Below are positions 1 to 64,000 of a DNA stretch of 64,000 nucleotides, piece after piece. Numbering within the stretch: position 1 is the stretch's first letter; every line of letters starts with the position of its first letter. The translations under genes and the position numbers were made by a program. Location of the stretch: NCBI RefSeq assembly GCF_054482525.1, contig NZ_CM137006.1. One strand, given 5' to 3'. The notes under the pieces were generated by a model that ran no database searches, was not told where the DNA came from, and saw nothing but the letters and a program-made list of their open reading frames with translations.

Positions 1-44
1 AACATCTTTGCAATCTTTTTTTGCTTATCTGTTGCGTTTGACAT
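1..44 (-). CDS. orf110 hypothetical protein, 5' 44 nt only (rest lies left of window)
   Basis: Positions 1-44 correspond to 8744-8787 of the complete copy-2 ORF 8455-8787. Confidence 0.4.
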   Translation of the reverse strand, partial: MSNATDKQKKIAKM

Positions 45-67
45 TTTCCCTTTCCCTTCAACTAGAT

Positions 68-364
68 TTAATCATTACATTCAACCGTTGCTACGGTTCC
101 ATAATAAGTAATGTAAAGAAAACTTCCATTATTGAACTGGCCAACAGAGGTCGATACTTTTACCCCGTAAATGACATTTCCTTGTCTACCTGCAGAATTC
201 ACGAACGCATCATAGGCTTCCTGGTGCTCATTTCTCTTGCGCTCCATAAAACCACGAATTAAACCTTTATCAGAAATTTCAATAGGATAGGTCTTCTCAA
301 TAAATCCATGAATCTCTACTACTTTCATATTGGAGGGCAATGTATCAGTGCTTAACACTAACAT
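68..364 (-). CDS. orf98, hypothetical accessory protein (first gene of a minus-strand two-gene cassette)
   Basis: 98-aa ORF with AAGGA Shine-Dalgarno about 8 nt upstream of the ATG; no TM segment or signal peptide apparent; no family recognised by eye. Confidence 0.55.
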   Translation of the reverse strand: MLVLSTDTLPSNMKVVEIHGFIEKTYPIEISDKGLIRGFMERKRNEHQEAYDAFVNSAGRQGNVIYGVKVSTSVGQFNNGSFLYITYYGTVATVECND

Positions 365-471
365 GTTGATTTCCTTTCAATTAAAGAACCTTAATGACAT
401 TACTTAATTATTTCATTTCAATCAACAACATATGGGTTGTTTTTTATCATTCCGACACTATATCTAGGCGA

Positions 472-494
472 GATAACTAAAATGGCTAGTTATC
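472..494. promoter_or_regulatory. Operator-like palindrome GATAACTA-N7-TAGTTATC in the divergent promoter region between orf98 and the 96-aa gene (recurs at +8743 multiples)
   Basis: Perfect 8-bp inverted repeat with 7-bp spacer, flanked by direct CACTATA repeats (456-462, 494-500), about 25 bp upstream of the ATG at 519. Confidence 0.4.
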
Positions 495-518
495 ACTATA
501 CCTCTAAAGGATAAAATA

Positions 519-809
519 ATGGCTGACTTCTACATAACAGCAGTAAAATATGATGAAAATCATGAACATATCGTTAAGGTTAAAACACGGCAACGAGTTG
601 ATGGTAAGGTTAAAGCACCAAGCATCAATTCTCGCCAATTTATCGTCGAATTGATTAATACCGGAAAGGTATCATTTTGGACTGGATTACAGGATAGCGA
701 AGGACGATGGGGAAAAGGGGCTGACGTGACCGTAACCTCTACTGGTTTCCTGACTACATCACCAAATAATACCACTCGGGATAACCTCGGCGAATTGCCT
801 GAATTTTAA
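519..809 (+). CDS. Hypothetical small protein (96 aa), possibly DUF3892-like
   Basis: AAAGG Shine-Dalgarno 8 nt upstream; the DUF3892 assignment rests on a recalled pattern only (N-terminal Y-I-T-x-V, H-x-H-I, C-terminal DNL-x-x-LPE) and needs an HMM search. Confidence 0.5.
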   Translation: MADFYITAVKYDENHEHIVKVKTRQRVDGKVKAPSINSRQFIVELINTGKVSFWTGLQDSEGRWGKGADVTVTSTGFLTTSPNNTTRDNLGELPEF

Positions 810-817
810 CCAAAAAT

Positions 818-850
818 CAAACGTGCAGTGTAGGTAATACTGCACGTTTG
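818..850. terminator. Stem-loop (11-bp stem) between convergent 96-aa gene and HTH gene; likely bidirectional terminator (recurs per copy)
   Basis: CAAACGTGCAG-N11-CTGCACGTTTG; T-run on the minus-strand side (ATTTTTGG). Confidence 0.55.
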
Positions 851-873
851 TCTCATTCCTGAGACTCTACCTT

Positions 874-1320
874 TTACTGTTCATCGCCAGTGATTAATTT
901 TCTGGTTAACATCTTTGCACTGTAGCTATATGAACTTAAAGCAGAAACCTGTCTTGCAAGTGATATGATATCTTGCTTGTCCAATGTCCTGATGTTCCAG
1001 ATAATGAAGTTATGGGCATCAGTGGTTTCTTTGTCAGTGTAACCATCTGCTGAAGTGATCAACTTTCTTTCTGTTGCGTCTTCTTTAACCGCAAGTGCAT
1101 CACCATGAGCCAAGGTGTTTAAATCCGTACCAGTGATTTTTGCGATTTCGATCACATCACTGAACTTAGGTTCTGTTTTAGCAGTCGCTATCCTAACAAG
1201 TGTCCTTACGTTGATGCCGGTTTTGTCTGCGACTTCTTCGTATGTCCCATGCTCCAGGATAGCTTTCCGTATTCTTTCTGCTCGCTTGCTATCAGCCATA
1301 ACATACAACTCTCGATTCAT
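874..1320 (-). CDS. HTH (XRE/Cro-C1-type) transcriptional regulator, candidate prophage repressor
   Basis: 148 aa; helix-turn-helix signature around residues 26-46 (TYEEVADKTGINVRTLVRIA); GGAG Shine-Dalgarno 9 nt upstream; divergent from gII across an operator-rich intergenic region. Confidence 0.7.
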   Translation of the reverse strand: MNRELYVMADSKRAERIRKAILEHGTYEEVADKTGINVRTLVRIATAKTEPKFSDVIEIAKITGTDLNTLAHGDALAVKEDATERKLITSADGYTDKETTDAHNFIIWNIRTLDKQDIISLARQVSALSSYSYSAKMLTRKLITGDEQ

Positions 1321-1364
1321 CTTAGGTGCTCCAGTTTACATCACTCTTTTTAGATGCTTTTTTT

Positions 1365-1442
1365 CATGGACAAATATGTCCTTAAAAACAAGACATCGTA
1401 TTGACAACAGATCTCAACATGCTTAGCATTTATTTGTCCATG
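1365..1442. promoter_or_regulatory. Candidate operator pair in the HTH-gII divergent intergenic region (recurs per copy)
   Basis: 12-mer TATTTGTCCATG at 1431-1442 with its reverse complement at 1365-1377; embedded palindrome GGACA-N4-TGTCC at 1368-1381; a degenerate third copy near 1455-1472. Confidence 0.45.
1401..1429 (+). promoter_or_regulatory. Candidate sigma70 promoter for gII (TTGACA-17 bp-TAGCAT)
   Basis: Consensus -35 hexamer at 1401-1406, 17-bp spacer, -10-like TAGCAT at 1424-1429; operator 12-mer lies at the predicted start region. Confidence 0.35.
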
Positions 1443-1526
1443 ACTGAAAGACACATTTGTCTATTGACATGGTAAATACAGGTAAAAGTCATTTTGATTC
1501 ATGTTTACTTGACTGCTGAGACACTT

Positions 1527-2579
1527 ATGATCGACTGGTTTACCGGAATCCTGCCTTGCACACACCGACCGTTACCGGCCGGTAGCGTCGTCAGCGTTGA
1601 TGCTGATGGTGCGGTGGAGTGGGAAACAGTAAAACGGTTGACCGTTCGCGGTTCGTATGAATCAACGATGAAAGTAAGATCTGTTGGATCTGATGGCGAA
1701 GGTCGGGCAACACATCTTTATATTGATGGGAATCCTTCAAAATTCCTTCAGGGACATTCTGTTATTGGTTCTGATGATTTGCAGGGACTGGTATTAACCG
1801 TATACGCAAGAATACTGGCATTACTTCATATTCCTCATGATCTCCCGTCATATCGTCAGGTAATGTCTGGTCAGTATAAGATTTCCCGTATTGATATTAA
1901 TTATATGTATTCATTGTCAACACTGGAAAATGTCCGTGCATGGTTATATGCCGCAGAATTTAAAGCGAAAACTCGCCATGGTCGCGCCTGTGGTAAAGGT
2001 GGCACTGTTTACTTAGGGAAAAACTCCCGTCGTTGGAGCCTGAAATTTTATTCAAAATATGATGAGCATATATCTGGCAAAAAAGGGCACCAGATGGCAG
2101 ACGAATTCGTTAAAGCAGGTTTACTGGACTGGTCAAAAGATAAATTACGCATTGAATTAACATTAAGAACAACTGAATTAATTGATTTGAATCTTACGCT
2201 TGGTAATAGCTGGAATATTCAGACGCCCAATAAATTATTCTCTGACTATGTAGGGAGAATAGAAATGAATCAAAATACTATATTAACTGATGAAAAAATA
2301 ATTAATCTCCCAAGAAAAATACAGTCTACATATTTATTGTGGAAGCAGGGCGCGAACATGAAAGAGATGTTACCGAAACCTACATTCTACCGACACCGTA
2401 AAGAATTACTTTCTTTCGGAATAGATATTAACTTTTATTGTGAGTCACCGGATTCTAATAACGTTGTTCCGTTGGTTCGTATTCTTGAAGCCAAACCGGC
2501 CAAAATTCCATCATGGTTTTATGAGAAAGGTTTAATTTTCGATCATAACCGTATTTCACATGCCAGTAACTGGTATTAA
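1527..2579 (+). CDS. gII: Rolling-circle replication initiator, gene II protein homologue
   Basis: N-terminus MIDWF and C-terminal block NNVVPLVR align with M13 gIIp as recalled; alternative in-frame ATG at 1494 (ORF-track start). Confidence 0.85.
   Translation: MIDWFTGILPCTHRPLPAGSVVSVDADGAVEWETVKRLTVRGSYESTMKVRSVGSDGEGRATHLYIDGNPSKFLQGHSVIGSDDLQGLVLTVYARILALLHIPHDLPSYRQVMSGQYKISRIDINYMYSLSTLENVRAWLYAAEFKAKTRHGRACGKGGTVYLGKNSRRWSLKFYSKYDEHISGKKGHQMADEFVKAGLLDWSKDKLRIELTLRTTELIDLNLTLGNSWNIQTPNKLFSDYVGRIEMNQNTILTDEKIINLPRKIQSTYLLWKQGANMKEMLPKPTFYRHRKELLSFGIDINFYCESPDSNNVVPLVRILEAKPAKIPSWFYEKGLIFDHNRISHASNWY
2265..2579 (+). CDS. gX: Gene X-like protein, in-frame internal restart within gII
   Basis: Internal ATG preceded by GGGAG (9 nt); MNQNT start aligns with the M13 gX start (EGDSMNIYDD versus GRIEMNQNT). 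Confidence 0.55.
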   Translation: MNQNTILTDEKIINLPRKIQSTYLLWKQGANMKEMLPKPTFYRHRKELLSFGIDINFYCESPDSNNVVPLVRILEAKPAKIPSWFYEKGLIFDHNRISHASNWY

Positions 2580-2590
2580 AGGAGAGTGAT

Positions 2591-2908
2591 ATGTCTAATT
2601 ATGGTCTTTTTGTAAAAGGTAAAATGCTTGGTGCTCGCCAGCGTAATAAGGTCAATGGTCAGGGATACTATAATGAAATTGGTATTGGCTTAGAGATCCC
2701 TGATGGTTTTGGCGGCACTAAGCAAGACCAGATTATTATTCGTGTTTCTCAGGCTCTTGTTAATGCCGGTGTAATGAATCAGGCAAATAATCTTATCGGT
2801 AAGTTAGTCCAGATACCTGTATATGTTCGTGTCTGGTCAATGGAAGGTAGAGAAGGAGTAACTTATAATATTTCATCTGACGGTGGAATCACTGAAATAA
2901 AAGGTTAA
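2591..2908 (+). CDS. gV: Putative ssDNA-binding protein, gene V analogue
   Basis: 105-aa ORF immediately after gII with AAGGAGAG Shine-Dalgarno; Ff-like position; only weak motif resemblance to M13 gVp. Confidence 0.55.
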   Translation: MSNYGLFVKGKMLGARQRNKVNGQGYYNEIGIGLEIPDGFGGTKQDQIIIRVSQALVNAGVMNQANNLIGKLVQIPVYVRVWSMEGREGVTYNISSDGGITEIKG

Positions 2909-2910
2909 AT

Positions 2911-2997
2911 ATGGCTGATGTTATACAAATATTAATAGCGTCAGGCATTGTTATCTCTTTTGGCCTCGGCGCAATTACTGCGGGGGTTTTTCGTTAA
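2911..2997 (+). CDS. gVII: Minor coat protein, gene VII analogue (28 aa)
   Basis: MADVIQILIASGIVISFGLGAITAGVFR; hydrophobic; C-terminal half resembles M13 gVIIp; too short for the ORF track. Confidence 0.5.
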   Translation: MADVIQILIASGIVISFGLGAITAGVFR

Positions 2998-3092
2998 TGT
3001 ATATAGCTTATTTCTTCGGGGCTTATACCTTTGGTTTTGCCCTTTTCTACGCGGTCGGTTCATTTAAATCATTTTCTGACCGATTAATGTAA
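2997..3092 (+). CDS. gIX: Minor coat protein, gene IX analogue (31 aa)
   Basis: MYIAYFFGAYTFGFALFYAVGSFKSFSDRLM; start overlaps the gVII stop by 1 nt (TAATG), as is typical for Ff VII/IX coupling. Confidence 0.45.
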   Translation: MYIAYFFGAYTFGFALFYAVGSFKSFSDRLM

Positions 3093-3116
3093 TGTAACTT
3101 TAATGGAGTTATTTAT

Positions 3117-3359
3117 ATGAAAGTTTTGTCTTTTGTTAAATCTAAAATTGCAGTAGCTTCAACAGCGCTTTTTGTTTCTGCGAGTTCTTTTGCGGCAGCT
3201 GAGTCTACAGGCGGGACTGATTATGCAGGTCAGGCAATGGATGCATTACTGACTCAGGCAAATGATCTTATTGGTAAAGTATGGCCTGTCGTTGTTGCTG
3301 TGGTTGGTGCTGGCCTTGCCATTCGTATTTTTAAAAAATTCGCTTCTAAAGCAGTTTAA
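3117..3359 (+). CDS. gVIII: Major coat protein precursor
   Basis: 80 aa; signal peptide ending SFAAAE, acidic N-terminus, hydrophobic core, basic C-terminus [12 protein letters not shown] (inovirus major-coat signature); GGAG Shine-Dalgarno. Confidence 0.85.
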
Positions 3360-3369
3360 AATTCACTCA

Positions 3370-3392
3370 GGGGCATTTGTTGCCCCTTTATT
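3370..3392 (+). terminator. Rho-independent terminator after the major coat gene (recurs per copy)
   Basis: GGGGCA-tttgt-TGCCCC followed by TTTATT; same position as the strong terminator after gVIII in Ff phages. Confidence 0.65.
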
Positions 3393-3405
3393 AAATTGGG
3401 TTATT

Positions 3406-4650
3406 ATGAAAAGGAAAATATTAATTACTTTCTCTATTTTTATTTCTTCTTTTTCATATGCTGATTCATGGGAAAGCATTACTAAATCTACTTTTCAAAG
3501 CTCTGCATATGCTGAAAGTAAGCAAATAACCAACCAAGATGGTACTAAACAAACTGTTTATTATATTGATGCAACCATGCAGGCTTCTTCCTGTCAGGGA
3601 GCTAAAGACAGTGCTCAGGTTGTTTTTAATCAGGTTAAACCAACTTATGAGGGAATGTGGCCTAACTCTGAATTCCGTCTTGTATTTTCTGACGCTTGTA
3701 CTTACAGCGACTCTCCAGGCCAGAAAGATAAATACTGGACTTTAACTGCTTATATTATAGGTGATATTCAACGATCTATTCCTGATGAAAAACCTTCCGA
3801 GCCTACGCCTGAAGAGATTTGTGAAGCTAAACCCCCCGAAGAAGGTGTATTCAATAATGTCTATTCTTATGACGGTGATCGTTATATTTATTATAACGGT
3901 TGTGAATATGAGGCCACTGGCGTCATTGTTTGCCAGAGTGATAGCACTGTTTGTGCTGCGACATGGAAGCCTACCGGAACTGTAGCCGCACCTTCAGATA
4001 AGCCTTCTTCTCCTGTTGGCGATGGCGGTGATACTGGAGGCGGGGATACGGGTGATGGTGATACCGGTGGAGGTGATACAGGCGGTGGTAACCCAAGTGG
4101 CAGTTCTGGCGGTGGTAATGGCTCAAGTATCACCAAAGGAGATATTCAGTCAGCTATCGAAGGTGCTTCACCTAAAATTGCCAGTGAGATTCATGATAAG
4201 TTAACAGAAAAAGATACCTCATCTGATGATAAAAAGTCGGCTGATGAACAGACTAAAAATAATATAAATCGTCTTGTTGACTCTATAAATAACCTTACTC
4301 GCGGAGCCGGACGTTTTGCTGATCCTTCTGGCGGCGATTCCCGTTATGGGGAGGGGGGGTCTGAATTAGATAGCGCTTCCACTTTAGCTGAATCTGAATT
4401 AGGAATTGCAAAGGATTCTCATGGTGCGTTATGGGAGGCTTTCTTAAATAAAGGTGCTATGTTGCCCAATTTACCTAATGGTAATGGTTGTTCTGATTTT
4501 ATTATTTTCCCCGGAGAGGTTTATCAGATCGATATTGGCTGCGATAAATTACTGACTATTAAAAATGCTCTTTCATGGGTTTTTTATTGCCTTACGTTCT
4601 GGTATGTATTTACTTCTTTAACTTCATTGCTTCGTAAAGGTGGTGAGTGA
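3406..4650 (+). CDS. gIII: Minor coat / adsorption protein pIII
   Basis: Signal peptide [19 protein letters not shown], Cys-containing N-terminal domains, Gly/Asp-rich linker repeats, C-terminal membrane anchor; ORF-track ORF 3262-4650 trimmed to the first in-frame ATG after the gVIII terminator. Confidence 0.8.
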
Positions 4651-4991
4651 TGCCTTTATTATTAGGTATTCCTGCATTGTTGCGTTTTCTTATTGGTCTT
4701 GTTCCTTTACTTATTGGCTATGCGGCAAGTTTTTTAGCTCGGCTTGCAACCAAAACAGGTTTAATAGCGGTTGCATTGGTTGCGCTAATTACAACAACTG
4801 TTACGCTTTTAATGCAGTACCTTGCTGAGGTCATGTATATCGGGTTACCCGCTGATTTTTCACATCTAATGGCGTCTGTACTGCCTGACCATTTTCAGGC
4901 GTGTGTTAACGTTATTATGGTTACTCGTATCAGTGTTTTTGTTTTCGATTTAAAACAAAAATTTCTTGATTATGCAAACAGGGTGATTTAA
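4647..4991 (+). CDS. gVI: Minor coat protein pVI
   Basis: 114 aa, hydrophobic; [15 protein letters not shown] aligns with M13 pVI MPVLLGIPLLLRFL. Confidence 0.8.
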
Positions 4992-6086
4992 ATGGCGGTT
5001 CATGTAGTAACAGGCAAATTAGGCTCAGGCAAGACACTGGTTAGTGTTTCCAGAATACAGGAAAGACTGGCTAAGGGTTGTCCTGTTGCCACTAATCTTG
5101 ATCTTAAATTGCATAATATGCCTATGGTTGGGCGTTATGCTAAAAAAACGCGCGTTATTCGTGTTCCTGATAAGCCTTCATTAAATGATTTACTGGCTAT
5201 TGGTATTGGAAATACATCTTACGATGAATCCCGCAATGGCCTTTTAGTGCTTGATGAATGTGGTACTTGGTTTAATTCCCGTTCATGGGGTGATAAAGAC
5301 AGACAACCTGTTATTGACTGGTTTTTACATGCCCGTAAATTAGGTTGGGATATTATTTTTTTGATTCAGGATATTTCGATAATGGATAAGCAAGCTCGTC
5401 TGGCACTTGCTGAACATGTTGTTTATTGTCGCCGTTCAGATAAATTAAACATTCCTTTTATTGGCTCTATTATAAATTTAGTTTCAGGAGCGCGATTTTC
5501 TTTACCAAAGGTACACTTTGGTATTGTTAAATATGGTGATAACGTTAATTCAATTACTGTTGATAAATGGATATACACCGGAAAATCATTATATTCCGCC
5601 TACAATACAAAACAGGTTTTTACTGATAACTATCCGCATGGTGCTTATTCTCTTTTACCGCCATTTATTACACATGGCCAGTTTTCTGTTCACAAAGGAC
5701 TTAATTATTATATGCGCCTCACGAAAATTTATTTCCGAAAATCAAACCGATTAATATTAATGCTTTCATTTTTTGCCTTTGGGCTTGGGCTTGGCTTCTG
5801 GCTACAATCTGGTAAGAATGCCGATGAAATTTCGGCTATTAAATCAGTTCATGCTGAACAGGTGAGGGCGGTAACACCTGACAGTACCAGCGATTTACCG
5901 AGACTTTCTATTGATTCTTTCTCTCAGCTTGGTTTTGATGTTTCTGTTACGTTTGTTGACGCTAAGGGTATGAAGTACCAGTATTTTGATTTAATTAAAG
6001 ATGGTTATTCCGTTGATATTAAAGATGCCTGCCGAATTGTTATCAGAAAAGGCCATTATTTACAAAGCGTCACCTGTCAGGAGTAA
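4992..6086 (+). CDS. gI: Assembly ATPase pI (Zot-like)
   Basis: 364 aa; Walker A GKLGSGKT; extensive similarity to M13 pI along the length as recalled. Confidence 0.9.
   Translation: MAVHVVTGKLGSGKTLVSVSRIQERLAKGCPVATNLDLKLHNMPMVGRYAKKTRVIRVPDKPSLNDLLAIGIGNTSYDESRNGLLVLDECGTWFNSRSWGDKDRQPVIDWFLHARKLGWDIIFLIQDISIMDKQARLALAEHVVYCRRSDKLNIPFIGSIINLVSGARFSLPKVHFGIVKYGDNVNSITVDKWIYTGKSLYSAYNTKQVFTDNYPHGAYSLLPPFITHGQFSVHKGLNYYMRLTKIYFRKSNRLILMLSFFAFGLGLGFWLQSGKNADEISAIKSVHAEQVRAVTPDSTSDLPRLSIDSFSQLGFDVSVTFVDAKGMKYQYFDLIKDGYSVDIKDACRIVIRKGHYLQSVTCQE
5712..6086 (+). CDS. gXI: pXI-like protein, in-frame internal restart within gI
   Basis: Internal Met at codon 241 (MRLTKIYFRK), the same codon position as M13 pXI (MKLTKIYLKK). 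Confidence 0.5.
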   Translation: MRLTKIYFRKSNRLILMLSFFAFGLGLGFWLQSGKNADEISAIKSVHAEQVRAVTPDSTSDLPRLSIDSFSQLGFDVSVTFVDAKGMKYQYFDLIKDGYSVDIKDACRIVIRKGHYLQSVTCQE

Positions 6087-6093
6087 TATTACT

Positions 6094-7359
6094 ATGCGTT
6101 TATTTTGCATTGCCATCTTATTCATTTATTCTTTTTGTGTTTCTGCTGAAACTGTTAATCTTAATAATTCATCCGTTCGTTCATTTGTCCAGTGGTATTC
6201 ATCAAAAACTGGTAAGCCTGTTATTGTTAACCCCGATGTTAAAGGCTCCGTAACAGTATTTAATGCTGATGTTAATCCCACAAATATTGATGACTTTTTC
6301 AAATCTGTTCTGAATGCTAATGGATTTGTCATGCTTTCTGGTAATCCTGCGGTAGTATCTTTGCCGTCAAAATTACCGTCACAGATGGCATCAGACCCTG
6401 ATGATTCCGATAATCAGTCTTATGACTCTTTTCCGCCAGAGCCATCCTGTCAGCCAGCGCCTGTGGCGCTCACTGTCAGAAATTTTAAGCTGACAAAAGT
6501 ACGAGCGTCTGATGTTCAGCAACTGGTTAAAATTTATCTGGATTCGAATGGCGGGGGTAATGTCGTGGATTATCCCGGCAATAACTCCCTGATTGTATCT
6601 GCGCCTGACGAGCTACTGCCTGTTCTGTCCAATTTCATTAACTCAGTTGATGTTGCCCGTGATCAGGTACTCATTCAATCGCTCATGTTTGAAACCAGTT
6701 TGTCTGATGGTGTTGATTTGTCATTTGCAGCTGGCTCTGCATCCGGCCATAAGGTGGCGGGGGGTTTTAATACTTCTGCGCTGGGTAATGCTCTTTCTAC
6801 GGTGGGCGGCTCTTTTGGTATTTTTGATGGTAACGTGTTGGCGCTGTCTCTGCGTGCTGTCCAGAGTAATTCACGCTCTAAGGTGATTTCAACACCGCGC
6901 ATTCTTACTCAGTCCGGTCAGACTGGTTATATTTCCGTAGGTAAGAATGTGCCGTTTATCACAGGAAAGGTAACGGGTGAATCTGCTGGGGTAAATAATC
7001 CGTTTCAGACTATCGAACGTCATGATGTTGGCGTTTCTCTCAAGGTAACGCCTGTTGTCATGGGGAACGGGCAATTAGTTTTGACCATCGATACCCGCGC
7101 CGATTCAATCAGCAATGATGACCAAGCATCTGATATTATTACTAATCAGCGCCAGATTCAGACCACTGTTCAGATTAAGGATGGCCAGACTCTCTTACTT
7201 GGTGGGTTGATTGATTCATCATCCAGCAATGCTGACCGTTCTGTACCATTTATCAGCAAAATTCCGGTAATTGGCTGGCTTTTCAGGAGTAAAGCTGACA
7301 GTAATGAGCAACGCATTATGTATGTCCTGCTGACTGCTCATATTATTCGTGCGCTTTGA
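6094..7359 (+). CDS. gIV: Secretin pIV (outer-membrane export channel)
   Basis: 421 aa from the ATG with AGGAG Shine-Dalgarno; signal peptide MRLFCIAILFIYSFCVSA; secretin motifs conserved with M13 pIV (e.g. GQNVPFITG-like, VPFISKIPVIG). Confidence 0.9.
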   Translation: MRLFCIAILFIYSFCVSAETVNLNNSSVRSFVQWYSSKTGKPVIVNPDVKGSVTVFNADVNPTNIDDFFKSVLNANGFVMLSGNPAVVSLPSKLPSQMASDPDDSDNQSYDSFPPEPSCQPAPVALTVRNFKLTKVRASDVQQLVKIYLDSNGGGNVVDYPGNNSLIVSAPDELLPVLSNFINSVDVARDQVLIQSLMFETSLSDGVDLSFAAGSASGHKVAGGFNTSALGNALSTVGGSFGIFDGNVLALSLRAVQSNSRSKVISTPRILTQSGQTGYISVGKNVPFITGKVTGESAGVNNPFQTIERHDVGVSLKVTPVVMGNGQLVLTIDTRADSISNDDQASDIITNQRQIQTTVQIKDGQTLLLGGLIDSSSSNADRSVPFISKIPVIGWLFRSKADSNEQRIMYVLLTAHIIRAL

Positions 7360-7402
7360 TGGGGCCGTGGCGGGTGCGTTAAGCCCCGGTATGGCCCCAT
7401 CA
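7357..7402 (+). terminator. Compound hairpin immediately after the secretin gene stop (recurs per copy)
   Basis: TGATGGGGCC ... GGCCCCATCA 10-bp inverted repeat enclosing a GC-rich inner region; start of the phage intergenic region. Confidence 0.4.
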
Positions 7403-7799
7403 AGAGCCAGATTTTACGTCTCACCACGGAGCCTCTATATGGCCTTAAAACTGACAGGATATGAACAGAAAAACATCTTCTAGGTGATTCAATTACTTAG
7501 AGGTTTTTATGTCTGTAAAAAGTAGGGGCGCGATCGACTTCCTGGTGGTCGCCTGAAGTCTTACCGTCGTGTTGGTTCACATTTTACCAGTTGTTCCAAG
7601 TGGTTTGATAAATCACCGTCCTGGTATCGCAATATGATGATGACCCGGCCAGAGCGCCGTGAAGTCAGAAAGCTTCTCAATCAGGTTGTACGTGGCCGTG
7701 ACGCTGACGGCATCGCATTTCCGGTCAGCAACAAGCCATTTGCATGGCGGTGGTGAACATTTTTAGCCGCTAAAACTTCATGCTGACGGAATTATCGAA

Positions 7800-7844
7800 A
7801 ACCCCGTACAGCAACAAAACTTGTTTTTGTTGCTGTACGGGGTT
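7800..7844. other. Perfect 20-bp-stem hairpin (5-nt loop) in the intergenic region: candidate packaging signal and/or minus-strand terminator for orf81 (recurs per copy)
   Basis: AAACCCCGTACAGCAACAAAA-cttgt-TTTTGTTGCTGTACGGGGTT; TTTTC follows on the minus strand. Confidence 0.5.
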
Positions 7845-7906
7845 GGCCAAGCCGCAACAGTACTCTATTTTTCTTTGGAGTTAATTGCGGCGCGGCTAGG
7901 GATGTA

Positions 7907-8152
7907 TCAGACTTTAATCTTAACTACTTTTTCAGTGCCGGTCATAAAACTAACCAGCTTCTTGCGGCCATCGGGATACTCTTTAATGACACATCCTTCT
8001 GGCGTATTTTTTTCAGCGTAATAAATAGGGACGCCACTAAGAAGACAGGCTCGGGCTGCTTCACCGACATCATGTTCTAGTTGCTGCTCGAAAACAGTCA
8101 AGAACTCTGCTTCCTCTGATGGTGTCATTTCAGCTAAATATGATAAGTCCAT
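7907..8152 (-). CDS. orf81, hypothetical accessory protein
   Basis: 81-aa ORF between the intergenic hairpin region and the att site; the 20-bp-stem hairpin at 7800-7844 is followed by a T-run on the minus strand and could terminate it. Confidence 0.45.
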   Translation of the reverse strand: MDLSYLAEMTPSEEAEFLTVFEQQLEHDVGEAARACLLSGVPIYYAEKNTPEGCVIKEYPDGRKKLVSFMTGTEKVVKIKV

Positions 8153-8354
8153 AAATGCTCATGCCTTCTGTAATTCATTGCTTAGTAACAATGATGAACA
8201 GGCCTGATTGGTGAGGTCAGGCTGTTCACTTACTGCTGACAGACATTTGATTCTGATTCGTTTGGAGAAACGGATGATTTTGAATCATTGTCGATAGTAA
8301 CCAGTTGACGGCCAGTGTCAACGATCCCCGCCAGATTCTGCCATCCTTACCATT

Positions 8355-8387
8355 GGTGCGCATAATGTGCTACACGTTATGTTGAAA
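8355..8387 (+). other. Phage att (dif-like) site at copy junction: XerC arm GGTGCGCATAA, 11-bp spacer TGTGCTACACG, XerD-like arm TTATGTTGAAA
   Basis: Perfect match to the XerC-binding arm of E. coli dif; best XerD-like arm (9 of 11) is displaced 5 bp relative to dif geometry. Confidence 0.8.
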
Positions 8388-8420
8388 AGGCCGCTGCGAA
8401 AATAGAACCCCGCAGCGGCC
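8385..8420 (-). terminator. Rho-independent terminator for the minus-strand orf98-orf110 cassette, abutting the att site (recurs per copy)
   Basis: GGCCGCTGCG-N12-CGCAGCGGCC with a T-run on the minus strand (8385-8388). Confidence 0.55.
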
Positions 8421-8454
8421 TCTTTAGCATAACGTCATTGTGCGAACCAATTAT

Positions 8455-8787
8455 TTATTTTTTTGATTTTTGAGTTGCCTCAATTTCTTTTTTTAAACCA
8501 TGAAGGTTTTTATGACCGGTTCCCTTTGGTTGTAACTGTCCCCTTTGTAACTTACTGATTCTATTTCCTCTTTCTGATATTACTATTTCATCATTCAGGG
8601 ATTTTTCAATCAATGCATACAACGCATTGAATACTTTGATGTTTTCTGATTCCCTCAACTCTTCGAGGATTTTACTTAGTTGTAGAAAGTCATTAATTAA
8701 ACTAACGCCATTTTTAGGATCGTAAAACTCCTCATGTCGTTTTAACATCTTTGCAATCTTTTTTTGCTTATCTGTTGCGTTTGACAT
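8455..8787 (-). CDS. orf110, hypothetical accessory protein (second gene of the minus-strand cassette)
   Basis: 110 aa, charged, basic C-terminal tail, no TM segment; 23-bp gap after orf98; followed by a hairpin plus T-run terminator at 8385-8420. Confidence 0.55.
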   Translation of the reverse strand: MSNATDKQKKIAKMLKRHEEFYDPKNGVSLINDFLQLSKILEELRESENIKVFNALYALIEKSLNDEIVISERGNRISKLQRGQLQPKGTGHKNLHGLKKEIEATQKSKK

Positions 8788-8810
8788 TTTCCCTTTCCCT
8801 TCAACTAGAT

Positions 8811-9107
8811 TTAATCATTACATTCAACCGTTGCTACGGTTCCATAATAAGTAATGTAAAGAAAACTTCCATTATTGAACTGGCCAACAGAGGTCGATAC
8901 TTTTACCCCGTAAATGACATTTCCTTGTCTACCTGCAGAATTCACGAACGCATCATAGGCTTCCTGGTGCTCATTTCTCTTGCGCTCCATAAAACCACGA
9001 ATTAAACCTTTATCAGAAATTTCAATAGGATAGGTCTTCTCAATAAATCCATGAATCTCTACTACTTTCATATTGGAGGGCAATGTATCAGTGCTTAACA
9101 CTAACAT
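8811..9107 (-). CDS. orf98 hypothetical accessory protein (copy 2)
   Basis: Repeat of 68-364 at +8743; identical translation. Confidence 0.55.
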   Translation of the reverse strand: MLVLSTDTLPSNMKVVEIHGFIEKTYPIEISDKGLIRGFMERKRNEHQEAYDAFVNSAGRQGNVIYGVKVSTSVGQFNNGSFLYITYYGTVATVECND

Positions 9108-9261
9108 GTTGATTTCCTTTCAATTAAAGAACCTTAATGACATTACTTAATTATTTCATTTCAATCAACAACATATGGGTTGTTTTTTATCATTCCGACA
9201 CTATATCTAGGCGAGATAACTAAAATGGCTAGTTATCACTATACCTCTAAAGGATAAAATA

Positions 9262-9552
9262 ATGGCTGACTTCTACATAACAGCAGTAAAATATGATGAA
9301 AATCATGAACATATCGTTAAGGTTAAAACACGGCAACGAGTTGATGGTAAGGTTAAAGCACCAAGCATCAATTCTCGCCAATTTATCGTCGAATTGATTA
9401 ATACCGGAAAGGTATCATTTTGGACTGGATTACAGGATAGCGAAGGACGATGGGGAAAAGGGGCTGACGTGACCGTAACCTCTACTGGTTTCCTGACTAC
9501 ATCACCAAATAATACCACTCGGGATAACCTCGGCGAATTGCCTGAATTTTAA
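9262..9552 (+). CDS. Hypothetical small protein (96 aa), possibly DUF3892-like (copy 2)
   Basis: Repeat of 519-809 at +8743. Confidence 0.5.
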   Translation: MADFYITAVKYDENHEHIVKVKTRQRVDGKVKAPSINSRQFIVELINTGKVSFWTGLQDSEGRWGKGADVTVTSTGFLTTSPNNTTRDNLGELPEF

Positions 9553-9616
9553 CCAAAAATCAAACGTGCAGTGTAGGTAATACTGCACGTTTGTCTCATT
9601 CCTGAGACTCTACCTT

Positions 9617-10063
9617 TTACTGTTCATCGCCAGTGATTAATTTTCTGGTTAACATCTTTGCACTGTAGCTATATGAACTTAAAGCAGAAACCTGTCTTGC
9701 AAGTGATATGATATCTTGCTTGTCCAATGTCCTGATGTTCCAGATAATGAAGTTATGGGCATCAGTGGTTTCTTTGTCAGTGTAACCATCTGCTGAAGTG
9801 ATCAACTTTCTTTCTGTTGCGTCTTCTTTAACCGCAAGTGCATCACCATGAGCCAAGGTGTTTAAATCCGTACCAGTGATTTTTGCGATTTCGATCACAT
9901 CACTGAACTTAGGTTCTGTTTTAGCAGTCGCTATCCTAACAAGTGTCCTTACGTTGATGCCGGTTTTGTCTGCGACTTCTTCGTATGTCCCATGCTCCAG
10001 GATAGCTTTCCGTATTCTTTCTGCTCGCTTGCTATCAGCCATAACATACAACTCTCGATTCAT
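9617..10063 (-). CDS. HTH regulator, candidate repressor (copy 2)
   Basis: Repeat of 874-1320 at +8743. Confidence 0.7.
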   Translation of the reverse strand: MNRELYVMADSKRAERIRKAILEHGTYEEVADKTGINVRTLVRIATAKTEPKFSDVIEIAKITGTDLNTLAHGDALAVKEDATERKLITSADGYTDKETTDAHNFIIWNIRTLDKQDIISLARQVSALSSYSYSAKMLTRKLITGDEQ

Positions 10064-10269
10064 CTTAGGTGCTCCAGTTTACATCACTCTTTTTAGATGC
10101 TTTTTTTCATGGACAAATATGTCCTTAAAAACAAGACATCGTATTGACAACAGATCTCAACATGCTTAGCATTTATTTGTCCATGACTGAAAGACACATT
10201 TGTCTATTGACATGGTAAATACAGGTAAAAGTCATTTTGATTCATGTTTACTTGACTGCTGAGACACTT

Positions 10270-11322
10270 ATGATCGACTGGTTTACCGGAATCCTGCCTT
10301 GCACACACCGACCGTTACCGGCCGGTAGCGTCGTCAGCGTTGATGCTGATGGTGCGGTGGAGTGGGAAACAGTAAAACGGTTGACCGTTCGCGGTTCGTA
10401 TGAATCAACGATGAAAGTAAGATCTGTTGGATCTGATGGCGAAGGTCGGGCAACACATCTTTATATTGATGGGAATCCTTCAAAATTCCTTCAGGGACAT
10501 TCTGTTATTGGTTCTGATGATTTGCAGGGACTGGTATTAACCGTATACGCAAGAATACTGGCATTACTTCATATTCCTCATGATCTCCCGTCATATCGTC
10601 AGGTAATGTCTGGTCAGTATAAGATTTCCCGTATTGATATTAATTATATGTATTCATTGTCAACACTGGAAAATGTCCGTGCATGGTTATATGCCGCAGA
10701 ATTTAAAGCGAAAACTCGCCATGGTCGCGCCTGTGGTAAAGGTGGCACTGTTTACTTAGGGAAAAACTCCCGTCGTTGGAGCCTGAAATTTTATTCAAAA
10801 TATGATGAGCATATATCTGGCAAAAAAGGGCACCAGATGGCAGACGAATTCGTTAAAGCAGGTTTACTGGACTGGTCAAAAGATAAATTACGCATTGAAT
10901 TAACATTAAGAACAACTGAATTAATTGATTTGAATCTTACGCTTGGTAATAGCTGGAATATTCAGACGCCCAATAAATTATTCTCTGACTATGTAGGGAG
11001 AATAGAAATGAATCAAAATACTATATTAACTGATGAAAAAATAATTAATCTCCCAAGAAAAATACAGTCTACATATTTATTGTGGAAGCAGGGCGCGAAC
11101 ATGAAAGAGATGTTACCGAAACCTACATTCTACCGACACCGTAAAGAATTACTTTCTTTCGGAATAGATATTAACTTTTATTGTGAGTCACCGGATTCTA
11201 ATAACGTTGTTCCGTTGGTTCGTATTCTTGAAGCCAAACCGGCCAAAATTCCATCATGGTTTTATGAGAAAGGTTTAATTTTCGATCATAACCGTATTTC
11301 ACATGCCAGTAACTGGTATTAA
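10270..11322 (+). CDS. gII: Replication initiator gII homologue (copy 2)
   Basis: Repeat of 1527-2579 at +8743; nested gX-like restart at 11008. Confidence 0.85.
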   Translation: MIDWFTGILPCTHRPLPAGSVVSVDADGAVEWETVKRLTVRGSYESTMKVRSVGSDGEGRATHLYIDGNPSKFLQGHSVIGSDDLQGLVLTVYARILALLHIPHDLPSYRQVMSGQYKISRIDINYMYSLSTLENVRAWLYAAEFKAKTRHGRACGKGGTVYLGKNSRRWSLKFYSKYDEHISGKKGHQMADEFVKAGLLDWSKDKLRIELTLRTTELIDLNLTLGNSWNIQTPNKLFSDYVGRIEMNQNTILTDEKIINLPRKIQSTYLLWKQGANMKEMLPKPTFYRHRKELLSFGIDINFYCESPDSNNVVPLVRILEAKPAKIPSWFYEKGLIFDHNRISHASNWY

Positions 11323-11333
11323 AGGAGAGTGAT

Positions 11334-11651
11334 ATGTCTAATTATGGTCTTTTTGTAAAAGGTAAAATGCTTGGTGCTCGCCAGCGTAATAAGGTCAATG
11401 GTCAGGGATACTATAATGAAATTGGTATTGGCTTAGAGATCCCTGATGGTTTTGGCGGCACTAAGCAAGACCAGATTATTATTCGTGTTTCTCAGGCTCT
11501 TGTTAATGCCGGTGTAATGAATCAGGCAAATAATCTTATCGGTAAGTTAGTCCAGATACCTGTATATGTTCGTGTCTGGTCAATGGAAGGTAGAGAAGGA
11601 GTAACTTATAATATTTCATCTGACGGTGGAATCACTGAAATAAAAGGTTAA
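11334..11651 (+). CDS. gV: Putative ssDNA-binding protein gV analogue (copy 2)
   Basis: Repeat at +8743. Confidence 0.55.
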   Translation: MSNYGLFVKGKMLGARQRNKVNGQGYYNEIGIGLEIPDGFGGTKQDQIIIRVSQALVNAGVMNQANNLIGKLVQIPVYVRVWSMEGREGVTYNISSDGGITEIKG

Positions 11652-11653
11652 AT

Positions 11654-11740
11654 ATGGCTGATGTTATACAAATATTAATAGCGTCAGGCATTGTTATCTC
11701 TTTTGGCCTCGGCGCAATTACTGCGGGGGTTTTTCGTTAA
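11654..11740 (+). CDS. gVII: gVII analogue (copy 2)
   Basis: Repeat at +8743. Confidence 0.5.
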   Translation: MADVIQILIASGIVISFGLGAITAGVFR

Positions 11741-11835
11741 TGTATATAGCTTATTTCTTCGGGGCTTATACCTTTGGTTTTGCCCTTTTCTACGCGGTCG
11801 GTTCATTTAAATCATTTTCTGACCGATTAATGTAA
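11740..11835 (+). CDS. gIX: gIX analogue (copy 2)
   Basis: Repeat at +8743. Confidence 0.45.
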   Translation: MYIAYFFGAYTFGFALFYAVGSFKSFSDRLM

Positions 11836-11859
11836 TGTAACTTTAATGGAGTTATTTAT

Positions 11860-12102
11860 ATGAAAGTTTTGTCTTTTGTTAAATCTAAAATTGCAGTAGC
11901 TTCAACAGCGCTTTTTGTTTCTGCGAGTTCTTTTGCGGCAGCTGAGTCTACAGGCGGGACTGATTATGCAGGTCAGGCAATGGATGCATTACTGACTCAG
12001 GCAAATGATCTTATTGGTAAAGTATGGCCTGTCGTTGTTGCTGTGGTTGGTGCTGGCCTTGCCATTCGTATTTTTAAAAAATTCGCTTCTAAAGCAGTTT
12101 AA
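11860..12102 (+). CDS. gVIII: Major coat protein precursor (copy 2)
   Basis: Repeat at +8743. Confidence 0.85.
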
Positions 12103-12148
12103 AATTCACTCAGGGGCATTTGTTGCCCCTTTATTAAATTGGGTTATT

Positions 12149-13393
12149 ATGAAAAGGAAAATATTAATTACTTTCTCTATTTTTATTTCTTCTTTTTCAT
12201 ATGCTGATTCATGGGAAAGCATTACTAAATCTACTTTTCAAAGCTCTGCATATGCTGAAAGTAAGCAAATAACCAACCAAGATGGTACTAAACAAACTGT
12301 TTATTATATTGATGCAACCATGCAGGCTTCTTCCTGTCAGGGAGCTAAAGACAGTGCTCAGGTTGTTTTTAATCAGGTTAAACCAACTTATGAGGGAATG
12401 TGGCCTAACTCTGAATTCCGTCTTGTATTTTCTGACGCTTGTACTTACAGCGACTCTCCAGGCCAGAAAGATAAATACTGGACTTTAACTGCTTATATTA
12501 TAGGTGATATTCAACGATCTATTCCTGATGAAAAACCTTCCGAGCCTACGCCTGAAGAGATTTGTGAAGCTAAACCCCCCGAAGAAGGTGTATTCAATAA
12601 TGTCTATTCTTATGACGGTGATCGTTATATTTATTATAACGGTTGTGAATATGAGGCCACTGGCGTCATTGTTTGCCAGAGTGATAGCACTGTTTGTGCT
12701 GCGACATGGAAGCCTACCGGAACTGTAGCCGCACCTTCAGATAAGCCTTCTTCTCCTGTTGGCGATGGCGGTGATACTGGAGGCGGGGATACGGGTGATG
12801 GTGATACCGGTGGAGGTGATACAGGCGGTGGTAACCCAAGTGGCAGTTCTGGCGGTGGTAATGGCTCAAGTATCACCAAAGGAGATATTCAGTCAGCTAT
12901 CGAAGGTGCTTCACCTAAAATTGCCAGTGAGATTCATGATAAGTTAACAGAAAAAGATACCTCATCTGATGATAAAAAGTCGGCTGATGAACAGACTAAA
13001 AATAATATAAATCGTCTTGTTGACTCTATAAATAACCTTACTCGCGGAGCCGGACGTTTTGCTGATCCTTCTGGCGGCGATTCCCGTTATGGGGAGGGGG
13101 GGTCTGAATTAGATAGCGCTTCCACTTTAGCTGAATCTGAATTAGGAATTGCAAAGGATTCTCATGGTGCGTTATGGGAGGCTTTCTTAAATAAAGGTGC
13201 TATGTTGCCCAATTTACCTAATGGTAATGGTTGTTCTGATTTTATTATTTTCCCCGGAGAGGTTTATCAGATCGATATTGGCTGCGATAAATTACTGACT
13301 ATTAAAAATGCTCTTTCATGGGTTTTTTATTGCCTTACGTTCTGGTATGTATTTACTTCTTTAACTTCATTGCTTCGTAAAGGTGGTGAGTGA
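12149..13393 (+). CDS. gIII: Adsorption protein pIII (copy 2)
   Basis: Repeat at +8743. Confidence 0.8.
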
Positions 13394-13734
13394 TGCCTTT
13401 ATTATTAGGTATTCCTGCATTGTTGCGTTTTCTTATTGGTCTTGTTCCTTTACTTATTGGCTATGCGGCAAGTTTTTTAGCTCGGCTTGCAACCAAAACA
13501 GGTTTAATAGCGGTTGCATTGGTTGCGCTAATTACAACAACTGTTACGCTTTTAATGCAGTACCTTGCTGAGGTCATGTATATCGGGTTACCCGCTGATT
13601 TTTCACATCTAATGGCGTCTGTACTGCCTGACCATTTTCAGGCGTGTGTTAACGTTATTATGGTTACTCGTATCAGTGTTTTTGTTTTCGATTTAAAACA
13701 AAAATTTCTTGATTATGCAAACAGGGTGATTTAA
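13390..13734 (+). CDS. gVI: Minor coat protein pVI (copy 2)
   Basis: Repeat at +8743. Confidence 0.8.
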
Positions 13735-14829
13735 ATGGCGGTTCATGTAGTAACAGGCAAATTAGGCTCAGGCAAGACACTGGTTAGTGTTTCCAGAATA
13801 CAGGAAAGACTGGCTAAGGGTTGTCCTGTTGCCACTAATCTTGATCTTAAATTGCATAATATGCCTATGGTTGGGCGTTATGCTAAAAAAACGCGCGTTA
13901 TTCGTGTTCCTGATAAGCCTTCATTAAATGATTTACTGGCTATTGGTATTGGAAATACATCTTACGATGAATCCCGCAATGGCCTTTTAGTGCTTGATGA
14001 ATGTGGTACTTGGTTTAATTCCCGTTCATGGGGTGATAAAGACAGACAACCTGTTATTGACTGGTTTTTACATGCCCGTAAATTAGGTTGGGATATTATT
14101 TTTTTGATTCAGGATATTTCGATAATGGATAAGCAAGCTCGTCTGGCACTTGCTGAACATGTTGTTTATTGTCGCCGTTCAGATAAATTAAACATTCCTT
14201 TTATTGGCTCTATTATAAATTTAGTTTCAGGAGCGCGATTTTCTTTACCAAAGGTACACTTTGGTATTGTTAAATATGGTGATAACGTTAATTCAATTAC
14301 TGTTGATAAATGGATATACACCGGAAAATCATTATATTCCGCCTACAATACAAAACAGGTTTTTACTGATAACTATCCGCATGGTGCTTATTCTCTTTTA
14401 CCGCCATTTATTACACATGGCCAGTTTTCTGTTCACAAAGGACTTAATTATTATATGCGCCTCACGAAAATTTATTTCCGAAAATCAAACCGATTAATAT
14501 TAATGCTTTCATTTTTTGCCTTTGGGCTTGGGCTTGGCTTCTGGCTACAATCTGGTAAGAATGCCGATGAAATTTCGGCTATTAAATCAGTTCATGCTGA
14601 ACAGGTGAGGGCGGTAACACCTGACAGTACCAGCGATTTACCGAGACTTTCTATTGATTCTTTCTCTCAGCTTGGTTTTGATGTTTCTGTTACGTTTGTT
14701 GACGCTAAGGGTATGAAGTACCAGTATTTTGATTTAATTAAAGATGGTTATTCCGTTGATATTAAAGATGCCTGCCGAATTGTTATCAGAAAAGGCCATT
14801 ATTTACAAAGCGTCACCTGTCAGGAGTAA
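13735..14829 (+). CDS. gI: Assembly ATPase pI (copy 2)
   Basis: Repeat at +8743; nested pXI-like restart at 14455. Confidence 0.9.
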   Translation: MAVHVVTGKLGSGKTLVSVSRIQERLAKGCPVATNLDLKLHNMPMVGRYAKKTRVIRVPDKPSLNDLLAIGIGNTSYDESRNGLLVLDECGTWFNSRSWGDKDRQPVIDWFLHARKLGWDIIFLIQDISIMDKQARLALAEHVVYCRRSDKLNIPFIGSIINLVSGARFSLPKVHFGIVKYGDNVNSITVDKWIYTGKSLYSAYNTKQVFTDNYPHGAYSLLPPFITHGQFSVHKGLNYYMRLTKIYFRKSNRLILMLSFFAFGLGLGFWLQSGKNADEISAIKSVHAEQVRAVTPDSTSDLPRLSIDSFSQLGFDVSVTFVDAKGMKYQYFDLIKDGYSVDIKDACRIVIRKGHYLQSVTCQE

Positions 14830-14836
14830 TATTACT

Positions 14837-16102
14837 ATGCGTTTATTTTGCATTGCCATCTTATTCATTTATTCTTTTTGTGTTTCTGCTGAAACTGTTA
14901 ATCTTAATAATTCATCCGTTCGTTCATTTGTCCAGTGGTATTCATCAAAAACTGGTAAGCCTGTTATTGTTAACCCCGATGTTAAAGGCTCCGTAACAGT
15001 ATTTAATGCTGATGTTAATCCCACAAATATTGATGACTTTTTCAAATCTGTTCTGAATGCTAATGGATTTGTCATGCTTTCTGGTAATCCTGCGGTAGTA
15101 TCTTTGCCGTCAAAATTACCGTCACAGATGGCATCAGACCCTGATGATTCCGATAATCAGTCTTATGACTCTTTTCCGCCAGAGCCATCCTGTCAGCCAG
15201 CGCCTGTGGCGCTCACTGTCAGAAATTTTAAGCTGACAAAAGTACGAGCGTCTGATGTTCAGCAACTGGTTAAAATTTATCTGGATTCGAATGGCGGGGG
15301 TAATGTCGTGGATTATCCCGGCAATAACTCCCTGATTGTATCTGCGCCTGACGAGCTACTGCCTGTTCTGTCCAATTTCATTAACTCAGTTGATGTTGCC
15401 CGTGATCAGGTACTCATTCAATCGCTCATGTTTGAAACCAGTTTGTCTGATGGTGTTGATTTGTCATTTGCAGCTGGCTCTGCATCCGGCCATAAGGTGG
15501 CGGGGGGTTTTAATACTTCTGCGCTGGGTAATGCTCTTTCTACGGTGGGCGGCTCTTTTGGTATTTTTGATGGTAACGTGTTGGCGCTGTCTCTGCGTGC
15601 TGTCCAGAGTAATTCACGCTCTAAGGTGATTTCAACACCGCGCATTCTTACTCAGTCCGGTCAGACTGGTTATATTTCCGTAGGTAAGAATGTGCCGTTT
15701 ATCACAGGAAAGGTAACGGGTGAATCTGCTGGGGTAAATAATCCGTTTCAGACTATCGAACGTCATGATGTTGGCGTTTCTCTCAAGGTAACGCCTGTTG
15801 TCATGGGGAACGGGCAATTAGTTTTGACCATCGATACCCGCGCCGATTCAATCAGCAATGATGACCAAGCATCTGATATTATTACTAATCAGCGCCAGAT
15901 TCAGACCACTGTTCAGATTAAGGATGGCCAGACTCTCTTACTTGGTGGGTTGATTGATTCATCATCCAGCAATGCTGACCGTTCTGTACCATTTATCAGC
16001 AAAATTCCGGTAATTGGCTGGCTTTTCAGGAGTAAAGCTGACAGTAATGAGCAACGCATTATGTATGTCCTGCTGACTGCTCATATTATTCGTGCGCTTT
16101 GA
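14837..16102 (+). CDS. gIV: Secretin pIV (copy 2)
   Basis: Repeat at +8743. Confidence 0.9.
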   Translation: MRLFCIAILFIYSFCVSAETVNLNNSSVRSFVQWYSSKTGKPVIVNPDVKGSVTVFNADVNPTNIDDFFKSVLNANGFVMLSGNPAVVSLPSKLPSQMASDPDDSDNQSYDSFPPEPSCQPAPVALTVRNFKLTKVRASDVQQLVKIYLDSNGGGNVVDYPGNNSLIVSAPDELLPVLSNFINSVDVARDQVLIQSLMFETSLSDGVDLSFAAGSASGHKVAGGFNTSALGNALSTVGGSFGIFDGNVLALSLRAVQSNSRSKVISTPRILTQSGQTGYISVGKNVPFITGKVTGESAGVNNPFQTIERHDVGVSLKVTPVVMGNGQLVLTIDTRADSISNDDQASDIITNQRQIQTTVQIKDGQTLLLGGLIDSSSSNADRSVPFISKIPVIGWLFRSKADSNEQRIMYVLLTAHIIRAL

Positions 16103-16649
16103 TGGGGCCGTGGCGGGTGCGTTAAGCCCCGGTATGGCCCCATCAAGAGCCAGATTTTACGTCTCACCACGGAGCCTCTATATGGCCTTAAAACTGACAG
16201 GATATGAACAGAAAAACATCTTCTAGGTGATTCAATTACTTAGAGGTTTTTATGTCTGTAAAAAGTAGGGGCGCGATCGACTTCCTGGTGGTCGCCTGAA
16301 GTCTTACCGTCGTGTTGGTTCACATTTTACCAGTTGTTCCAAGTGGTTTGATAAATCACCGTCCTGGTATCGCAATATGATGATGACCCGGCCAGAGCGC
16401 CGTGAAGTCAGAAAGCTTCTCAATCAGGTTGTACGTGGCCGTGACGCTGACGGCATCGCATTTCCGGTCAGCAACAAGCCATTTGCATGGCGGTGGTGAA
16501 CATTTTTAGCCGCTAAAACTTCATGCTGACGGAATTATCGAAAACCCCGTACAGCAACAAAACTTGTTTTTGTTGCTGTACGGGGTTGGCCAAGCCGCAA
16601 CAGTACTCTATTTTTCTTTGGAGTTAATTGCGGCGCGGCTAGGGATGTA

Positions 16650-16895
16650 TCAGACTTTAATCTTAACTACTTTTTCAGTGCCGGTCATAAAACTAACCAG
16701 CTTCTTGCGGCCATCGGGATACTCTTTAATGACACATCCTTCTGGCGTATTTTTTTCAGCGTAATAAATAGGGACGCCACTAAGAAGACAGGCTCGGGCT
16801 GCTTCACCGACATCATGTTCTAGTTGCTGCTCGAAAACAGTCAAGAACTCTGCTTCCTCTGATGGTGTCATTTCAGCTAAATATGATAAGTCCAT
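16650..16895 (-). CDS. orf81 hypothetical accessory protein (copy 2)
   Basis: Repeat at +8743. Confidence 0.45.
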   Translation of the reverse strand: MDLSYLAEMTPSEEAEFLTVFEQQLEHDVGEAARACLLSGVPIYYAEKNTPEGCVIKEYPDGRKKLVSFMTGTEKVVKIKV

Positions 16896-17097
16896 AAATG
16901 CTCATGCCTTCTGTAATTCATTGCTTAGTAACAATGATGAACAGGCCTGATTGGTGAGGTCAGGCTGTTCACTTACTGCTGACAGACATTTGATTCTGAT
17001 TCGTTTGGAGAAACGGATGATTTTGAATCATTGTCGATAGTAACCAGTTGACGGCCAGTGTCAACGATCCCCGCCAGATTCTGCCATCCTTACCATT

Positions 17098-17130
17098 GGT
17101 GCGCATAATGTGCTACACGTTATGTTGAAA
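17098..17130 (+). other. Phage att (dif-like) site, junction of copies 2 and 3
   Basis: Identical to 8355-8387. Confidence 0.8.
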
Positions 17131-17197
17131 AGGCCGCTGCGAAAATAGAACCCCGCAGCGGCCTCTTTAGCATAACGTCATTGTGCGAACCAATTAT

Positions 17198-17530
17198 TTA
17201 TTTTTTTGATTTTTGAGTTGCCTCAATTTCTTTTTTTAAACCATGAAGGTTTTTATGACCGGTTCCCTTTGGTTGTAACTGTCCCCTTTGTAACTTACTG
17301 ATTCTATTTCCTCTTTCTGATATTACTATTTCATCATTCAGGGATTTTTCAATCAATGCATACAACGCATTGAATACTTTGATGTTTTCTGATTCCCTCA
17401 ACTCTTCGAGGATTTTACTTAGTTGTAGAAAGTCATTAATTAAACTAACGCCATTTTTAGGATCGTAAAACTCCTCATGTCGTTTTAACATCTTTGCAAT
17501 CTTTTTTTGCTTATCTGTTGCGTTTGACAT
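17198..17530 (-). CDS. orf110 hypothetical accessory protein (copy 3)
   Basis: Repeat of 8455-8787 at +8743. Confidence 0.55.
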   Translation of the reverse strand: MSNATDKQKKIAKMLKRHEEFYDPKNGVSLINDFLQLSKILEELRESENIKVFNALYALIEKSLNDEIVISERGNRISKLQRGQLQPKGTGHKNLHGLKKEIEATQKSKK

Positions 17531-17553
17531 TTTCCCTTTCCCTTCAACTAGAT

Positions 17554-17850
17554 TTAATCATTACATTCAACCGTTGCTACGGTTCCATAATAAGTAATGT
17601 AAAGAAAACTTCCATTATTGAACTGGCCAACAGAGGTCGATACTTTTACCCCGTAAATGACATTTCCTTGTCTACCTGCAGAATTCACGAACGCATCATA
17701 GGCTTCCTGGTGCTCATTTCTCTTGCGCTCCATAAAACCACGAATTAAACCTTTATCAGAAATTTCAATAGGATAGGTCTTCTCAATAAATCCATGAATC
17801 TCTACTACTTTCATATTGGAGGGCAATGTATCAGTGCTTAACACTAACAT
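17554..17850 (-). CDS. orf98 hypothetical accessory protein (copy 3)
   Basis: Repeat at +17486. Confidence 0.55.
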   Translation of the reverse strand: MLVLSTDTLPSNMKVVEIHGFIEKTYPIEISDKGLIRGFMERKRNEHQEAYDAFVNSAGRQGNVIYGVKVSTSVGQFNNGSFLYITYYGTVATVECND

Positions 17851-18004
17851 GTTGATTTCCTTTCAATTAAAGAACCTTAATGACATTACTTAATTATTTC
17901 ATTTCAATCAACAACATATGGGTTGTTTTTTATCATTCCGACACTATATCTAGGCGAGATAACTAAAATGGCTAGTTATCACTATACCTCTAAAGGATAA
18001 AATA

Positions 18005-18295
18005 ATGGCTGACTTCTACATAACAGCAGTAAAATATGATGAAAATCATGAACATATCGTTAAGGTTAAAACACGGCAACGAGTTGATGGTAAGGTTAAA
18101 GCACCAAGCATCAATTCTCGCCAATTTATCGTCGAATTGATTAATACCGGAAAGGTATCATTTTGGACTGGATTACAGGATAGCGAAGGACGATGGGGAA
18201 AAGGGGCTGACGTGACCGTAACCTCTACTGGTTTCCTGACTACATCACCAAATAATACCACTCGGGATAACCTCGGCGAATTGCCTGAATTTTAA
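18005..18295 (+). CDS. Hypothetical small protein (96 aa), possibly DUF3892-like (copy 3)
   Basis: Repeat at +17486. Confidence 0.5.
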   Translation: MADFYITAVKYDENHEHIVKVKTRQRVDGKVKAPSINSRQFIVELINTGKVSFWTGLQDSEGRWGKGADVTVTSTGFLTTSPNNTTRDNLGELPEF

Positions 18296-18359
18296 CCAAA
18301 AATCAAACGTGCAGTGTAGGTAATACTGCACGTTTGTCTCATTCCTGAGACTCTACCTT

Positions 18360-18806
18360 TTACTGTTCATCGCCAGTGATTAATTTTCTGGTTAACATCT
18401 TTGCACTGTAGCTATATGAACTTAAAGCAGAAACCTGTCTTGCAAGTGATATGATATCTTGCTTGTCCAATGTCCTGATGTTCCAGATAATGAAGTTATG
18501 GGCATCAGTGGTTTCTTTGTCAGTGTAACCATCTGCTGAAGTGATCAACTTTCTTTCTGTTGCGTCTTCTTTAACCGCAAGTGCATCACCATGAGCCAAG
18601 GTGTTTAAATCCGTACCAGTGATTTTTGCGATTTCGATCACATCACTGAACTTAGGTTCTGTTTTAGCAGTCGCTATCCTAACAAGTGTCCTTACGTTGA
18701 TGCCGGTTTTGTCTGCGACTTCTTCGTATGTCCCATGCTCCAGGATAGCTTTCCGTATTCTTTCTGCTCGCTTGCTATCAGCCATAACATACAACTCTCG
18801 ATTCAT
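18360..18806 (-). CDS. HTH regulator, candidate repressor (copy 3)
   Basis: Repeat at +17486. Confidence 0.7.
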   Translation of the reverse strand: MNRELYVMADSKRAERIRKAILEHGTYEEVADKTGINVRTLVRIATAKTEPKFSDVIEIAKITGTDLNTLAHGDALAVKEDATERKLITSADGYTDKETTDAHNFIIWNIRTLDKQDIISLARQVSALSSYSYSAKMLTRKLITGDEQ

Positions 18807-19012
18807 CTTAGGTGCTCCAGTTTACATCACTCTTTTTAGATGCTTTTTTTCATGGACAAATATGTCCTTAAAAACAAGACATCGTATTGACAACAGATCT
18901 CAACATGCTTAGCATTTATTTGTCCATGACTGAAAGACACATTTGTCTATTGACATGGTAAATACAGGTAAAAGTCATTTTGATTCATGTTTACTTGACT
19001 GCTGAGACACTT

Positions 19013-20065
19013 ATGATCGACTGGTTTACCGGAATCCTGCCTTGCACACACCGACCGTTACCGGCCGGTAGCGTCGTCAGCGTTGATGCTGATGGTGCGG
19101 TGGAGTGGGAAACAGTAAAACGGTTGACCGTTCGCGGTTCGTATGAATCAACGATGAAAGTAAGATCTGTTGGATCTGATGGCGAAGGTCGGGCAACACA
19201 TCTTTATATTGATGGGAATCCTTCAAAATTCCTTCAGGGACATTCTGTTATTGGTTCTGATGATTTGCAGGGACTGGTATTAACCGTATACGCAAGAATA
19301 CTGGCATTACTTCATATTCCTCATGATCTCCCGTCATATCGTCAGGTAATGTCTGGTCAGTATAAGATTTCCCGTATTGATATTAATTATATGTATTCAT
19401 TGTCAACACTGGAAAATGTCCGTGCATGGTTATATGCCGCAGAATTTAAAGCGAAAACTCGCCATGGTCGCGCCTGTGGTAAAGGTGGCACTGTTTACTT
19501 AGGGAAAAACTCCCGTCGTTGGAGCCTGAAATTTTATTCAAAATATGATGAGCATATATCTGGCAAAAAAGGGCACCAGATGGCAGACGAATTCGTTAAA
19601 GCAGGTTTACTGGACTGGTCAAAAGATAAATTACGCATTGAATTAACATTAAGAACAACTGAATTAATTGATTTGAATCTTACGCTTGGTAATAGCTGGA
19701 ATATTCAGACGCCCAATAAATTATTCTCTGACTATGTAGGGAGAATAGAAATGAATCAAAATACTATATTAACTGATGAAAAAATAATTAATCTCCCAAG
19801 AAAAATACAGTCTACATATTTATTGTGGAAGCAGGGCGCGAACATGAAAGAGATGTTACCGAAACCTACATTCTACCGACACCGTAAAGAATTACTTTCT
19901 TTCGGAATAGATATTAACTTTTATTGTGAGTCACCGGATTCTAATAACGTTGTTCCGTTGGTTCGTATTCTTGAAGCCAAACCGGCCAAAATTCCATCAT
20001 GGTTTTATGAGAAAGGTTTAATTTTCGATCATAACCGTATTTCACATGCCAGTAACTGGTATTAA
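19013..20065 (+). CDS. gII: Replication initiator gII homologue (copy 3)
   Basis: Repeat at +17486; nested gX-like restart at 19751. Confidence 0.85.
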   Translation: MIDWFTGILPCTHRPLPAGSVVSVDADGAVEWETVKRLTVRGSYESTMKVRSVGSDGEGRATHLYIDGNPSKFLQGHSVIGSDDLQGLVLTVYARILALLHIPHDLPSYRQVMSGQYKISRIDINYMYSLSTLENVRAWLYAAEFKAKTRHGRACGKGGTVYLGKNSRRWSLKFYSKYDEHISGKKGHQMADEFVKAGLLDWSKDKLRIELTLRTTELIDLNLTLGNSWNIQTPNKLFSDYVGRIEMNQNTILTDEKIINLPRKIQSTYLLWKQGANMKEMLPKPTFYRHRKELLSFGIDINFYCESPDSNNVVPLVRILEAKPAKIPSWFYEKGLIFDHNRISHASNWY

Positions 20066-20076
20066 AGGAGAGTGAT

Positions 20077-20394
20077 ATGTCTAATTATGGTCTTTTTGTA
20101 AAAGGTAAAATGCTTGGTGCTCGCCAGCGTAATAAGGTCAATGGTCAGGGATACTATAATGAAATTGGTATTGGCTTAGAGATCCCTGATGGTTTTGGCG
20201 GCACTAAGCAAGACCAGATTATTATTCGTGTTTCTCAGGCTCTTGTTAATGCCGGTGTAATGAATCAGGCAAATAATCTTATCGGTAAGTTAGTCCAGAT
20301 ACCTGTATATGTTCGTGTCTGGTCAATGGAAGGTAGAGAAGGAGTAACTTATAATATTTCATCTGACGGTGGAATCACTGAAATAAAAGGTTAA
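20077..20394 (+). CDS. gV: Putative ssDNA-binding protein gV analogue (copy 3)
   Basis: Repeat at +17486. Confidence 0.55.
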   Translation: MSNYGLFVKGKMLGARQRNKVNGQGYYNEIGIGLEIPDGFGGTKQDQIIIRVSQALVNAGVMNQANNLIGKLVQIPVYVRVWSMEGREGVTYNISSDGGITEIKG

Positions 20395-20396
20395 AT

Positions 20397-20483
20397 ATGG
20401 CTGATGTTATACAAATATTAATAGCGTCAGGCATTGTTATCTCTTTTGGCCTCGGCGCAATTACTGCGGGGGTTTTTCGTTAA
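20397..20483 (+). CDS. gVII: gVII analogue (copy 3)
   Basis: Repeat at +17486. Confidence 0.5.
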   Translation: MADVIQILIASGIVISFGLGAITAGVFR

Positions 20484-20578
20484 TGTATATAGCTTATTTC
20501 TTCGGGGCTTATACCTTTGGTTTTGCCCTTTTCTACGCGGTCGGTTCATTTAAATCATTTTCTGACCGATTAATGTAA
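20483..20578 (+). CDS. gIX: gIX analogue (copy 3)
   Basis: Repeat at +17486. Confidence 0.45.
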   Translation: MYIAYFFGAYTFGFALFYAVGSFKSFSDRLM

Positions 20579-20602
20579 TGTAACTTTAATGGAGTTATTT
20601 AT

Positions 20603-20845
20603 ATGAAAGTTTTGTCTTTTGTTAAATCTAAAATTGCAGTAGCTTCAACAGCGCTTTTTGTTTCTGCGAGTTCTTTTGCGGCAGCTGAGTCTACAGGCGG
20701 GACTGATTATGCAGGTCAGGCAATGGATGCATTACTGACTCAGGCAAATGATCTTATTGGTAAAGTATGGCCTGTCGTTGTTGCTGTGGTTGGTGCTGGC
20801 CTTGCCATTCGTATTTTTAAAAAATTCGCTTCTAAAGCAGTTTAA
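20603..20845 (+). CDS. gVIII: Major coat protein precursor (copy 3)
   Basis: Repeat at +17486. Confidence 0.85.
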
Positions 20846-20891
20846 AATTCACTCAGGGGCATTTGTTGCCCCTTTATTAAATTGGGTTATT

Positions 20892-22136
20892 ATGAAAAGG
20901 AAAATATTAATTACTTTCTCTATTTTTATTTCTTCTTTTTCATATGCTGATTCATGGGAAAGCATTACTAAATCTACTTTTCAAAGCTCTGCATATGCTG
21001 AAAGTAAGCAAATAACCAACCAAGATGGTACTAAACAAACTGTTTATTATATTGATGCAACCATGCAGGCTTCTTCCTGTCAGGGAGCTAAAGACAGTGC
21101 TCAGGTTGTTTTTAATCAGGTTAAACCAACTTATGAGGGAATGTGGCCTAACTCTGAATTCCGTCTTGTATTTTCTGACGCTTGTACTTACAGCGACTCT
21201 CCAGGCCAGAAAGATAAATACTGGACTTTAACTGCTTATATTATAGGTGATATTCAACGATCTATTCCTGATGAAAAACCTTCCGAGCCTACGCCTGAAG
21301 AGATTTGTGAAGCTAAACCCCCCGAAGAAGGTGTATTCAATAATGTCTATTCTTATGACGGTGATCGTTATATTTATTATAACGGTTGTGAATATGAGGC
21401 CACTGGCGTCATTGTTTGCCAGAGTGATAGCACTGTTTGTGCTGCGACATGGAAGCCTACCGGAACTGTAGCCGCACCTTCAGATAAGCCTTCTTCTCCT
21501 GTTGGCGATGGCGGTGATACTGGAGGCGGGGATACGGGTGATGGTGATACCGGTGGAGGTGATACAGGCGGTGGTAACCCAAGTGGCAGTTCTGGCGGTG
21601 GTAATGGCTCAAGTATCACCAAAGGAGATATTCAGTCAGCTATCGAAGGTGCTTCACCTAAAATTGCCAGTGAGATTCATGATAAGTTAACAGAAAAAGA
21701 TACCTCATCTGATGATAAAAAGTCGGCTGATGAACAGACTAAAAATAATATAAATCGTCTTGTTGACTCTATAAATAACCTTACTCGCGGAGCCGGACGT
21801 TTTGCTGATCCTTCTGGCGGCGATTCCCGTTATGGGGAGGGGGGGTCTGAATTAGATAGCGCTTCCACTTTAGCTGAATCTGAATTAGGAATTGCAAAGG
21901 ATTCTCATGGTGCGTTATGGGAGGCTTTCTTAAATAAAGGTGCTATGTTGCCCAATTTACCTAATGGTAATGGTTGTTCTGATTTTATTATTTTCCCCGG
22001 AGAGGTTTATCAGATCGATATTGGCTGCGATAAATTACTGACTATTAAAAATGCTCTTTCATGGGTTTTTTATTGCCTTACGTTCTGGTATGTATTTACT
22101 TCTTTAACTTCATTGCTTCGTAAAGGTGGTGAGTGA
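20892..22136 (+). CDS. gIII: Adsorption protein pIII (copy 3)
   Basis: Repeat at +17486. Confidence 0.8.
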
Positions 22137-22477
22137 TGCCTTTATTATTAGGTATTCCTGCATTGTTGCGTTTTCTTATTGGTCTTGTTCCTTTACTTAT
22201 TGGCTATGCGGCAAGTTTTTTAGCTCGGCTTGCAACCAAAACAGGTTTAATAGCGGTTGCATTGGTTGCGCTAATTACAACAACTGTTACGCTTTTAATG
22301 CAGTACCTTGCTGAGGTCATGTATATCGGGTTACCCGCTGATTTTTCACATCTAATGGCGTCTGTACTGCCTGACCATTTTCAGGCGTGTGTTAACGTTA
22401 TTATGGTTACTCGTATCAGTGTTTTTGTTTTCGATTTAAAACAAAAATTTCTTGATTATGCAAACAGGGTGATTTAA
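22133..22477 (+). CDS. gVI: Minor coat protein pVI (copy 3)
   Basis: Repeat at +17486. Confidence 0.8.
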
Positions 22478-23572
22478 ATGGCGGTTCATGTAGTAACAGG
22501 CAAATTAGGCTCAGGCAAGACACTGGTTAGTGTTTCCAGAATACAGGAAAGACTGGCTAAGGGTTGTCCTGTTGCCACTAATCTTGATCTTAAATTGCAT
22601 AATATGCCTATGGTTGGGCGTTATGCTAAAAAAACGCGCGTTATTCGTGTTCCTGATAAGCCTTCATTAAATGATTTACTGGCTATTGGTATTGGAAATA
22701 CATCTTACGATGAATCCCGCAATGGCCTTTTAGTGCTTGATGAATGTGGTACTTGGTTTAATTCCCGTTCATGGGGTGATAAAGACAGACAACCTGTTAT
22801 TGACTGGTTTTTACATGCCCGTAAATTAGGTTGGGATATTATTTTTTTGATTCAGGATATTTCGATAATGGATAAGCAAGCTCGTCTGGCACTTGCTGAA
22901 CATGTTGTTTATTGTCGCCGTTCAGATAAATTAAACATTCCTTTTATTGGCTCTATTATAAATTTAGTTTCAGGAGCGCGATTTTCTTTACCAAAGGTAC
23001 ACTTTGGTATTGTTAAATATGGTGATAACGTTAATTCAATTACTGTTGATAAATGGATATACACCGGAAAATCATTATATTCCGCCTACAATACAAAACA
23101 GGTTTTTACTGATAACTATCCGCATGGTGCTTATTCTCTTTTACCGCCATTTATTACACATGGCCAGTTTTCTGTTCACAAAGGACTTAATTATTATATG
23201 CGCCTCACGAAAATTTATTTCCGAAAATCAAACCGATTAATATTAATGCTTTCATTTTTTGCCTTTGGGCTTGGGCTTGGCTTCTGGCTACAATCTGGTA
23301 AGAATGCCGATGAAATTTCGGCTATTAAATCAGTTCATGCTGAACAGGTGAGGGCGGTAACACCTGACAGTACCAGCGATTTACCGAGACTTTCTATTGA
23401 TTCTTTCTCTCAGCTTGGTTTTGATGTTTCTGTTACGTTTGTTGACGCTAAGGGTATGAAGTACCAGTATTTTGATTTAATTAAAGATGGTTATTCCGTT
23501 GATATTAAAGATGCCTGCCGAATTGTTATCAGAAAAGGCCATTATTTACAAAGCGTCACCTGTCAGGAGTAA
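22478..23572 (+). CDS. gI: Assembly ATPase pI (copy 3)
   Basis: Repeat at +17486; nested pXI-like restart at 23198. Confidence 0.9.
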   Translation: MAVHVVTGKLGSGKTLVSVSRIQERLAKGCPVATNLDLKLHNMPMVGRYAKKTRVIRVPDKPSLNDLLAIGIGNTSYDESRNGLLVLDECGTWFNSRSWGDKDRQPVIDWFLHARKLGWDIIFLIQDISIMDKQARLALAEHVVYCRRSDKLNIPFIGSIINLVSGARFSLPKVHFGIVKYGDNVNSITVDKWIYTGKSLYSAYNTKQVFTDNYPHGAYSLLPPFITHGQFSVHKGLNYYMRLTKIYFRKSNRLILMLSFFAFGLGLGFWLQSGKNADEISAIKSVHAEQVRAVTPDSTSDLPRLSIDSFSQLGFDVSVTFVDAKGMKYQYFDLIKDGYSVDIKDACRIVIRKGHYLQSVTCQE

Positions 23573-23579
23573 TATTACT

Positions 23580-24845
23580 ATGCGTTTATTTTGCATTGCC
23601 ATCTTATTCATTTATTCTTTTTGTGTTTCTGCTGAAACTGTTAATCTTAATAATTCATCCGTTCGTTCATTTGTCCAGTGGTATTCATCAAAAACTGGTA
23701 AGCCTGTTATTGTTAACCCCGATGTTAAAGGCTCCGTAACAGTATTTAATGCTGATGTTAATCCCACAAATATTGATGACTTTTTCAAATCTGTTCTGAA
23801 TGCTAATGGATTTGTCATGCTTTCTGGTAATCCTGCGGTAGTATCTTTGCCGTCAAAATTACCGTCACAGATGGCATCAGACCCTGATGATTCCGATAAT
23901 CAGTCTTATGACTCTTTTCCGCCAGAGCCATCCTGTCAGCCAGCGCCTGTGGCGCTCACTGTCAGAAATTTTAAGCTGACAAAAGTACGAGCGTCTGATG
24001 TTCAGCAACTGGTTAAAATTTATCTGGATTCGAATGGCGGGGGTAATGTCGTGGATTATCCCGGCAATAACTCCCTGATTGTATCTGCGCCTGACGAGCT
24101 ACTGCCTGTTCTGTCCAATTTCATTAACTCAGTTGATGTTGCCCGTGATCAGGTACTCATTCAATCGCTCATGTTTGAAACCAGTTTGTCTGATGGTGTT
24201 GATTTGTCATTTGCAGCTGGCTCTGCATCCGGCCATAAGGTGGCGGGGGGTTTTAATACTTCTGCGCTGGGTAATGCTCTTTCTACGGTGGGCGGCTCTT
24301 TTGGTATTTTTGATGGTAACGTGTTGGCGCTGTCTCTGCGTGCTGTCCAGAGTAATTCACGCTCTAAGGTGATTTCAACACCGCGCATTCTTACTCAGTC
24401 CGGTCAGACTGGTTATATTTCCGTAGGTAAGAATGTGCCGTTTATCACAGGAAAGGTAACGGGTGAATCTGCTGGGGTAAATAATCCGTTTCAGACTATC
24501 GAACGTCATGATGTTGGCGTTTCTCTCAAGGTAACGCCTGTTGTCATGGGGAACGGGCAATTAGTTTTGACCATCGATACCCGCGCCGATTCAATCAGCA
24601 ATGATGACCAAGCATCTGATATTATTACTAATCAGCGCCAGATTCAGACCACTGTTCAGATTAAGGATGGCCAGACTCTCTTACTTGGTGGGTTGATTGA
24701 TTCATCATCCAGCAATGCTGACCGTTCTGTACCATTTATCAGCAAAATTCCGGTAATTGGCTGGCTTTTCAGGAGTAAAGCTGACAGTAATGAGCAACGC
24801 ATTATGTATGTCCTGCTGACTGCTCATATTATTCGTGCGCTTTGA
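23580..24845 (+). CDS. gIV: Secretin pIV (copy 3)
   Basis: Repeat at +17486. Confidence 0.9.
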   Translation: MRLFCIAILFIYSFCVSAETVNLNNSSVRSFVQWYSSKTGKPVIVNPDVKGSVTVFNADVNPTNIDDFFKSVLNANGFVMLSGNPAVVSLPSKLPSQMASDPDDSDNQSYDSFPPEPSCQPAPVALTVRNFKLTKVRASDVQQLVKIYLDSNGGGNVVDYPGNNSLIVSAPDELLPVLSNFINSVDVARDQVLIQSLMFETSLSDGVDLSFAAGSASGHKVAGGFNTSALGNALSTVGGSFGIFDGNVLALSLRAVQSNSRSKVISTPRILTQSGQTGYISVGKNVPFITGKVTGESAGVNNPFQTIERHDVGVSLKVTPVVMGNGQLVLTIDTRADSISNDDQASDIITNQRQIQTTVQIKDGQTLLLGGLIDSSSSNADRSVPFISKIPVIGWLFRSKADSNEQRIMYVLLTAHIIRAL

Positions 24846-25392
24846 TGGGGCCGTGGCGGGTGCGTTAAGCCCCGGTATGGCCCCATCAAGAGCCAGATTT
24901 TACGTCTCACCACGGAGCCTCTATATGGCCTTAAAACTGACAGGATATGAACAGAAAAACATCTTCTAGGTGATTCAATTACTTAGAGGTTTTTATGTCT
25001 GTAAAAAGTAGGGGCGCGATCGACTTCCTGGTGGTCGCCTGAAGTCTTACCGTCGTGTTGGTTCACATTTTACCAGTTGTTCCAAGTGGTTTGATAAATC
25101 ACCGTCCTGGTATCGCAATATGATGATGACCCGGCCAGAGCGCCGTGAAGTCAGAAAGCTTCTCAATCAGGTTGTACGTGGCCGTGACGCTGACGGCATC
25201 GCATTTCCGGTCAGCAACAAGCCATTTGCATGGCGGTGGTGAACATTTTTAGCCGCTAAAACTTCATGCTGACGGAATTATCGAAAACCCCGTACAGCAA
25301 CAAAACTTGTTTTTGTTGCTGTACGGGGTTGGCCAAGCCGCAACAGTACTCTATTTTTCTTTGGAGTTAATTGCGGCGCGGCTAGGGATGTA

Positions 25393-25638
25393 TCAGACTT
25401 TAATCTTAACTACTTTTTCAGTGCCGGTCATAAAACTAACCAGCTTCTTGCGGCCATCGGGATACTCTTTAATGACACATCCTTCTGGCGTATTTTTTTC
25501 AGCGTAATAAATAGGGACGCCACTAAGAAGACAGGCTCGGGCTGCTTCACCGACATCATGTTCTAGTTGCTGCTCGAAAACAGTCAAGAACTCTGCTTCC
25601 TCTGATGGTGTCATTTCAGCTAAATATGATAAGTCCAT
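25393..25638 (-). CDS. orf81 hypothetical accessory protein (copy 3)
   Basis: Repeat at +17486. Confidence 0.45.
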   Translation of the reverse strand: MDLSYLAEMTPSEEAEFLTVFEQQLEHDVGEAARACLLSGVPIYYAEKNTPEGCVIKEYPDGRKKLVSFMTGTEKVVKIKV

Positions 25639-25840
25639 AAATGCTCATGCCTTCTGTAATTCATTGCTTAGTAACAATGATGAACAGGCCTGATTGGTGA
25701 GGTCAGGCTGTTCACTTACTGCTGACAGACATTTGATTCTGATTCGTTTGGAGAAACGGATGATTTTGAATCATTGTCGATAGTAACCAGTTGACGGCCA
25801 GTGTCAACGATCCCCGCCAGATTCTGCCATCCTTACCATT

Positions 25841-25873
25841 GGTGCGCATAATGTGCTACACGTTATGTTGAAA
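25841..25873 (+). other. Phage att (dif-like) site, junction of copies 3 and 4
   Basis: Identical to 8355-8387. Confidence 0.8.
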
Positions 25874-25940
25874 AGGCCGCTGCGAAAATAGAACCCCGCA
25901 GCGGCCTCTTTAGCATAACGTCATTGTGCGAACCAATTAT

Positions 25941-26273
25941 TTATTTTTTTGATTTTTGAGTTGCCTCAATTTCTTTTTTTAAACCATGAAGGTTTTTATG
26001 ACCGGTTCCCTTTGGTTGTAACTGTCCCCTTTGTAACTTACTGATTCTATTTCCTCTTTCTGATATTACTATTTCATCATTCAGGGATTTTTCAATCAAT
26101 GCATACAACGCATTGAATACTTTGATGTTTTCTGATTCCCTCAACTCTTCGAGGATTTTACTTAGTTGTAGAAAGTCATTAATTAAACTAACGCCATTTT
26201 TAGGATCGTAAAACTCCTCATGTCGTTTTAACATCTTTGCAATCTTTTTTTGCTTATCTGTTGCGTTTGACAT
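25941..26273 (-). CDS. orf110 hypothetical accessory protein (copy 4)
   Basis: Repeat of 8455-8787 at +17486. Confidence 0.55.
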   Translation of the reverse strand: MSNATDKQKKIAKMLKRHEEFYDPKNGVSLINDFLQLSKILEELRESENIKVFNALYALIEKSLNDEIVISERGNRISKLQRGQLQPKGTGHKNLHGLKKEIEATQKSKK

Positions 26274-26296
26274 TTTCCCTTTCCCTTCAACTAGAT

Positions 26297-26593
26297 TTAA
26301 TCATTACATTCAACCGTTGCTACGGTTCCATAATAAGTAATGTAAAGAAAACTTCCATTATTGAACTGGCCAACAGAGGTCGATACTTTTACCCCGTAAA
26401 TGACATTTCCTTGTCTACCTGCAGAATTCACGAACGCATCATAGGCTTCCTGGTGCTCATTTCTCTTGCGCTCCATAAAACCACGAATTAAACCTTTATC
26501 AGAAATTTCAATAGGATAGGTCTTCTCAATAAATCCATGAATCTCTACTACTTTCATATTGGAGGGCAATGTATCAGTGCTTAACACTAACAT
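26297..26593 (-). CDS. orf98 hypothetical accessory protein (copy 4)
   Basis: Repeat at +26229. Confidence 0.55.
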   Translation of the reverse strand: MLVLSTDTLPSNMKVVEIHGFIEKTYPIEISDKGLIRGFMERKRNEHQEAYDAFVNSAGRQGNVIYGVKVSTSVGQFNNGSFLYITYYGTVATVECND

Positions 26594-26747
26594 GTTGATT
26601 TCCTTTCAATTAAAGAACCTTAATGACATTACTTAATTATTTCATTTCAATCAACAACATATGGGTTGTTTTTTATCATTCCGACACTATATCTAGGCGA
26701 GATAACTAAAATGGCTAGTTATCACTATACCTCTAAAGGATAAAATA

Positions 26748-27038
26748 ATGGCTGACTTCTACATAACAGCAGTAAAATATGATGAAAATCATGAACATAT
26801 CGTTAAGGTTAAAACACGGCAACGAGTTGATGGTAAGGTTAAAGCACCAAGCATCAATTCTCGCCAATTTATCGTCGAATTGATTAATACCGGAAAGGTA
26901 TCATTTTGGACTGGATTACAGGATAGCGAAGGACGATGGGGAAAAGGGGCTGACGTGACCGTAACCTCTACTGGTTTCCTGACTACATCACCAAATAATA
27001 CCACTCGGGATAACCTCGGCGAATTGCCTGAATTTTAA
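26748..27038 (+). CDS. Hypothetical small protein (96 aa), possibly DUF3892-like (copy 4)
   Basis: Repeat at +26229. Confidence 0.5.
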   Translation: MADFYITAVKYDENHEHIVKVKTRQRVDGKVKAPSINSRQFIVELINTGKVSFWTGLQDSEGRWGKGADVTVTSTGFLTTSPNNTTRDNLGELPEF

Positions 27039-27102
27039 CCAAAAATCAAACGTGCAGTGTAGGTAATACTGCACGTTTGTCTCATTCCTGAGACTCTACC
27101 TT

Positions 27103-27549
27103 TTACTGTTCATCGCCAGTGATTAATTTTCTGGTTAACATCTTTGCACTGTAGCTATATGAACTTAAAGCAGAAACCTGTCTTGCAAGTGATATGATAT
27201 CTTGCTTGTCCAATGTCCTGATGTTCCAGATAATGAAGTTATGGGCATCAGTGGTTTCTTTGTCAGTGTAACCATCTGCTGAAGTGATCAACTTTCTTTC
27301 TGTTGCGTCTTCTTTAACCGCAAGTGCATCACCATGAGCCAAGGTGTTTAAATCCGTACCAGTGATTTTTGCGATTTCGATCACATCACTGAACTTAGGT
27401 TCTGTTTTAGCAGTCGCTATCCTAACAAGTGTCCTTACGTTGATGCCGGTTTTGTCTGCGACTTCTTCGTATGTCCCATGCTCCAGGATAGCTTTCCGTA
27501 TTCTTTCTGCTCGCTTGCTATCAGCCATAACATACAACTCTCGATTCAT
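27103..27549 (-). CDS. HTH regulator, candidate repressor (copy 4)
   Basis: Repeat at +26229. Confidence 0.7.
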   Translation of the reverse strand: MNRELYVMADSKRAERIRKAILEHGTYEEVADKTGINVRTLVRIATAKTEPKFSDVIEIAKITGTDLNTLAHGDALAVKEDATERKLITSADGYTDKETTDAHNFIIWNIRTLDKQDIISLARQVSALSSYSYSAKMLTRKLITGDEQ

Positions 27550-27755
27550 CTTAGGTGCTCCAGTTTACATCACTCTTTTTAGATGCTTTTTTTCATGGAC
27601 AAATATGTCCTTAAAAACAAGACATCGTATTGACAACAGATCTCAACATGCTTAGCATTTATTTGTCCATGACTGAAAGACACATTTGTCTATTGACATG
27701 GTAAATACAGGTAAAAGTCATTTTGATTCATGTTTACTTGACTGCTGAGACACTT

Positions 27756-28808
27756 ATGATCGACTGGTTTACCGGAATCCTGCCTTGCACACACCGACCG
27801 TTACCGGCCGGTAGCGTCGTCAGCGTTGATGCTGATGGTGCGGTGGAGTGGGAAACAGTAAAACGGTTGACCGTTCGCGGTTCGTATGAATCAACGATGA
27901 AAGTAAGATCTGTTGGATCTGATGGCGAAGGTCGGGCAACACATCTTTATATTGATGGGAATCCTTCAAAATTCCTTCAGGGACATTCTGTTATTGGTTC
28001 TGATGATTTGCAGGGACTGGTATTAACCGTATACGCAAGAATACTGGCATTACTTCATATTCCTCATGATCTCCCGTCATATCGTCAGGTAATGTCTGGT
28101 CAGTATAAGATTTCCCGTATTGATATTAATTATATGTATTCATTGTCAACACTGGAAAATGTCCGTGCATGGTTATATGCCGCAGAATTTAAAGCGAAAA
28201 CTCGCCATGGTCGCGCCTGTGGTAAAGGTGGCACTGTTTACTTAGGGAAAAACTCCCGTCGTTGGAGCCTGAAATTTTATTCAAAATATGATGAGCATAT
28301 ATCTGGCAAAAAAGGGCACCAGATGGCAGACGAATTCGTTAAAGCAGGTTTACTGGACTGGTCAAAAGATAAATTACGCATTGAATTAACATTAAGAACA
28401 ACTGAATTAATTGATTTGAATCTTACGCTTGGTAATAGCTGGAATATTCAGACGCCCAATAAATTATTCTCTGACTATGTAGGGAGAATAGAAATGAATC
28501 AAAATACTATATTAACTGATGAAAAAATAATTAATCTCCCAAGAAAAATACAGTCTACATATTTATTGTGGAAGCAGGGCGCGAACATGAAAGAGATGTT
28601 ACCGAAACCTACATTCTACCGACACCGTAAAGAATTACTTTCTTTCGGAATAGATATTAACTTTTATTGTGAGTCACCGGATTCTAATAACGTTGTTCCG
28701 TTGGTTCGTATTCTTGAAGCCAAACCGGCCAAAATTCCATCATGGTTTTATGAGAAAGGTTTAATTTTCGATCATAACCGTATTTCACATGCCAGTAACT
28801 GGTATTAA
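27756..28808 (+). CDS. gII: Replication initiator gII homologue (copy 4)
   Basis: Repeat at +26229; nested gX-like restart at 28494. Confidence 0.85.
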   Translation: MIDWFTGILPCTHRPLPAGSVVSVDADGAVEWETVKRLTVRGSYESTMKVRSVGSDGEGRATHLYIDGNPSKFLQGHSVIGSDDLQGLVLTVYARILALLHIPHDLPSYRQVMSGQYKISRIDINYMYSLSTLENVRAWLYAAEFKAKTRHGRACGKGGTVYLGKNSRRWSLKFYSKYDEHISGKKGHQMADEFVKAGLLDWSKDKLRIELTLRTTELIDLNLTLGNSWNIQTPNKLFSDYVGRIEMNQNTILTDEKIINLPRKIQSTYLLWKQGANMKEMLPKPTFYRHRKELLSFGIDINFYCESPDSNNVVPLVRILEAKPAKIPSWFYEKGLIFDHNRISHASNWY

Positions 28809-28819
28809 AGGAGAGTGAT

Positions 28820-29137
28820 ATGTCTAATTATGGTCTTTTTGTAAAAGGTAAAATGCTTGGTGCTCGCCAGCGTAATAAGGTCAATGGTCAGGGATACTAT
28901 AATGAAATTGGTATTGGCTTAGAGATCCCTGATGGTTTTGGCGGCACTAAGCAAGACCAGATTATTATTCGTGTTTCTCAGGCTCTTGTTAATGCCGGTG
29001 TAATGAATCAGGCAAATAATCTTATCGGTAAGTTAGTCCAGATACCTGTATATGTTCGTGTCTGGTCAATGGAAGGTAGAGAAGGAGTAACTTATAATAT
29101 TTCATCTGACGGTGGAATCACTGAAATAAAAGGTTAA
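28820..29137 (+). CDS. gV: Putative ssDNA-binding protein gV analogue (copy 4)
   Basis: Repeat at +26229. Confidence 0.55.
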   Translation: MSNYGLFVKGKMLGARQRNKVNGQGYYNEIGIGLEIPDGFGGTKQDQIIIRVSQALVNAGVMNQANNLIGKLVQIPVYVRVWSMEGREGVTYNISSDGGITEIKG

Positions 29138-29139
29138 AT

Positions 29140-29226
29140 ATGGCTGATGTTATACAAATATTAATAGCGTCAGGCATTGTTATCTCTTTTGGCCTCGGCG
29201 CAATTACTGCGGGGGTTTTTCGTTAA
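29140..29226 (+). CDS. gVII: gVII analogue (copy 4)
   Basis: Repeat at +26229. Confidence 0.5.
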   Translation: MADVIQILIASGIVISFGLGAITAGVFR

Positions 29227-29321
29227 TGTATATAGCTTATTTCTTCGGGGCTTATACCTTTGGTTTTGCCCTTTTCTACGCGGTCGGTTCATTTAAATCA
29301 TTTTCTGACCGATTAATGTAA
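29226..29321 (+). CDS. gIX: gIX analogue (copy 4)
   Basis: Repeat at +26229. Confidence 0.45.
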   Translation: MYIAYFFGAYTFGFALFYAVGSFKSFSDRLM

Positions 29322-29345
29322 TGTAACTTTAATGGAGTTATTTAT

Positions 29346-29588
29346 ATGAAAGTTTTGTCTTTTGTTAAATCTAAAATTGCAGTAGCTTCAACAGCGCTTT
29401 TTGTTTCTGCGAGTTCTTTTGCGGCAGCTGAGTCTACAGGCGGGACTGATTATGCAGGTCAGGCAATGGATGCATTACTGACTCAGGCAAATGATCTTAT
29501 TGGTAAAGTATGGCCTGTCGTTGTTGCTGTGGTTGGTGCTGGCCTTGCCATTCGTATTTTTAAAAAATTCGCTTCTAAAGCAGTTTAA
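29346..29588 (+). CDS. gVIII: Major coat protein precursor (copy 4)
   Basis: Repeat at +26229. Confidence 0.85.
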
Positions 29589-29634
29589 AATTCACTCAGG
29601 GGCATTTGTTGCCCCTTTATTAAATTGGGTTATT

Positions 29635-30879
29635 ATGAAAAGGAAAATATTAATTACTTTCTCTATTTTTATTTCTTCTTTTTCATATGCTGATTCATGG
29701 GAAAGCATTACTAAATCTACTTTTCAAAGCTCTGCATATGCTGAAAGTAAGCAAATAACCAACCAAGATGGTACTAAACAAACTGTTTATTATATTGATG
29801 CAACCATGCAGGCTTCTTCCTGTCAGGGAGCTAAAGACAGTGCTCAGGTTGTTTTTAATCAGGTTAAACCAACTTATGAGGGAATGTGGCCTAACTCTGA
29901 ATTCCGTCTTGTATTTTCTGACGCTTGTACTTACAGCGACTCTCCAGGCCAGAAAGATAAATACTGGACTTTAACTGCTTATATTATAGGTGATATTCAA
30001 CGATCTATTCCTGATGAAAAACCTTCCGAGCCTACGCCTGAAGAGATTTGTGAAGCTAAACCCCCCGAAGAAGGTGTATTCAATAATGTCTATTCTTATG
30101 ACGGTGATCGTTATATTTATTATAACGGTTGTGAATATGAGGCCACTGGCGTCATTGTTTGCCAGAGTGATAGCACTGTTTGTGCTGCGACATGGAAGCC
30201 TACCGGAACTGTAGCCGCACCTTCAGATAAGCCTTCTTCTCCTGTTGGCGATGGCGGTGATACTGGAGGCGGGGATACGGGTGATGGTGATACCGGTGGA
30301 GGTGATACAGGCGGTGGTAACCCAAGTGGCAGTTCTGGCGGTGGTAATGGCTCAAGTATCACCAAAGGAGATATTCAGTCAGCTATCGAAGGTGCTTCAC
30401 CTAAAATTGCCAGTGAGATTCATGATAAGTTAACAGAAAAAGATACCTCATCTGATGATAAAAAGTCGGCTGATGAACAGACTAAAAATAATATAAATCG
30501 TCTTGTTGACTCTATAAATAACCTTACTCGCGGAGCCGGACGTTTTGCTGATCCTTCTGGCGGCGATTCCCGTTATGGGGAGGGGGGGTCTGAATTAGAT
30601 AGCGCTTCCACTTTAGCTGAATCTGAATTAGGAATTGCAAAGGATTCTCATGGTGCGTTATGGGAGGCTTTCTTAAATAAAGGTGCTATGTTGCCCAATT
30701 TACCTAATGGTAATGGTTGTTCTGATTTTATTATTTTCCCCGGAGAGGTTTATCAGATCGATATTGGCTGCGATAAATTACTGACTATTAAAAATGCTCT
30801 TTCATGGGTTTTTTATTGCCTTACGTTCTGGTATGTATTTACTTCTTTAACTTCATTGCTTCGTAAAGGTGGTGAGTGA
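29635..30879 (+). CDS. gIII: Adsorption protein pIII (copy 4)
   Basis: Repeat at +26229. Confidence 0.8.
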
Positions 30880-31220
30880 TGCCTTTATTATTAGGTATTC
30901 CTGCATTGTTGCGTTTTCTTATTGGTCTTGTTCCTTTACTTATTGGCTATGCGGCAAGTTTTTTAGCTCGGCTTGCAACCAAAACAGGTTTAATAGCGGT
31001 TGCATTGGTTGCGCTAATTACAACAACTGTTACGCTTTTAATGCAGTACCTTGCTGAGGTCATGTATATCGGGTTACCCGCTGATTTTTCACATCTAATG
31101 GCGTCTGTACTGCCTGACCATTTTCAGGCGTGTGTTAACGTTATTATGGTTACTCGTATCAGTGTTTTTGTTTTCGATTTAAAACAAAAATTTCTTGATT
31201 ATGCAAACAGGGTGATTTAA
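30876..31220 (+). CDS. gVI: Minor coat protein pVI (copy 4)
   Basis: Repeat at +26229. Confidence 0.8.
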
Positions 31221-32315
31221 ATGGCGGTTCATGTAGTAACAGGCAAATTAGGCTCAGGCAAGACACTGGTTAGTGTTTCCAGAATACAGGAAAGACTGGC
31301 TAAGGGTTGTCCTGTTGCCACTAATCTTGATCTTAAATTGCATAATATGCCTATGGTTGGGCGTTATGCTAAAAAAACGCGCGTTATTCGTGTTCCTGAT
31401 AAGCCTTCATTAAATGATTTACTGGCTATTGGTATTGGAAATACATCTTACGATGAATCCCGCAATGGCCTTTTAGTGCTTGATGAATGTGGTACTTGGT
31501 TTAATTCCCGTTCATGGGGTGATAAAGACAGACAACCTGTTATTGACTGGTTTTTACATGCCCGTAAATTAGGTTGGGATATTATTTTTTTGATTCAGGA
31601 TATTTCGATAATGGATAAGCAAGCTCGTCTGGCACTTGCTGAACATGTTGTTTATTGTCGCCGTTCAGATAAATTAAACATTCCTTTTATTGGCTCTATT
31701 ATAAATTTAGTTTCAGGAGCGCGATTTTCTTTACCAAAGGTACACTTTGGTATTGTTAAATATGGTGATAACGTTAATTCAATTACTGTTGATAAATGGA
31801 TATACACCGGAAAATCATTATATTCCGCCTACAATACAAAACAGGTTTTTACTGATAACTATCCGCATGGTGCTTATTCTCTTTTACCGCCATTTATTAC
31901 ACATGGCCAGTTTTCTGTTCACAAAGGACTTAATTATTATATGCGCCTCACGAAAATTTATTTCCGAAAATCAAACCGATTAATATTAATGCTTTCATTT
32001 TTTGCCTTTGGGCTTGGGCTTGGCTTCTGGCTACAATCTGGTAAGAATGCCGATGAAATTTCGGCTATTAAATCAGTTCATGCTGAACAGGTGAGGGCGG
32101 TAACACCTGACAGTACCAGCGATTTACCGAGACTTTCTATTGATTCTTTCTCTCAGCTTGGTTTTGATGTTTCTGTTACGTTTGTTGACGCTAAGGGTAT
32201 GAAGTACCAGTATTTTGATTTAATTAAAGATGGTTATTCCGTTGATATTAAAGATGCCTGCCGAATTGTTATCAGAAAAGGCCATTATTTACAAAGCGTC
32301 ACCTGTCAGGAGTAA
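31221..32315 (+). CDS. gI: Assembly ATPase pI (copy 4)
   Basis: Repeat at +26229; nested pXI-like restart at 31941. Confidence 0.9.
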   Translation: MAVHVVTGKLGSGKTLVSVSRIQERLAKGCPVATNLDLKLHNMPMVGRYAKKTRVIRVPDKPSLNDLLAIGIGNTSYDESRNGLLVLDECGTWFNSRSWGDKDRQPVIDWFLHARKLGWDIIFLIQDISIMDKQARLALAEHVVYCRRSDKLNIPFIGSIINLVSGARFSLPKVHFGIVKYGDNVNSITVDKWIYTGKSLYSAYNTKQVFTDNYPHGAYSLLPPFITHGQFSVHKGLNYYMRLTKIYFRKSNRLILMLSFFAFGLGLGFWLQSGKNADEISAIKSVHAEQVRAVTPDSTSDLPRLSIDSFSQLGFDVSVTFVDAKGMKYQYFDLIKDGYSVDIKDACRIVIRKGHYLQSVTCQE

Positions 32316-32322
32316 TATTACT

Positions 32323-33588
32323 ATGCGTTTATTTTGCATTGCCATCTTATTCATTTATTCTTTTTGTGTTTCTGCTGAAACTGTTAATCTTAATAATTCA
32401 TCCGTTCGTTCATTTGTCCAGTGGTATTCATCAAAAACTGGTAAGCCTGTTATTGTTAACCCCGATGTTAAAGGCTCCGTAACAGTATTTAATGCTGATG
32501 TTAATCCCACAAATATTGATGACTTTTTCAAATCTGTTCTGAATGCTAATGGATTTGTCATGCTTTCTGGTAATCCTGCGGTAGTATCTTTGCCGTCAAA
32601 ATTACCGTCACAGATGGCATCAGACCCTGATGATTCCGATAATCAGTCTTATGACTCTTTTCCGCCAGAGCCATCCTGTCAGCCAGCGCCTGTGGCGCTC
32701 ACTGTCAGAAATTTTAAGCTGACAAAAGTACGAGCGTCTGATGTTCAGCAACTGGTTAAAATTTATCTGGATTCGAATGGCGGGGGTAATGTCGTGGATT
32801 ATCCCGGCAATAACTCCCTGATTGTATCTGCGCCTGACGAGCTACTGCCTGTTCTGTCCAATTTCATTAACTCAGTTGATGTTGCCCGTGATCAGGTACT
32901 CATTCAATCGCTCATGTTTGAAACCAGTTTGTCTGATGGTGTTGATTTGTCATTTGCAGCTGGCTCTGCATCCGGCCATAAGGTGGCGGGGGGTTTTAAT
33001 ACTTCTGCGCTGGGTAATGCTCTTTCTACGGTGGGCGGCTCTTTTGGTATTTTTGATGGTAACGTGTTGGCGCTGTCTCTGCGTGCTGTCCAGAGTAATT
33101 CACGCTCTAAGGTGATTTCAACACCGCGCATTCTTACTCAGTCCGGTCAGACTGGTTATATTTCCGTAGGTAAGAATGTGCCGTTTATCACAGGAAAGGT
33201 AACGGGTGAATCTGCTGGGGTAAATAATCCGTTTCAGACTATCGAACGTCATGATGTTGGCGTTTCTCTCAAGGTAACGCCTGTTGTCATGGGGAACGGG
33301 CAATTAGTTTTGACCATCGATACCCGCGCCGATTCAATCAGCAATGATGACCAAGCATCTGATATTATTACTAATCAGCGCCAGATTCAGACCACTGTTC
33401 AGATTAAGGATGGCCAGACTCTCTTACTTGGTGGGTTGATTGATTCATCATCCAGCAATGCTGACCGTTCTGTACCATTTATCAGCAAAATTCCGGTAAT
33501 TGGCTGGCTTTTCAGGAGTAAAGCTGACAGTAATGAGCAACGCATTATGTATGTCCTGCTGACTGCTCATATTATTCGTGCGCTTTGA
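32323..33588 (+). CDS. gIV: Secretin pIV (copy 4)
   Basis: Repeat at +26229. Confidence 0.9.
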   Translation: MRLFCIAILFIYSFCVSAETVNLNNSSVRSFVQWYSSKTGKPVIVNPDVKGSVTVFNADVNPTNIDDFFKSVLNANGFVMLSGNPAVVSLPSKLPSQMASDPDDSDNQSYDSFPPEPSCQPAPVALTVRNFKLTKVRASDVQQLVKIYLDSNGGGNVVDYPGNNSLIVSAPDELLPVLSNFINSVDVARDQVLIQSLMFETSLSDGVDLSFAAGSASGHKVAGGFNTSALGNALSTVGGSFGIFDGNVLALSLRAVQSNSRSKVISTPRILTQSGQTGYISVGKNVPFITGKVTGESAGVNNPFQTIERHDVGVSLKVTPVVMGNGQLVLTIDTRADSISNDDQASDIITNQRQIQTTVQIKDGQTLLLGGLIDSSSSNADRSVPFISKIPVIGWLFRSKADSNEQRIMYVLLTAHIIRAL

Positions 33589-34135
33589 TGGGGCCGTGGC
33601 GGGTGCGTTAAGCCCCGGTATGGCCCCATCAAGAGCCAGATTTTACGTCTCACCACGGAGCCTCTATATGGCCTTAAAACTGACAGGATATGAACAGAAA
33701 AACATCTTCTAGGTGATTCAATTACTTAGAGGTTTTTATGTCTGTAAAAAGTAGGGGCGCGATCGACTTCCTGGTGGTCGCCTGAAGTCTTACCGTCGTG
33801 TTGGTTCACATTTTACCAGTTGTTCCAAGTGGTTTGATAAATCACCGTCCTGGTATCGCAATATGATGATGACCCGGCCAGAGCGCCGTGAAGTCAGAAA
33901 GCTTCTCAATCAGGTTGTACGTGGCCGTGACGCTGACGGCATCGCATTTCCGGTCAGCAACAAGCCATTTGCATGGCGGTGGTGAACATTTTTAGCCGCT
34001 AAAACTTCATGCTGACGGAATTATCGAAAACCCCGTACAGCAACAAAACTTGTTTTTGTTGCTGTACGGGGTTGGCCAAGCCGCAACAGTACTCTATTTT
34101 TCTTTGGAGTTAATTGCGGCGCGGCTAGGGATGTA

Positions 34136-34381
34136 TCAGACTTTAATCTTAACTACTTTTTCAGTGCCGGTCATAAAACTAACCAGCTTCTTGCGGCCAT
34201 CGGGATACTCTTTAATGACACATCCTTCTGGCGTATTTTTTTCAGCGTAATAAATAGGGACGCCACTAAGAAGACAGGCTCGGGCTGCTTCACCGACATC
34301 ATGTTCTAGTTGCTGCTCGAAAACAGTCAAGAACTCTGCTTCCTCTGATGGTGTCATTTCAGCTAAATATGATAAGTCCAT
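34136..34381 (-). CDS. orf81 hypothetical accessory protein (copy 4)
   Basis: Repeat at +26229. Confidence 0.45.
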   Translation of the reverse strand: MDLSYLAEMTPSEEAEFLTVFEQQLEHDVGEAARACLLSGVPIYYAEKNTPEGCVIKEYPDGRKKLVSFMTGTEKVVKIKV

Positions 34382-34583
34382 AAATGCTCATGCCTTCTGT
34401 AATTCATTGCTTAGTAACAATGATGAACAGGCCTGATTGGTGAGGTCAGGCTGTTCACTTACTGCTGACAGACATTTGATTCTGATTCGTTTGGAGAAAC
34501 GGATGATTTTGAATCATTGTCGATAGTAACCAGTTGACGGCCAGTGTCAACGATCCCCGCCAGATTCTGCCATCCTTACCATT

Positions 34584-34611
34584 GGTGCGCATAATGTATA
34601 TTATGTTAAAT
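34584..34611 (+). other. dif: Chromosomal dif site (XerC arm, 6-bp central region, XerD arm)
   Basis: Exact 28-mer GGTGCGCATAATGTATATTATGTTAAAT, the canonical E. coli dif as recalled; phage sequence ends within or next to the central region. Confidence 0.93.
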
Positions 34612-34779
34612 GGAATTTGAGTGATGCGAAGCGATTTTCCAGTCGTCGTTATTACTTCAGGGTTCCAGAACATAAAGCCTCTCCTCTTTCATGATTGGCC
34701 TGTGCATACCGGATATAGGCTGGCAGGTTTGCCGTTTGCCGCATCTTCCCTGCGTTGAAGAGTCAGGCTGGCAAACTGC

Positions 34780-35034
34780 GTGCAAATGAACACCCCCTCT
34801 TTCTATCAACACTTCAGACAGCTTGCGGGAATGAGTTCACTCCGGTATCAGAAATGGCTACGCCTCAATGAAGCCAGGCGACTGATGCTGAATGAACATT
34901 ACGATGTCACCACTGCAGCCTATGCTGTCGGTTACGAAAGCTTATCCCATTTCAGTCGGGAATATTCGCGGATATTTGGAGAGTCACCTAAGAGAGATAT
35001 TACTAAATTAAGAAAGCCTCTTGGTCAGCTTTAA
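34780..35034 (+). pseudogene. yneL: AraC-family HTH C-terminal fragment (yneL-like remnant)
   Basis: 84-aa ORF matching only the C-terminal HTH-containing part of AraC/XylS regulators; position next to dif matches the K-12 yneL pseudogene as recalled. Confidence 0.55.
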
Positions 35035-35467
35035 TAAACCCTGCACTTATCTGGTTAGAGCATTTCGGCATTAGTTTCACTATGCAAACATTAACCATAG
35101 CTAATGATTTATAGCCATATAAACCATTAGTCGCTCTTGACTTTTCCTGACACTTCCCTTGTTCGCAATAATATTCTGTTTAGTCGCTGTTTATAAATAT
35201 CATGCATAATGAAATCGTCATGTTATTTAGCGACATAAAATGTCTTTGCAAATACTCTCTACAACAAGTGCTGCAATAAACTTGTTGTGATTAGGTGTCC
35301 TTGTAATTTAAAGATATTATCGTTCTTCGTGAAATGTAATAACCCTGGAAACTATATTCTCAGGGCAACAACCAATTAAGAATGATTCTTGTTTTATAAG
35401 CAATAACAGAATGACTTAATTGTTAACTCTCTTTATTCAGCTACTTAAATATAAATTTTGGAGAATT

Positions 35468-36031
35468 ATGAAACTCAAACATGTCGGTATGATTGTCGTT
35501 TCTGTGTTGGCGATGTCGTCTGCTGCGGTAAGCGCAGCCGAGGGTGATGAATCAGTAACGACCACTGTTAATGGCGGTGTTATTCATTTTAAAGGTGAAG
35601 TGGTAAATGCCGCTTGTGCGATTGATTCAGAATCAATGAACCAAACGGTTGAGCTGGGTCAGGTTCGTTCTTCTCGCCTGGCAAAAGCGGGTGACCTCAG
35701 CTCTGCCGTTGGCTTCAATATCAAGCTGAATGATTGTGATACCAATGTTTCCAGTAATGCAGCTGTTGCATTCCTGGGTACTACTGTCACCAGTAATGAC
35801 GATACCTTAGCGCTGCAGAGTTCAGCGGCAGGCTCTGCCCAAAATGTCGGTATTCAAATTTTGGACCGTACGGGGGAGGTATTAATACTTGATGGTGCCA
35901 CTTTTAGCGCTAAAACCGACTTGATTGATGGCACGAATATACTGCCATTCCAGGCTCGTTATATTGCTCTCGGGCAGTCAGTAGCTGGTACTGCAAACGC
36001 TGATGCGACCTTCAAAGTTCAATATCTATAA
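35468..36031 (+). CDS. Fimbrial major subunit (FimA-like), F9-type chaperone-usher operon
   Basis: 187 aa from the ATG with GGAG Shine-Dalgarno; signal peptide ending AVSAAEG; type 1 fimbrial subunit features (Cys pair, C-terminal beta-strand ending FKVQYL). Confidence 0.85.
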
Positions 36032-36384
36032 TTCAATCTTAAGATGGCTATACGTCATCTGAAATTGAAACAGGGTGTGTGTTGCATGGCTACGCACACC
36101 CGAGCAATTCACCAATGTTCATCTCATTATTAATGAGGAATAGTTTGTGTTTTGGAGCGGTATGAAAAAATCACATAATATCTAAACGATCAATAAACAA
36201 CAGTAGTTAAACTTACTGTTATTTAAAATATTTACTTTGTAGCAAGGTTTTCCTATTAAAAGAGAACCAACATTTATTACAAACGCATTAAGTCTGGAAA
36301 CCCGGCGAGTCGCCAATGTATTAGCAACATTTACCGATTGTCTGATGTAACGGTTTCCCCGCTTATCCTCTTAACACATGGAGA

Positions 36385-37104
36385 ATGCATCAGATGCAAA
36401 CTACGCGTACCCCCTACTCTATTTCCTTTATGGCGACAGTGTTACTTTTATTGCTCTTTGCTTGCCATAGCACCGTTGCCAACGCAGCTGTCGCACTGGG
36501 TGCGACGCGGGTAATTTATCCGGCAAACCAGAAACAGGTTTTATTGCCTGTCACGAATAATGATCCTGCCAGTGTCTATCTCATTCAGTCATGGATAGAA
36601 AATGCAGGTGACCAAAAAGACACCCAGTTTGTCATTACGCCACCGCTTTTTTCCATGCAAGGTAAAAAAGAGAATACGCTGCGGATAATCAACGCCACTA
36701 ATCATCAGTTACCAGGCGACCGTGAAAGCCTGTTCTGGGTTAATGTCAAAGCTATTCCTGCTATGGAAAAAGACCAGAAGAATGAGAATACATTACAGCT
36801 GGCAATTATTAGCCGCATAAAAATGTTTTATCGCCCCACGAACCTGGCAATGGCACCTGAAGAAGCGCCTGCAATGCTTCGGTTTCGTCGCAGCGGTAGC
36901 AAACTTACTCTTATTAATCCAACGCCCTACTTCATTACCGTAACAAATATGAAAGCAGGAAATAGCAATCTCCCAAATACCATGGTGCCGCCAAAAGGTG
37001 ATGTATCGGTGGATATCCCGCATGCTGCAACCGGGGATATCAGTTTTCAGACGATCAATGATTACGGTGCATTAACTCCGCGTATTAAGGCAACCATGCA
37101 GTAA
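36385..37104 (+). CDS. Periplasmic fimbrial chaperone (PapD/FimC-like)
   Basis: 239-aa ORF with signal peptide and chaperone N-domain motifs; start may be a downstream in-frame ATG (36394 or 36430). Confidence 0.8.
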   Translation: MHQMQTTRTPYSISFMATVLLLLLFACHSTVANAAVALGATRVIYPANQKQVLLPVTNNDPASVYLIQSWIENAGDQKDTQFVITPPLFSMQGKKENTLRIINATNHQLPGDRESLFWVNVKAIPAMEKDQKNENTLQLAIISRIKMFYRPTNLAMAPEEAPAMLRFRRSGSKLTLINPTPYFITVTNMKAGNSNLPNTMVPPKGDVSVDIPHAATGDISFQTINDYGALTPRIKATMQ

Positions 37105-37145
37105 ACCAGTGACCTAATTAATAATAAACTCAATCGGAATTAATA

Positions 37146-39797
37146 ATGACAGCCTTTCGTGCCGCATTTAAGGCATATCGTATGCATCAGGTATTACTAC
37201 TGCCTCGCTTTGCACGGCTTACCATTGCCCTTGGCTTAGCAACTGCGGTTTTTCCCGTTGACGCAGAGTATTATTTTAATCCACGGTTTTTAAGCAATGA
37301 TCTTGCTGAATCTGTCGATTTATCCGCCTTTACTAAGGGACGCGAGGCACCACCTGGTACATATCGGGTCGACATTTATTTGAACGACGAATTTATGACT
37401 AGTCGGGATATTACTTTTATTGCAGATGATAATAATGCAGATCTCATCCCATGCCTGAGTACAGACCTTCTTGTCAGTCTTGGCATAAAAAAATCAGCAT
37501 TATTAGACAATAAGGAACATTCGGCAGAAAAACATGTGCCGGACAACAGCGCATGCACACCACTTCGGGATCGTTTGGCTGACGCATCATCTGAGTTTAA
37601 TGTTGGTCAGCAACATCTATCACTCTCCGTTCCGCAAATTTATGTTGGCAGAATGGCTCGCGGCTATGTTTCTCCTGATCTGTGGGAAGAAGGAATAAAT
37701 GCTGGGCTTCTAAACTATAGTTTTAATGGTAATTCTATTAATAATCGTAGTAACCATAATGCAGGAAAATCCAACTATGCATATTTGAATTTACAGAGTG
37801 GCATCAACATTGGTAGTTGGCGACTGCGCGATAACTCAACGTGGAGTTATAACAGTGGGATTAGCAATTCATCTGACAGCAATAAATGGCAGCATATCAA
37901 TACGTCGGCTGAACGTGACATTATTCCCTTACGCTCACGCTTAACGGTAGGTGATAGTTATACCGATGGCGATATTTTTGATAGTGTGAACTTTCGTGGC
38001 CTCAAAATAAATTCAACAGAAGCGATGTTGCCCGATAGCCAACATGGTTTCGCTCCGGTGATTCATGGTATTGCCCGCGGCACCGCACAAGTGAGTGTAA
38101 AACAGAATGGATACGATGTTTATCAGACTACTGTCCCACCCGGCCCTTTTACTATTAATGATATCAACTCTGCGGCCAATGGTGGTGATCTGCAAGTAAC
38201 CATAAAAGAGGCAGACGGCAGTATTCAGACATTATATGTTCCTTATTCGTCTGTTCCTGTTCTCCAACGTGCTGGATATACGCGTTATGCGCTTGCCATG
38301 GGGGAATATCGTAGTGGAAATAATCTGCAAAGCTCCCCCAAGTTCATACAAGGTAGCTTGATGCATGGGCTGGAAGGAAACTGGACACCTTATGGCGGAA
38401 TGCAAATTGCAGAAGATTATCAGGCCTTCAACCTTGGTATTGGTAAAGATTTAGGACTTTTTGGTGCCTTTTCTTTCGATATCACGCAGGCCAATACGAC
38501 ACTTGCAGATGGCACCCGTCACAGCGGGCAATCGATTAAATCCGTCTACAGCAAATCCTTCTACCAGACGGGAACCAATATCCAGGTCGCAGGATATCGC
38601 TATTCTACGCAAGGTTTTTATAACTTATCCGACAGTGCCTACAGTCGAATGAGTGGTTACACCGTCAAGCCTCCTACCGGAGACAGCAACGAGCAGACAC
38701 AATTTATTGATTATTTTAATCTGTTCTACAGTAAGCGTGGTCAGGAACAAATAAGCATCTCTCAGCAGCTTGGAAATTACGGTACGACATTTTTCAGTGC
38801 CAGTCGCCAAAGTTACTGGAACACGTCACGCAGCGACCAGCAAATATCATTTGGATTAAATGTGCCGTTTGGTGATATTACGACTTCGCTGAATTACAGC
38901 TATTCCAATAATATATGGCAAAACGATCGGGATCATTTACTTGCTTTTACGCTTAATGTTCCCTTCAGTCATTGGATGCGTACAGACAGTCAGTCGGCAT
39001 TTCGTAATTCAAACGCCAGTTACAGTGTGTCAAACGATTTGAAAGGCGGCATGACCAATCTATCGGGGGTTTATGGTACTCTGCTGCCGGATAATAACCT
39101 GAATTATAGCGTTCAGGTCGGTAACACCCACGGAGGTAATACATCGTCTGGCACCAGTGGTTACAGTTCTCTTAATTATCGTGGAGCTTACGGTAATACT
39201 AATGTCGGTTACAGTCGGAGTGGGGACAGCAGCCAGATTTATTACGGAATGAGTGGTGGCATTATTGCTCATGCTGATGGCATCACCTTTGGACAGCCGC
39301 TGGGCGACACAATGGTTCTGGTTAAGGCTCCTGGCGCTGATAATGTCAAAATAGAGAACCAGACCGGAATTCATACCGACTGGCGTGGCTATGCCATATT
39401 ACCATTTGCGACAGAATATAGAGAAAATCGTGTCGCTCTTAACGCGAATTCCCTTGCAGATAATGTTGAACTGGATGAAACCGTGGTCACTGTCATCCCA
39501 ACTCACGGTGCTATTGCCAGAGCAACATTTAATGCACAAATCGGCGGGAAAGTATTAATGACGTTGAAGTACGGTAATAAGAGCGTTCCATTCGGTGCAA
39601 TTGTCACACACGGAGAGAATAAAAATGGCAGCATTGTCGCGGAAAACGGTCAGGTTTATCTGACTGGACTTCCACAGTCAGGGAAATTACAGGTTTCATG
39701 GGGCAAAGATAAAAACTCAAACTGTATTGTCGAGTACAAGCTTCCTGAAGTTTCTCCTGGTACCTTACTGAACCAGCAGACAGCAATCTGTCGCTAA
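37146..39797 (+). CDS. ydeT: Outer-membrane fimbrial usher (FimD-like), intact
   Basis: 883 aa, usher family by size and sequence character (YFNPRFL motif near the N-terminus); recalled as a truncated pseudogene (ydeT) in K-12. Confidence 0.85.
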   Translation: MTAFRAAFKAYRMHQVLLLPRFARLTIALGLATAVFPVDAEYYFNPRFLSNDLAESVDLSAFTKGREAPPGTYRVDIYLNDEFMTSRDITFIADDNNADLIPCLSTDLLVSLGIKKSALLDNKEHSAEKHVPDNSACTPLRDRLADASSEFNVGQQHLSLSVPQIYVGRMARGYVSPDLWEEGINAGLLNYSFNGNSINNRSNHNAGKSNYAYLNLQSGINIGSWRLRDNSTWSYNSGISNSSDSNKWQHINTSAERDIIPLRSRLTVGDSYTDGDIFDSVNFRGLKINSTEAMLPDSQHGFAPVIHGIARGTAQVSVKQNGYDVYQTTVPPGPFTINDINSAANGGDLQVTIKEADGSIQTLYVPYSSVPVLQRAGYTRYALAMGEYRSGNNLQSSPKFIQGSLMHGLEGNWTPYGGMQIAEDYQAFNLGIGKDLGLFGAFSFDITQANTTLADGTRHSGQSIKSVYSKSFYQTGTNIQVAGYRYSTQGFYNLSDSAYSRMSGYTVKPPTGDSNEQTQFIDYFNLFYSKRGQEQISISQQLGNYGTTFFSASRQSYWNTSRSDQQISFGLNVPFGDITTSLNYSYSNNIWQNDRDHLLAFTLNVPFSHWMRTDSQSAFRNSNASYSVSNDLKGGMTNLSGVYGTLLPDNNLNYSVQVGNTHGGNTSSGTSGYSSLNYRGAYGNTNVGYSRSGDSSQIYYGMSGGIIAHADGITFGQPLGDTMVLVKAPGADNVKIENQTGIHTDWRGYAILPFATEYRENRVALNANSLADNVELDETVVTVIPTHGAIARATFNAQIGGKVLMTLKYGNKSVPFGAIVTHGENKNGSIVAENGQVYLTGLPQSGKLQVSWGKDKNSNCIVEYKLPEVSPGTLLNQQTAICR

Positions 39798-39810
39798 GGA
39801 ACAATAGATT

Positions 39811-40341
39811 ATGAAATACAATAACATTATTTTCCTCGGTTTATGTCTGGGGTTAACCACCTATTCTGCTTTATCCGCAGATAGCGTTATTAAAATTAGC
39901 GGGCGCGTCCTCGATTATGGCTGCACAGTCTCATCGGATTCGCTTAATTTTACCGTAGATCTCCAAAAAAACAGTGCCAGACAATTTCCAACGACCGGTA
40001 GCACAAGTCCAGCCGTCCCTTTTCAGATTACGTTAAGTGAATGCAGTAAAGGGACAACGGGGGTTCGGGTTGCATTTAACGGTATTGAGGATGCAGAAAA
40101 TAATACTCTGTTGAAACTGGATGAAGGAAGCAATACGGCCTCCGGTTTGGGTATAGAAATACTGGACGGAAATATGCGTCCGGTGAAATTGAATGACCTT
40201 CATGCCGGGATGCAGTGGATCCCACTGGTACCAGAACAGAACAATATTTTGCCTTACTCCGCTCGTCTGAAGTCAACTCAGAAGTCCGTCAATCCGGGAC
40301 TGGTGAGGGCTTCGGCAACCTTTACCCTTGAATTTCAATAA
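39811..40341 (+). CDS. ydeS: Fimbrial minor subunit
   Basis: 176 aa with signal peptide; size and order match K-12 ydeS. Confidence 0.8.
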   Translation: MKYNNIIFLGLCLGLTTYSALSADSVIKISGRVLDYGCTVSSDSLNFTVDLQKNSARQFPTTGSTSPAVPFQITLSECSKGTTGVRVAFNGIEDAENNTLLKLDEGSNTASGLGIEILDGNMRPVKLNDLHAGMQWIPLVPEQNNILPYSARLKSTQKSVNPGLVRASATFTLEFQ

Positions 40342-40353
40342 TCAGAGTCAGAT

Positions 40354-40857
40354 ATGAAAAGACTTCACAAGAGGTTCCTGTTAGCTACGTTTTGCGCGTT
40401 ATTCACAGCAACTCTCCAGGCCGCCGATGTCACTATCACTGTTAATGGTCGGGTAGTCGCTAAACCCTGCACTATTCAAACCAAAGAAGCTAACGTTAAT
40501 CTCGGGGATCTTTATACGCGCAATCTGCAACAACCTGGTTCTGCATCAGGGTGGCACAATATTACTTTGTCATTAACCGATTGTCCGGTTGAAACAAGTG
40601 CAGTGACGGCAATCGTGACAGGTTCAACTGACAATACGGGTTATTACAAAAATGAAGGTACTGCCGAAAATATTCAGATAGAGCTAAGGGATGACCAGGA
40701 TGCGACGTTAAAAAATGGCGATAGCAAAACGGTTATTGTTGATGAGATCACTCGTAATGCACAGTTTCCACTTAAGGCAAGAGCTATCACGGTGAATGGA
40801 AACGCAAGCCAGGGAACGATCGAGGCGCTAATCAATGTGATCTACACCTGGCAATAA
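40354..40857 (+). CDS. ydeR: Fimbrial minor subunit
   Basis: 167 aa with signal peptide; size and order match K-12 ydeR. Confidence 0.8.
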   Translation: MKRLHKRFLLATFCALFTATLQAADVTITVNGRVVAKPCTIQTKEANVNLGDLYTRNLQQPGSASGWHNITLSLTDCPVETSAVTAIVTGSTDNTGYYKNEGTAENIQIELRDDQDATLKNGDSKTVIVDEITRNAQFPLKARAITVNGNASQGTIEALINVIYTWQ

Positions 40858-40916
40858 CGTCGATTCGATTTTCTTAGCCTCCTTTTTAAATCAATTTTTT
40901 AACCTTAGGATATATC

Positions 40917-41831
40917 ATGGGTAAAACAATAAGTATGAAGCTTCTGTTCGGTATTTATCTTCTATTAATGGCAGGCAAAGTTTTTGCCTTCAGTTGTAAT
41001 GTCGATGGCGGGTCAAGTATTGGAGCAGGTACAACCTCTGTTTATGTTAATCTCGACCCTGTAATACAACCGGGCCAGAATCTGGTTGTAGACTTGTCTC
41101 AGCATATAAGTTGCTGGAATGATTACGGCGGCTGGTACGACACTGATCATATAAACCTGGTACAAGGCTCAGCTTTCGCAGGCTCTCTACAGTCATATAA
41201 AGGATCGCTGTACTGGAATAATGTGACCTACCCCTTCCCGTTGACGACAAATACTAATGTATTAGATATTGGTGATAAGACACCGATGCCATTACCGTTA
41301 AAACTCTATATTACCCCAGTCGGGGCGGCCGGTGGAGTTGTCATAAAAGCCGGGGAAGTTATTGCCCGTATTCATATGTATAAAATTGCCACGTTAGGAA
41401 GCGGAAATCCGCGTAATTTTACGTGGAATATTATTTCAAATAACAGTGTTGTTATGCCAACAGGCGGCTGCACTGTTGATAGTCGTAATGTCACCGTGAA
41501 TCTCCCGGACTTTCCTGGAAGCGCAGAAATACCCCTTGGCGTATATTGCTCAAGCGAACAAAAGCTCTCATTTTATCTTTCGGGTGCCACCACTGACAGT
41601 GCCCGACAAGTGTTTGCTAACACAGCACCAGATGCAACAAAAGCATCGGGAGTGGGTGTCTCTCTGATGCGTAATGGAAAAATACTGGCTACGGGAGAAA
41701 ACGTCTCCCTGGGGACAGTAAATAAAAGCAAAGTACCTCTGGGTTTAAGCGCAACCTATGGACAAACAGGAAACAAGGTTGCAGCCGGAACAGTTCAGTC
41801 AGTCATTGGTGTCACTTTTATCTATGAATAA
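40917..41831 (+). CDS. ydeQ: FimH-like two-domain fimbrial tip adhesin
   Basis: 304 aa with signal peptide; adhesin-sized last gene of the operon; size matches K-12 ydeQ. Confidence 0.8.
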
Positions 41832-41903
41832 TTGTGATTTTGACATTAGTCTATGCGTTCCATTCACGAAAATTGTGCGGATAATTATTTTGTGAAGGCT
41901 ATT

Positions 41904-41921
41904 ATCCTACACTTGTAAGAA
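41904..41921. promoter_or_regulatory. EvgA-box-like inverted repeat upstream of ydeP
   Basis: ATCCTACA-CT-TGTAAGAA resembles the recalled EvgA consensus TTCYTACA-N2-TGTARGAA; ydeP is a known EvgA target. Confidence 0.5.
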
Positions 41922-42169
41922 AATCCGCGCACAATTGAAGCCAGAGTCTTATTTTTTATATTGAAAAACATGTTAATTTAAACACTATGAGAGATGATGC
42001 TTAACTTATCGTATTTATACCATTCTATTATTTAACGATAATAGGTTAAAAATAGATAGAGAGTAGTCCCCTACTCTTATATATCCATATTGACGATAAT
42101 CCCTTTGTATATACTGTGCATCATCGCTATTACAAATCCTAATAATTCATTTCCACACAGGATAAGCAG

Positions 42170-44449
42170 ATGAAGAAAAAAATTGAATCCTACCAGGGAG
42201 CTGCCGGTGGATGGGGTGCTGTTAAATCCGTAGCAAATGCAGTACGTAAGCAGATGGATATACGCCAGGATGTTATTGCCATGTTTGACATGAATAAGCC
42301 AGAGGGCTTTGACTGTCCGGGATGTGCATGGCCAGATCCTAAGCACAGTGCGTCATTCGACATTTGTGAAAACGGCGCAAAAGCAATCGCCTGGGAAGTC
42401 ACGGATAAGCAGGTAAATGCCTCTTTCTTTGCTGAGAATACGGTTCAATCATTACTTACCTGGGGAGATCACGAGCTTGAGGCTGCGGGGCGTCTCACCC
42501 AGCCTTTGAAATATGATGCCGTCAGCGACTGTTACAAGCCATTAAGCTGGCAACAAGCTTTCGACGAAATTGGCGAACGCCTTCAAAGCTATAGTGATCC
42601 CAATCAGGTTGAATTCTATACTTCGGGCCGCACTTCCAATGAAGCTGCCTTTCTTTATCAGCTTTTTGCTCGTGAATACGGGAGCAATAACTTCCCCGAC
42701 TGCTCCAACATGTGCCATGAACCGACCAGTGTGGGTTTGGCAGCGAGTATCGGTGTAGGTAAAGGGACCGTGTTGCTGGAAGACTTTGAGAAATGCGATT
42801 TAGTCATTTGCATTGGGCATAACCCTGGTACAAACCACCCTCGCATGTTGACTTCGTTGCGCGCTTTAGTGAAACGGGGAGCGAAAATGATCGCCATCAA
42901 TCCTCTACAGGAACGTGGCCTGGAGCGATTTACCGCACCGCAAAACCCGTTTGAAATGCTGACGAACTCTGAGACTCAGTTGGCCAGTGCCTACTACAAC
43001 GTGCGCATTGGTGGTGATATGGCGTTGCTCAAGGGGATGATGCGCCTGTTAATTGAGCGCGATGATGCTGCAAGCGCCGCAGGTCGGCCCTCATTGCTGG
43101 ATGACGAATTTATTCAAACGCATACCGTCGGCTTTGACGAGCTACGCCGTGACGTTCTCAATTCCGAGTGGAAAGATATCGAGCGTATTTCTGGACTAAG
43201 TCAGACTCAAATCGCCGAACTGGCTGATGCATATGCCGCTGCCGAACGCACCATTATCTGTTACGGAATGGGGATCACTCAGCACGAACATGGTACCCAG
43301 AATGTACAGCAACTGGTCAATCTGCTGTTGATGAAAGGTAACATTGGCAAGCCTGGTGCGGGTATCTGCCCACTACGAGGTCACTCTAATGTACAGGGCG
43401 ACCGAACCGTCGGTATCACCGAGAAACCGTCTGCAGAGTTTCTGGCTCGCCTGGGTGAGCGCTATGGTTTCACCCCACCTCATGCACCTGGACATGCTGC
43501 AATTGCCAGCATGCAAGCAATATGTACGGGGCAGGCTCGAGCATTGATCTGCATGGGGGGCAACTTTGCACTGGCAATGCCAGATCGGGAAGCGAGCGCT
43601 GTACCGTTAACGCAATTAGATTTGGCGGTACACGTAGCCACTAAGCTTAACCGCTCTCATCTGCTGACCGCACAGCATAGCTATATTCTGCCGGTTCTTG
43701 GGCGTAGCGAGATTGACATGCAAAAAAGCGGTGCGCAGGCGGTAACCGTTGAGGATTCAATGTCGATGATTCATGCCTCGCGTGGCGTGTTAAAACCCGC
43801 CGGTGTAATGCTGAAATCAGAGTGTGCAGTGGTCGCGGGTATCGCGCAGGCGGCACTACCCCAGAGCGTGGTAGCCTGGGAGTATCTGGTGGAAGATTAT
43901 GATCGCATTCGCAATGACATTGAAGCTGTGCTGCCAGAATTCGCCGACTATAACCAGCGCATCCGACATCCTGGAGGTTTTCACCTGATAAACGCAGCTG
44001 CTGAAAGGCGCTGGAGGACGTCGTCAGGTAAGGCTAATTTCATTACCAGCAAAGGGCTGTTAGAAGATCCCTCTTCAGCGTTTAACAGTAAGCTGGTCAT
44101 GGCGACAGTGCGCAGTCACGATCAGTACAATACGACGATTTATGGTATGGATGATCGCTATCGAGGGGTATTCGGTCAACGAGATGTGGTCTTTATGAGT
44201 GCTAAACAAGCTAAAATTTGCCGTGTGAAAAACGGCGAAAGAGTTAATCTTATTGCGCTCACGCCAGACGGTAAGCGCAGCTCACGCCGCATGGATAGAT
44301 TAAAAGTGGTCATTTACCCTATGGCTGACCGCTCACTGGTGACCTATTTTCCAGAATCGAATCACATGCTAACACTTGATAACCACGATCCATTAAGTGG
44401 CATTCCTGGCTATAAAAGTATTCCGGTTGAATTAGAACCATCAAATTAA
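42170..44449 (+). CDS. ydeP: Acid-resistance-associated molybdopterin oxidoreductase YdeP
   Basis: 759 aa; N-terminal Cys motif [11 protein letters not shown]; formate-dehydrogenase-like family; size and sequence match E. coli YdeP as recalled. Confidence 0.9.
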
Positions 44450-44462
44450 TTCGCCTCCTCAT

Positions 44463-44493
44463 TTCTTCTGCTGTCATCCGCACAGCAGAAGAA
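44463..44493 (+). terminator. Stem-loop after ydeP (12-bp perfect stem)
   Basis: TTCTTCTGCTGT-catccgc-ACAGCAGAAGAA followed by T-rich sequence. Confidence 0.55.
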
Positions 44494-44568
44494 TTCCTCA
44501 TTGACCATTGTCGCGCAATTTACTCACATGTGCTAAATTAAACTGCTCGCTATAAGATATATACCTCC

Positions 44569-44585
44569 GCCTACAGCTGTAAGAA
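44569..44585. promoter_or_regulatory. EvgA-box-like inverted repeat upstream of safA-ydeO
   Basis: GCCTACA-GC-TGTAAGAA; safA-ydeO is a known EvgA-activated operon. Confidence 0.5.
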
Positions 44586-44696
44586 ACTCCGCTCAGTACT
44601 GAAGCGCCAATCCTATTTCCTCTTTTCTCCAGCCTGTTATATTAAGCATACTGATTAACGATGCTTAACGTTATTCGCTTAATAAACACATTTGAA

Positions 44697-44894
44697 ATGC
44701 ATGCGACCATAGTGAAAAATAAAATCACGCAAAGAGACAACTATAAAGAGATCATGTTTGTAATTGTGGTTGTCTTATTATTGACACTTACGTTGATAGC
44801 CATTTTTTCGGCGATTGATCAGCTGGGTATTTCAGGAATGGGTCGCATTGCAAGAGATATTACACATTTCATTATCAATAGTTTGCAAGACTGA
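44697..44894 (+). CDS. safA: Small membrane protein SafA (sensor-associated factor linking EvgS/EvgA to PhoQ/PhoP)
   Basis: 65 aa from MHATIVKNKITQRDNYKEIM with a single TM segment; matches K-12 SafA (b1500) as recalled; ORF-track ORF 44661-44894 trimmed to the homologous start. Confidence 0.8.
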   Translation: MHATIVKNKITQRDNYKEIMFVIVVVLLLTLTLIAIFSAIDQLGISGMGRIARDITHFIINSLQD

Positions 44895-44968
44895 AAATAA
44901 ACAGCAAATTATAAATATGAGATGTTAAAAATGTATCGATAAAAACTTTATTGTTTTAAGGAGATAAA

Positions 44969-45730
44969 ATGTCGCTCGTTTGTTCTGTTATATTTATTCA
45001 TCATGCCTTCAACGCTAACATTTTAGATAAAGATTACGCCTTCTCTGACGGCGAGATCCTGATGGTAGATAACGCTGTTCGTACGCATTTTGAACCTTAT
45101 GAGCGGCATTTCAAAGAAATCGGATTTAATGAAAACACCATTAAAAAATATCTACAATGCACTAACATTCAGACAGTGACGGTGCCTGTTCCTGCGAAGT
45201 TTTTACGTGCTTCAAATGTACCGACTGGATTGCTTAATGAAATGATTGCTTATCTCAACTCGGAAGAACGCAATCATCATAATTTTTCAGAACTTTTGCT
45301 TTTTTCCTGCCTGTCTATTTTTGCCGCATGCAAAGGTTTCATTACACTATTAACTAACGGTGTGCTATCCGTTTCCGGGAAAGTGAGAAATATTGTCAAT
45401 ATGAAGCTGGCGCACCCATGGAAACTGAAAGATATTTGTGACTGCCTGTACATCAGTGAAAGCCTGCTCAAGAAAAAACTAAAGCAAGAGCAAACGACAT
45501 TCTCACAGATTCTTTTAGATGCCAGAATGCAGCACGCAAAAAATTTGATACGCGTAGAAGGTTCAGTCAATAAAATTGCCGAGCAATGTGGTTATGCCAG
45601 TACATCTTATTTTATTTATGCGTTCCGCAAACATTTCGGCAACAGTCCGAAGAGAGTTTCTAAGGAGTACCGTTGTCAAAGGCACACGGGAATAAATACG
45701 GGCAACACGATGAATGCTTTAGCTATTTGA
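44969..45730 (+). CDS. ydeO: AraC-family acid-resistance regulator YdeO
   Basis: 253 aa; C-terminal AraC HTH (GYASTSYFIYAFRKHFGNSP); conserved position after safA. Confidence 0.9.
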   Translation: MSLVCSVIFIHHAFNANILDKDYAFSDGEILMVDNAVRTHFEPYERHFKEIGFNENTIKKYLQCTNIQTVTVPVPAKFLRASNVPTGLLNEMIAYLNSEERNHHNFSELLLFSCLSIFAACKGFITLLTNGVLSVSGKVRNIVNMKLAHPWKLKDICDCLYISESLLKKKLKQEQTTFSQILLDARMQHAKNLIRVEGSVNKIAEQCGYASTSYFIYAFRKHFGNSPKRVSKEYRCQRHTGINTGNTMNALAI

Positions 45731-45779
45731 TTATTTGCTAACGAGTAGTCAACCACGCACCCTACGTAAAAATTAAAAC

Positions 45780-45800
45780 GGGGCAGCCATTCCCTGCCCC
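45780..45800 (+). terminator. Rho-independent terminator after ydeO
   Basis: GGGGCAG-ccattcc-CTGCCCC followed by GCGTTGTTTT. Confidence 0.6.
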
Positions 45801-46133
45801 GCGTTGTTTTCAGGCGATATATTTTCATGAGATAAATAAGTGACAGCCGTCACATATTTATGCATTTGCATAACTTGTTGCATGATTATTTATGATCTCA
45901 ATTCTGAATTTTGTCAGTAAAATATAATATATTATTAAATATCAATGGATTAGATGTTTATCAGCGAGAAATTACTTAGTAGAACAGAAAGTAATGTCAA
46001 CGCTTTATGGACTGTTATTTCCCTTTTTTTAGCTAAATCTGCTATCTCTTTATGTGACTAACTTCACTTACATCCACTTATTTCTCTTCGTAAAATTACT
46101 TTGGAATTAAGTACAATAAGAAGAGGAACATTT

Positions 46134-47816
46134 ATGAAGTCTGCATTAAAGAAAAGTGTCGTAAGTACCTCGATATCTTTGATACTGGCATCTGGTATGG
46201 CTGCATTTGCTGCTCATGCGGCAGATGATGTAAAGCTGAAAGCAACCAAAACAAACGTTGCTTTCTCAGACTTTACGCCGACTGAATACAGTACCAAGGG
46301 AAAGCCAAATATTATCGTACTGACTATGGATGATCTTGGTTATGGACAACTTCCTTTTGATAAGGAATCTTTTGACCCAAAAACAATGGAAAATCGTGAA
46401 GTTGTCGATACCTACAAAATAGGGATAGATAAAGCCATTGAAGCTGCGCAAAAATCAACGCCGACGCTCCTTTCATTAATGGATGAAGGCGTACGTTTTA
46501 CTAACGGCTATGTGGCGCACGGTGTTTCCGGCCCCTCCCGCGCCGCAATAATGACCGGTCGAGCGCCCGCCCGCTTTGGTGTCTATTCCAATACCGATGC
46601 TCAGGATGGTATTCCGCTAACAGAAACTTTCTTGCCTGAATTATTCCAGAATCATGGTTATTACACTGCAGCAGTAGGTAAATGGCACTTGTCAAAAATC
46701 AGTAATGTGCCGGTACCGGAAGATAAACAAACGCGTGACTATCATGACAACTTCACCACATTTTCTGCGGAAGAATGGCAACCGCAAAACCGTGGCTTTG
46801 ATTACTTTATGGGATTCCACGCTGCAGGAACGGCATATTACAACTCCCCTTCACTGTTCAAAAACCGTGAACGCGTCCCCGCAAAAGGTTATATTAGCGA
46901 TCAGTTAACCGATGAGGCAATTGGCGTTGTTGATCGTGCCAAAACACTTGACCAGCCTTTTATGCTTTACCTGGCTTATAATGCTCCGCATCTGCCAAAT
47001 GATAATCCTGCACCGGAGCAATATCAGAAGCAATTTAATACCGGTAGTCAAACAGCAGATAACTACTACGCTTCCGTTTATTCTGTTGATCAGGGTGTAA
47101 AACGCATTCTCGAACAACTGAAGAAAAACGGACAGTATGACAATACAATTATTCTCTTTACCTCCGATAATGGTGCGGTTATCGATGGTCCTCTGCCGCT
47201 GAACGGGGCGCAAAAAGGCTATAAGAGTCAGACCTATCCTGGCGGTACTCACACCCCAATGTTTATGTGGTGGAAAGGAAAACTTCAACCCGGTAATTAT
47301 GACAAGCTGATTTCCGCAATGGATTTCTACCCGACAGCTCTTGATGCAGCCGATATCAGCATTCCAAAAGACCTTAAGCTGGATGGCGTTTCCTTGCTGC
47401 CCTGGTTGCAAGATAAGAAACAAGGTGAGCCACATAAAAATCTGACCTGGATAACCTCTTATTCTCACTGGTTTGATGAGGAAAATATTCCCTTCTGGGA
47501 TAATTACCACAAATTTGTCCGCCATCAGTCAGACGATTACCCGCATAACCCCAACACCGAAGATTTAAGCCAATTCTCTTATACGGTGAGAAATAACGAT
47601 TATTCGCTAGTCTATACAGTAGAAAACAATCAGTTAGGTCTCTACAAACTGACGGATCTACAGCAAAAAGATAACCTTGCCGCCGCCAATCCGCAGGTCG
47701 TTAAAGAGATGCAAGGCGTGGTAAGAGAGTTTATCGACAGCAGCCAACCACCGCTTAGCGAGGTAAATCAGGAGAAGTTTAACAATATCAAGAAAGCACT
47801 AAGCGAAGCGAAATAA
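46134..47816 (+). CDS. ydeN: Putative sulfatase YdeN
   Basis: 560 aa from MKSALKK (AAGAGGA Shine-Dalgarno); signal peptide; sulfatase motif region SGPSRAAIMTGR; ORF-track start 46101 trimmed. Confidence 0.85.
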   Translation: MKSALKKSVVSTSISLILASGMAAFAAHAADDVKLKATKTNVAFSDFTPTEYSTKGKPNIIVLTMDDLGYGQLPFDKESFDPKTMENREVVDTYKIGIDKAIEAAQKSTPTLLSLMDEGVRFTNGYVAHGVSGPSRAAIMTGRAPARFGVYSNTDAQDGIPLTETFLPELFQNHGYYTAAVGKWHLSKISNVPVPEDKQTRDYHDNFTTFSAEEWQPQNRGFDYFMGFHAAGTAYYNSPSLFKNRERVPAKGYISDQLTDEAIGVVDRAKTLDQPFMLYLAYNAPHLPNDNPAPEQYQKQFNTGSQTADNYYASVYSVDQGVKRILEQLKKNGQYDNTIILFTSDNGAVIDGPLPLNGAQKGYKSQTYPGGTHTPMFMWWKGKLQPGNYDKLISAMDFYPTALDAADISIPKDLKLDGVSLLPWLQDKKQGEPHKNLTWITSYSHWFDEENIPFWDNYHKFVRHQSDDYPHNPNTEDLSQFSYTVRNNDYSLVYTVENNQLGLYKLTDLQQKDNLAAANPQVVKEMQGVVREFIDSSQPPLSEVNQEKFNNIKKALSEAK

Positions 47817-47828
47817 CTAAACCTTCAT

Positions 47829-47848
47829 GCGGCGGATTTTTCCGCCGC
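47829..47848 (+). terminator. Stem-loop between ydeN and ydeM
   Basis: GCGGCGGA-tttt-TCCGCCGC; weak T-run, so function uncertain. Confidence 0.35.
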
Positions 47849-47867
47849 CTTATTGAGCGAGATAGCG

Positions 47868-49025
47868 ATGCACGTTACAGCCAAGCCCTCCAGTTTTCAA
47901 TGTAATCTCAAATGTGATTACTGTTTTTATCTTGAAAAAGAGTCGCAGTTTACTCATGAAAAATGGATGGATGACAGCACTCTGAAAGAGTTCATCAAAC
48001 AATATATCGCAGCGTCTGGCAATCAGGTCTATTTTACCTGGCAAGGCGGTGAACCCACTCTGGCTGGCCTGGATTTTTTCCGTAAAGTTATTCACTATCA
48101 ACAACGCTATGCAGGCCAAAAACGTATTTTTAATGCATTACAAACGAATGGCATTTTATTGAATAATGAATGGTGTGCCTTTCTCAAAGAACATGAGTTT
48201 TTGGTTGGTATCTCGATCGATGGACCCCAGGAGCTACATGACCGTTACAGACGCAGTAATTCAGGTAACGGTACTTTTGCAAAAGTGATAGCAGCCATCG
48301 AGCGTCTGAAATCATATCAAGTAGAGTTTAATACGTTAACCGTCATTAATAACGTTAATGTCCATTACCCTCTTGAGGTTTATCATTTTTTAAAATCTAT
48401 CGGCAGTAAACATATGCAATTTATCGAATTGCTCGAAACCGGGACGCCGAATATTGATTTCAGTGGTCATAGTGAGAACACATTCCGTATCATTGATTTT
48501 TCTGTGCCTCCCACGGCTTATGGCAAGTTTATGTCAACCATTTTTATGCAATGGGTTAAAAACGATGTGGGTGAAATTTTCATCCGTCAGTTTGAAAGCT
48601 TTGTCAGCCGTTTTTTGGGGAATGGGCATACCAGTTGTATTTTCCAGGAATCCTGCAAGGATAATCTGGTTGTTGAAAGTAATGGAGATATTTACGAATG
48701 CGACCATTTTGTCTATCCACAGTACAAAATTGGAAACATTAATAAATCTGAACTCAAAACGATGAACAGTGTTCAACTGACAGCGCAAAAAAAACGGATT
48801 TCCGCGAAATGTCAGCAATGTGCATATAAACCTATCTGCAATGGCGGTTGTCCTAAGCATCGTATTACTAAAGTAAACAATGAGACTGTTTCCTATTTTT
48901 GTGAAGGTTATAAAATCCTTTTTTCAACCATGGTGCCTTATATGAACGCCATGGTGGAGTTAGCTAAGAACAGAGTACCGCTTTACCACATCATGAATGT
49001 TGCAAGACAAATGGAGAATAATTAA
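47868..49025 (+). CDS. ydeM: Anaerobic sulfatase-maturating enzyme homologue (radical SAM)
   Basis: 385 aa from [21 protein letters not shown] (CxxxCxxC radical-SAM motif); ORF-track start 47853 is a TTG and was trimmed to the ATG. Confidence 0.85.
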
Positions 49026-49078
49026 TAACGCTCCCTCTTAGCTCCAGTCTTAGCCTCCTTCTTATGACCTTAACAAGG

Positions 49079-49104
49079 CACCCGACATAAATTCCTGTCG
49101 GGTG
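49079..49104 (+). terminator. Rho-independent terminator after ydeM
   Basis: CACCCGACA-taaattcc-TGTCGGGTG followed by TTTCGTC. Confidence 0.55.
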
Positions 49105-49315
49105 TTTCGTCATCATCATCTTCCCTTGCGAAAATCCTGGCTTACGTGGTATTCGTCAGGGTATTAGCAATATCCTTGATTATCAATAGTATAACCATAA
49201 CTACTGAAAATGAAGTATTTCTTTATATTTCATATTGTTAAATGATACTTAAATAAATTTCATCAGTAAATCATTGCCATAGATAATCATTGGATGGCAC
49301 AATCAATTTTCGCTA

Positions 49316-51001
49316 ATGATAACCATTCCCATTACGTTTCGTATGTTGATAGCAAAGTATCTCTGTCTGCTGAAGCCCTTTTGGCTGCGTAAGAATAATA
49401 AAACTTCAGTGCTGTTAATCATTATTATCCTCGCCATGATCCTTGGCGTTGTTAAAATTCAGGTCTGGTTAAACGACTGGAATAATGATTTTTTCAATGC
49501 GCTAAGCCAGAAAGAAACCGATAAGCTTTGGCAGCTTGTTCTTTGGTTCCCTGCCCTGCTGGGGATCTTTGTATTAATATCTGTAAACAAAACATGGTTA
49601 ATTAAACTACTGACTATTCGCTGGCGCGAATGGTTAACAGATTACTACCTTAATCGCTGGTTTGCAGATAAAAACTACTACTTCACGCAAATCTACGGCG
49701 AGCATAAAAATACAGATAACCCTGACCAACGTATCGCTGAGGACATTCTCTTACTGATCAGTAAAACGCTCAACCTTTCATTTGGCTTCATCCAGTCGCT
49801 TAGCATGCTTATCACCTTTACCGTTATTCTTTGGCAAAGCGCGGGTACGCTCTCATTCACTGTTGGTGGAACAGAATGGAATATCCAGGGGTATATGGTC
49901 TATACCGTCGTGCTCATTGTGATCGGTGGAACTTTATTTACTCATAAGGTTGGTAAACGTATTCGTCCGCTTAATGTGGAAAAACAACGTAGCGAAGCGA
50001 CATTTCGAACTAATCTTGTGCAGCATAATAAGCAGGCTGAACTGATTGCGCTAAGCAATGCTGAGTCTCTACAACGCCAGGAGTTGAGCGACAATTTTCA
50101 TACCATTAAAGAGAACTGGCATCGTTTAATGAATCGTCAGCGGTGGCTTGATTACTGGCAGAATATTTATTCGCGCTCGCTTAGCGTTCTTCCCTACTTT
50201 CTGTTATTGCCGCAGTTTATTAGCGGACAGATCAATCTGGGCGGACTGATGAAATCGCGCCAGGCATTTATGCTGGTATCGAACAATTTAAGCTGGTTTA
50301 TTTATAAATATGATGAACTTGCTGAACTGGCTGCGGTTATCGATCGCTTGTATGAGTTCCATCAACTCACCGAACAGCGCCCTACAAATAAGCCTAAAAA
50401 TTGCCAACATGCGGTTCAAGTGGCTGACGCGAGTATTCGTACTCCTGATAATAAGGTCATATTAGAGAACCTGAACTTTCATGTTTCGCCAGGCAAATGG
50501 CTATTACTGAAAGGTTACTCTGGTGCGGGAAAAACCACACTGCTTAAAACATTATCCCACTGCTGGCCGTGGTTTAAAGGTGATATTTCGTCTCCTGCTG
50601 ACAGTTGGTATGTGTCACAAACACCGTTAATAAAAACCGGCTTACTGAAAGAGATAATTTGTAAAGCACTTCCCCTACCCGTGGATGATAAATCGTTGAG
50701 CGAAGTACTGCATCAGGTTGGTCTGGGGAAATTGGCTGCGCGTATTCATGACCACGATCGCTGGGGAGATATTCTTTCCAGCGGCGAAAAACAACGTATC
50801 GCGCTGGCACGATTAATTTTACGACGTCCGAAATGGATATTTCTTGACGAAACTACCTCTCATCTTGAGGAACAAGAGGCTATCCGCTTACTGCGTTTAG
50901 TGCGTGAAAAACTACCCTCAAGCGGCGTCATTATGGTTACACATCAACCCGGTGTCTGGAACCTGGCCGATGATATTTGTGACATTAGCGCGGTTTTATA
51001 A
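49316..51001 (+). CDS. yddA: ABC transporter, fused permease/ATP-binding protein YddA
   Basis: 561 aa; N-terminal TM region; C-terminal ABC ATPase with Walker A GYSGAGKTT and signature LSSGEKQR. Confidence 0.85.
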   Translation: MITIPITFRMLIAKYLCLLKPFWLRKNNKTSVLLIIIILAMILGVVKIQVWLNDWNNDFFNALSQKETDKLWQLVLWFPALLGIFVLISVNKTWLIKLLTIRWREWLTDYYLNRWFADKNYYFTQIYGEHKNTDNPDQRIAEDILLLISKTLNLSFGFIQSLSMLITFTVILWQSAGTLSFTVGGTEWNIQGYMVYTVVLIVIGGTLFTHKVGKRIRPLNVEKQRSEATFRTNLVQHNKQAELIALSNAESLQRQELSDNFHTIKENWHRLMNRQRWLDYWQNIYSRSLSVLPYFLLLPQFISGQINLGGLMKSRQAFMLVSNNLSWFIYKYDELAELAAVIDRLYEFHQLTEQRPTNKPKNCQHAVQVADASIRTPDNKVILENLNFHVSPGKWLLLKGYSGAGKTTLLKTLSHCWPWFKGDISSPADSWYVSQTPLIKTGLLKEIICKALPLPVDDKSLSEVLHQVGLGKLAARIHDHDRWGDILSSGEKQRIALARLILRRPKWIFLDETTSHLEEQEAIRLLRLVREKLPSSGVIMVTHQPGVWNLADDICDISAVL

Positions 51002-51038
51002 AAACAATAAAAGCCCTGCTGTACGGAGATAAAAATAA

Positions 51039-53411
51039 ATGAAGCGAGTTCTTATTCCTGGCGTCATTTTATGTGGCGCTGATGTGGCGCAGGCCGTCGA
51101 TGACAAAAACATGTACATGCATGTTTTTGAAGAGATGACGGTCTATGCTCCTGTCCCTGTACCCGTAAACGGCAACACGCATTACACCAGTGAAAGCATC
51201 GAGCGTTTACCGACCGGGAATGGCAATATCAGCGATCTGCTGAGAACAAACCCTGCGGTGCGCATGGATTCAACGCAAAGTACCTCGTTGAACCAGGGCG
51301 ATATTCGCCCGGAGAAAATCTCTATTCACGGTGCGTCGCCCTACCAGAATGCCTATTTGATTGACGGTATTAGTGCAACTAATAACCTGAACCCAGCGAA
51401 TGAGTCCGATGCCAGTAGTGCAACCAATATTAGCGGGATGTCACAGGGGTATTATCTTGATGTCAGCTTACTGGACAATGTGACGCTTTATGACAGTTTT
51501 GTGCCGGTTGAATTTGGTCGCTTCAATGGCGGGGTAATTGATGCAAAGATCAAACGCTTCAACGCTGATGATAGCAGCGTGAAACTGGGTTACCGCACTA
51601 CGCGTTCGGACTGGTTAACATCGCATATCGATGAGAATAACAAGAGCGCATTTAATCAAGGTTCTTCAGGAAGTACTTATTTCTCTCCAGATTTTAAAAA
51701 GAACTTTTATACCTTGTCGTTTAATCAGGAACTGGCTGATAACTTTGGCGTTACTGCCGGTTTATCGCGCCGCCAGTCTGATATCACCCGCGCGGATTAT
51801 GTTTCGAATGACGGCATTGTCGCCGGTCGGGCACAGTATAAAAATGTTATCGATACCGCATTGAGCAAATTTACCTGGTTTGCCAGCGACCGCTTTACCC
51901 ACGATTTAACCTTAAAATATACCGGCTCCAGTCGTGATTATAATACCAGCACCTTCCCGCAGTCTGATCGCGAAATGGGTAATAAATCCTACGGTCTGGC
52001 ATGGGATATGGATACGCAACTTGCATGGGCCAAACTACGTACCACCGTTGGTTGGGATCATATTAGTGATTATACCCGTCACGATCATGACATCTGGTAC
52101 ACCGAACTTTCATGTACATATGGTGATATTACAGGGCGTTGCACCCGTGGCGGATTAGGACACATTTCCCAGGCTGTAGATAATTACACCTTCAAAACAC
52201 GCCTGGACTGGCAAAAATTCACCGTGGGTAATGTTTCGCATCAACCCTACTTCGGCGCGGAATACATCTATTCCGATGCATGGACTGAACGCCATAACCA
52301 GTCTGAATCCTATGTGATTAATGCTGCCGGAAAGAAAACTAACCATACCATTTACCATAAAGGTAAAGGCAGCCTGGGAATTGACAACTACACGCTGTAT
52401 ATGGCGGATCGCATTAGCTGGCGTAATGTGTCATTAATGCCCGGCGTGCGGTATGACTATGACAACTATCTGTCAAACCACAATATCTCCCCGCGCTTTA
52501 TGACGGAATGGGATATTTTTGCTGATCAAACCTCAATGATTACCGCAGGTTATAACCGTTACTATGGCGGGAATATTCTTGATATGGGATTACGTGATAT
52601 CCGCAATAGCTGGACGGAATCGGTATCAGGCAATAAAACCCTGACGCGTTATCAGGATTTGAAAACACCTTATAACGATGAACTGGCAATGGGGTTGCAG
52701 CAGAAAATCGGTAAGAACGTTATTGCGCGTGCAAACTATGTTTATCGTGAAGCGCATGATCAAATCAGTAAAAGCAGTCGTACCGACAGCGCGACTAAAA
52801 CTACCATTACTGAATATAACAACGACGGCAAAACCAAAACGCATTCGTTCAACCTCAGTTTTGAACTGGCCGAACCCCTGCATATCAGCCAGGTAGATAT
52901 TAACCCGCAAATTGTCTTTAGCTATATCAAGAGCAAGGGCAACTTGTCGTTAAACAATGGTTATGAGGAAAGCAATACCGGTGATAACCAGGTGGTTTAT
53001 AACGGTAATCTGGTCTCTTACGATAGCGTTCCAGTGGCAGATTTTAATAACCCATTAAAGATCTCCTTAAACATGGATTTCACGCATCAACCGAGCGGGT
53101 TGGTGTGGGCGAATACGCTGGCCTGGCAAGAAGCGCGTAAAGCTCGCATTATCCTTGGTAAGACAAATGCGCAATACATCAGTGAATATTCAGATTACAA
53201 GCAGTATGTTGACGAAAAACTGGATAGCAGCCTGACCTGGGACACCCGCTTGTCCTGGACGCCACAATTTTTTAAACAACAAAACCTGACGATCAGTGCC
53301 GATATTCTCAATGTACTGGATAGCAAAACCGCGGTTGATACAACGAATACCGGTGTGGCGACCTACGCCAGTGGCCGTACTTTCTGGCTTGATGTCAGCA
53401 TGAGATTTTAA
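51039..53411 (+). CDS. yddB: TonB-dependent-receptor-like outer-membrane protein YddB
   Basis: 790 aa with signal peptide, beta-barrel character, C-terminal aromatic residue (F); follows yddA as in K-12. Confidence 0.8.
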   Translation: MKRVLIPGVILCGADVAQAVDDKNMYMHVFEEMTVYAPVPVPVNGNTHYTSESIERLPTGNGNISDLLRTNPAVRMDSTQSTSLNQGDIRPEKISIHGASPYQNAYLIDGISATNNLNPANESDASSATNISGMSQGYYLDVSLLDNVTLYDSFVPVEFGRFNGGVIDAKIKRFNADDSSVKLGYRTTRSDWLTSHIDENNKSAFNQGSSGSTYFSPDFKKNFYTLSFNQELADNFGVTAGLSRRQSDITRADYVSNDGIVAGRAQYKNVIDTALSKFTWFASDRFTHDLTLKYTGSSRDYNTSTFPQSDREMGNKSYGLAWDMDTQLAWAKLRTTVGWDHISDYTRHDHDIWYTELSCTYGDITGRCTRGGLGHISQAVDNYTFKTRLDWQKFTVGNVSHQPYFGAEYIYSDAWTERHNQSESYVINAAGKKTNHTIYHKGKGSLGIDNYTLYMADRISWRNVSLMPGVRYDYDNYLSNHNISPRFMTEWDIFADQTSMITAGYNRYYGGNILDMGLRDIRNSWTESVSGNKTLTRYQDLKTPYNDELAMGLQQKIGKNVIARANYVYREAHDQISKSSRTDSATKTTITEYNNDGKTKTHSFNLSFELAEPLHISQVDINPQIVFSYIKSKGNLSLNNGYEESNTGDNQVVYNGNLVSYDSVPVADFNNPLKISLNMDFTHQPSGLVWANTLAWQEARKARIILGKTNAQYISEYSDYKQYVDEKLDSSLTWDTRLSWTPQFFKQQNLTISADILNVLDSKTAVDTTNTGVATYASGRTFWLDVSMRF

Positions 53412-53455
53412 TAGTTCGGATTTTACTTAACCGGGTAAATTCGCCCGGTTTTCGC

Positions 53456-56251
53456 ATGGAGATAATTATGAGAAACCTCTGTTTCTTACTGACGTTAGTG
53501 GCAACTCTGTTGCTCCCCGGGCGACTGTTTGCCGCCGCCTTACCGCAGGATGAAAAGTTAATTACCGGGCAACTGGACAATGGCTTGCGATATATGATTT
53601 ATCCGCATGCTCAACCAAAGGATCAGGTAAATTTATGGCTGCAAATTCATACGGGTTCATTGCAGGAAGAAGCCAATGAGCGCGGCGTGGCTCATTTTGT
53701 AGAACATATGATGTTTAACGGCACAAAAACATGGCCGGGTAATAAAGTCATCGAAACATTTGAGTCGATGGGTCTGCGCTTTGGTCGCGATGTTAATGCC
53801 TATACCAGCTATGACGAAACGGTGTATCAGGTGAGTTTGCCGACTACGCAGAAACAAAATCTGCAACAAGTGATGGCAATATTCAGTGAATGGGGTAATG
53901 CCGCAACCTTTGATAAACTCGAAGTAGACGCTGAACGCGGCGTAATTACTGAGGAATGGCGTGCCCATCAGGATGTGAAATGGCGCACCTCTCAGGCACG
54001 CCGCCCTTTCCTGCTGGCAAATACCCGTAATTTAGACCGTGAACCTATCGGCCTGATGGATACTGTCGCCACGGTCACACCGGCACAATTGCGCCAATTT
54101 TATCAACGCTGGTATCAACCAAATAATATGACCTTTATCGTGGTCGGCGATATTGACAGTAAAGAAGCGCTGGCGCTGATAAAGGATAATTTAAGTAAGC
54201 TTACGGCTAACAAAGCAGCTGAAAATCGCGTCTGGCCGACTAAAGCAGAAAACCACCTGCGCTTTAATATCATTAATGATAAAGAAAACCGGGTGAACGG
54301 CATCGCTCTCTATTATCGCCTGCCAATGGTACAAGTGAACGATGAGCAAAGCTTTATCGAACAAGCTGAATGGAGCATGTTAGTTCAGCTGTTCAATCAA
54401 CGTCTGCAGGAACGCATACAGTCGGGCGAGTTGAAGACTATTTCTGGCGGCACTGCGCGCAGCGTTAAAATTGCACCCGATTATCAGTCGCTGTTTTTCC
54501 GTGTAAATGCACGAGACGATAATATGCAGGATGCTGCGAATGCATTAATGGCAGAGTTGGCAACCATTGATCAGCATGGTTTTTCTGCTGAAGAACTCGA
54601 TGATGTCAAATCTACCCGCCTCACCTGGCTGAAAAATGCGGTTGATCAGCAAGCTGAACGTGATTTACGTATGCTGACCAGTCGCCTGGCATCCAGCTCA
54701 TTAAATAATACGCCGTTCTTGTCGCCGGAAGAGACATATCAACTTTCGAAACGTCTGTGGCAGCAAATTACCGTGCAAAGTCTGGCGAAAAAATGGCAGC
54801 AGTTAAGAAAGAACCAGGACGCATTTTGGGAGCAAATGGTAAACAATGAGGTTGCCGCCAAAAAAGCATTGTCTCCTGCGGCTATCCTGGCGCTGGAAAA
54901 AGAGTACGCCAACAAAAAGCTGGCGGCTTACATCTTCCCAGGCAGAAATTTATCGTTAACAGTAGACGCTGACCCACAGGCGGAAATTAGCAGCAAAGAA
55001 ACGCTGGCTGAGAATCTGACATCATTAACACTTTCTAATGGTGCCAGGGTTATTCTGGCAAAATCCGCGGGTGAAGAGCAAAAGCTACAAATTACTGCCG
55101 TATCTAATAAAGGCGATTTAAGTTTCCCTGCGCAGCAAAAATCACTTATCGCGCTGGCAAATAAAGCAGTAAGCGGAAGCGGCGTTGGTGAACTCTCCTC
55201 TTCCAGCCTGAAACGCTGGAGTGCGGAAAACTCGGTAACCATGAGCAGTAAAGTCAGTGGCATGAATACGTTGCTCTCCGTTAGCGCGCGGGCTAATAAC
55301 CCTGAACCTGGTTTCCAGTTGATTAACCAGCGAATCACCCACAGCACGATTAACGACAATATTTGGGCATCGCTACAAAATGCTCAAATTCAGGCGTTGA
55401 AAACGCTCGACCAGCGTCCAGCGGAGAAATTCGCCCAGCAGATGTATGAGACGCGCTATGCTGATAACCGCACGAAATTACTGCAAGAAAATCAGATTGC
55501 ACAGTTTACTGCCGCAGATGCGCTGGCTGCCGATCGCCAGTTGTTTTCATCTCCAGCGGATATCACGTTTGTCATTGTCGGTGATGTCGCAGAAGACAAA
55601 CTTCTTCCGTTAATTACGCGTTACTTAGGCTCAATCAAACACTATGATTCGCCATTAGCCGCAGGTAAACCATTAACTCGCGCGACGGACAATGCATCGG
55701 TTACGGTAAAAGAACAAAATGAACCTGTGGTACAGGTTTCACAGTGGAAGCGTTATGATTCCTGGACACCTGTAAATCTGGCGACGCGTATGGCGCTCGA
55801 TGCTTTTAACGTCGCACTGGCAAAAGATCTACGCATTAATATTCGTGAACAGGCATCTGGGGCATACAGCGTTTCTTCTCGCCTCTCGATTGATCCTCAG
55901 GCCAAAGATATCAGTCATTTGCTGGCTTTTACTTGTCAACCGGAACGACATGATGAACTGTTAACGTTAGCGAATGAAGTGATGGTTAAGCGTCTGGCTA
56001 AAGGGATCAGTGAGCAAGAACTGAACGAATACCAGCAAAACGTTCAGCGCAGCCTCGATATCCAACAGCGTAGCGTTCAACAATTAGCGAACACCATTGT
56101 AAATAGTCTTATTCAATATGACGATCCTGCAGCATGGACTGAGCAGGAGCAATTGTTGAAACAAATGACGGTAGAGAATGTTAACACTGCCGTTAAACAA
56201 TATCTTTCTCATCCGGTGAATACCTATACCGGAGTATTATTGCCAAAATAA
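53456..56251 (+). CDS. pqqL: Periplasmic zinc metalloprotease PqqL (M16 family)
   Basis: 931 aa; inverted zinc-binding motif HFVEH; signal peptide; alternative start at 53468 (MRNLC, GGAG Shine-Dalgarno) because a hairpin at 53429-53450 ends 6 bp before 53456. Confidence 0.85.
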   Translation: MEIIMRNLCFLLTLVATLLLPGRLFAAALPQDEKLITGQLDNGLRYMIYPHAQPKDQVNLWLQIHTGSLQEEANERGVAHFVEHMMFNGTKTWPGNKVIETFESMGLRFGRDVNAYTSYDETVYQVSLPTTQKQNLQQVMAIFSEWGNAATFDKLEVDAERGVITEEWRAHQDVKWRTSQARRPFLLANTRNLDREPIGLMDTVATVTPAQLRQFYQRWYQPNNMTFIVVGDIDSKEALALIKDNLSKLTANKAAENRVWPTKAENHLRFNIINDKENRVNGIALYYRLPMVQVNDEQSFIEQAEWSMLVQLFNQRLQERIQSGELKTISGGTARSVKIAPDYQSLFFRVNARDDNMQDAANALMAELATIDQHGFSAEELDDVKSTRLTWLKNAVDQQAERDLRMLTSRLASSSLNNTPFLSPEETYQLSKRLWQQITVQSLAKKWQQLRKNQDAFWEQMVNNEVAAKKALSPAAILALEKEYANKKLAAYIFPGRNLSLTVDADPQAEISSKETLAENLTSLTLSNGARVILAKSAGEEQKLQITAVSNKGDLSFPAQQKSLIALANKAVSGSGVGELSSSSLKRWSAENSVTMSSKVSGMNTLLSVSARANNPEPGFQLINQRITHSTINDNIWASLQNAQIQALKTLDQRPAEKFAQQMYETRYADNRTKLLQENQIAQFTAADALAADRQLFSSPADITFVIVGDVAEDKLLPLITRYLGSIKHYDSPLAAGKPLTRATDNASVTVKEQNEPVVQVSQWKRYDSWTPVNLATRMALDAFNVALAKDLRINIREQASGAYSVSSRLSIDPQAKDISHLLAFTCQPERHDELLTLANEVMVKRLAKGISEQELNEYQQNVQRSLDIQQRSVQQLANTIVNSLIQYDDPAAWTEQEQLLKQMTVENVNTAVKQYLSHPVNTYTGVLLPK

Positions 56252-56513
56252 TAACAGCCCCGTCAACACCTCGTTGGCGGGGATTTTAGCAATATTCGCC
56301 ATTTTTATGTAATAATTTTATAAATGCGTTCAAAATAATAGCCGAGTGCTAATAATGATATTTTAAGGTCTGATTTTTACGCGATAATTCATGAGGCATA
56401 GAAAGCGCATAAAAATAACAACATAAAACACCTTACTACCACCCAACAATTCTCTATTGTATTGTTTTTTAATGAAAAAACATTATTCGCGCAATATTTC
56501 ACGATAAATAACA

Positions 56514-56533
56514 TTAGGATTTTGTTATTTAAA
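56514..56533 (+). promoter_or_regulatory. GAD box (GadE binding site) upstream of gadB
   Basis: Exact 20-mer TTAGGATTTTGTTATTTAAA, the recalled GAD-box sequence, 80 bp upstream of the gadB ATG. Confidence 0.75.
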
Positions 56534-56612
56534 CCCGAGTCCTTTGCACTTGCTTACTTTATCGATAAATCCTACTTTTTTAATGCGATCCAATCATTTT
56601 AAGGAGTTTAAA

Positions 56613-58013
56613 ATGGATAAGAAGCAAGTAACGGATTTAAGGTCGGAACTACTCGATTCACGTTTTGGTGCGAAGTCTATTTCCACTATCGCAGAATCAA
56701 AACGTTTTCCGCTGCACGAAATGCGCGATGATGTCGCATTCCAGATTATCAATGACGAATTATATCTTGATGGCAACGCTCGTCAGAACCTGGCCACTTT
56801 CTGCCAGACCTGGGACGACGAAAATGTCCATAAGTTGATGGATTTATCCATTAACAAAAACTGGATCGACAAAGAAGAATATCCGCAATCTGCAGCCATC
56901 GACCTGCGTTGCGTAAACATGGTTGCCGATCTGTGGCATGCGCCTGCGCCGAAAAATGGTCAGGCCGTTGGCACCAACACCATTGGTTCTTCCGAGGCCT
57001 GTATGCTCGGCGGGATGGCGATGAAATGGCGTTGGCGCAAGCGTATGGAAGCCGCAGGCAAACCAACAGATAAACCAAACCTGGTGTGCGGTCCGGTACA
57101 AATCTGCTGGCATAAATTCGCCCGCTACTGGGATGTGGAGCTGCGTGAGATCCCTATGCGCCCCGGTCAGTTGTTTATGGACCCGAAACGCATGATTGAA
57201 GCCTGCGACGAAAACACCATCGGCGTGGTGCCGACTTTCGGCGTGACCTATACCGGTAACTATGAGTTCCCGCAACCGCTGCACGATGCGCTGGATAAAT
57301 TCCAGGCCGACACCGGCATCGACATCGACATGCACATCGACGCCGCCAGCGGTGGCTTCCTGGCACCGTTCGTCGCCCCGGATATCGTCTGGGACTTCCG
57401 CCTGCCGCGTGTGAAATCGATCAGTGCTTCAGGCCATAAATTCGGTCTGGCTCCGCTGGGCTGTGGCTGGGTTATCTGGCGTGATGAAGAAGCGCTGCCG
57501 CAGGAACTGGTGTTCAACGTTGACTATCTCGGTGGTCAGATTGGGACTTTCGCCATCAACTTCTCCCGCCCGGCGGGTCAGGTGATTGCACAGTACTATG
57601 AATTCCTGCGCCTTGGTCGTGAAGGCTATACCAAAGTACAGAACGCTTCCTACCAGGTCGCTGCCTATCTGGCGGATGAAATCGCCAAACTGGGGCCGTA
57701 TGAGTTCATCTGTACCGGTCGCCCGGACGAAGGCATTCCGGCGGTTTGCTTCAAACTGAAAGATGGTGAAGATCCGGGATACACCCTGTATGACCTCTCT
57801 GAACGTCTGCGTCTGCGCGGCTGGCAGGTTCCAGCCTTCACTCTCGGCGGTGAAGCCACTGACATCGTGGTGATGCGCATTATGTGTCGTCGCGGCTTCG
57901 AAATGGACTTTGCTGAACTGTTGCTGGAAGACTACAAAGCCTCCCTGAAATATCTCAGCGATCACCCGAAACTGCAGGGTATTGCCCAGCAGAACAGCTT
58001 TAAACATACCTGA
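56613..58013 (+). CDS. gadB: Glutamate decarboxylase beta (PLP-dependent)
   Basis: 466 aa from [19 protein letters not shown]; immediately upstream of gadC; ORF-track ORF 56544-58013 trimmed to the homologous ATG. Confidence 0.93.
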
Positions 58014-58023
58014 TAACGTTTAA

Positions 58024-58049
58024 CGGTAACGGTGTCCCGAAACGCACCC
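58024..58049 (+). terminator. Stem-loop in the gadB-gadC intergenic region (attenuator or partial terminator)
   Basis: GTCCCGAAACG-cacc-CGTTTCGGGAC (11-bp stem). Confidence 0.4.
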
Positions 58050-58168
58050 GTTTCGGGACAATTTCCAAAGTCTGTTCACTGGCATTAGCAACGGAAAATA
58101 TTGTTCTGAATACGCTTCAGAACAAAACAGGTGCGGTTCCGACAGGAATACCGTTTTAGGGGGATAAT

Positions 58169-59704
58169 ATGGCTACATCAGTACAGACAGGTAAAGCTAA
58201 GCAGCTCACATTACTCGGATTTTTTGCCATAACGGCATCGATGGTAATGGCTGTTTATGAATACCCTACCTTCGCAACATCGGGCTTTTCATTAGTCTTC
58301 TTCCTGCTATTAGGCGGGATTTTATGGTTTATTCCCGTGGGACTTTGTGCTGCGGAAATGGCCACCGTCGACGGCTGGGAAGAAGGTGGTGTCTTCGCCT
58401 GGGTATCAAATACTCTGGGGCCGAGATGGGGATTTGCAGCGATCTCATTTGGCTATCTGCAAATCGCCATTGGTTTTATTCCGATGCTCTATTTCGTGTT
58501 AGGGGCACTCTCCTACATCCTGAAATGGCCAGCGCTGAATGAAGACCCCATTACCAAAACTATTGCAGCACTCATCATTCTTTGGGCGCTGGCATTAACG
58601 CAGTTTGGTGGCACGAAATACACGGCGCGAATCGCTAAAGTTGGCTTCTTCGCCGGTATCCTGTTACCTGCATTTATTTTGATCGCATTAGCGGCTATTT
58701 ATTTGCACTCCGGTGCCCCCGTTGCTATCGAAATGGATTCGAAGACCTTCTTCCCTGACTTCTCTAAAGTGGGCACCCTGGTTGTATTTGTTGCCTTCAT
58801 TTTGAGTTATATGGGGGTAGAAGCATCTGCAACCCACGTCAATGAAATGAGCAACCCAGGGCGCGACTATCCGTTGGCTATGTTACTGCTGATGGTGGCG
58901 GCAATCTGCTTAAGCTCTGTTGGCGGTTTGTCTATTGCGATGGTCATTCCGGGTAATGAAATCAACCTCTCCGCAGGGGTAATGCAAACCTTTACCGTTC
59001 TGATGTCCCATGTGGCACCGGAAATTGAGTGGACGGTTCGCGTGATCTCCGCACTGCTGTTGCTGGGTGTTCTGGCGGAAATCGCTTCCTGGATTGTTGG
59101 CCCTTCTCGCGGTATGTATGTGACTGCGCAGAAAAACCTGCTACCCGCTGCGTTCGCCAAAATGAATAAAAATGGCGTGCCAGTAACGCTGGTTATTTCT
59201 CAGTTGGTAATTACTTCCATCGCGTTGATTATCCTCACCAATACTGGTGGTGGTAACAACATGTCCTTCCTGATCGCACTGGCGCTGACGGTGGTGATTT
59301 ATCTGTGTGCTTATTTCATGCTGTTTATTGGCTACATTGTGTTGGTTCTTAAACATCCTGACTTAAAACGCACATTTAATATCCCTGGTGGTAAAGGGGT
59401 GAAACTGGTCGTGGCTGTTGTCGGTCTGCTGACTTCAATTATGGCGTTTATTGTTTCCTTCCTGCCGCCGGATAACATCCAGGGTGACTCTACCGATATG
59501 TATGTTGAATTACTGGTCGTTAGTTTCCTGGTGGTACTTGCCCTGCCCTTTATTCTCTATGCTGTTCATGATCGTAAAGGCAAAGCGAATACCGGCGTCA
59601 CTCTGGAGCCAATCAACAGTAAGAACGCACCAAAAGGTCACTTCTTCCTGCACCCGCGTGCACGTTCACCACACTATATTGTGATGAATGACAAGAAACA
59701 CTAA
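58169..59704 (+). CDS. gadC: Glutamate:GABA antiporter
   Basis: 511 aa, polytopic membrane protein (APC family); follows gadB. Confidence 0.93.
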
Positions 59705-59728
59705 CCGTGGCTGAATGGTTATAAGACA

Positions 59729-59753
59729 AGGGAGCGATAATTCATCGCTCCCT
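59729..59753 (+). terminator. Rho-independent terminator after gadC
   Basis: AGGGAGCGAT-aattc-ATCGCTCCCT followed by TTTTCGT. Confidence 0.7.
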
Positions 59754-59834
59754 TTTTCGTGCTCGCTGTCGTATTGACTTAACCGGGATAAGTACGAGAA
59801 TGAGCGCACATCTGTTTACCGGAAACCAGCATAT

Positions 59835-61154
59835 ATGGATATCTGCTCCCGAAACGAGAAATTAGCGATTAGAAGACCAGCGGTACTGGTTGCACTGGCA
59901 CTTTTACTGTGTAGTTGCAAAAGCACGCCTCCAGAGTCAATGGTGACACCACCAACAGGTTCGAAGCCACCAGCTACGACGCAACAATCGTCACAACCGA
60001 TGCGTGGCATCTGGCTGGCTACGGTGTCTCGCCTCGACTGGCCACCGGTTTCCTCGGTTAACATTAGTAACCCCACCAGCCGGGCCCGTGTACAACAACA
60101 GGCGATGATCGACAAACTGGATCATCTGCAACGTCTCGGCATAAACACGGTCTTTTTCCAGGTCAAGCCGGACGGTACCGCCCTGTGGCCATCGAAAATT
60201 TTGCCGTGGTCCGATCTTATGACCGGAAAGATTGGTGAAAATCCAGGTTACGATCCGCTGCAATTTATGCTCGACGAAGCCCACAAGCGTGGGATGAAAG
60301 TACACGCCTGGTTTAACCCCTATCGCGTATCGGTTAATACGAAGCCCGGTACTATCAGGGAACTGAATAGCACTCTGTCTCAACAACCAGCGAGCGTCTA
60401 TGTGCAACACCGCGACTGGATCAGAACGTCCGGCGATCGCTTTGTCCTCGACCCGGGCATCCCTGAAGTTCAGGACTGGATCACATCAATAGTCGCGGAA
60501 GTGGTTTCCCGCTATCCGGTAGATGGCGTGCAGTTTGACGACTATTTCTATACTGAGTCACCAGGTTCACGGCTAAATGATAACGAAACGTACCGCAAAT
60601 ACGGAGGCGCATTTGCGTCAAAAGCAGACTGGCGGCGCAACAATACTCAGCAGTTAATTGCGAAGGTATCGCACACCATTAAAAGCATTAAGCCGGAAGT
60701 CGAATTTGGCGTTAGCCCGGCAGGCGTGTGGCGTAACCGATCACACGATCCGCTCGGTTCCGATACCCGAGGCGCGGCAGCCTATGACGAATCCTATGCT
60801 GACACCCGTCGATGGGTGGAACAAGGATTGCTGGATTACATTGCTCCCCAAATTTACTGGCCGTTCTCACGGAGTGCCGCGCGTTATGACGTGTTGGCAA
60901 AATGGTGGGCGGATGTCGTTAAACCGACCAGGACCCGCCTGTATATCGGTATCGCCTTCTATAAAGTGGGTGAACCTTCAAAGATAGAGCCAGACTGGAT
61001 GATTAACGGCGGCGTACCGGAACTGAAAAAACAGCTCGATCTTAACGATGCCGTGCCAGAAATTAGCGGCACAATCTTGTTCCGTGAGGACTATCTGAAT
61101 AAACCGCAGACTCAACAAGCGGTTAGCTATCTGCAAAGTCGTTGGGGCAGTTAA
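59835..61154 (+). CDS. yddW: Lipoprotein YddW (glycoside-hydrolase-like)
   Basis: 439 aa; lipobox LLLCSC; size and order match K-12 yddW. Confidence 0.8.
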   Translation: MDICSRNEKLAIRRPAVLVALALLLCSCKSTPPESMVTPPTGSKPPATTQQSSQPMRGIWLATVSRLDWPPVSSVNISNPTSRARVQQQAMIDKLDHLQRLGINTVFFQVKPDGTALWPSKILPWSDLMTGKIGENPGYDPLQFMLDEAHKRGMKVHAWFNPYRVSVNTKPGTIRELNSTLSQQPASVYVQHRDWIRTSGDRFVLDPGIPEVQDWITSIVAEVVSRYPVDGVQFDDYFYTESPGSRLNDNETYRKYGGAFASKADWRRNNTQQLIAKVSHTIKSIKPEVEFGVSPAGVWRNRSHDPLGSDTRGAAAYDESYADTRRWVEQGLLDYIAPQIYWPFSRSAARYDVLAKWWADVVKPTRTRLYIGIAFYKVGEPSKIEPDWMINGGVPELKKQLDLNDAVPEISGTILFREDYLNKPQTQQAVSYLQSRWGS

Positions 61155-61529
61155 ACTCCCATTCTTACTTTGTAACAAGCCGGTGCTTTCCCCCCGGCTT
61201 GTAACCCTCTTGAAATATCCCACTAGTAATCATGCTTACTTAAGTCAAATTAACTACGCAATTAACCACACTTAGTTAAACAGTCATAAATCCCCTAATA
61301 AAAATGTATGAATATGAAAAAACATACGATATTCGCTGTCACCGAAAAATAATTACGATGGGCTATACTCTTCTGAAGAACAGTAGCGTAGATTGAAACT
61401 GTCCTAAGTCGCTTATTTGTTTTCAGTATATCTTCATATTTCAGGAGAATATGGTGCAGTTAGTCGATCTCGCACGTTGCGTTTCGTTTTGATTCCGTCT
61501 GCTTTCCCAGCCTTATAAGGGTGTGAATT

Positions 61530-62912
61530 ATGGAGATGTATTTTAAAAGAATGAAAGATGAGTGGACCGGGCTTGTCGAACAAGCAGATCCGCTCATTCG
61601 TGCTAAAGCCGCGGAAATTGCCGTTGCGCATGCCCATTATCTGAGTATTGAGTTTTACCGAATTGTCCGTATCGACCCGCATGCCGAAGAATTCTTGAGT
61701 AATGAACAAGTTGAGCGGCAGTTGAAAAGTGCGATGGAACGCTGGATTATTAACGTGCTTTCTGCCCAGGTTGACGATGTCGAAAGGCTAATACAAATCC
61801 AGCATACCGTCGCGGAAGTGCATGCCCGCATAGGAATTCCGGTAGAAATTGTCGAGATGGGGTTTCGGGTGCTGAAAAAAATCCTCTATCCGGTCATCTT
61901 CTCTTCGGATTATTCCGCCGCAGAAAAACTTCAGGTCTACCATTTCTCTATTAACAGTATTGATATCGCTATGGAAGTGATGACCCGCGCGTTTACCTTT
62001 AGTGACAGTAGCGCCTCAAAGGAAGATGAAAACTATCGTATCTTCTCGTTACTGGAAAACGCCGAAGAAGAAAAAGAACGGCAAATAGCCTCAATACTTT
62101 CATGGGAAATAGATATTATCTATAAAGTCCTGCTGGATTCTGATTTAGGCAGTAGTTTGCCTTTAAGCCAGGCTGATTTTGGCCTGTGGTTTAACCATAA
62201 AGGTCGACATTATTTTAGCGGCATAGCCGAAGTGGGCCATATCTCCCGTCTGATTCAGGATTTTGACGGTATTTTCAATCAAACCATGCGTAATACCAGG
62301 AATTTGAATAACAGAAGTTTGCGGGTGAAATTTTTATTACAGATAAGAAATACCGTATCGCAGATTATTACCTTGCTGCGTGAATTGTTTGAAGAAGTAT
62401 CGCGCCACGAAGTCGGTATGGATGTACTGACGAAATTACTTAACCGCCGTTTCCTGCCGACTATCTTCAAACGCGAAATTGCCCATGCCAACCGGACCGG
62501 TACACCGCTGTCAGTGCTGATTATTGACGTTGATAAATTCAAAGAGATTAACGATACGTGGGGCCATAACACTGGCGATGAAATTCTGCGTAAAGTCTCT
62601 CAGGCCTTTTATGACAACGTCCGCAGTAGTGATTATGTTTTCCGCTACGGGGGCGATGAATTTATCATTGTTTTGACTGAAGCTTCTGAAAACGAAACGT
62701 TACGTACCGCAGAACGTATTCGCAGTCGGGTGGAGAAAACCAAACTGAAAGCCGCAAACGGCGAAGATATTGCCCTCTCACTTTCCATCGGTGCCGCCAT
62801 GTTTAATGGACATCCTGACTATGAGCGCCTCATTCAAATAGCCGATGAAGCTCTGTATATCGCCAAAAGACGAGGTAGAAACCGTGTTGAACTCTGGAAA
62901 GCCAGTCTTTAG
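61530..62912 (+). CDS. dosC: Globin-coupled oxygen-sensing diguanylate cyclase DosC
   Basis: 460 aa; N-terminal globin-sensor region, C-terminal GGDEF domain (RYGGDEF motif); directly upstream of dosP. Confidence 0.9.
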   Translation: MEMYFKRMKDEWTGLVEQADPLIRAKAAEIAVAHAHYLSIEFYRIVRIDPHAEEFLSNEQVERQLKSAMERWIINVLSAQVDDVERLIQIQHTVAEVHARIGIPVEIVEMGFRVLKKILYPVIFSSDYSAAEKLQVYHFSINSIDIAMEVMTRAFTFSDSSASKEDENYRIFSLLENAEEEKERQIASILSWEIDIIYKVLLDSDLGSSLPLSQADFGLWFNHKGRHYFSGIAEVGHISRLIQDFDGIFNQTMRNTRNLNNRSLRVKFLLQIRNTVSQIITLLRELFEEVSRHEVGMDVLTKLLNRRFLPTIFKREIAHANRTGTPLSVLIIDVDKFKEINDTWGHNTGDEILRKVSQAFYDNVRSSDYVFRYGGDEFIIVLTEASENETLRTAERIRSRVEKTKLKAANGEDIALSLSIGAAMFNGHPDYERLIQIADEALYIAKRRGRNRVELWKASL

Positions 62913-62936
62913 ATGCGCCAGGATGCAGAGGTAATC

Positions 62937-64000
62937 ATGAAGCTAACCGATGCGGATAATGCCGCCGATGGCATCTTTTTCCCCGCCCTTGAGCAAAATA
63001 TGATGGGCGCGGTGTTAATTAACGAAAATGATGAAGTGATGTTTTTCAACCCCGCCGCAGAGAAGCTCTGGGGATACAAACGTGAAGAAGTCATTGGCAA
63101 TAACATTGATATGCTGATTCCGCGGGATTTGCGTCCTGCGCATCCTGAATACATCCGTCACAACCGTGAAGGCGGTAAAGCGCGCGTCGAGGGGATGAGT
63201 CGTGAGCTGCAGCTGGAGAAAAAAGACGGCAGTAAAATCTGGACCCGTTTTGCGCTATCGAAAGTGAGCGCCGAGGGTAAAATTTATTACCTGGCGCTGG
63301 TACGGGATGCCAGCGTAGAAATGGCGCAAAAAGAACAGACCCGACAATTGATTATTGCCGTTGACCATCTCGACCGACCGGTGATTGTCCTCGATCCGGA
63401 ACGCCATATTGTGCAGTGCAATCGCGCATTTACCGAAATGTTTGGTTACTGCATTAGCGAAGCCAGCGGTATGCAGCCCGATACACTCCTGAACATTCCA
63501 GAATTCCCTGCTGATAACCGCATTCGTTTACAACAGTTGCTATGGAAAACCGCCCGCGATCAGGACGAATTTCTGCTGTTGACGCGCACCGGTGAAAAAA
63601 TCTGGATTAAAGCCTCTATCAGCCCGGTTTATGATGTGCTCGCGCATCTGCAGAACCTGGTAATGACTTTCTCGGATATCACCGAAGAACGGCAAATCCG
63701 CCAGCTTGAAGGCAATATTCTCGCCGCCATGTGCAGCAGCCCGCCATTTCATGAAATGGGGGAAATCATTTGTCGTAACATCGAATCTGTTCTCAACGAA
63801 TCGCATGTTTCGCTGTTCGCGCTGCGCAACGGGATGCCGATACACTGGGCGTCATCTTCGCACGGTACAGAAGTTCAAAATGCGCAAAGCTGGTCAGCGA
63901 CCATTCGTCAGCGTGATGGCGCGCCGGCGGGGATCCTGCAAATTAAAACCTCGTCAGGAGCAGAAACCAGCGCCTTTATCGAACGCGTGGCAGATATCAG
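62937..64000 (+). CDS. dosP: Oxygen-sensing c-di-GMP phosphodiesterase DosP, 5' part (runs off window end)
   Basis: Open frame from ATG 62937 to the window end with PAS-domain character (MKLTDADNAADGIFFPALEQN...); absent from the ORF track because no stop lies within the window. Confidence 0.85.
   Translation, partial: MKLTDADNAADGIFFPALEQNMMGAVLINENDEVMFFNPAAEKLWGYKREEVIGNNIDMLIPRDLRPAHPEYIRHNREGGKARVEGMSRELQLEKKDGSKIWTRFALSKVSAEGKIYYLALVRDASVEMAQKEQTRQLIIAVDHLDRPVIVLDPERHIVQCNRAFTEMFGYCISEASGMQPDTLLNIPEFPADNRIRLQQLLWKTARDQDEFLLLTRTGEKIWIKASISPVYDVLAHLQNLVMTFSDITEERQIRQLEGNILAAMCSSPPFHEMGEIICRNIESVLNESHVSLFALRNGMPIHWASSSHGTEVQNAQSWSATIRQRDGAPAGILQIKTSSGAETSAFIERVADI

Follow-up and report, generated by a model that had tools for sequence, protein, structure and literature searches.

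The ydeP and safA-ydeO locus

Positions 41500–45800 of the window (the whole stretch of DNA analysed here, 64,000 nucleotides long) are 100% identical to Escherichia coli PCN033 and to two other genomes. A match over at least 80% of this interval is present in 5305 of 5426 complete E. coli genomes. Annotation of the identical locus gives the gene order ydeQ (fimbrial), ydeP, safA, ydeO and ydeN, which bears out the gene names that an initial annotation had assigned. The features are collected in Table 1. The G+C content of ydeP is about 50%, against 39–43% in the neighbouring genes. The stem that directly follows ydeP has no T-run after it, so it would be a weak terminator at best, ahead of the safA promoter. 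A search of 41700–45100 against Rfam with E-values up to 1 returned no match. For the ydeP leader, the predicted fold beats those of shuffled sequences by a modest margin (z = -2.15), and it contains a long-range helix that pairs 41990–42000 with 42118–42128.

Table 1. Features of the ydeP and safA-ydeO locus, in window coordinates.
Feature	Position	Strand	Basis
EvgA box, ydeP side, ATCCTACA-CT-TGTAAGAA	41904..41921	+	consensus match, core, matrix, conservation
Putative ~104-bp cassette (box and next 86 nt), ydeP copy	41904..42007	+	in-register homology to 44568-44671
Alternative sigma-70-like promoter, ydeP, TTGAAG-16 nt-TATATT	41935..41962	+	consensus scan
Extended -10-like element, ydeP, TGtTAATTT	41971..41979	+	invariant in 11 strains except free 'n'
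ydeP CDS, 759 aa, acid-resistance putative oxidoreductase	42170..44449	+	annotation
Perfect 12-bp stem with 7-nt loop, right after ydeP	44463..44493	+	sequence
EvgA box, safA-ydeO side, CGCCTACA-GC-TGTAAGAA	44568..44585	+	consensus, core, matrix, conservation, RegulonDB safAp
Putative ~104-bp cassette, safA copy	44568..44671	+	in-register homology to 41904-42007
Equivalent of RegulonDB safAp +1 (T)	44628	+	PMC12096072 Table S2
Extended -10-like element, safA, TGtTATATT	44635..44643	+	same offset from box as in ydeP
safA CDS, 65 aa, connector activating PhoQ	44697..44894	+	annotation
ydeO CDS, AraC-family activator of gadE	44969..45730	+	annotation

Detection of two EvgA boxes

Two inverted repeats flank ydeP. 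Direct reading of the letters places ATCCTACACTTGTAAGAA on the + strand at 41904–41921, upstream of ydeP, and GCCTACAGCTGTAAGAA at 44569–44585, on the safA side. The initial annotation had listed both, and the exact letters are found there; the full 18-bp register of the safA-side repeat begins one base earlier and adds C44568 in front. The ydeP box ends 248 nt before the ydeP ATG (42170) and the safA box 111 nt before the annotated safA ATG (44697). A repeat finder left both boxes unreported because their arms are below its length threshold.

Compared with the consensus TTCYTACA-NN-TGTARGAA, the ydeP box has one mismatch and the safA box two, every one of them at the two outermost positions of the half-site farther from the promoter. 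With up to three mismatches allowed, this consensus has two matches in 64 kb, a number without significance by itself (1.19 expected; 31 of 100 shuffles reach two). We therefore relied on a core-motif test and a weight-matrix test instead. The 16-nt core common to both boxes, CCTACANNTGTAAGAA, has exactly two copies in the 64 kb where 0.02 would be expected, and none of 100 shuffles contained two.

The weight matrix was symmetrised and trained on five K-12 sites only (emrK/evgA, frc, yfdX twice and yegR), none of which comes from this locus. The ydeP box scores 22.1 bits and the safA box 17.3 bits, which makes them the top two sites of the 64-kb window; the next-best site scores 9.75 bits. The training sites themselves score 17.4–24.5 bits. 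Simulated windows, 200 in all, had a mean top score of 12.95 bits, and the second-best was at most 15.81 bits throughout. A scan with an EvgA position weight matrix had been suggested in the initial annotation as a check, and both boxes pass it.

We take the K-12 EvgA box to be the 18-bp TTCYTACA-N2-TGTARGAA found at ydeP, b1500(safA)-ydeO, yfdX, yfdW(frc), emrK/evgA and yegR. Masuda and Church, in 2003, reportedly discovered this 18-bp repeat by computational motif finding, demonstrated gel shifts and introduced mutations into the copies that precede ydeP and b1500-ydeO. The work of Itou et al. in 2009 is said to be a second source for this set of boxes.

The consensus given in the initial annotation, inverted TTCYTACA half-sites with a 2-bp spacer, recovers the other EvgA-target intergenic regions of K-12 when this locus is left out. 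In the 20 kb around evgAS it gives four matches (0.31 expected), all of them intergenic: one between emrK and evgA, one upstream of frc and two at yfdX. The upstream region of yegR holds a site with one mismatch. Convergent halves with a 2-bp spacer are the arrangement common to the EvgA-target intergenic regions tested. The upstream region of K-12 gadE has no box with three or fewer mismatches. The sole match in the gadE region falls within mdtE, and chance can account for it (18 of 200 shuffles). The inverted repeats at yfdX and yfdWUVE, which occupy the same positions as the K-12 consensus matches, are bound by EvgA (PMC3720670), and every gene known to be directly regulated by EvgA carries an EvgA binding site (PMC4283999).

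Conservation of the boxes

We compared 11 lineages: the window, K-12, O157:H7, ST131, UPEC 536, four other complete genomes and two loci from a species-representative collection. The sequence CCTAC(A/G)NNTGTAAGAA is invariant in both promoters across all 11. Variation in the boxes touches only the spacer, the two outermost positions of the distal half and, in the divergent lineage L008 alone, a single inner base. UPEC 536 has lost ydeQ through a deletion that stops about 30 bp upstream of the ydeP box, which is intact. The existence of the two sites, their match to the motif and their conservation are thus direct observations of this analysis.

The K-12 alleles are AGCCTACACCTGTAAGAA at ydeP and TGCCTACAGCTGTAAGAA at safA. 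The former, AGCCTACA-CC-TGTAAGAA, differs from the window at two positions, and the latter, TGCCTACA-GC-TGTAAGAA, at one. At position 2 of the ydeP box the window has T and K-12 has G; T is nearer the consensus and is the majority allele among the 11 strains. At position 1 of the safA box the window has C and K-12 has T, and here C is farther from the consensus. Box alleles unlike those of K-12 could shift EvgA affinity slightly.

YdeP has relatives outside Escherichia, the closest in Edwardsiella (85% amino-acid identity), with 67% identity in Yersinia rohdei. The ydeP orthologue loci of Edwardsiella, Yersinia rohdei, Raoultella, Tatumella and Burkholderiaceae hold no box: the top matrix scores are at most 10.1 bits, and none of the top-scoring sites lies just upstream of the gene. 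This fits the confinement of EvgS/EvgA, like that of SafA, to E. coli and Shigella (PMC9496106). PMC5706723 likewise describes EvgAS as restricted to E. coli/Shigella and as present in virtually every sequenced E. coli; in the present genome, evgAS would be located beyond the 64-kb window.

Promoter architecture

Both promoters contain a conserved TGnTAWWTT element 50–58 nt past the end of the box. Only its 'n' varies among the 11 strains, from T to C in L008, alike in both promoters. In each case TGn precedes a -10-like hexamer, a pattern that would fit an extended -10 promoter. Transcription starts predicted from these elements fall near A41987 for ydeP and near A44650 for safA, which would put the centre of each box near -74. 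The 178-nt leader used for ydeP of K-12 (PMC11210196) maps to this same A41987 and fits the prediction, provided that its boundary is a mapped start site. For safA the prediction disagrees with the RegulonDB +1, which lies 22 nt upstream of the predicted start and places the box at -60 to -43, centred on -51.5.

Under either geometry the box ends before the -35 region begins, and neither promoter has a good -35 hexamer, so both promoters are expected to be activator-dependent. Because the box lies wholly upstream of -35, a good -35 hexamer is lacking and TGnTAWWTT is conserved, we favour a class-I-like model in which EvgA, from a box centred near -74, would recruit RNA polymerase to an extended -10 promoter. 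This geometry is predicted from sequence features and is favoured only tentatively.

Similarity of the two promoters

The likeness of the two promoters extends well past the boxes. The 86 nt that follow each box are identical at 55 of 86 positions in a single ungapped register. For comparison, about 128,000 other positions of the window, on both strands, gave a mean of 22.8 identities (sd 4.3) and a best of 41. Outside this stretch the flanks are at background, with 10 of 43 positions identical upstream and 20 of 74 downstream. The block right behind each box (41922–41941 and 44586–44605) is conserved. The identity over the 86 nt is 50–55 in each of the 11 strains, and local alignment of the K-12 ydeP and safA promoters gives z = 9.7. 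Among the other pairs of EvgA promoters in K-12, only the overlapping yfdX sites and, weakly, emrK/evgA (z = 4.3) resemble each other. A cassette common to all EvgA promoters was considered and rejected: only ydeP/safA is strong, with z = 2.3 for ydeP/yegR, which have ATTTAAACACTA in common, and z = 1.4–1.9 for frc/yfdX.

The match extends beyond both candidate start sites and takes in 10 identical bases, GATGCTTAAC, which would be part of the transcribed leader if the starts are near 41987 and 44650. This extent favours duplication over convergence. From their alignment, we favour the reading that a single EvgA-responsive cassette of about 104 bp, made up of box, spacer, extended -10-like element and the beginning of the leader, was duplicated to give the ydeP and safA-ydeO promoters. 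The copies stand in direct orientation, 2.66 kb apart, on either side of ydeP. Copying may have wired a horizontally acquired ydeP into the EvgA regulon, a proposal on which we are evenly divided. A foreign origin of ydeP would be in keeping with its higher G+C content than its neighbours and with the absence of an EvgA box at its closest non-Escherichia relative, in Edwardsiella. The secondary literature on EvgA that was searched makes no mention of a cassette duplication.

Discussion

EvgA control of ydeP and safA-ydeO is textbook knowledge and ordinary core regulation. The initial annotation had named both as direct EvgA targets, a claim that published statements (PMC7174508, PMC8174306, PMC9496106) and the independent matrix support. 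It had also presented the sites as expected core regulation that confirms the identity of the locus, and this holds: known EvgA control is met again in an E. coli other than K-12. EvgA binding at both boxes and activation of both promoters are supported by the literature.

The proposed chain of events is as follows. At mildly acidic pH the EvgS kinase phosphorylates EvgA, a response regulator of the NarL/FixJ type. Each 18-bp inverted repeat would be the site for one phosphorylated EvgA dimer, and EvgA~P at the ydeP box and at the safA-ydeO box would activate both promoters. The predicted output is YdeP, for acid resistance; SafA, which activates PhoQ/PhoP; and YdeO, which activates gadE and through it the GAD system. 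We hold it very probable that both promoters are activated by EvgA~P from these boxes; the class-I-like geometry and the cassette duplication are what we infer in addition.

The two palindromes might be chance matches in AT-rich intergenic DNA with no regulatory role, and the count of consensus matches with up to three mismatches, which is about that of shuffled sequence, would allow it. The rarity of the core and the lead of the two boxes in the matrix scan, over the next site of the window and over the second-best scores of simulated windows, speak against chance. So do the invariance of the core across 11 lineages, in intergenic DNA of which only 49–53% of columns are otherwise invariant, and the presence of the same motif at every other EvgA-target intergenic region. 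Chance is effectively refuted, and we give it next to no weight. A different proposal assigns the boxes, as operators, to another NarL/LuxR-family member of the acid network (RcsB or GadE, for instance), with EvgA acting indirectly. The half-sites of RcsB and BvgA are similarly TTCCTA-like, which makes it conceivable that one family member recognises the sites of another. This proposal is nevertheless highly improbable, given that convergent halves with a 2-bp spacer recur at all EvgA-target intergenic regions and that both promoters are tied to EvgA by published work. The ydeP promoter is a direct EvgA target free of control by GadE, GadW, GadX and RpoS (PMC7174508), direct EvgA regulation is described for ydeP and emrKY (PMC8174306), and PMC9496106, citing Itou 2009, states that EvgA binds the safA-ydeO promoter directly.

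The details of geometry and origin are more contested. Transcription could instead start at 44628 in safA and, by homology, at about 41964–41969 in ydeP. The box would then abut the -35 region with its centre at -51.5, and EvgA would contact RNA polymerase at the -35 edge, not from about -74. The RegulonDB safAp entry, whose sequence begins exactly at the K-12 box (reprinted in PMC12096072 Table S2), points this way, as does the TTGAAG-16-TATATT candidate in ydeP. However, safA would then have to rely on TTTCCT, a poor -10, and in L008 no part of the cassette is less conserved than this pyrimidine tract. Two strains have a changed TTGAAG hexamer, the length of the ydeP leader (178 nt) agrees with the downstream start, and the TGnTAWWTT elements are invariant at one common offset. 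We regard this upstream start as a serious but doubtful candidate. The likeness over about 104 bp, for its part, could reflect convergent constraint from contacts with EvgA, RNA polymerase or a common repressor (YdeO or PhoP). Published work describes negative feedback at both promoters: YdeO is a repressor of its own gene and, by an indirect route, of ydeP (PMC11210196), and PhoP lowers safA expression (bioRxiv 10.64898/2026.05.06.723403). The cassettes are also more conserved than their surroundings, with 75–80% invariant columns among the 11 strains against 49–53% in the rest of the intergenic DNA. Against constraint stand the single ungapped register over 86 nt, with GATGCTTAAC in the would-be leader, and the want of a comparable match in any other pair of EvgA promoters beyond the overlapping yfdX sites and the weak emrK/evgA pair. 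Nor does conservation among strains differ significantly between positions alike in both copies and the remaining ones (Fisher p = 0.17). Shared functional constraint could account for the similarity in part; as the whole explanation we find it rather unlikely.

The boxes show that this strain has kept the upper level of the EvgA-YdeO-GadE acid-resistance cascade intact, and they confirm the identity of the locus. The disagreement over the safA start between the database and the conserved -10-like element is a small addition. The duplicated cassettes, if true, would be a small but concrete case of regulon growth through promoter copying.

Comparison with known systems

The predicted geometry resembles that of class I extended -10 sigma-70 promoters, in which the activator site lies upstream of -35, a -35 hexamer is absent and TGn precedes a -10-like hexamer. 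It differs in that the start here is predicted from sequence, and the RegulonDB start of safA disagrees with it.

The BvgA promoters of Bordetella (e.g. fha) also pair a NarL-family regulator with a TTCCTA-like inverted repeat well upstream of -35. There, further dimers fill the DNA from the primary site down to -35. Between box and promoter at the present locus, the only 8-mer half-sites are T-rich ones with two mismatches, none convincing as a secondary EvgA site, so a BvgA-style array of several dimers lacks sequence support. EvgA takes its name from the BvgA system (PMC9496106).

The closest parallel is the EvgA box system of K-12, which has the same genes, the same motif and the same distances to the start codons (243–248 nt and 111 nt); the differences are allelic only.

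Tandem array of filamentous-phage genes

The first ~34.6 kb of the window is occupied by a tandem array. Every unit carries genes for proteins of filamentous phages, namely a replication protein of the gII type, an attachment protein resembling gIII, a secretin and a Zot-like protein. An exact copy of the E. coli dif site marks the end of the array, which there adjoins the fimA-chaperone-usher-ydeSRQ operon. Strain PCN033 lacks the array and is otherwise collinear with the window from ~34560 to 64000. The array has the appearance of an inovirus prophage inserted at dif as tandem copies. It may instead have arisen from such a prophage as an artefact of assembly. Features are listed in the table.

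Coordinates of features in the window
Feature	Position	Description
Tandem array	1-34640	About four perfectly identical copies of an 8743-bp unit
dif site	34584-34611	Exact copy of E. coli dif; array end
Imperfect inverted repeat	41871-41882 and 41923-41936	AATTGTGCGGAT and ATCCGCGCACAATT; off-centre about the ydeP EvgA box
ydeP leader	41987-42169	~183 nt
Hairpin after ydeP	44463-44493	Perfect 12-bp stem, 7-nt loop
gadB, gadC	~56600-59700	Placed by collinearity with PCN033

Sequences flanking ydeP

Both arms of the inverted repeat flanking the ydeP EvgA box are conserved among strains, the left arm reading AATTGTGCGGAT in the window and AATTGCGCGGAT in most strains. It seems unlikely to be a protein site of fixed spacing because a 12-bp insertion separates the left arm from the box in the divergent E. 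coli lineage L008. Within the ydeP leader, two complementary segments (41990-42000 and 42118-42128) are fully conserved, and the hairpin at 42059-42078 is also conserved. Folding of the leader gave z = -2.15 relative to shuffles, and it matched no Rfam family. The stem of the hairpin 3' of ydeP is kept in L008, where the loop is CATCCGC rather than the usual ACGGATG, that is, its reverse complement with one change, apparently through an inversion of the hairpin in this lineage.

Origin of ydeP and its locus in other assemblies

The following observations hint at horizontal transfer of ydeP (42170-44449): its G+C content is ~50%, compared with 39-43% in neighbouring genes; its closest relatives outside Escherichia in a species-representative collection are Edwardsiella genes (84-85% amino-acid identity; L009, L010 and L012); and no other Escherichia species is represented among the 50 ydeP loci found in that collection. 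The EvgA box is absent upstream of the Edwardsiella relatives.

A contig binned in a 'Candidatus Nanosynbacter' metagenome-assembled genome (JARKOR010000108.1, L007) carries the E. coli ydeP-safA locus with 99% protein identity and K-12-type EvgA boxes; almost certainly, the bin was contaminated with E. coli DNA. In uropathogenic strain 536 (L063), a deletion has taken out some of the fimbrial operon along with ydeQ. Its breakpoint is ~30 bp upstream of the EvgA box of ydeP, and both the box and the promoter are intact.

Downstream acid-resistance genes

From 44905 to 64000 the window is 99.98% identical to PCN033. By collinearity with this strain, gadB and gadC, downstream targets of the EvgA-YdeO-GadE cascade, are also placed in the window, with ydeN, ydeM, yddA, yddB and pqqL separating them from ydeO.

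Follow-up and report, generated by a model that had tools for sequence, protein, structure and literature searches.

The intergenic region at positions 56252-56612 of the 64,000-nucleotide stretch of DNA that we analysed (the window) is almost certainly the orthologue of the K-12 pqqL-gadB intergenic region, that is, the gadBC promoter; we found nothing that speaks against this identification. This promoter with its GAD box is already known and is an ordinary feature; its value here is that it anchors the window to the gadBC/terminus region of the E. coli chromosome, in reverse K-12 orientation. [quoted passage not shown] Set against drifting distal DNA, the invariant stretch that runs from the box to the start codon amounts to a clean phylogenetic footprint of a textbook promoter; mechanistically, it holds nothing new.

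The region corresponds exactly to the 361 bp between pqqL, whose ORF ends at 56251, and gadB. The gadB start codon (A56613-T56614-G56615) lies 23 codons inside a mechanically called ORF (56544-58013) and coincides with the annotated gadB start in E. coli PCN033. From this ATG, gadB (56613-58013, plus strand) encodes glutamate decarboxylase B, a protein of 466 amino acids that matches K-12 GadB at 466/466 positions and is annotated as gadB in the identical PCN033 sequence. The second gene of the operon, gadC (58169-59704, plus strand), encodes the 511-residue glutamate:GABA antiporter; it is annotated as gadC at the equivalent coordinates of PCN033 and K-12 and shares 97.6% nucleotide identity with its K-12 counterpart. 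Three further plus-strand ORFs match the K-12 and PCN033 annotation: yddB (51039-53411), pqqL (53456-56251), and digH (59835-61154). Both the gene order yddB-pqqL-gadB-gadC-digH and a GadB-type N-terminus are present, identifying the locus as the orthologue of K-12 b1493-b1492. The preliminary description of this DNA had called gadBC and placed the window in reverse orientation relative to K-12. The first call is borne out by the identical GadB flanked by pqqL and gadC, the second by the strand of pqqL-gadB-gadC-digH, which is plus here and minus in MG1655.

We considered whether the locus might instead be the paralogous gadA promoter and gene, or a product of gadA/gadB conversion. The two promoters do share an identical GAD box, the block comprising the RcsB box and the -10 element, and the Shine-Dalgarno sequence, and GadA and GadB differ at only 5 residues. 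All five of these differences, however, lie within the first 22 residues (GadB here matches K-12 GadA at 461/466 positions), and the N-terminus, MDKKQVTDL...KSIS, is the GadB form. The sequences flanking the box on both sides are also of the gadB type, not the gadA type, and it is pqqL that lies upstream and gadC that lies downstream, in place of ccp and gadX. Promoter comparison, protein alignments, and synteny all refute a gadA identity, which we regard as extremely improbable, and we treat the locus as gadBC in what follows.

The GAD box, TTAGGATTTTGTTATTTAAA, is an exact 20/20 match at 56514-56533 on the plus strand, found both by pattern search and by direct reading of the sequence. Neither strand of the 64-kb window contains a second match, even at up to 3 mismatches, a stringency at which shuffled sequences predict 0.03 matches. 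Counted from the last base of the box, the A of the gadB ATG is 80 nt away, so that 79 nt separate the two, and the gene directly downstream of the box is a glutamate decarboxylase gene (the ORF identical to K-12 GadB at all 466 residues). An exact box at these positions is what had been reported from the sequence alone, and the distance of 80 bp upstream of gadB given for it is acceptable when counted from the end of the box to the A of the ATG. Its identification as the GadE-binding GAD box also stands; the 20-mer is a published site, quoted as TTAGGAttTTgTTATTTAAa in PMC4918353, and it is found in both the gadB and the gadA promoters of K-12. The part that needs refinement is the binding species, which is the GadE-RcsB heterodimer and not GadE alone (PMC2887963). 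In that study the GAD box spans 20 bp, with its centre 63 bp before the starts of gadA and gadBC and with 16 bp separating it from the -35 element. It found that GadE by itself does not bind the GAD box in vitro, attributed earlier reports of GadE binding to co-purifying RcsB, and demonstrated for K-12 gadA, by EMSA, DNase I footprinting, and lacZ fusions, both that the heterodimer binds the box and that GadE-dependent activation requires it; the DNase I footprint of GadE plus RcsB on gadA spans -50 to -76 (PMC2887963).

The geometry of the site in the window agrees with these reports. If transcription starts 27 nt before the ATG, a start transferred from K-12, the centre of the box falls at -62.5, in agreement with the published -63, and the published gadA footprint maps onto 56510-56536. 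By identity with the K-12 sequence, we infer that the box would be bound by GadE-RcsB and would be needed for GadE-dependent activation. The genes gadE, rcsB, gadX, and gadW were all absent from the 64-kb window. The GadE ChIP-exo motif TTARGAWWWWAAATA gave 9 matches in the window against 10.8 expected, and the true box was not recovered by it at up to 2 mismatches. One candidate from this motif, TTAGGATTTGTAATA on the minus strand (42128-42142), lies immediately ahead of ydeP; it does not exceed the chance expectation and was rejected.

Between the box and the ATG, the elements of the promoter, all on the plus strand, follow the published arrangement. A 16-bp spacer (56534-56549), kept in length and not in sequence, separates the GAD box from a putative -35 element, TTGCTT (56550-56555), which we placed by the published geometry exactly 16 bp after the box. 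This hexamer is identical to that of K-12 and is a weak match to the consensus. The putative -10 element, TACTTT (56573-56578), also identical to K-12, lies 17 bp after the -35 element and ends 8 nt before the predicted start. Within that 17-bp spacer, directly upstream of the -10 element, is the RcsB box, CGATAAATCC, at about 56563-56572 with approximate limits. [quoted passage not shown] Indeed, comparison of CGATAAATCC here with GGATAAATCC in gadA shows the published C-for-G difference. Transcription probably starts at about 56586, yielding a 27-nt 5' leader (56586-56612) that is 100% identical to K-12. The leader includes a strong Shine-Dalgarno sequence, AAGGAG (56601-56606), whose GGA is the CsrA site; with gadB RNA extending from -27 to +50 relative to the start codon, CsrA binding has been mapped over the Shine-Dalgarno sequence (GGA) (PMC11210196).

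A generic sigma-70 scan did not call the -35 and -10 elements of gadB because the hexamers are weak, as expected for an activator-dependent promoter. Its sole hit, at 56329-56356, was below the chance expectation and was ignored. A search against Rfam at gathering thresholds found no RNA family anywhere in the window, and no known sRNA in the intergenic region.

We aligned the region with the K-12 gadB promoter, the comparison by which the preliminary description had proposed that its interpretation be judged. Mismatches do exist: 56252-56612 aligns to MG1655 without gaps and with 23 substitutions in 361 positions (93.6% identity), yet the box, the -35 and -10 elements, the leader, and the Shine-Dalgarno sequence are identical. 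Upstream of the box lie 22 of the 23 differences, one of them in a hairpin loop (56270) and the other 21 in 56283-56501. Only 56535, two bases past the end of the box, differs on the proximal side; beginning with 56536, the two sequences are fully identical up to the ATG. Since the mismatches fall outside the functional core, the interpretation survives them. Identity to K-12 is 90.4% in the distal region (9.6% divergence), compared to 97.6-98.0% for the flanking genes. In gadB itself there are 33 differences from K-12 in 1401 nt, all of them silent, or roughly 0.1 per synonymous site. Given that the divergence of the distal region is close to this synonymous divergence, this region is drifting roughly as neutral DNA would. 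The sequence that extends from the box to the ATG is strongly constrained.

To this comparison we added an alignment of the window with 7 further E. coli alleles that were spread over the BLAST ranking of the whole intergenic region and chosen independently of the box. Among the 8 alleles, 52/219 columns are variable in the distal segment 56283-56501 (24%), compared to 3/111 in 56502-56612 (Fisher p = 1e-7). No column varies in the GAD box (0/20) or in 56536-56612 (0/77), and the proximal polymorphisms are found only at 56534 and 56535 within the spacer. Measured against the neighbouring non-coding DNA, the GAD box is thus under purifying selection. In strain AR_0085 (NZ_CP029741.1; our locus L011, 2990-3010), a natural deletion has fused the gadB promoter to a truncated copy of ydeN, a sulfatase gene. 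The deletion junction lies inside the GAD box; its left half, TTAGGATTTTG, is gone, leaving ...TTATGTAAACACGAG, and the core promoter is intact. The gadBC operon of this strain should have lost its GadE-RcsB site.

We also scanned for exact matches to the 20-mer beyond E. coli, using one genome per species from 100,044 species (298 Gb). There are 11 exact copies among these species representatives. Eight of them lie directly upstream of a GadA/GadB ORF in Escherichia: two copies in each of two representatives named E. coli, two in Escherichia sp. E1V33, one in E. albertii, and one in E. whittamii. The other three are found in metagenome-assembled genomes, one from Lentisphaeria and two from Bacteroidales (our loci L019, L020, and L022); we looked for a gad gene near these three copies and found none. 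They are chance matches, at about the number that 298 Gb gives. The existence of such chance copies means that the 20-mer alone, without its context, is not diagnostic.

The 8 Escherichia hits were then aligned with the window and with the K-12 gadB and gadA promoters, making 11 promoters. Because the scan demanded exact matches, the box could not vary in this set; no such condition applied to the other blocks, so their conservation is not built in. The 16-bp length of the spacer is the same in all 11 promoters and its sequence differs, and the DNA just upstream of the box is unconserved. The CTTGC of the -35 element is invariant, as is TACTTT at -10. The stretch spanning the RcsB box and the -10 element, GAT(A/T)AATCCTAC(T)TTTTTT, is conserved, with GAT(A/T)AATCCTAC almost invariant, and so are TTAAGGAGTT and the Shine-Dalgarno block.

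These data also bear on whether the 20-mer in the window could be a chance AT-rich match that has no regulatory role. The region has a GC content of only 27-35%, and the three copies in unrelated metagenome-assembled genomes lacking a nearby gad gene show that exact matches of this kind do arise in 298 Gb of sequence. Against this, the window should contain only 0.03 matches even if 3 mismatches are tolerated, the 20-mer stands at the same distance from the gadB ATG as it does in K-12, and the box is free of polymorphism while the neighbouring DNA varies at 24% of columns. A chance match is refuted for practical purposes, and we assign it a negligible probability; the 20-mer is best read as the GAD box of gadBC.

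Upstream of the box, just after the end of pqqL, there is a terminator-like hairpin on the plus strand (56258-56287), with a 10-bp stem and a 5-nt loop at 56258-56282, followed by AUUUU. Its predicted RNA fold has an energy of -18.6 kcal/mol (z = -3.96), and 0/200 shuffled sequences fold as well. A simple terminator scan missed it because its tail has only 4 T. The hairpin is a plausible terminator for pqqL, and termination there would follow from its predicted fold.

The remainder of the upstream DNA, 56283-56501 on the plus strand, is an AT-rich, polymorphic region with a GC content of 27.5-29.5%. In K-12, GadX/GadW and H-NS are reported to act on the distal upstream zone of gadB (PMC4918353; PMC2887963), and the low GC content here (27-30%) fits the reported repression by H-NS. 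One match to the GadX/GadW ChIP-exo motif, AGGTCTGATTTTTACGCGAT, is found at 56366-56385 on the plus strand, with 1 mismatch to AKGKCTGWTWTTWWYMYVAK (PMC4918353). It is the sole such match in the window, where 0.55 would be expected by chance, and its position as a GadX/GadW site is defined only by the motif from PMC4918353. The core of the motif, AGGTCTGATTTTTACG, is kept in 7/8 of the E. coli alleles, and its sole change from K-12 is C/T at 56382, on a degenerate Y position. A 41-aa ORF on the minus strand (56389-56514) was rejected as coding; it covers the most polymorphic DNA, and B2-type alleles have 1-nt indels in it (56397, 56411, and 56445).

The particular allele in the window is uncommon. 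Although the intergenic region finds matches in 5404/5426 complete E. coli genomes, at least 99% identity is reached in only 3. Over 56252-56400, only 2 positions separate the allele from that of strain BS-04, compared to 9-17 for the other strains; over 56401-56535, its nearest relative is strain E28, with 7 differences compared to 12-17 for others. Two of its substitutions, at 56392 and 56447, are shared with none of the other 7 alleles. This pattern suggests that the distal allele is a mosaic that may have arisen by recombination.

This raises another reading of the locus, in which the core promoter is canonical and a rare mosaic allele of the distal region (56283-56501) alters the input from GadX/GadW or H-NS, so that the level or timing of gadBC expression would differ in a PCN033-like lineage. 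The rarity of the allele (3/5404 genomes), its 21 differences from K-12 in 219 bp, its private substitutions, and the resemblance of its left half to BS-04 (2 mismatches) and of its right half to E28 (7 mismatches), suggestive of recombination, are all in keeping with such an effect. However, the distal region has diverged about as much as the synonymous sites of gadB, which is what weakly constrained DNA should show, and the sole recognisable GadX/GadW motif keeps its core, with the one C/T change at 56382 on the degenerate Y. We see no reason to think that the allele matters functionally and consider this reading unlikely. The quantitative input from GadX/GadW/H-NS could still differ, given the 21 differences from K-12 at 219 distal positions; we favour a gadBC promoter regulated as in K-12.

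The mechanism that we propose carries K-12 work over to a sequence that is identical in the relevant parts; for this strain, the binding of proteins, the site where transcription starts, and the regulatory output are accordingly given as expectations. The GadE-RcsB heterodimer would occupy the box, centred at about -63, and activate RNA polymerase carrying sigma-70 or sigma-S at a poor core promoter. This would turn on gadB, the decarboxylase gene, together with gadC, the glutamate/GABA antiporter gene, in stationary phase and at acid pH. High levels of RcsB would repress the promoter through the RcsB box adjoining the -10 element, and GadX/GadW and H-NS would act on the AT-rich distal part. 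CsrA would repress translation at the GGA inside the Shine-Dalgarno sequence.

Elsewhere in the window there are other genes of the acid-resistance regulon: ydeP (42170-44449), safA (about 44697-44894), and ydeO (44969-45730), named according to the equivalent PCN033 annotation. A fimbrial operon (35420-41831) lies between these genes and dif. As assembled, positions 1-34597 form a perfect tandem array with a period of 8743 bp, 3.96 copies, and 0 mismatches, which runs off the left edge of the window. The junctions between units fall at 8355, 17098, and 25841, and each unit encodes an inovirus gene set comprising pII-like replication, virion/attachment, pI/Zot-like, pIV secretin, and repressor-like proteins. 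The repeat pattern breaks off within an exact E. coli dif site (34584-34611), and the unit junctions carry a hybrid dif-like site, GGTGCGCATAATGT joined to GCTACACGTTATGT. Such an arrangement is what XerCD-mediated integration of a filamentous prophage at dif, in tandem copies, is expected to produce. Related prophages are found at the same place in other E. coli, at about 97% identity in two and about 90% among the other matches listed. Among deposited phage genomes, the sole match to the array is 75% identity over gene I of phage I2-2.

Among the known systems closest to the region is that of E. coli PCN033 (NZ_CP006632.1), whose gadB upstream region is 100% identical over a 362-bp query. 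Rightwards of dif, PCN033 and the window share 99.994% identity from 34582 up to at least 50405. On the left-hand side of dif, in contrast, the PCN033 record carries an ISNCY transposase fragment, hipA/hipB, and an autotransporter gene in the place of the prophage array, so the DNA analysed here stems from a close relative, or else from a different assembly. The gadBC promoter of K-12 MG1655, upstream of b1493, has the same flanking genes and the same length of 361 bp without gaps. Its GAD box, the length of its 16-bp spacer, its -35 element, RcsB box, -10 element, leader, and Shine-Dalgarno sequence, and the GadB protein are all identical to those described here; it differs by the 23 substitutions, and the orientation of the window is reversed relative to K-12 numbering. 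The K-12 gadA promoter is identical to the present region in its 20-bp GAD box, in the 16-bp distance from this box to the -35 element, in its GATAAATCCTACTTTTTT block, and in its Shine-Dalgarno sequence, but differs in the DNA upstream of the box, in the sequence of the spacer, and in the leader, and its RcsB box starts with G and not C. Unlike the gadBC locus here, gadA sits in the acid fitness island beside gadX, and it is at the gadA promoter of K-12 that binding by GadE-RcsB was demonstrated (PMC2887963).
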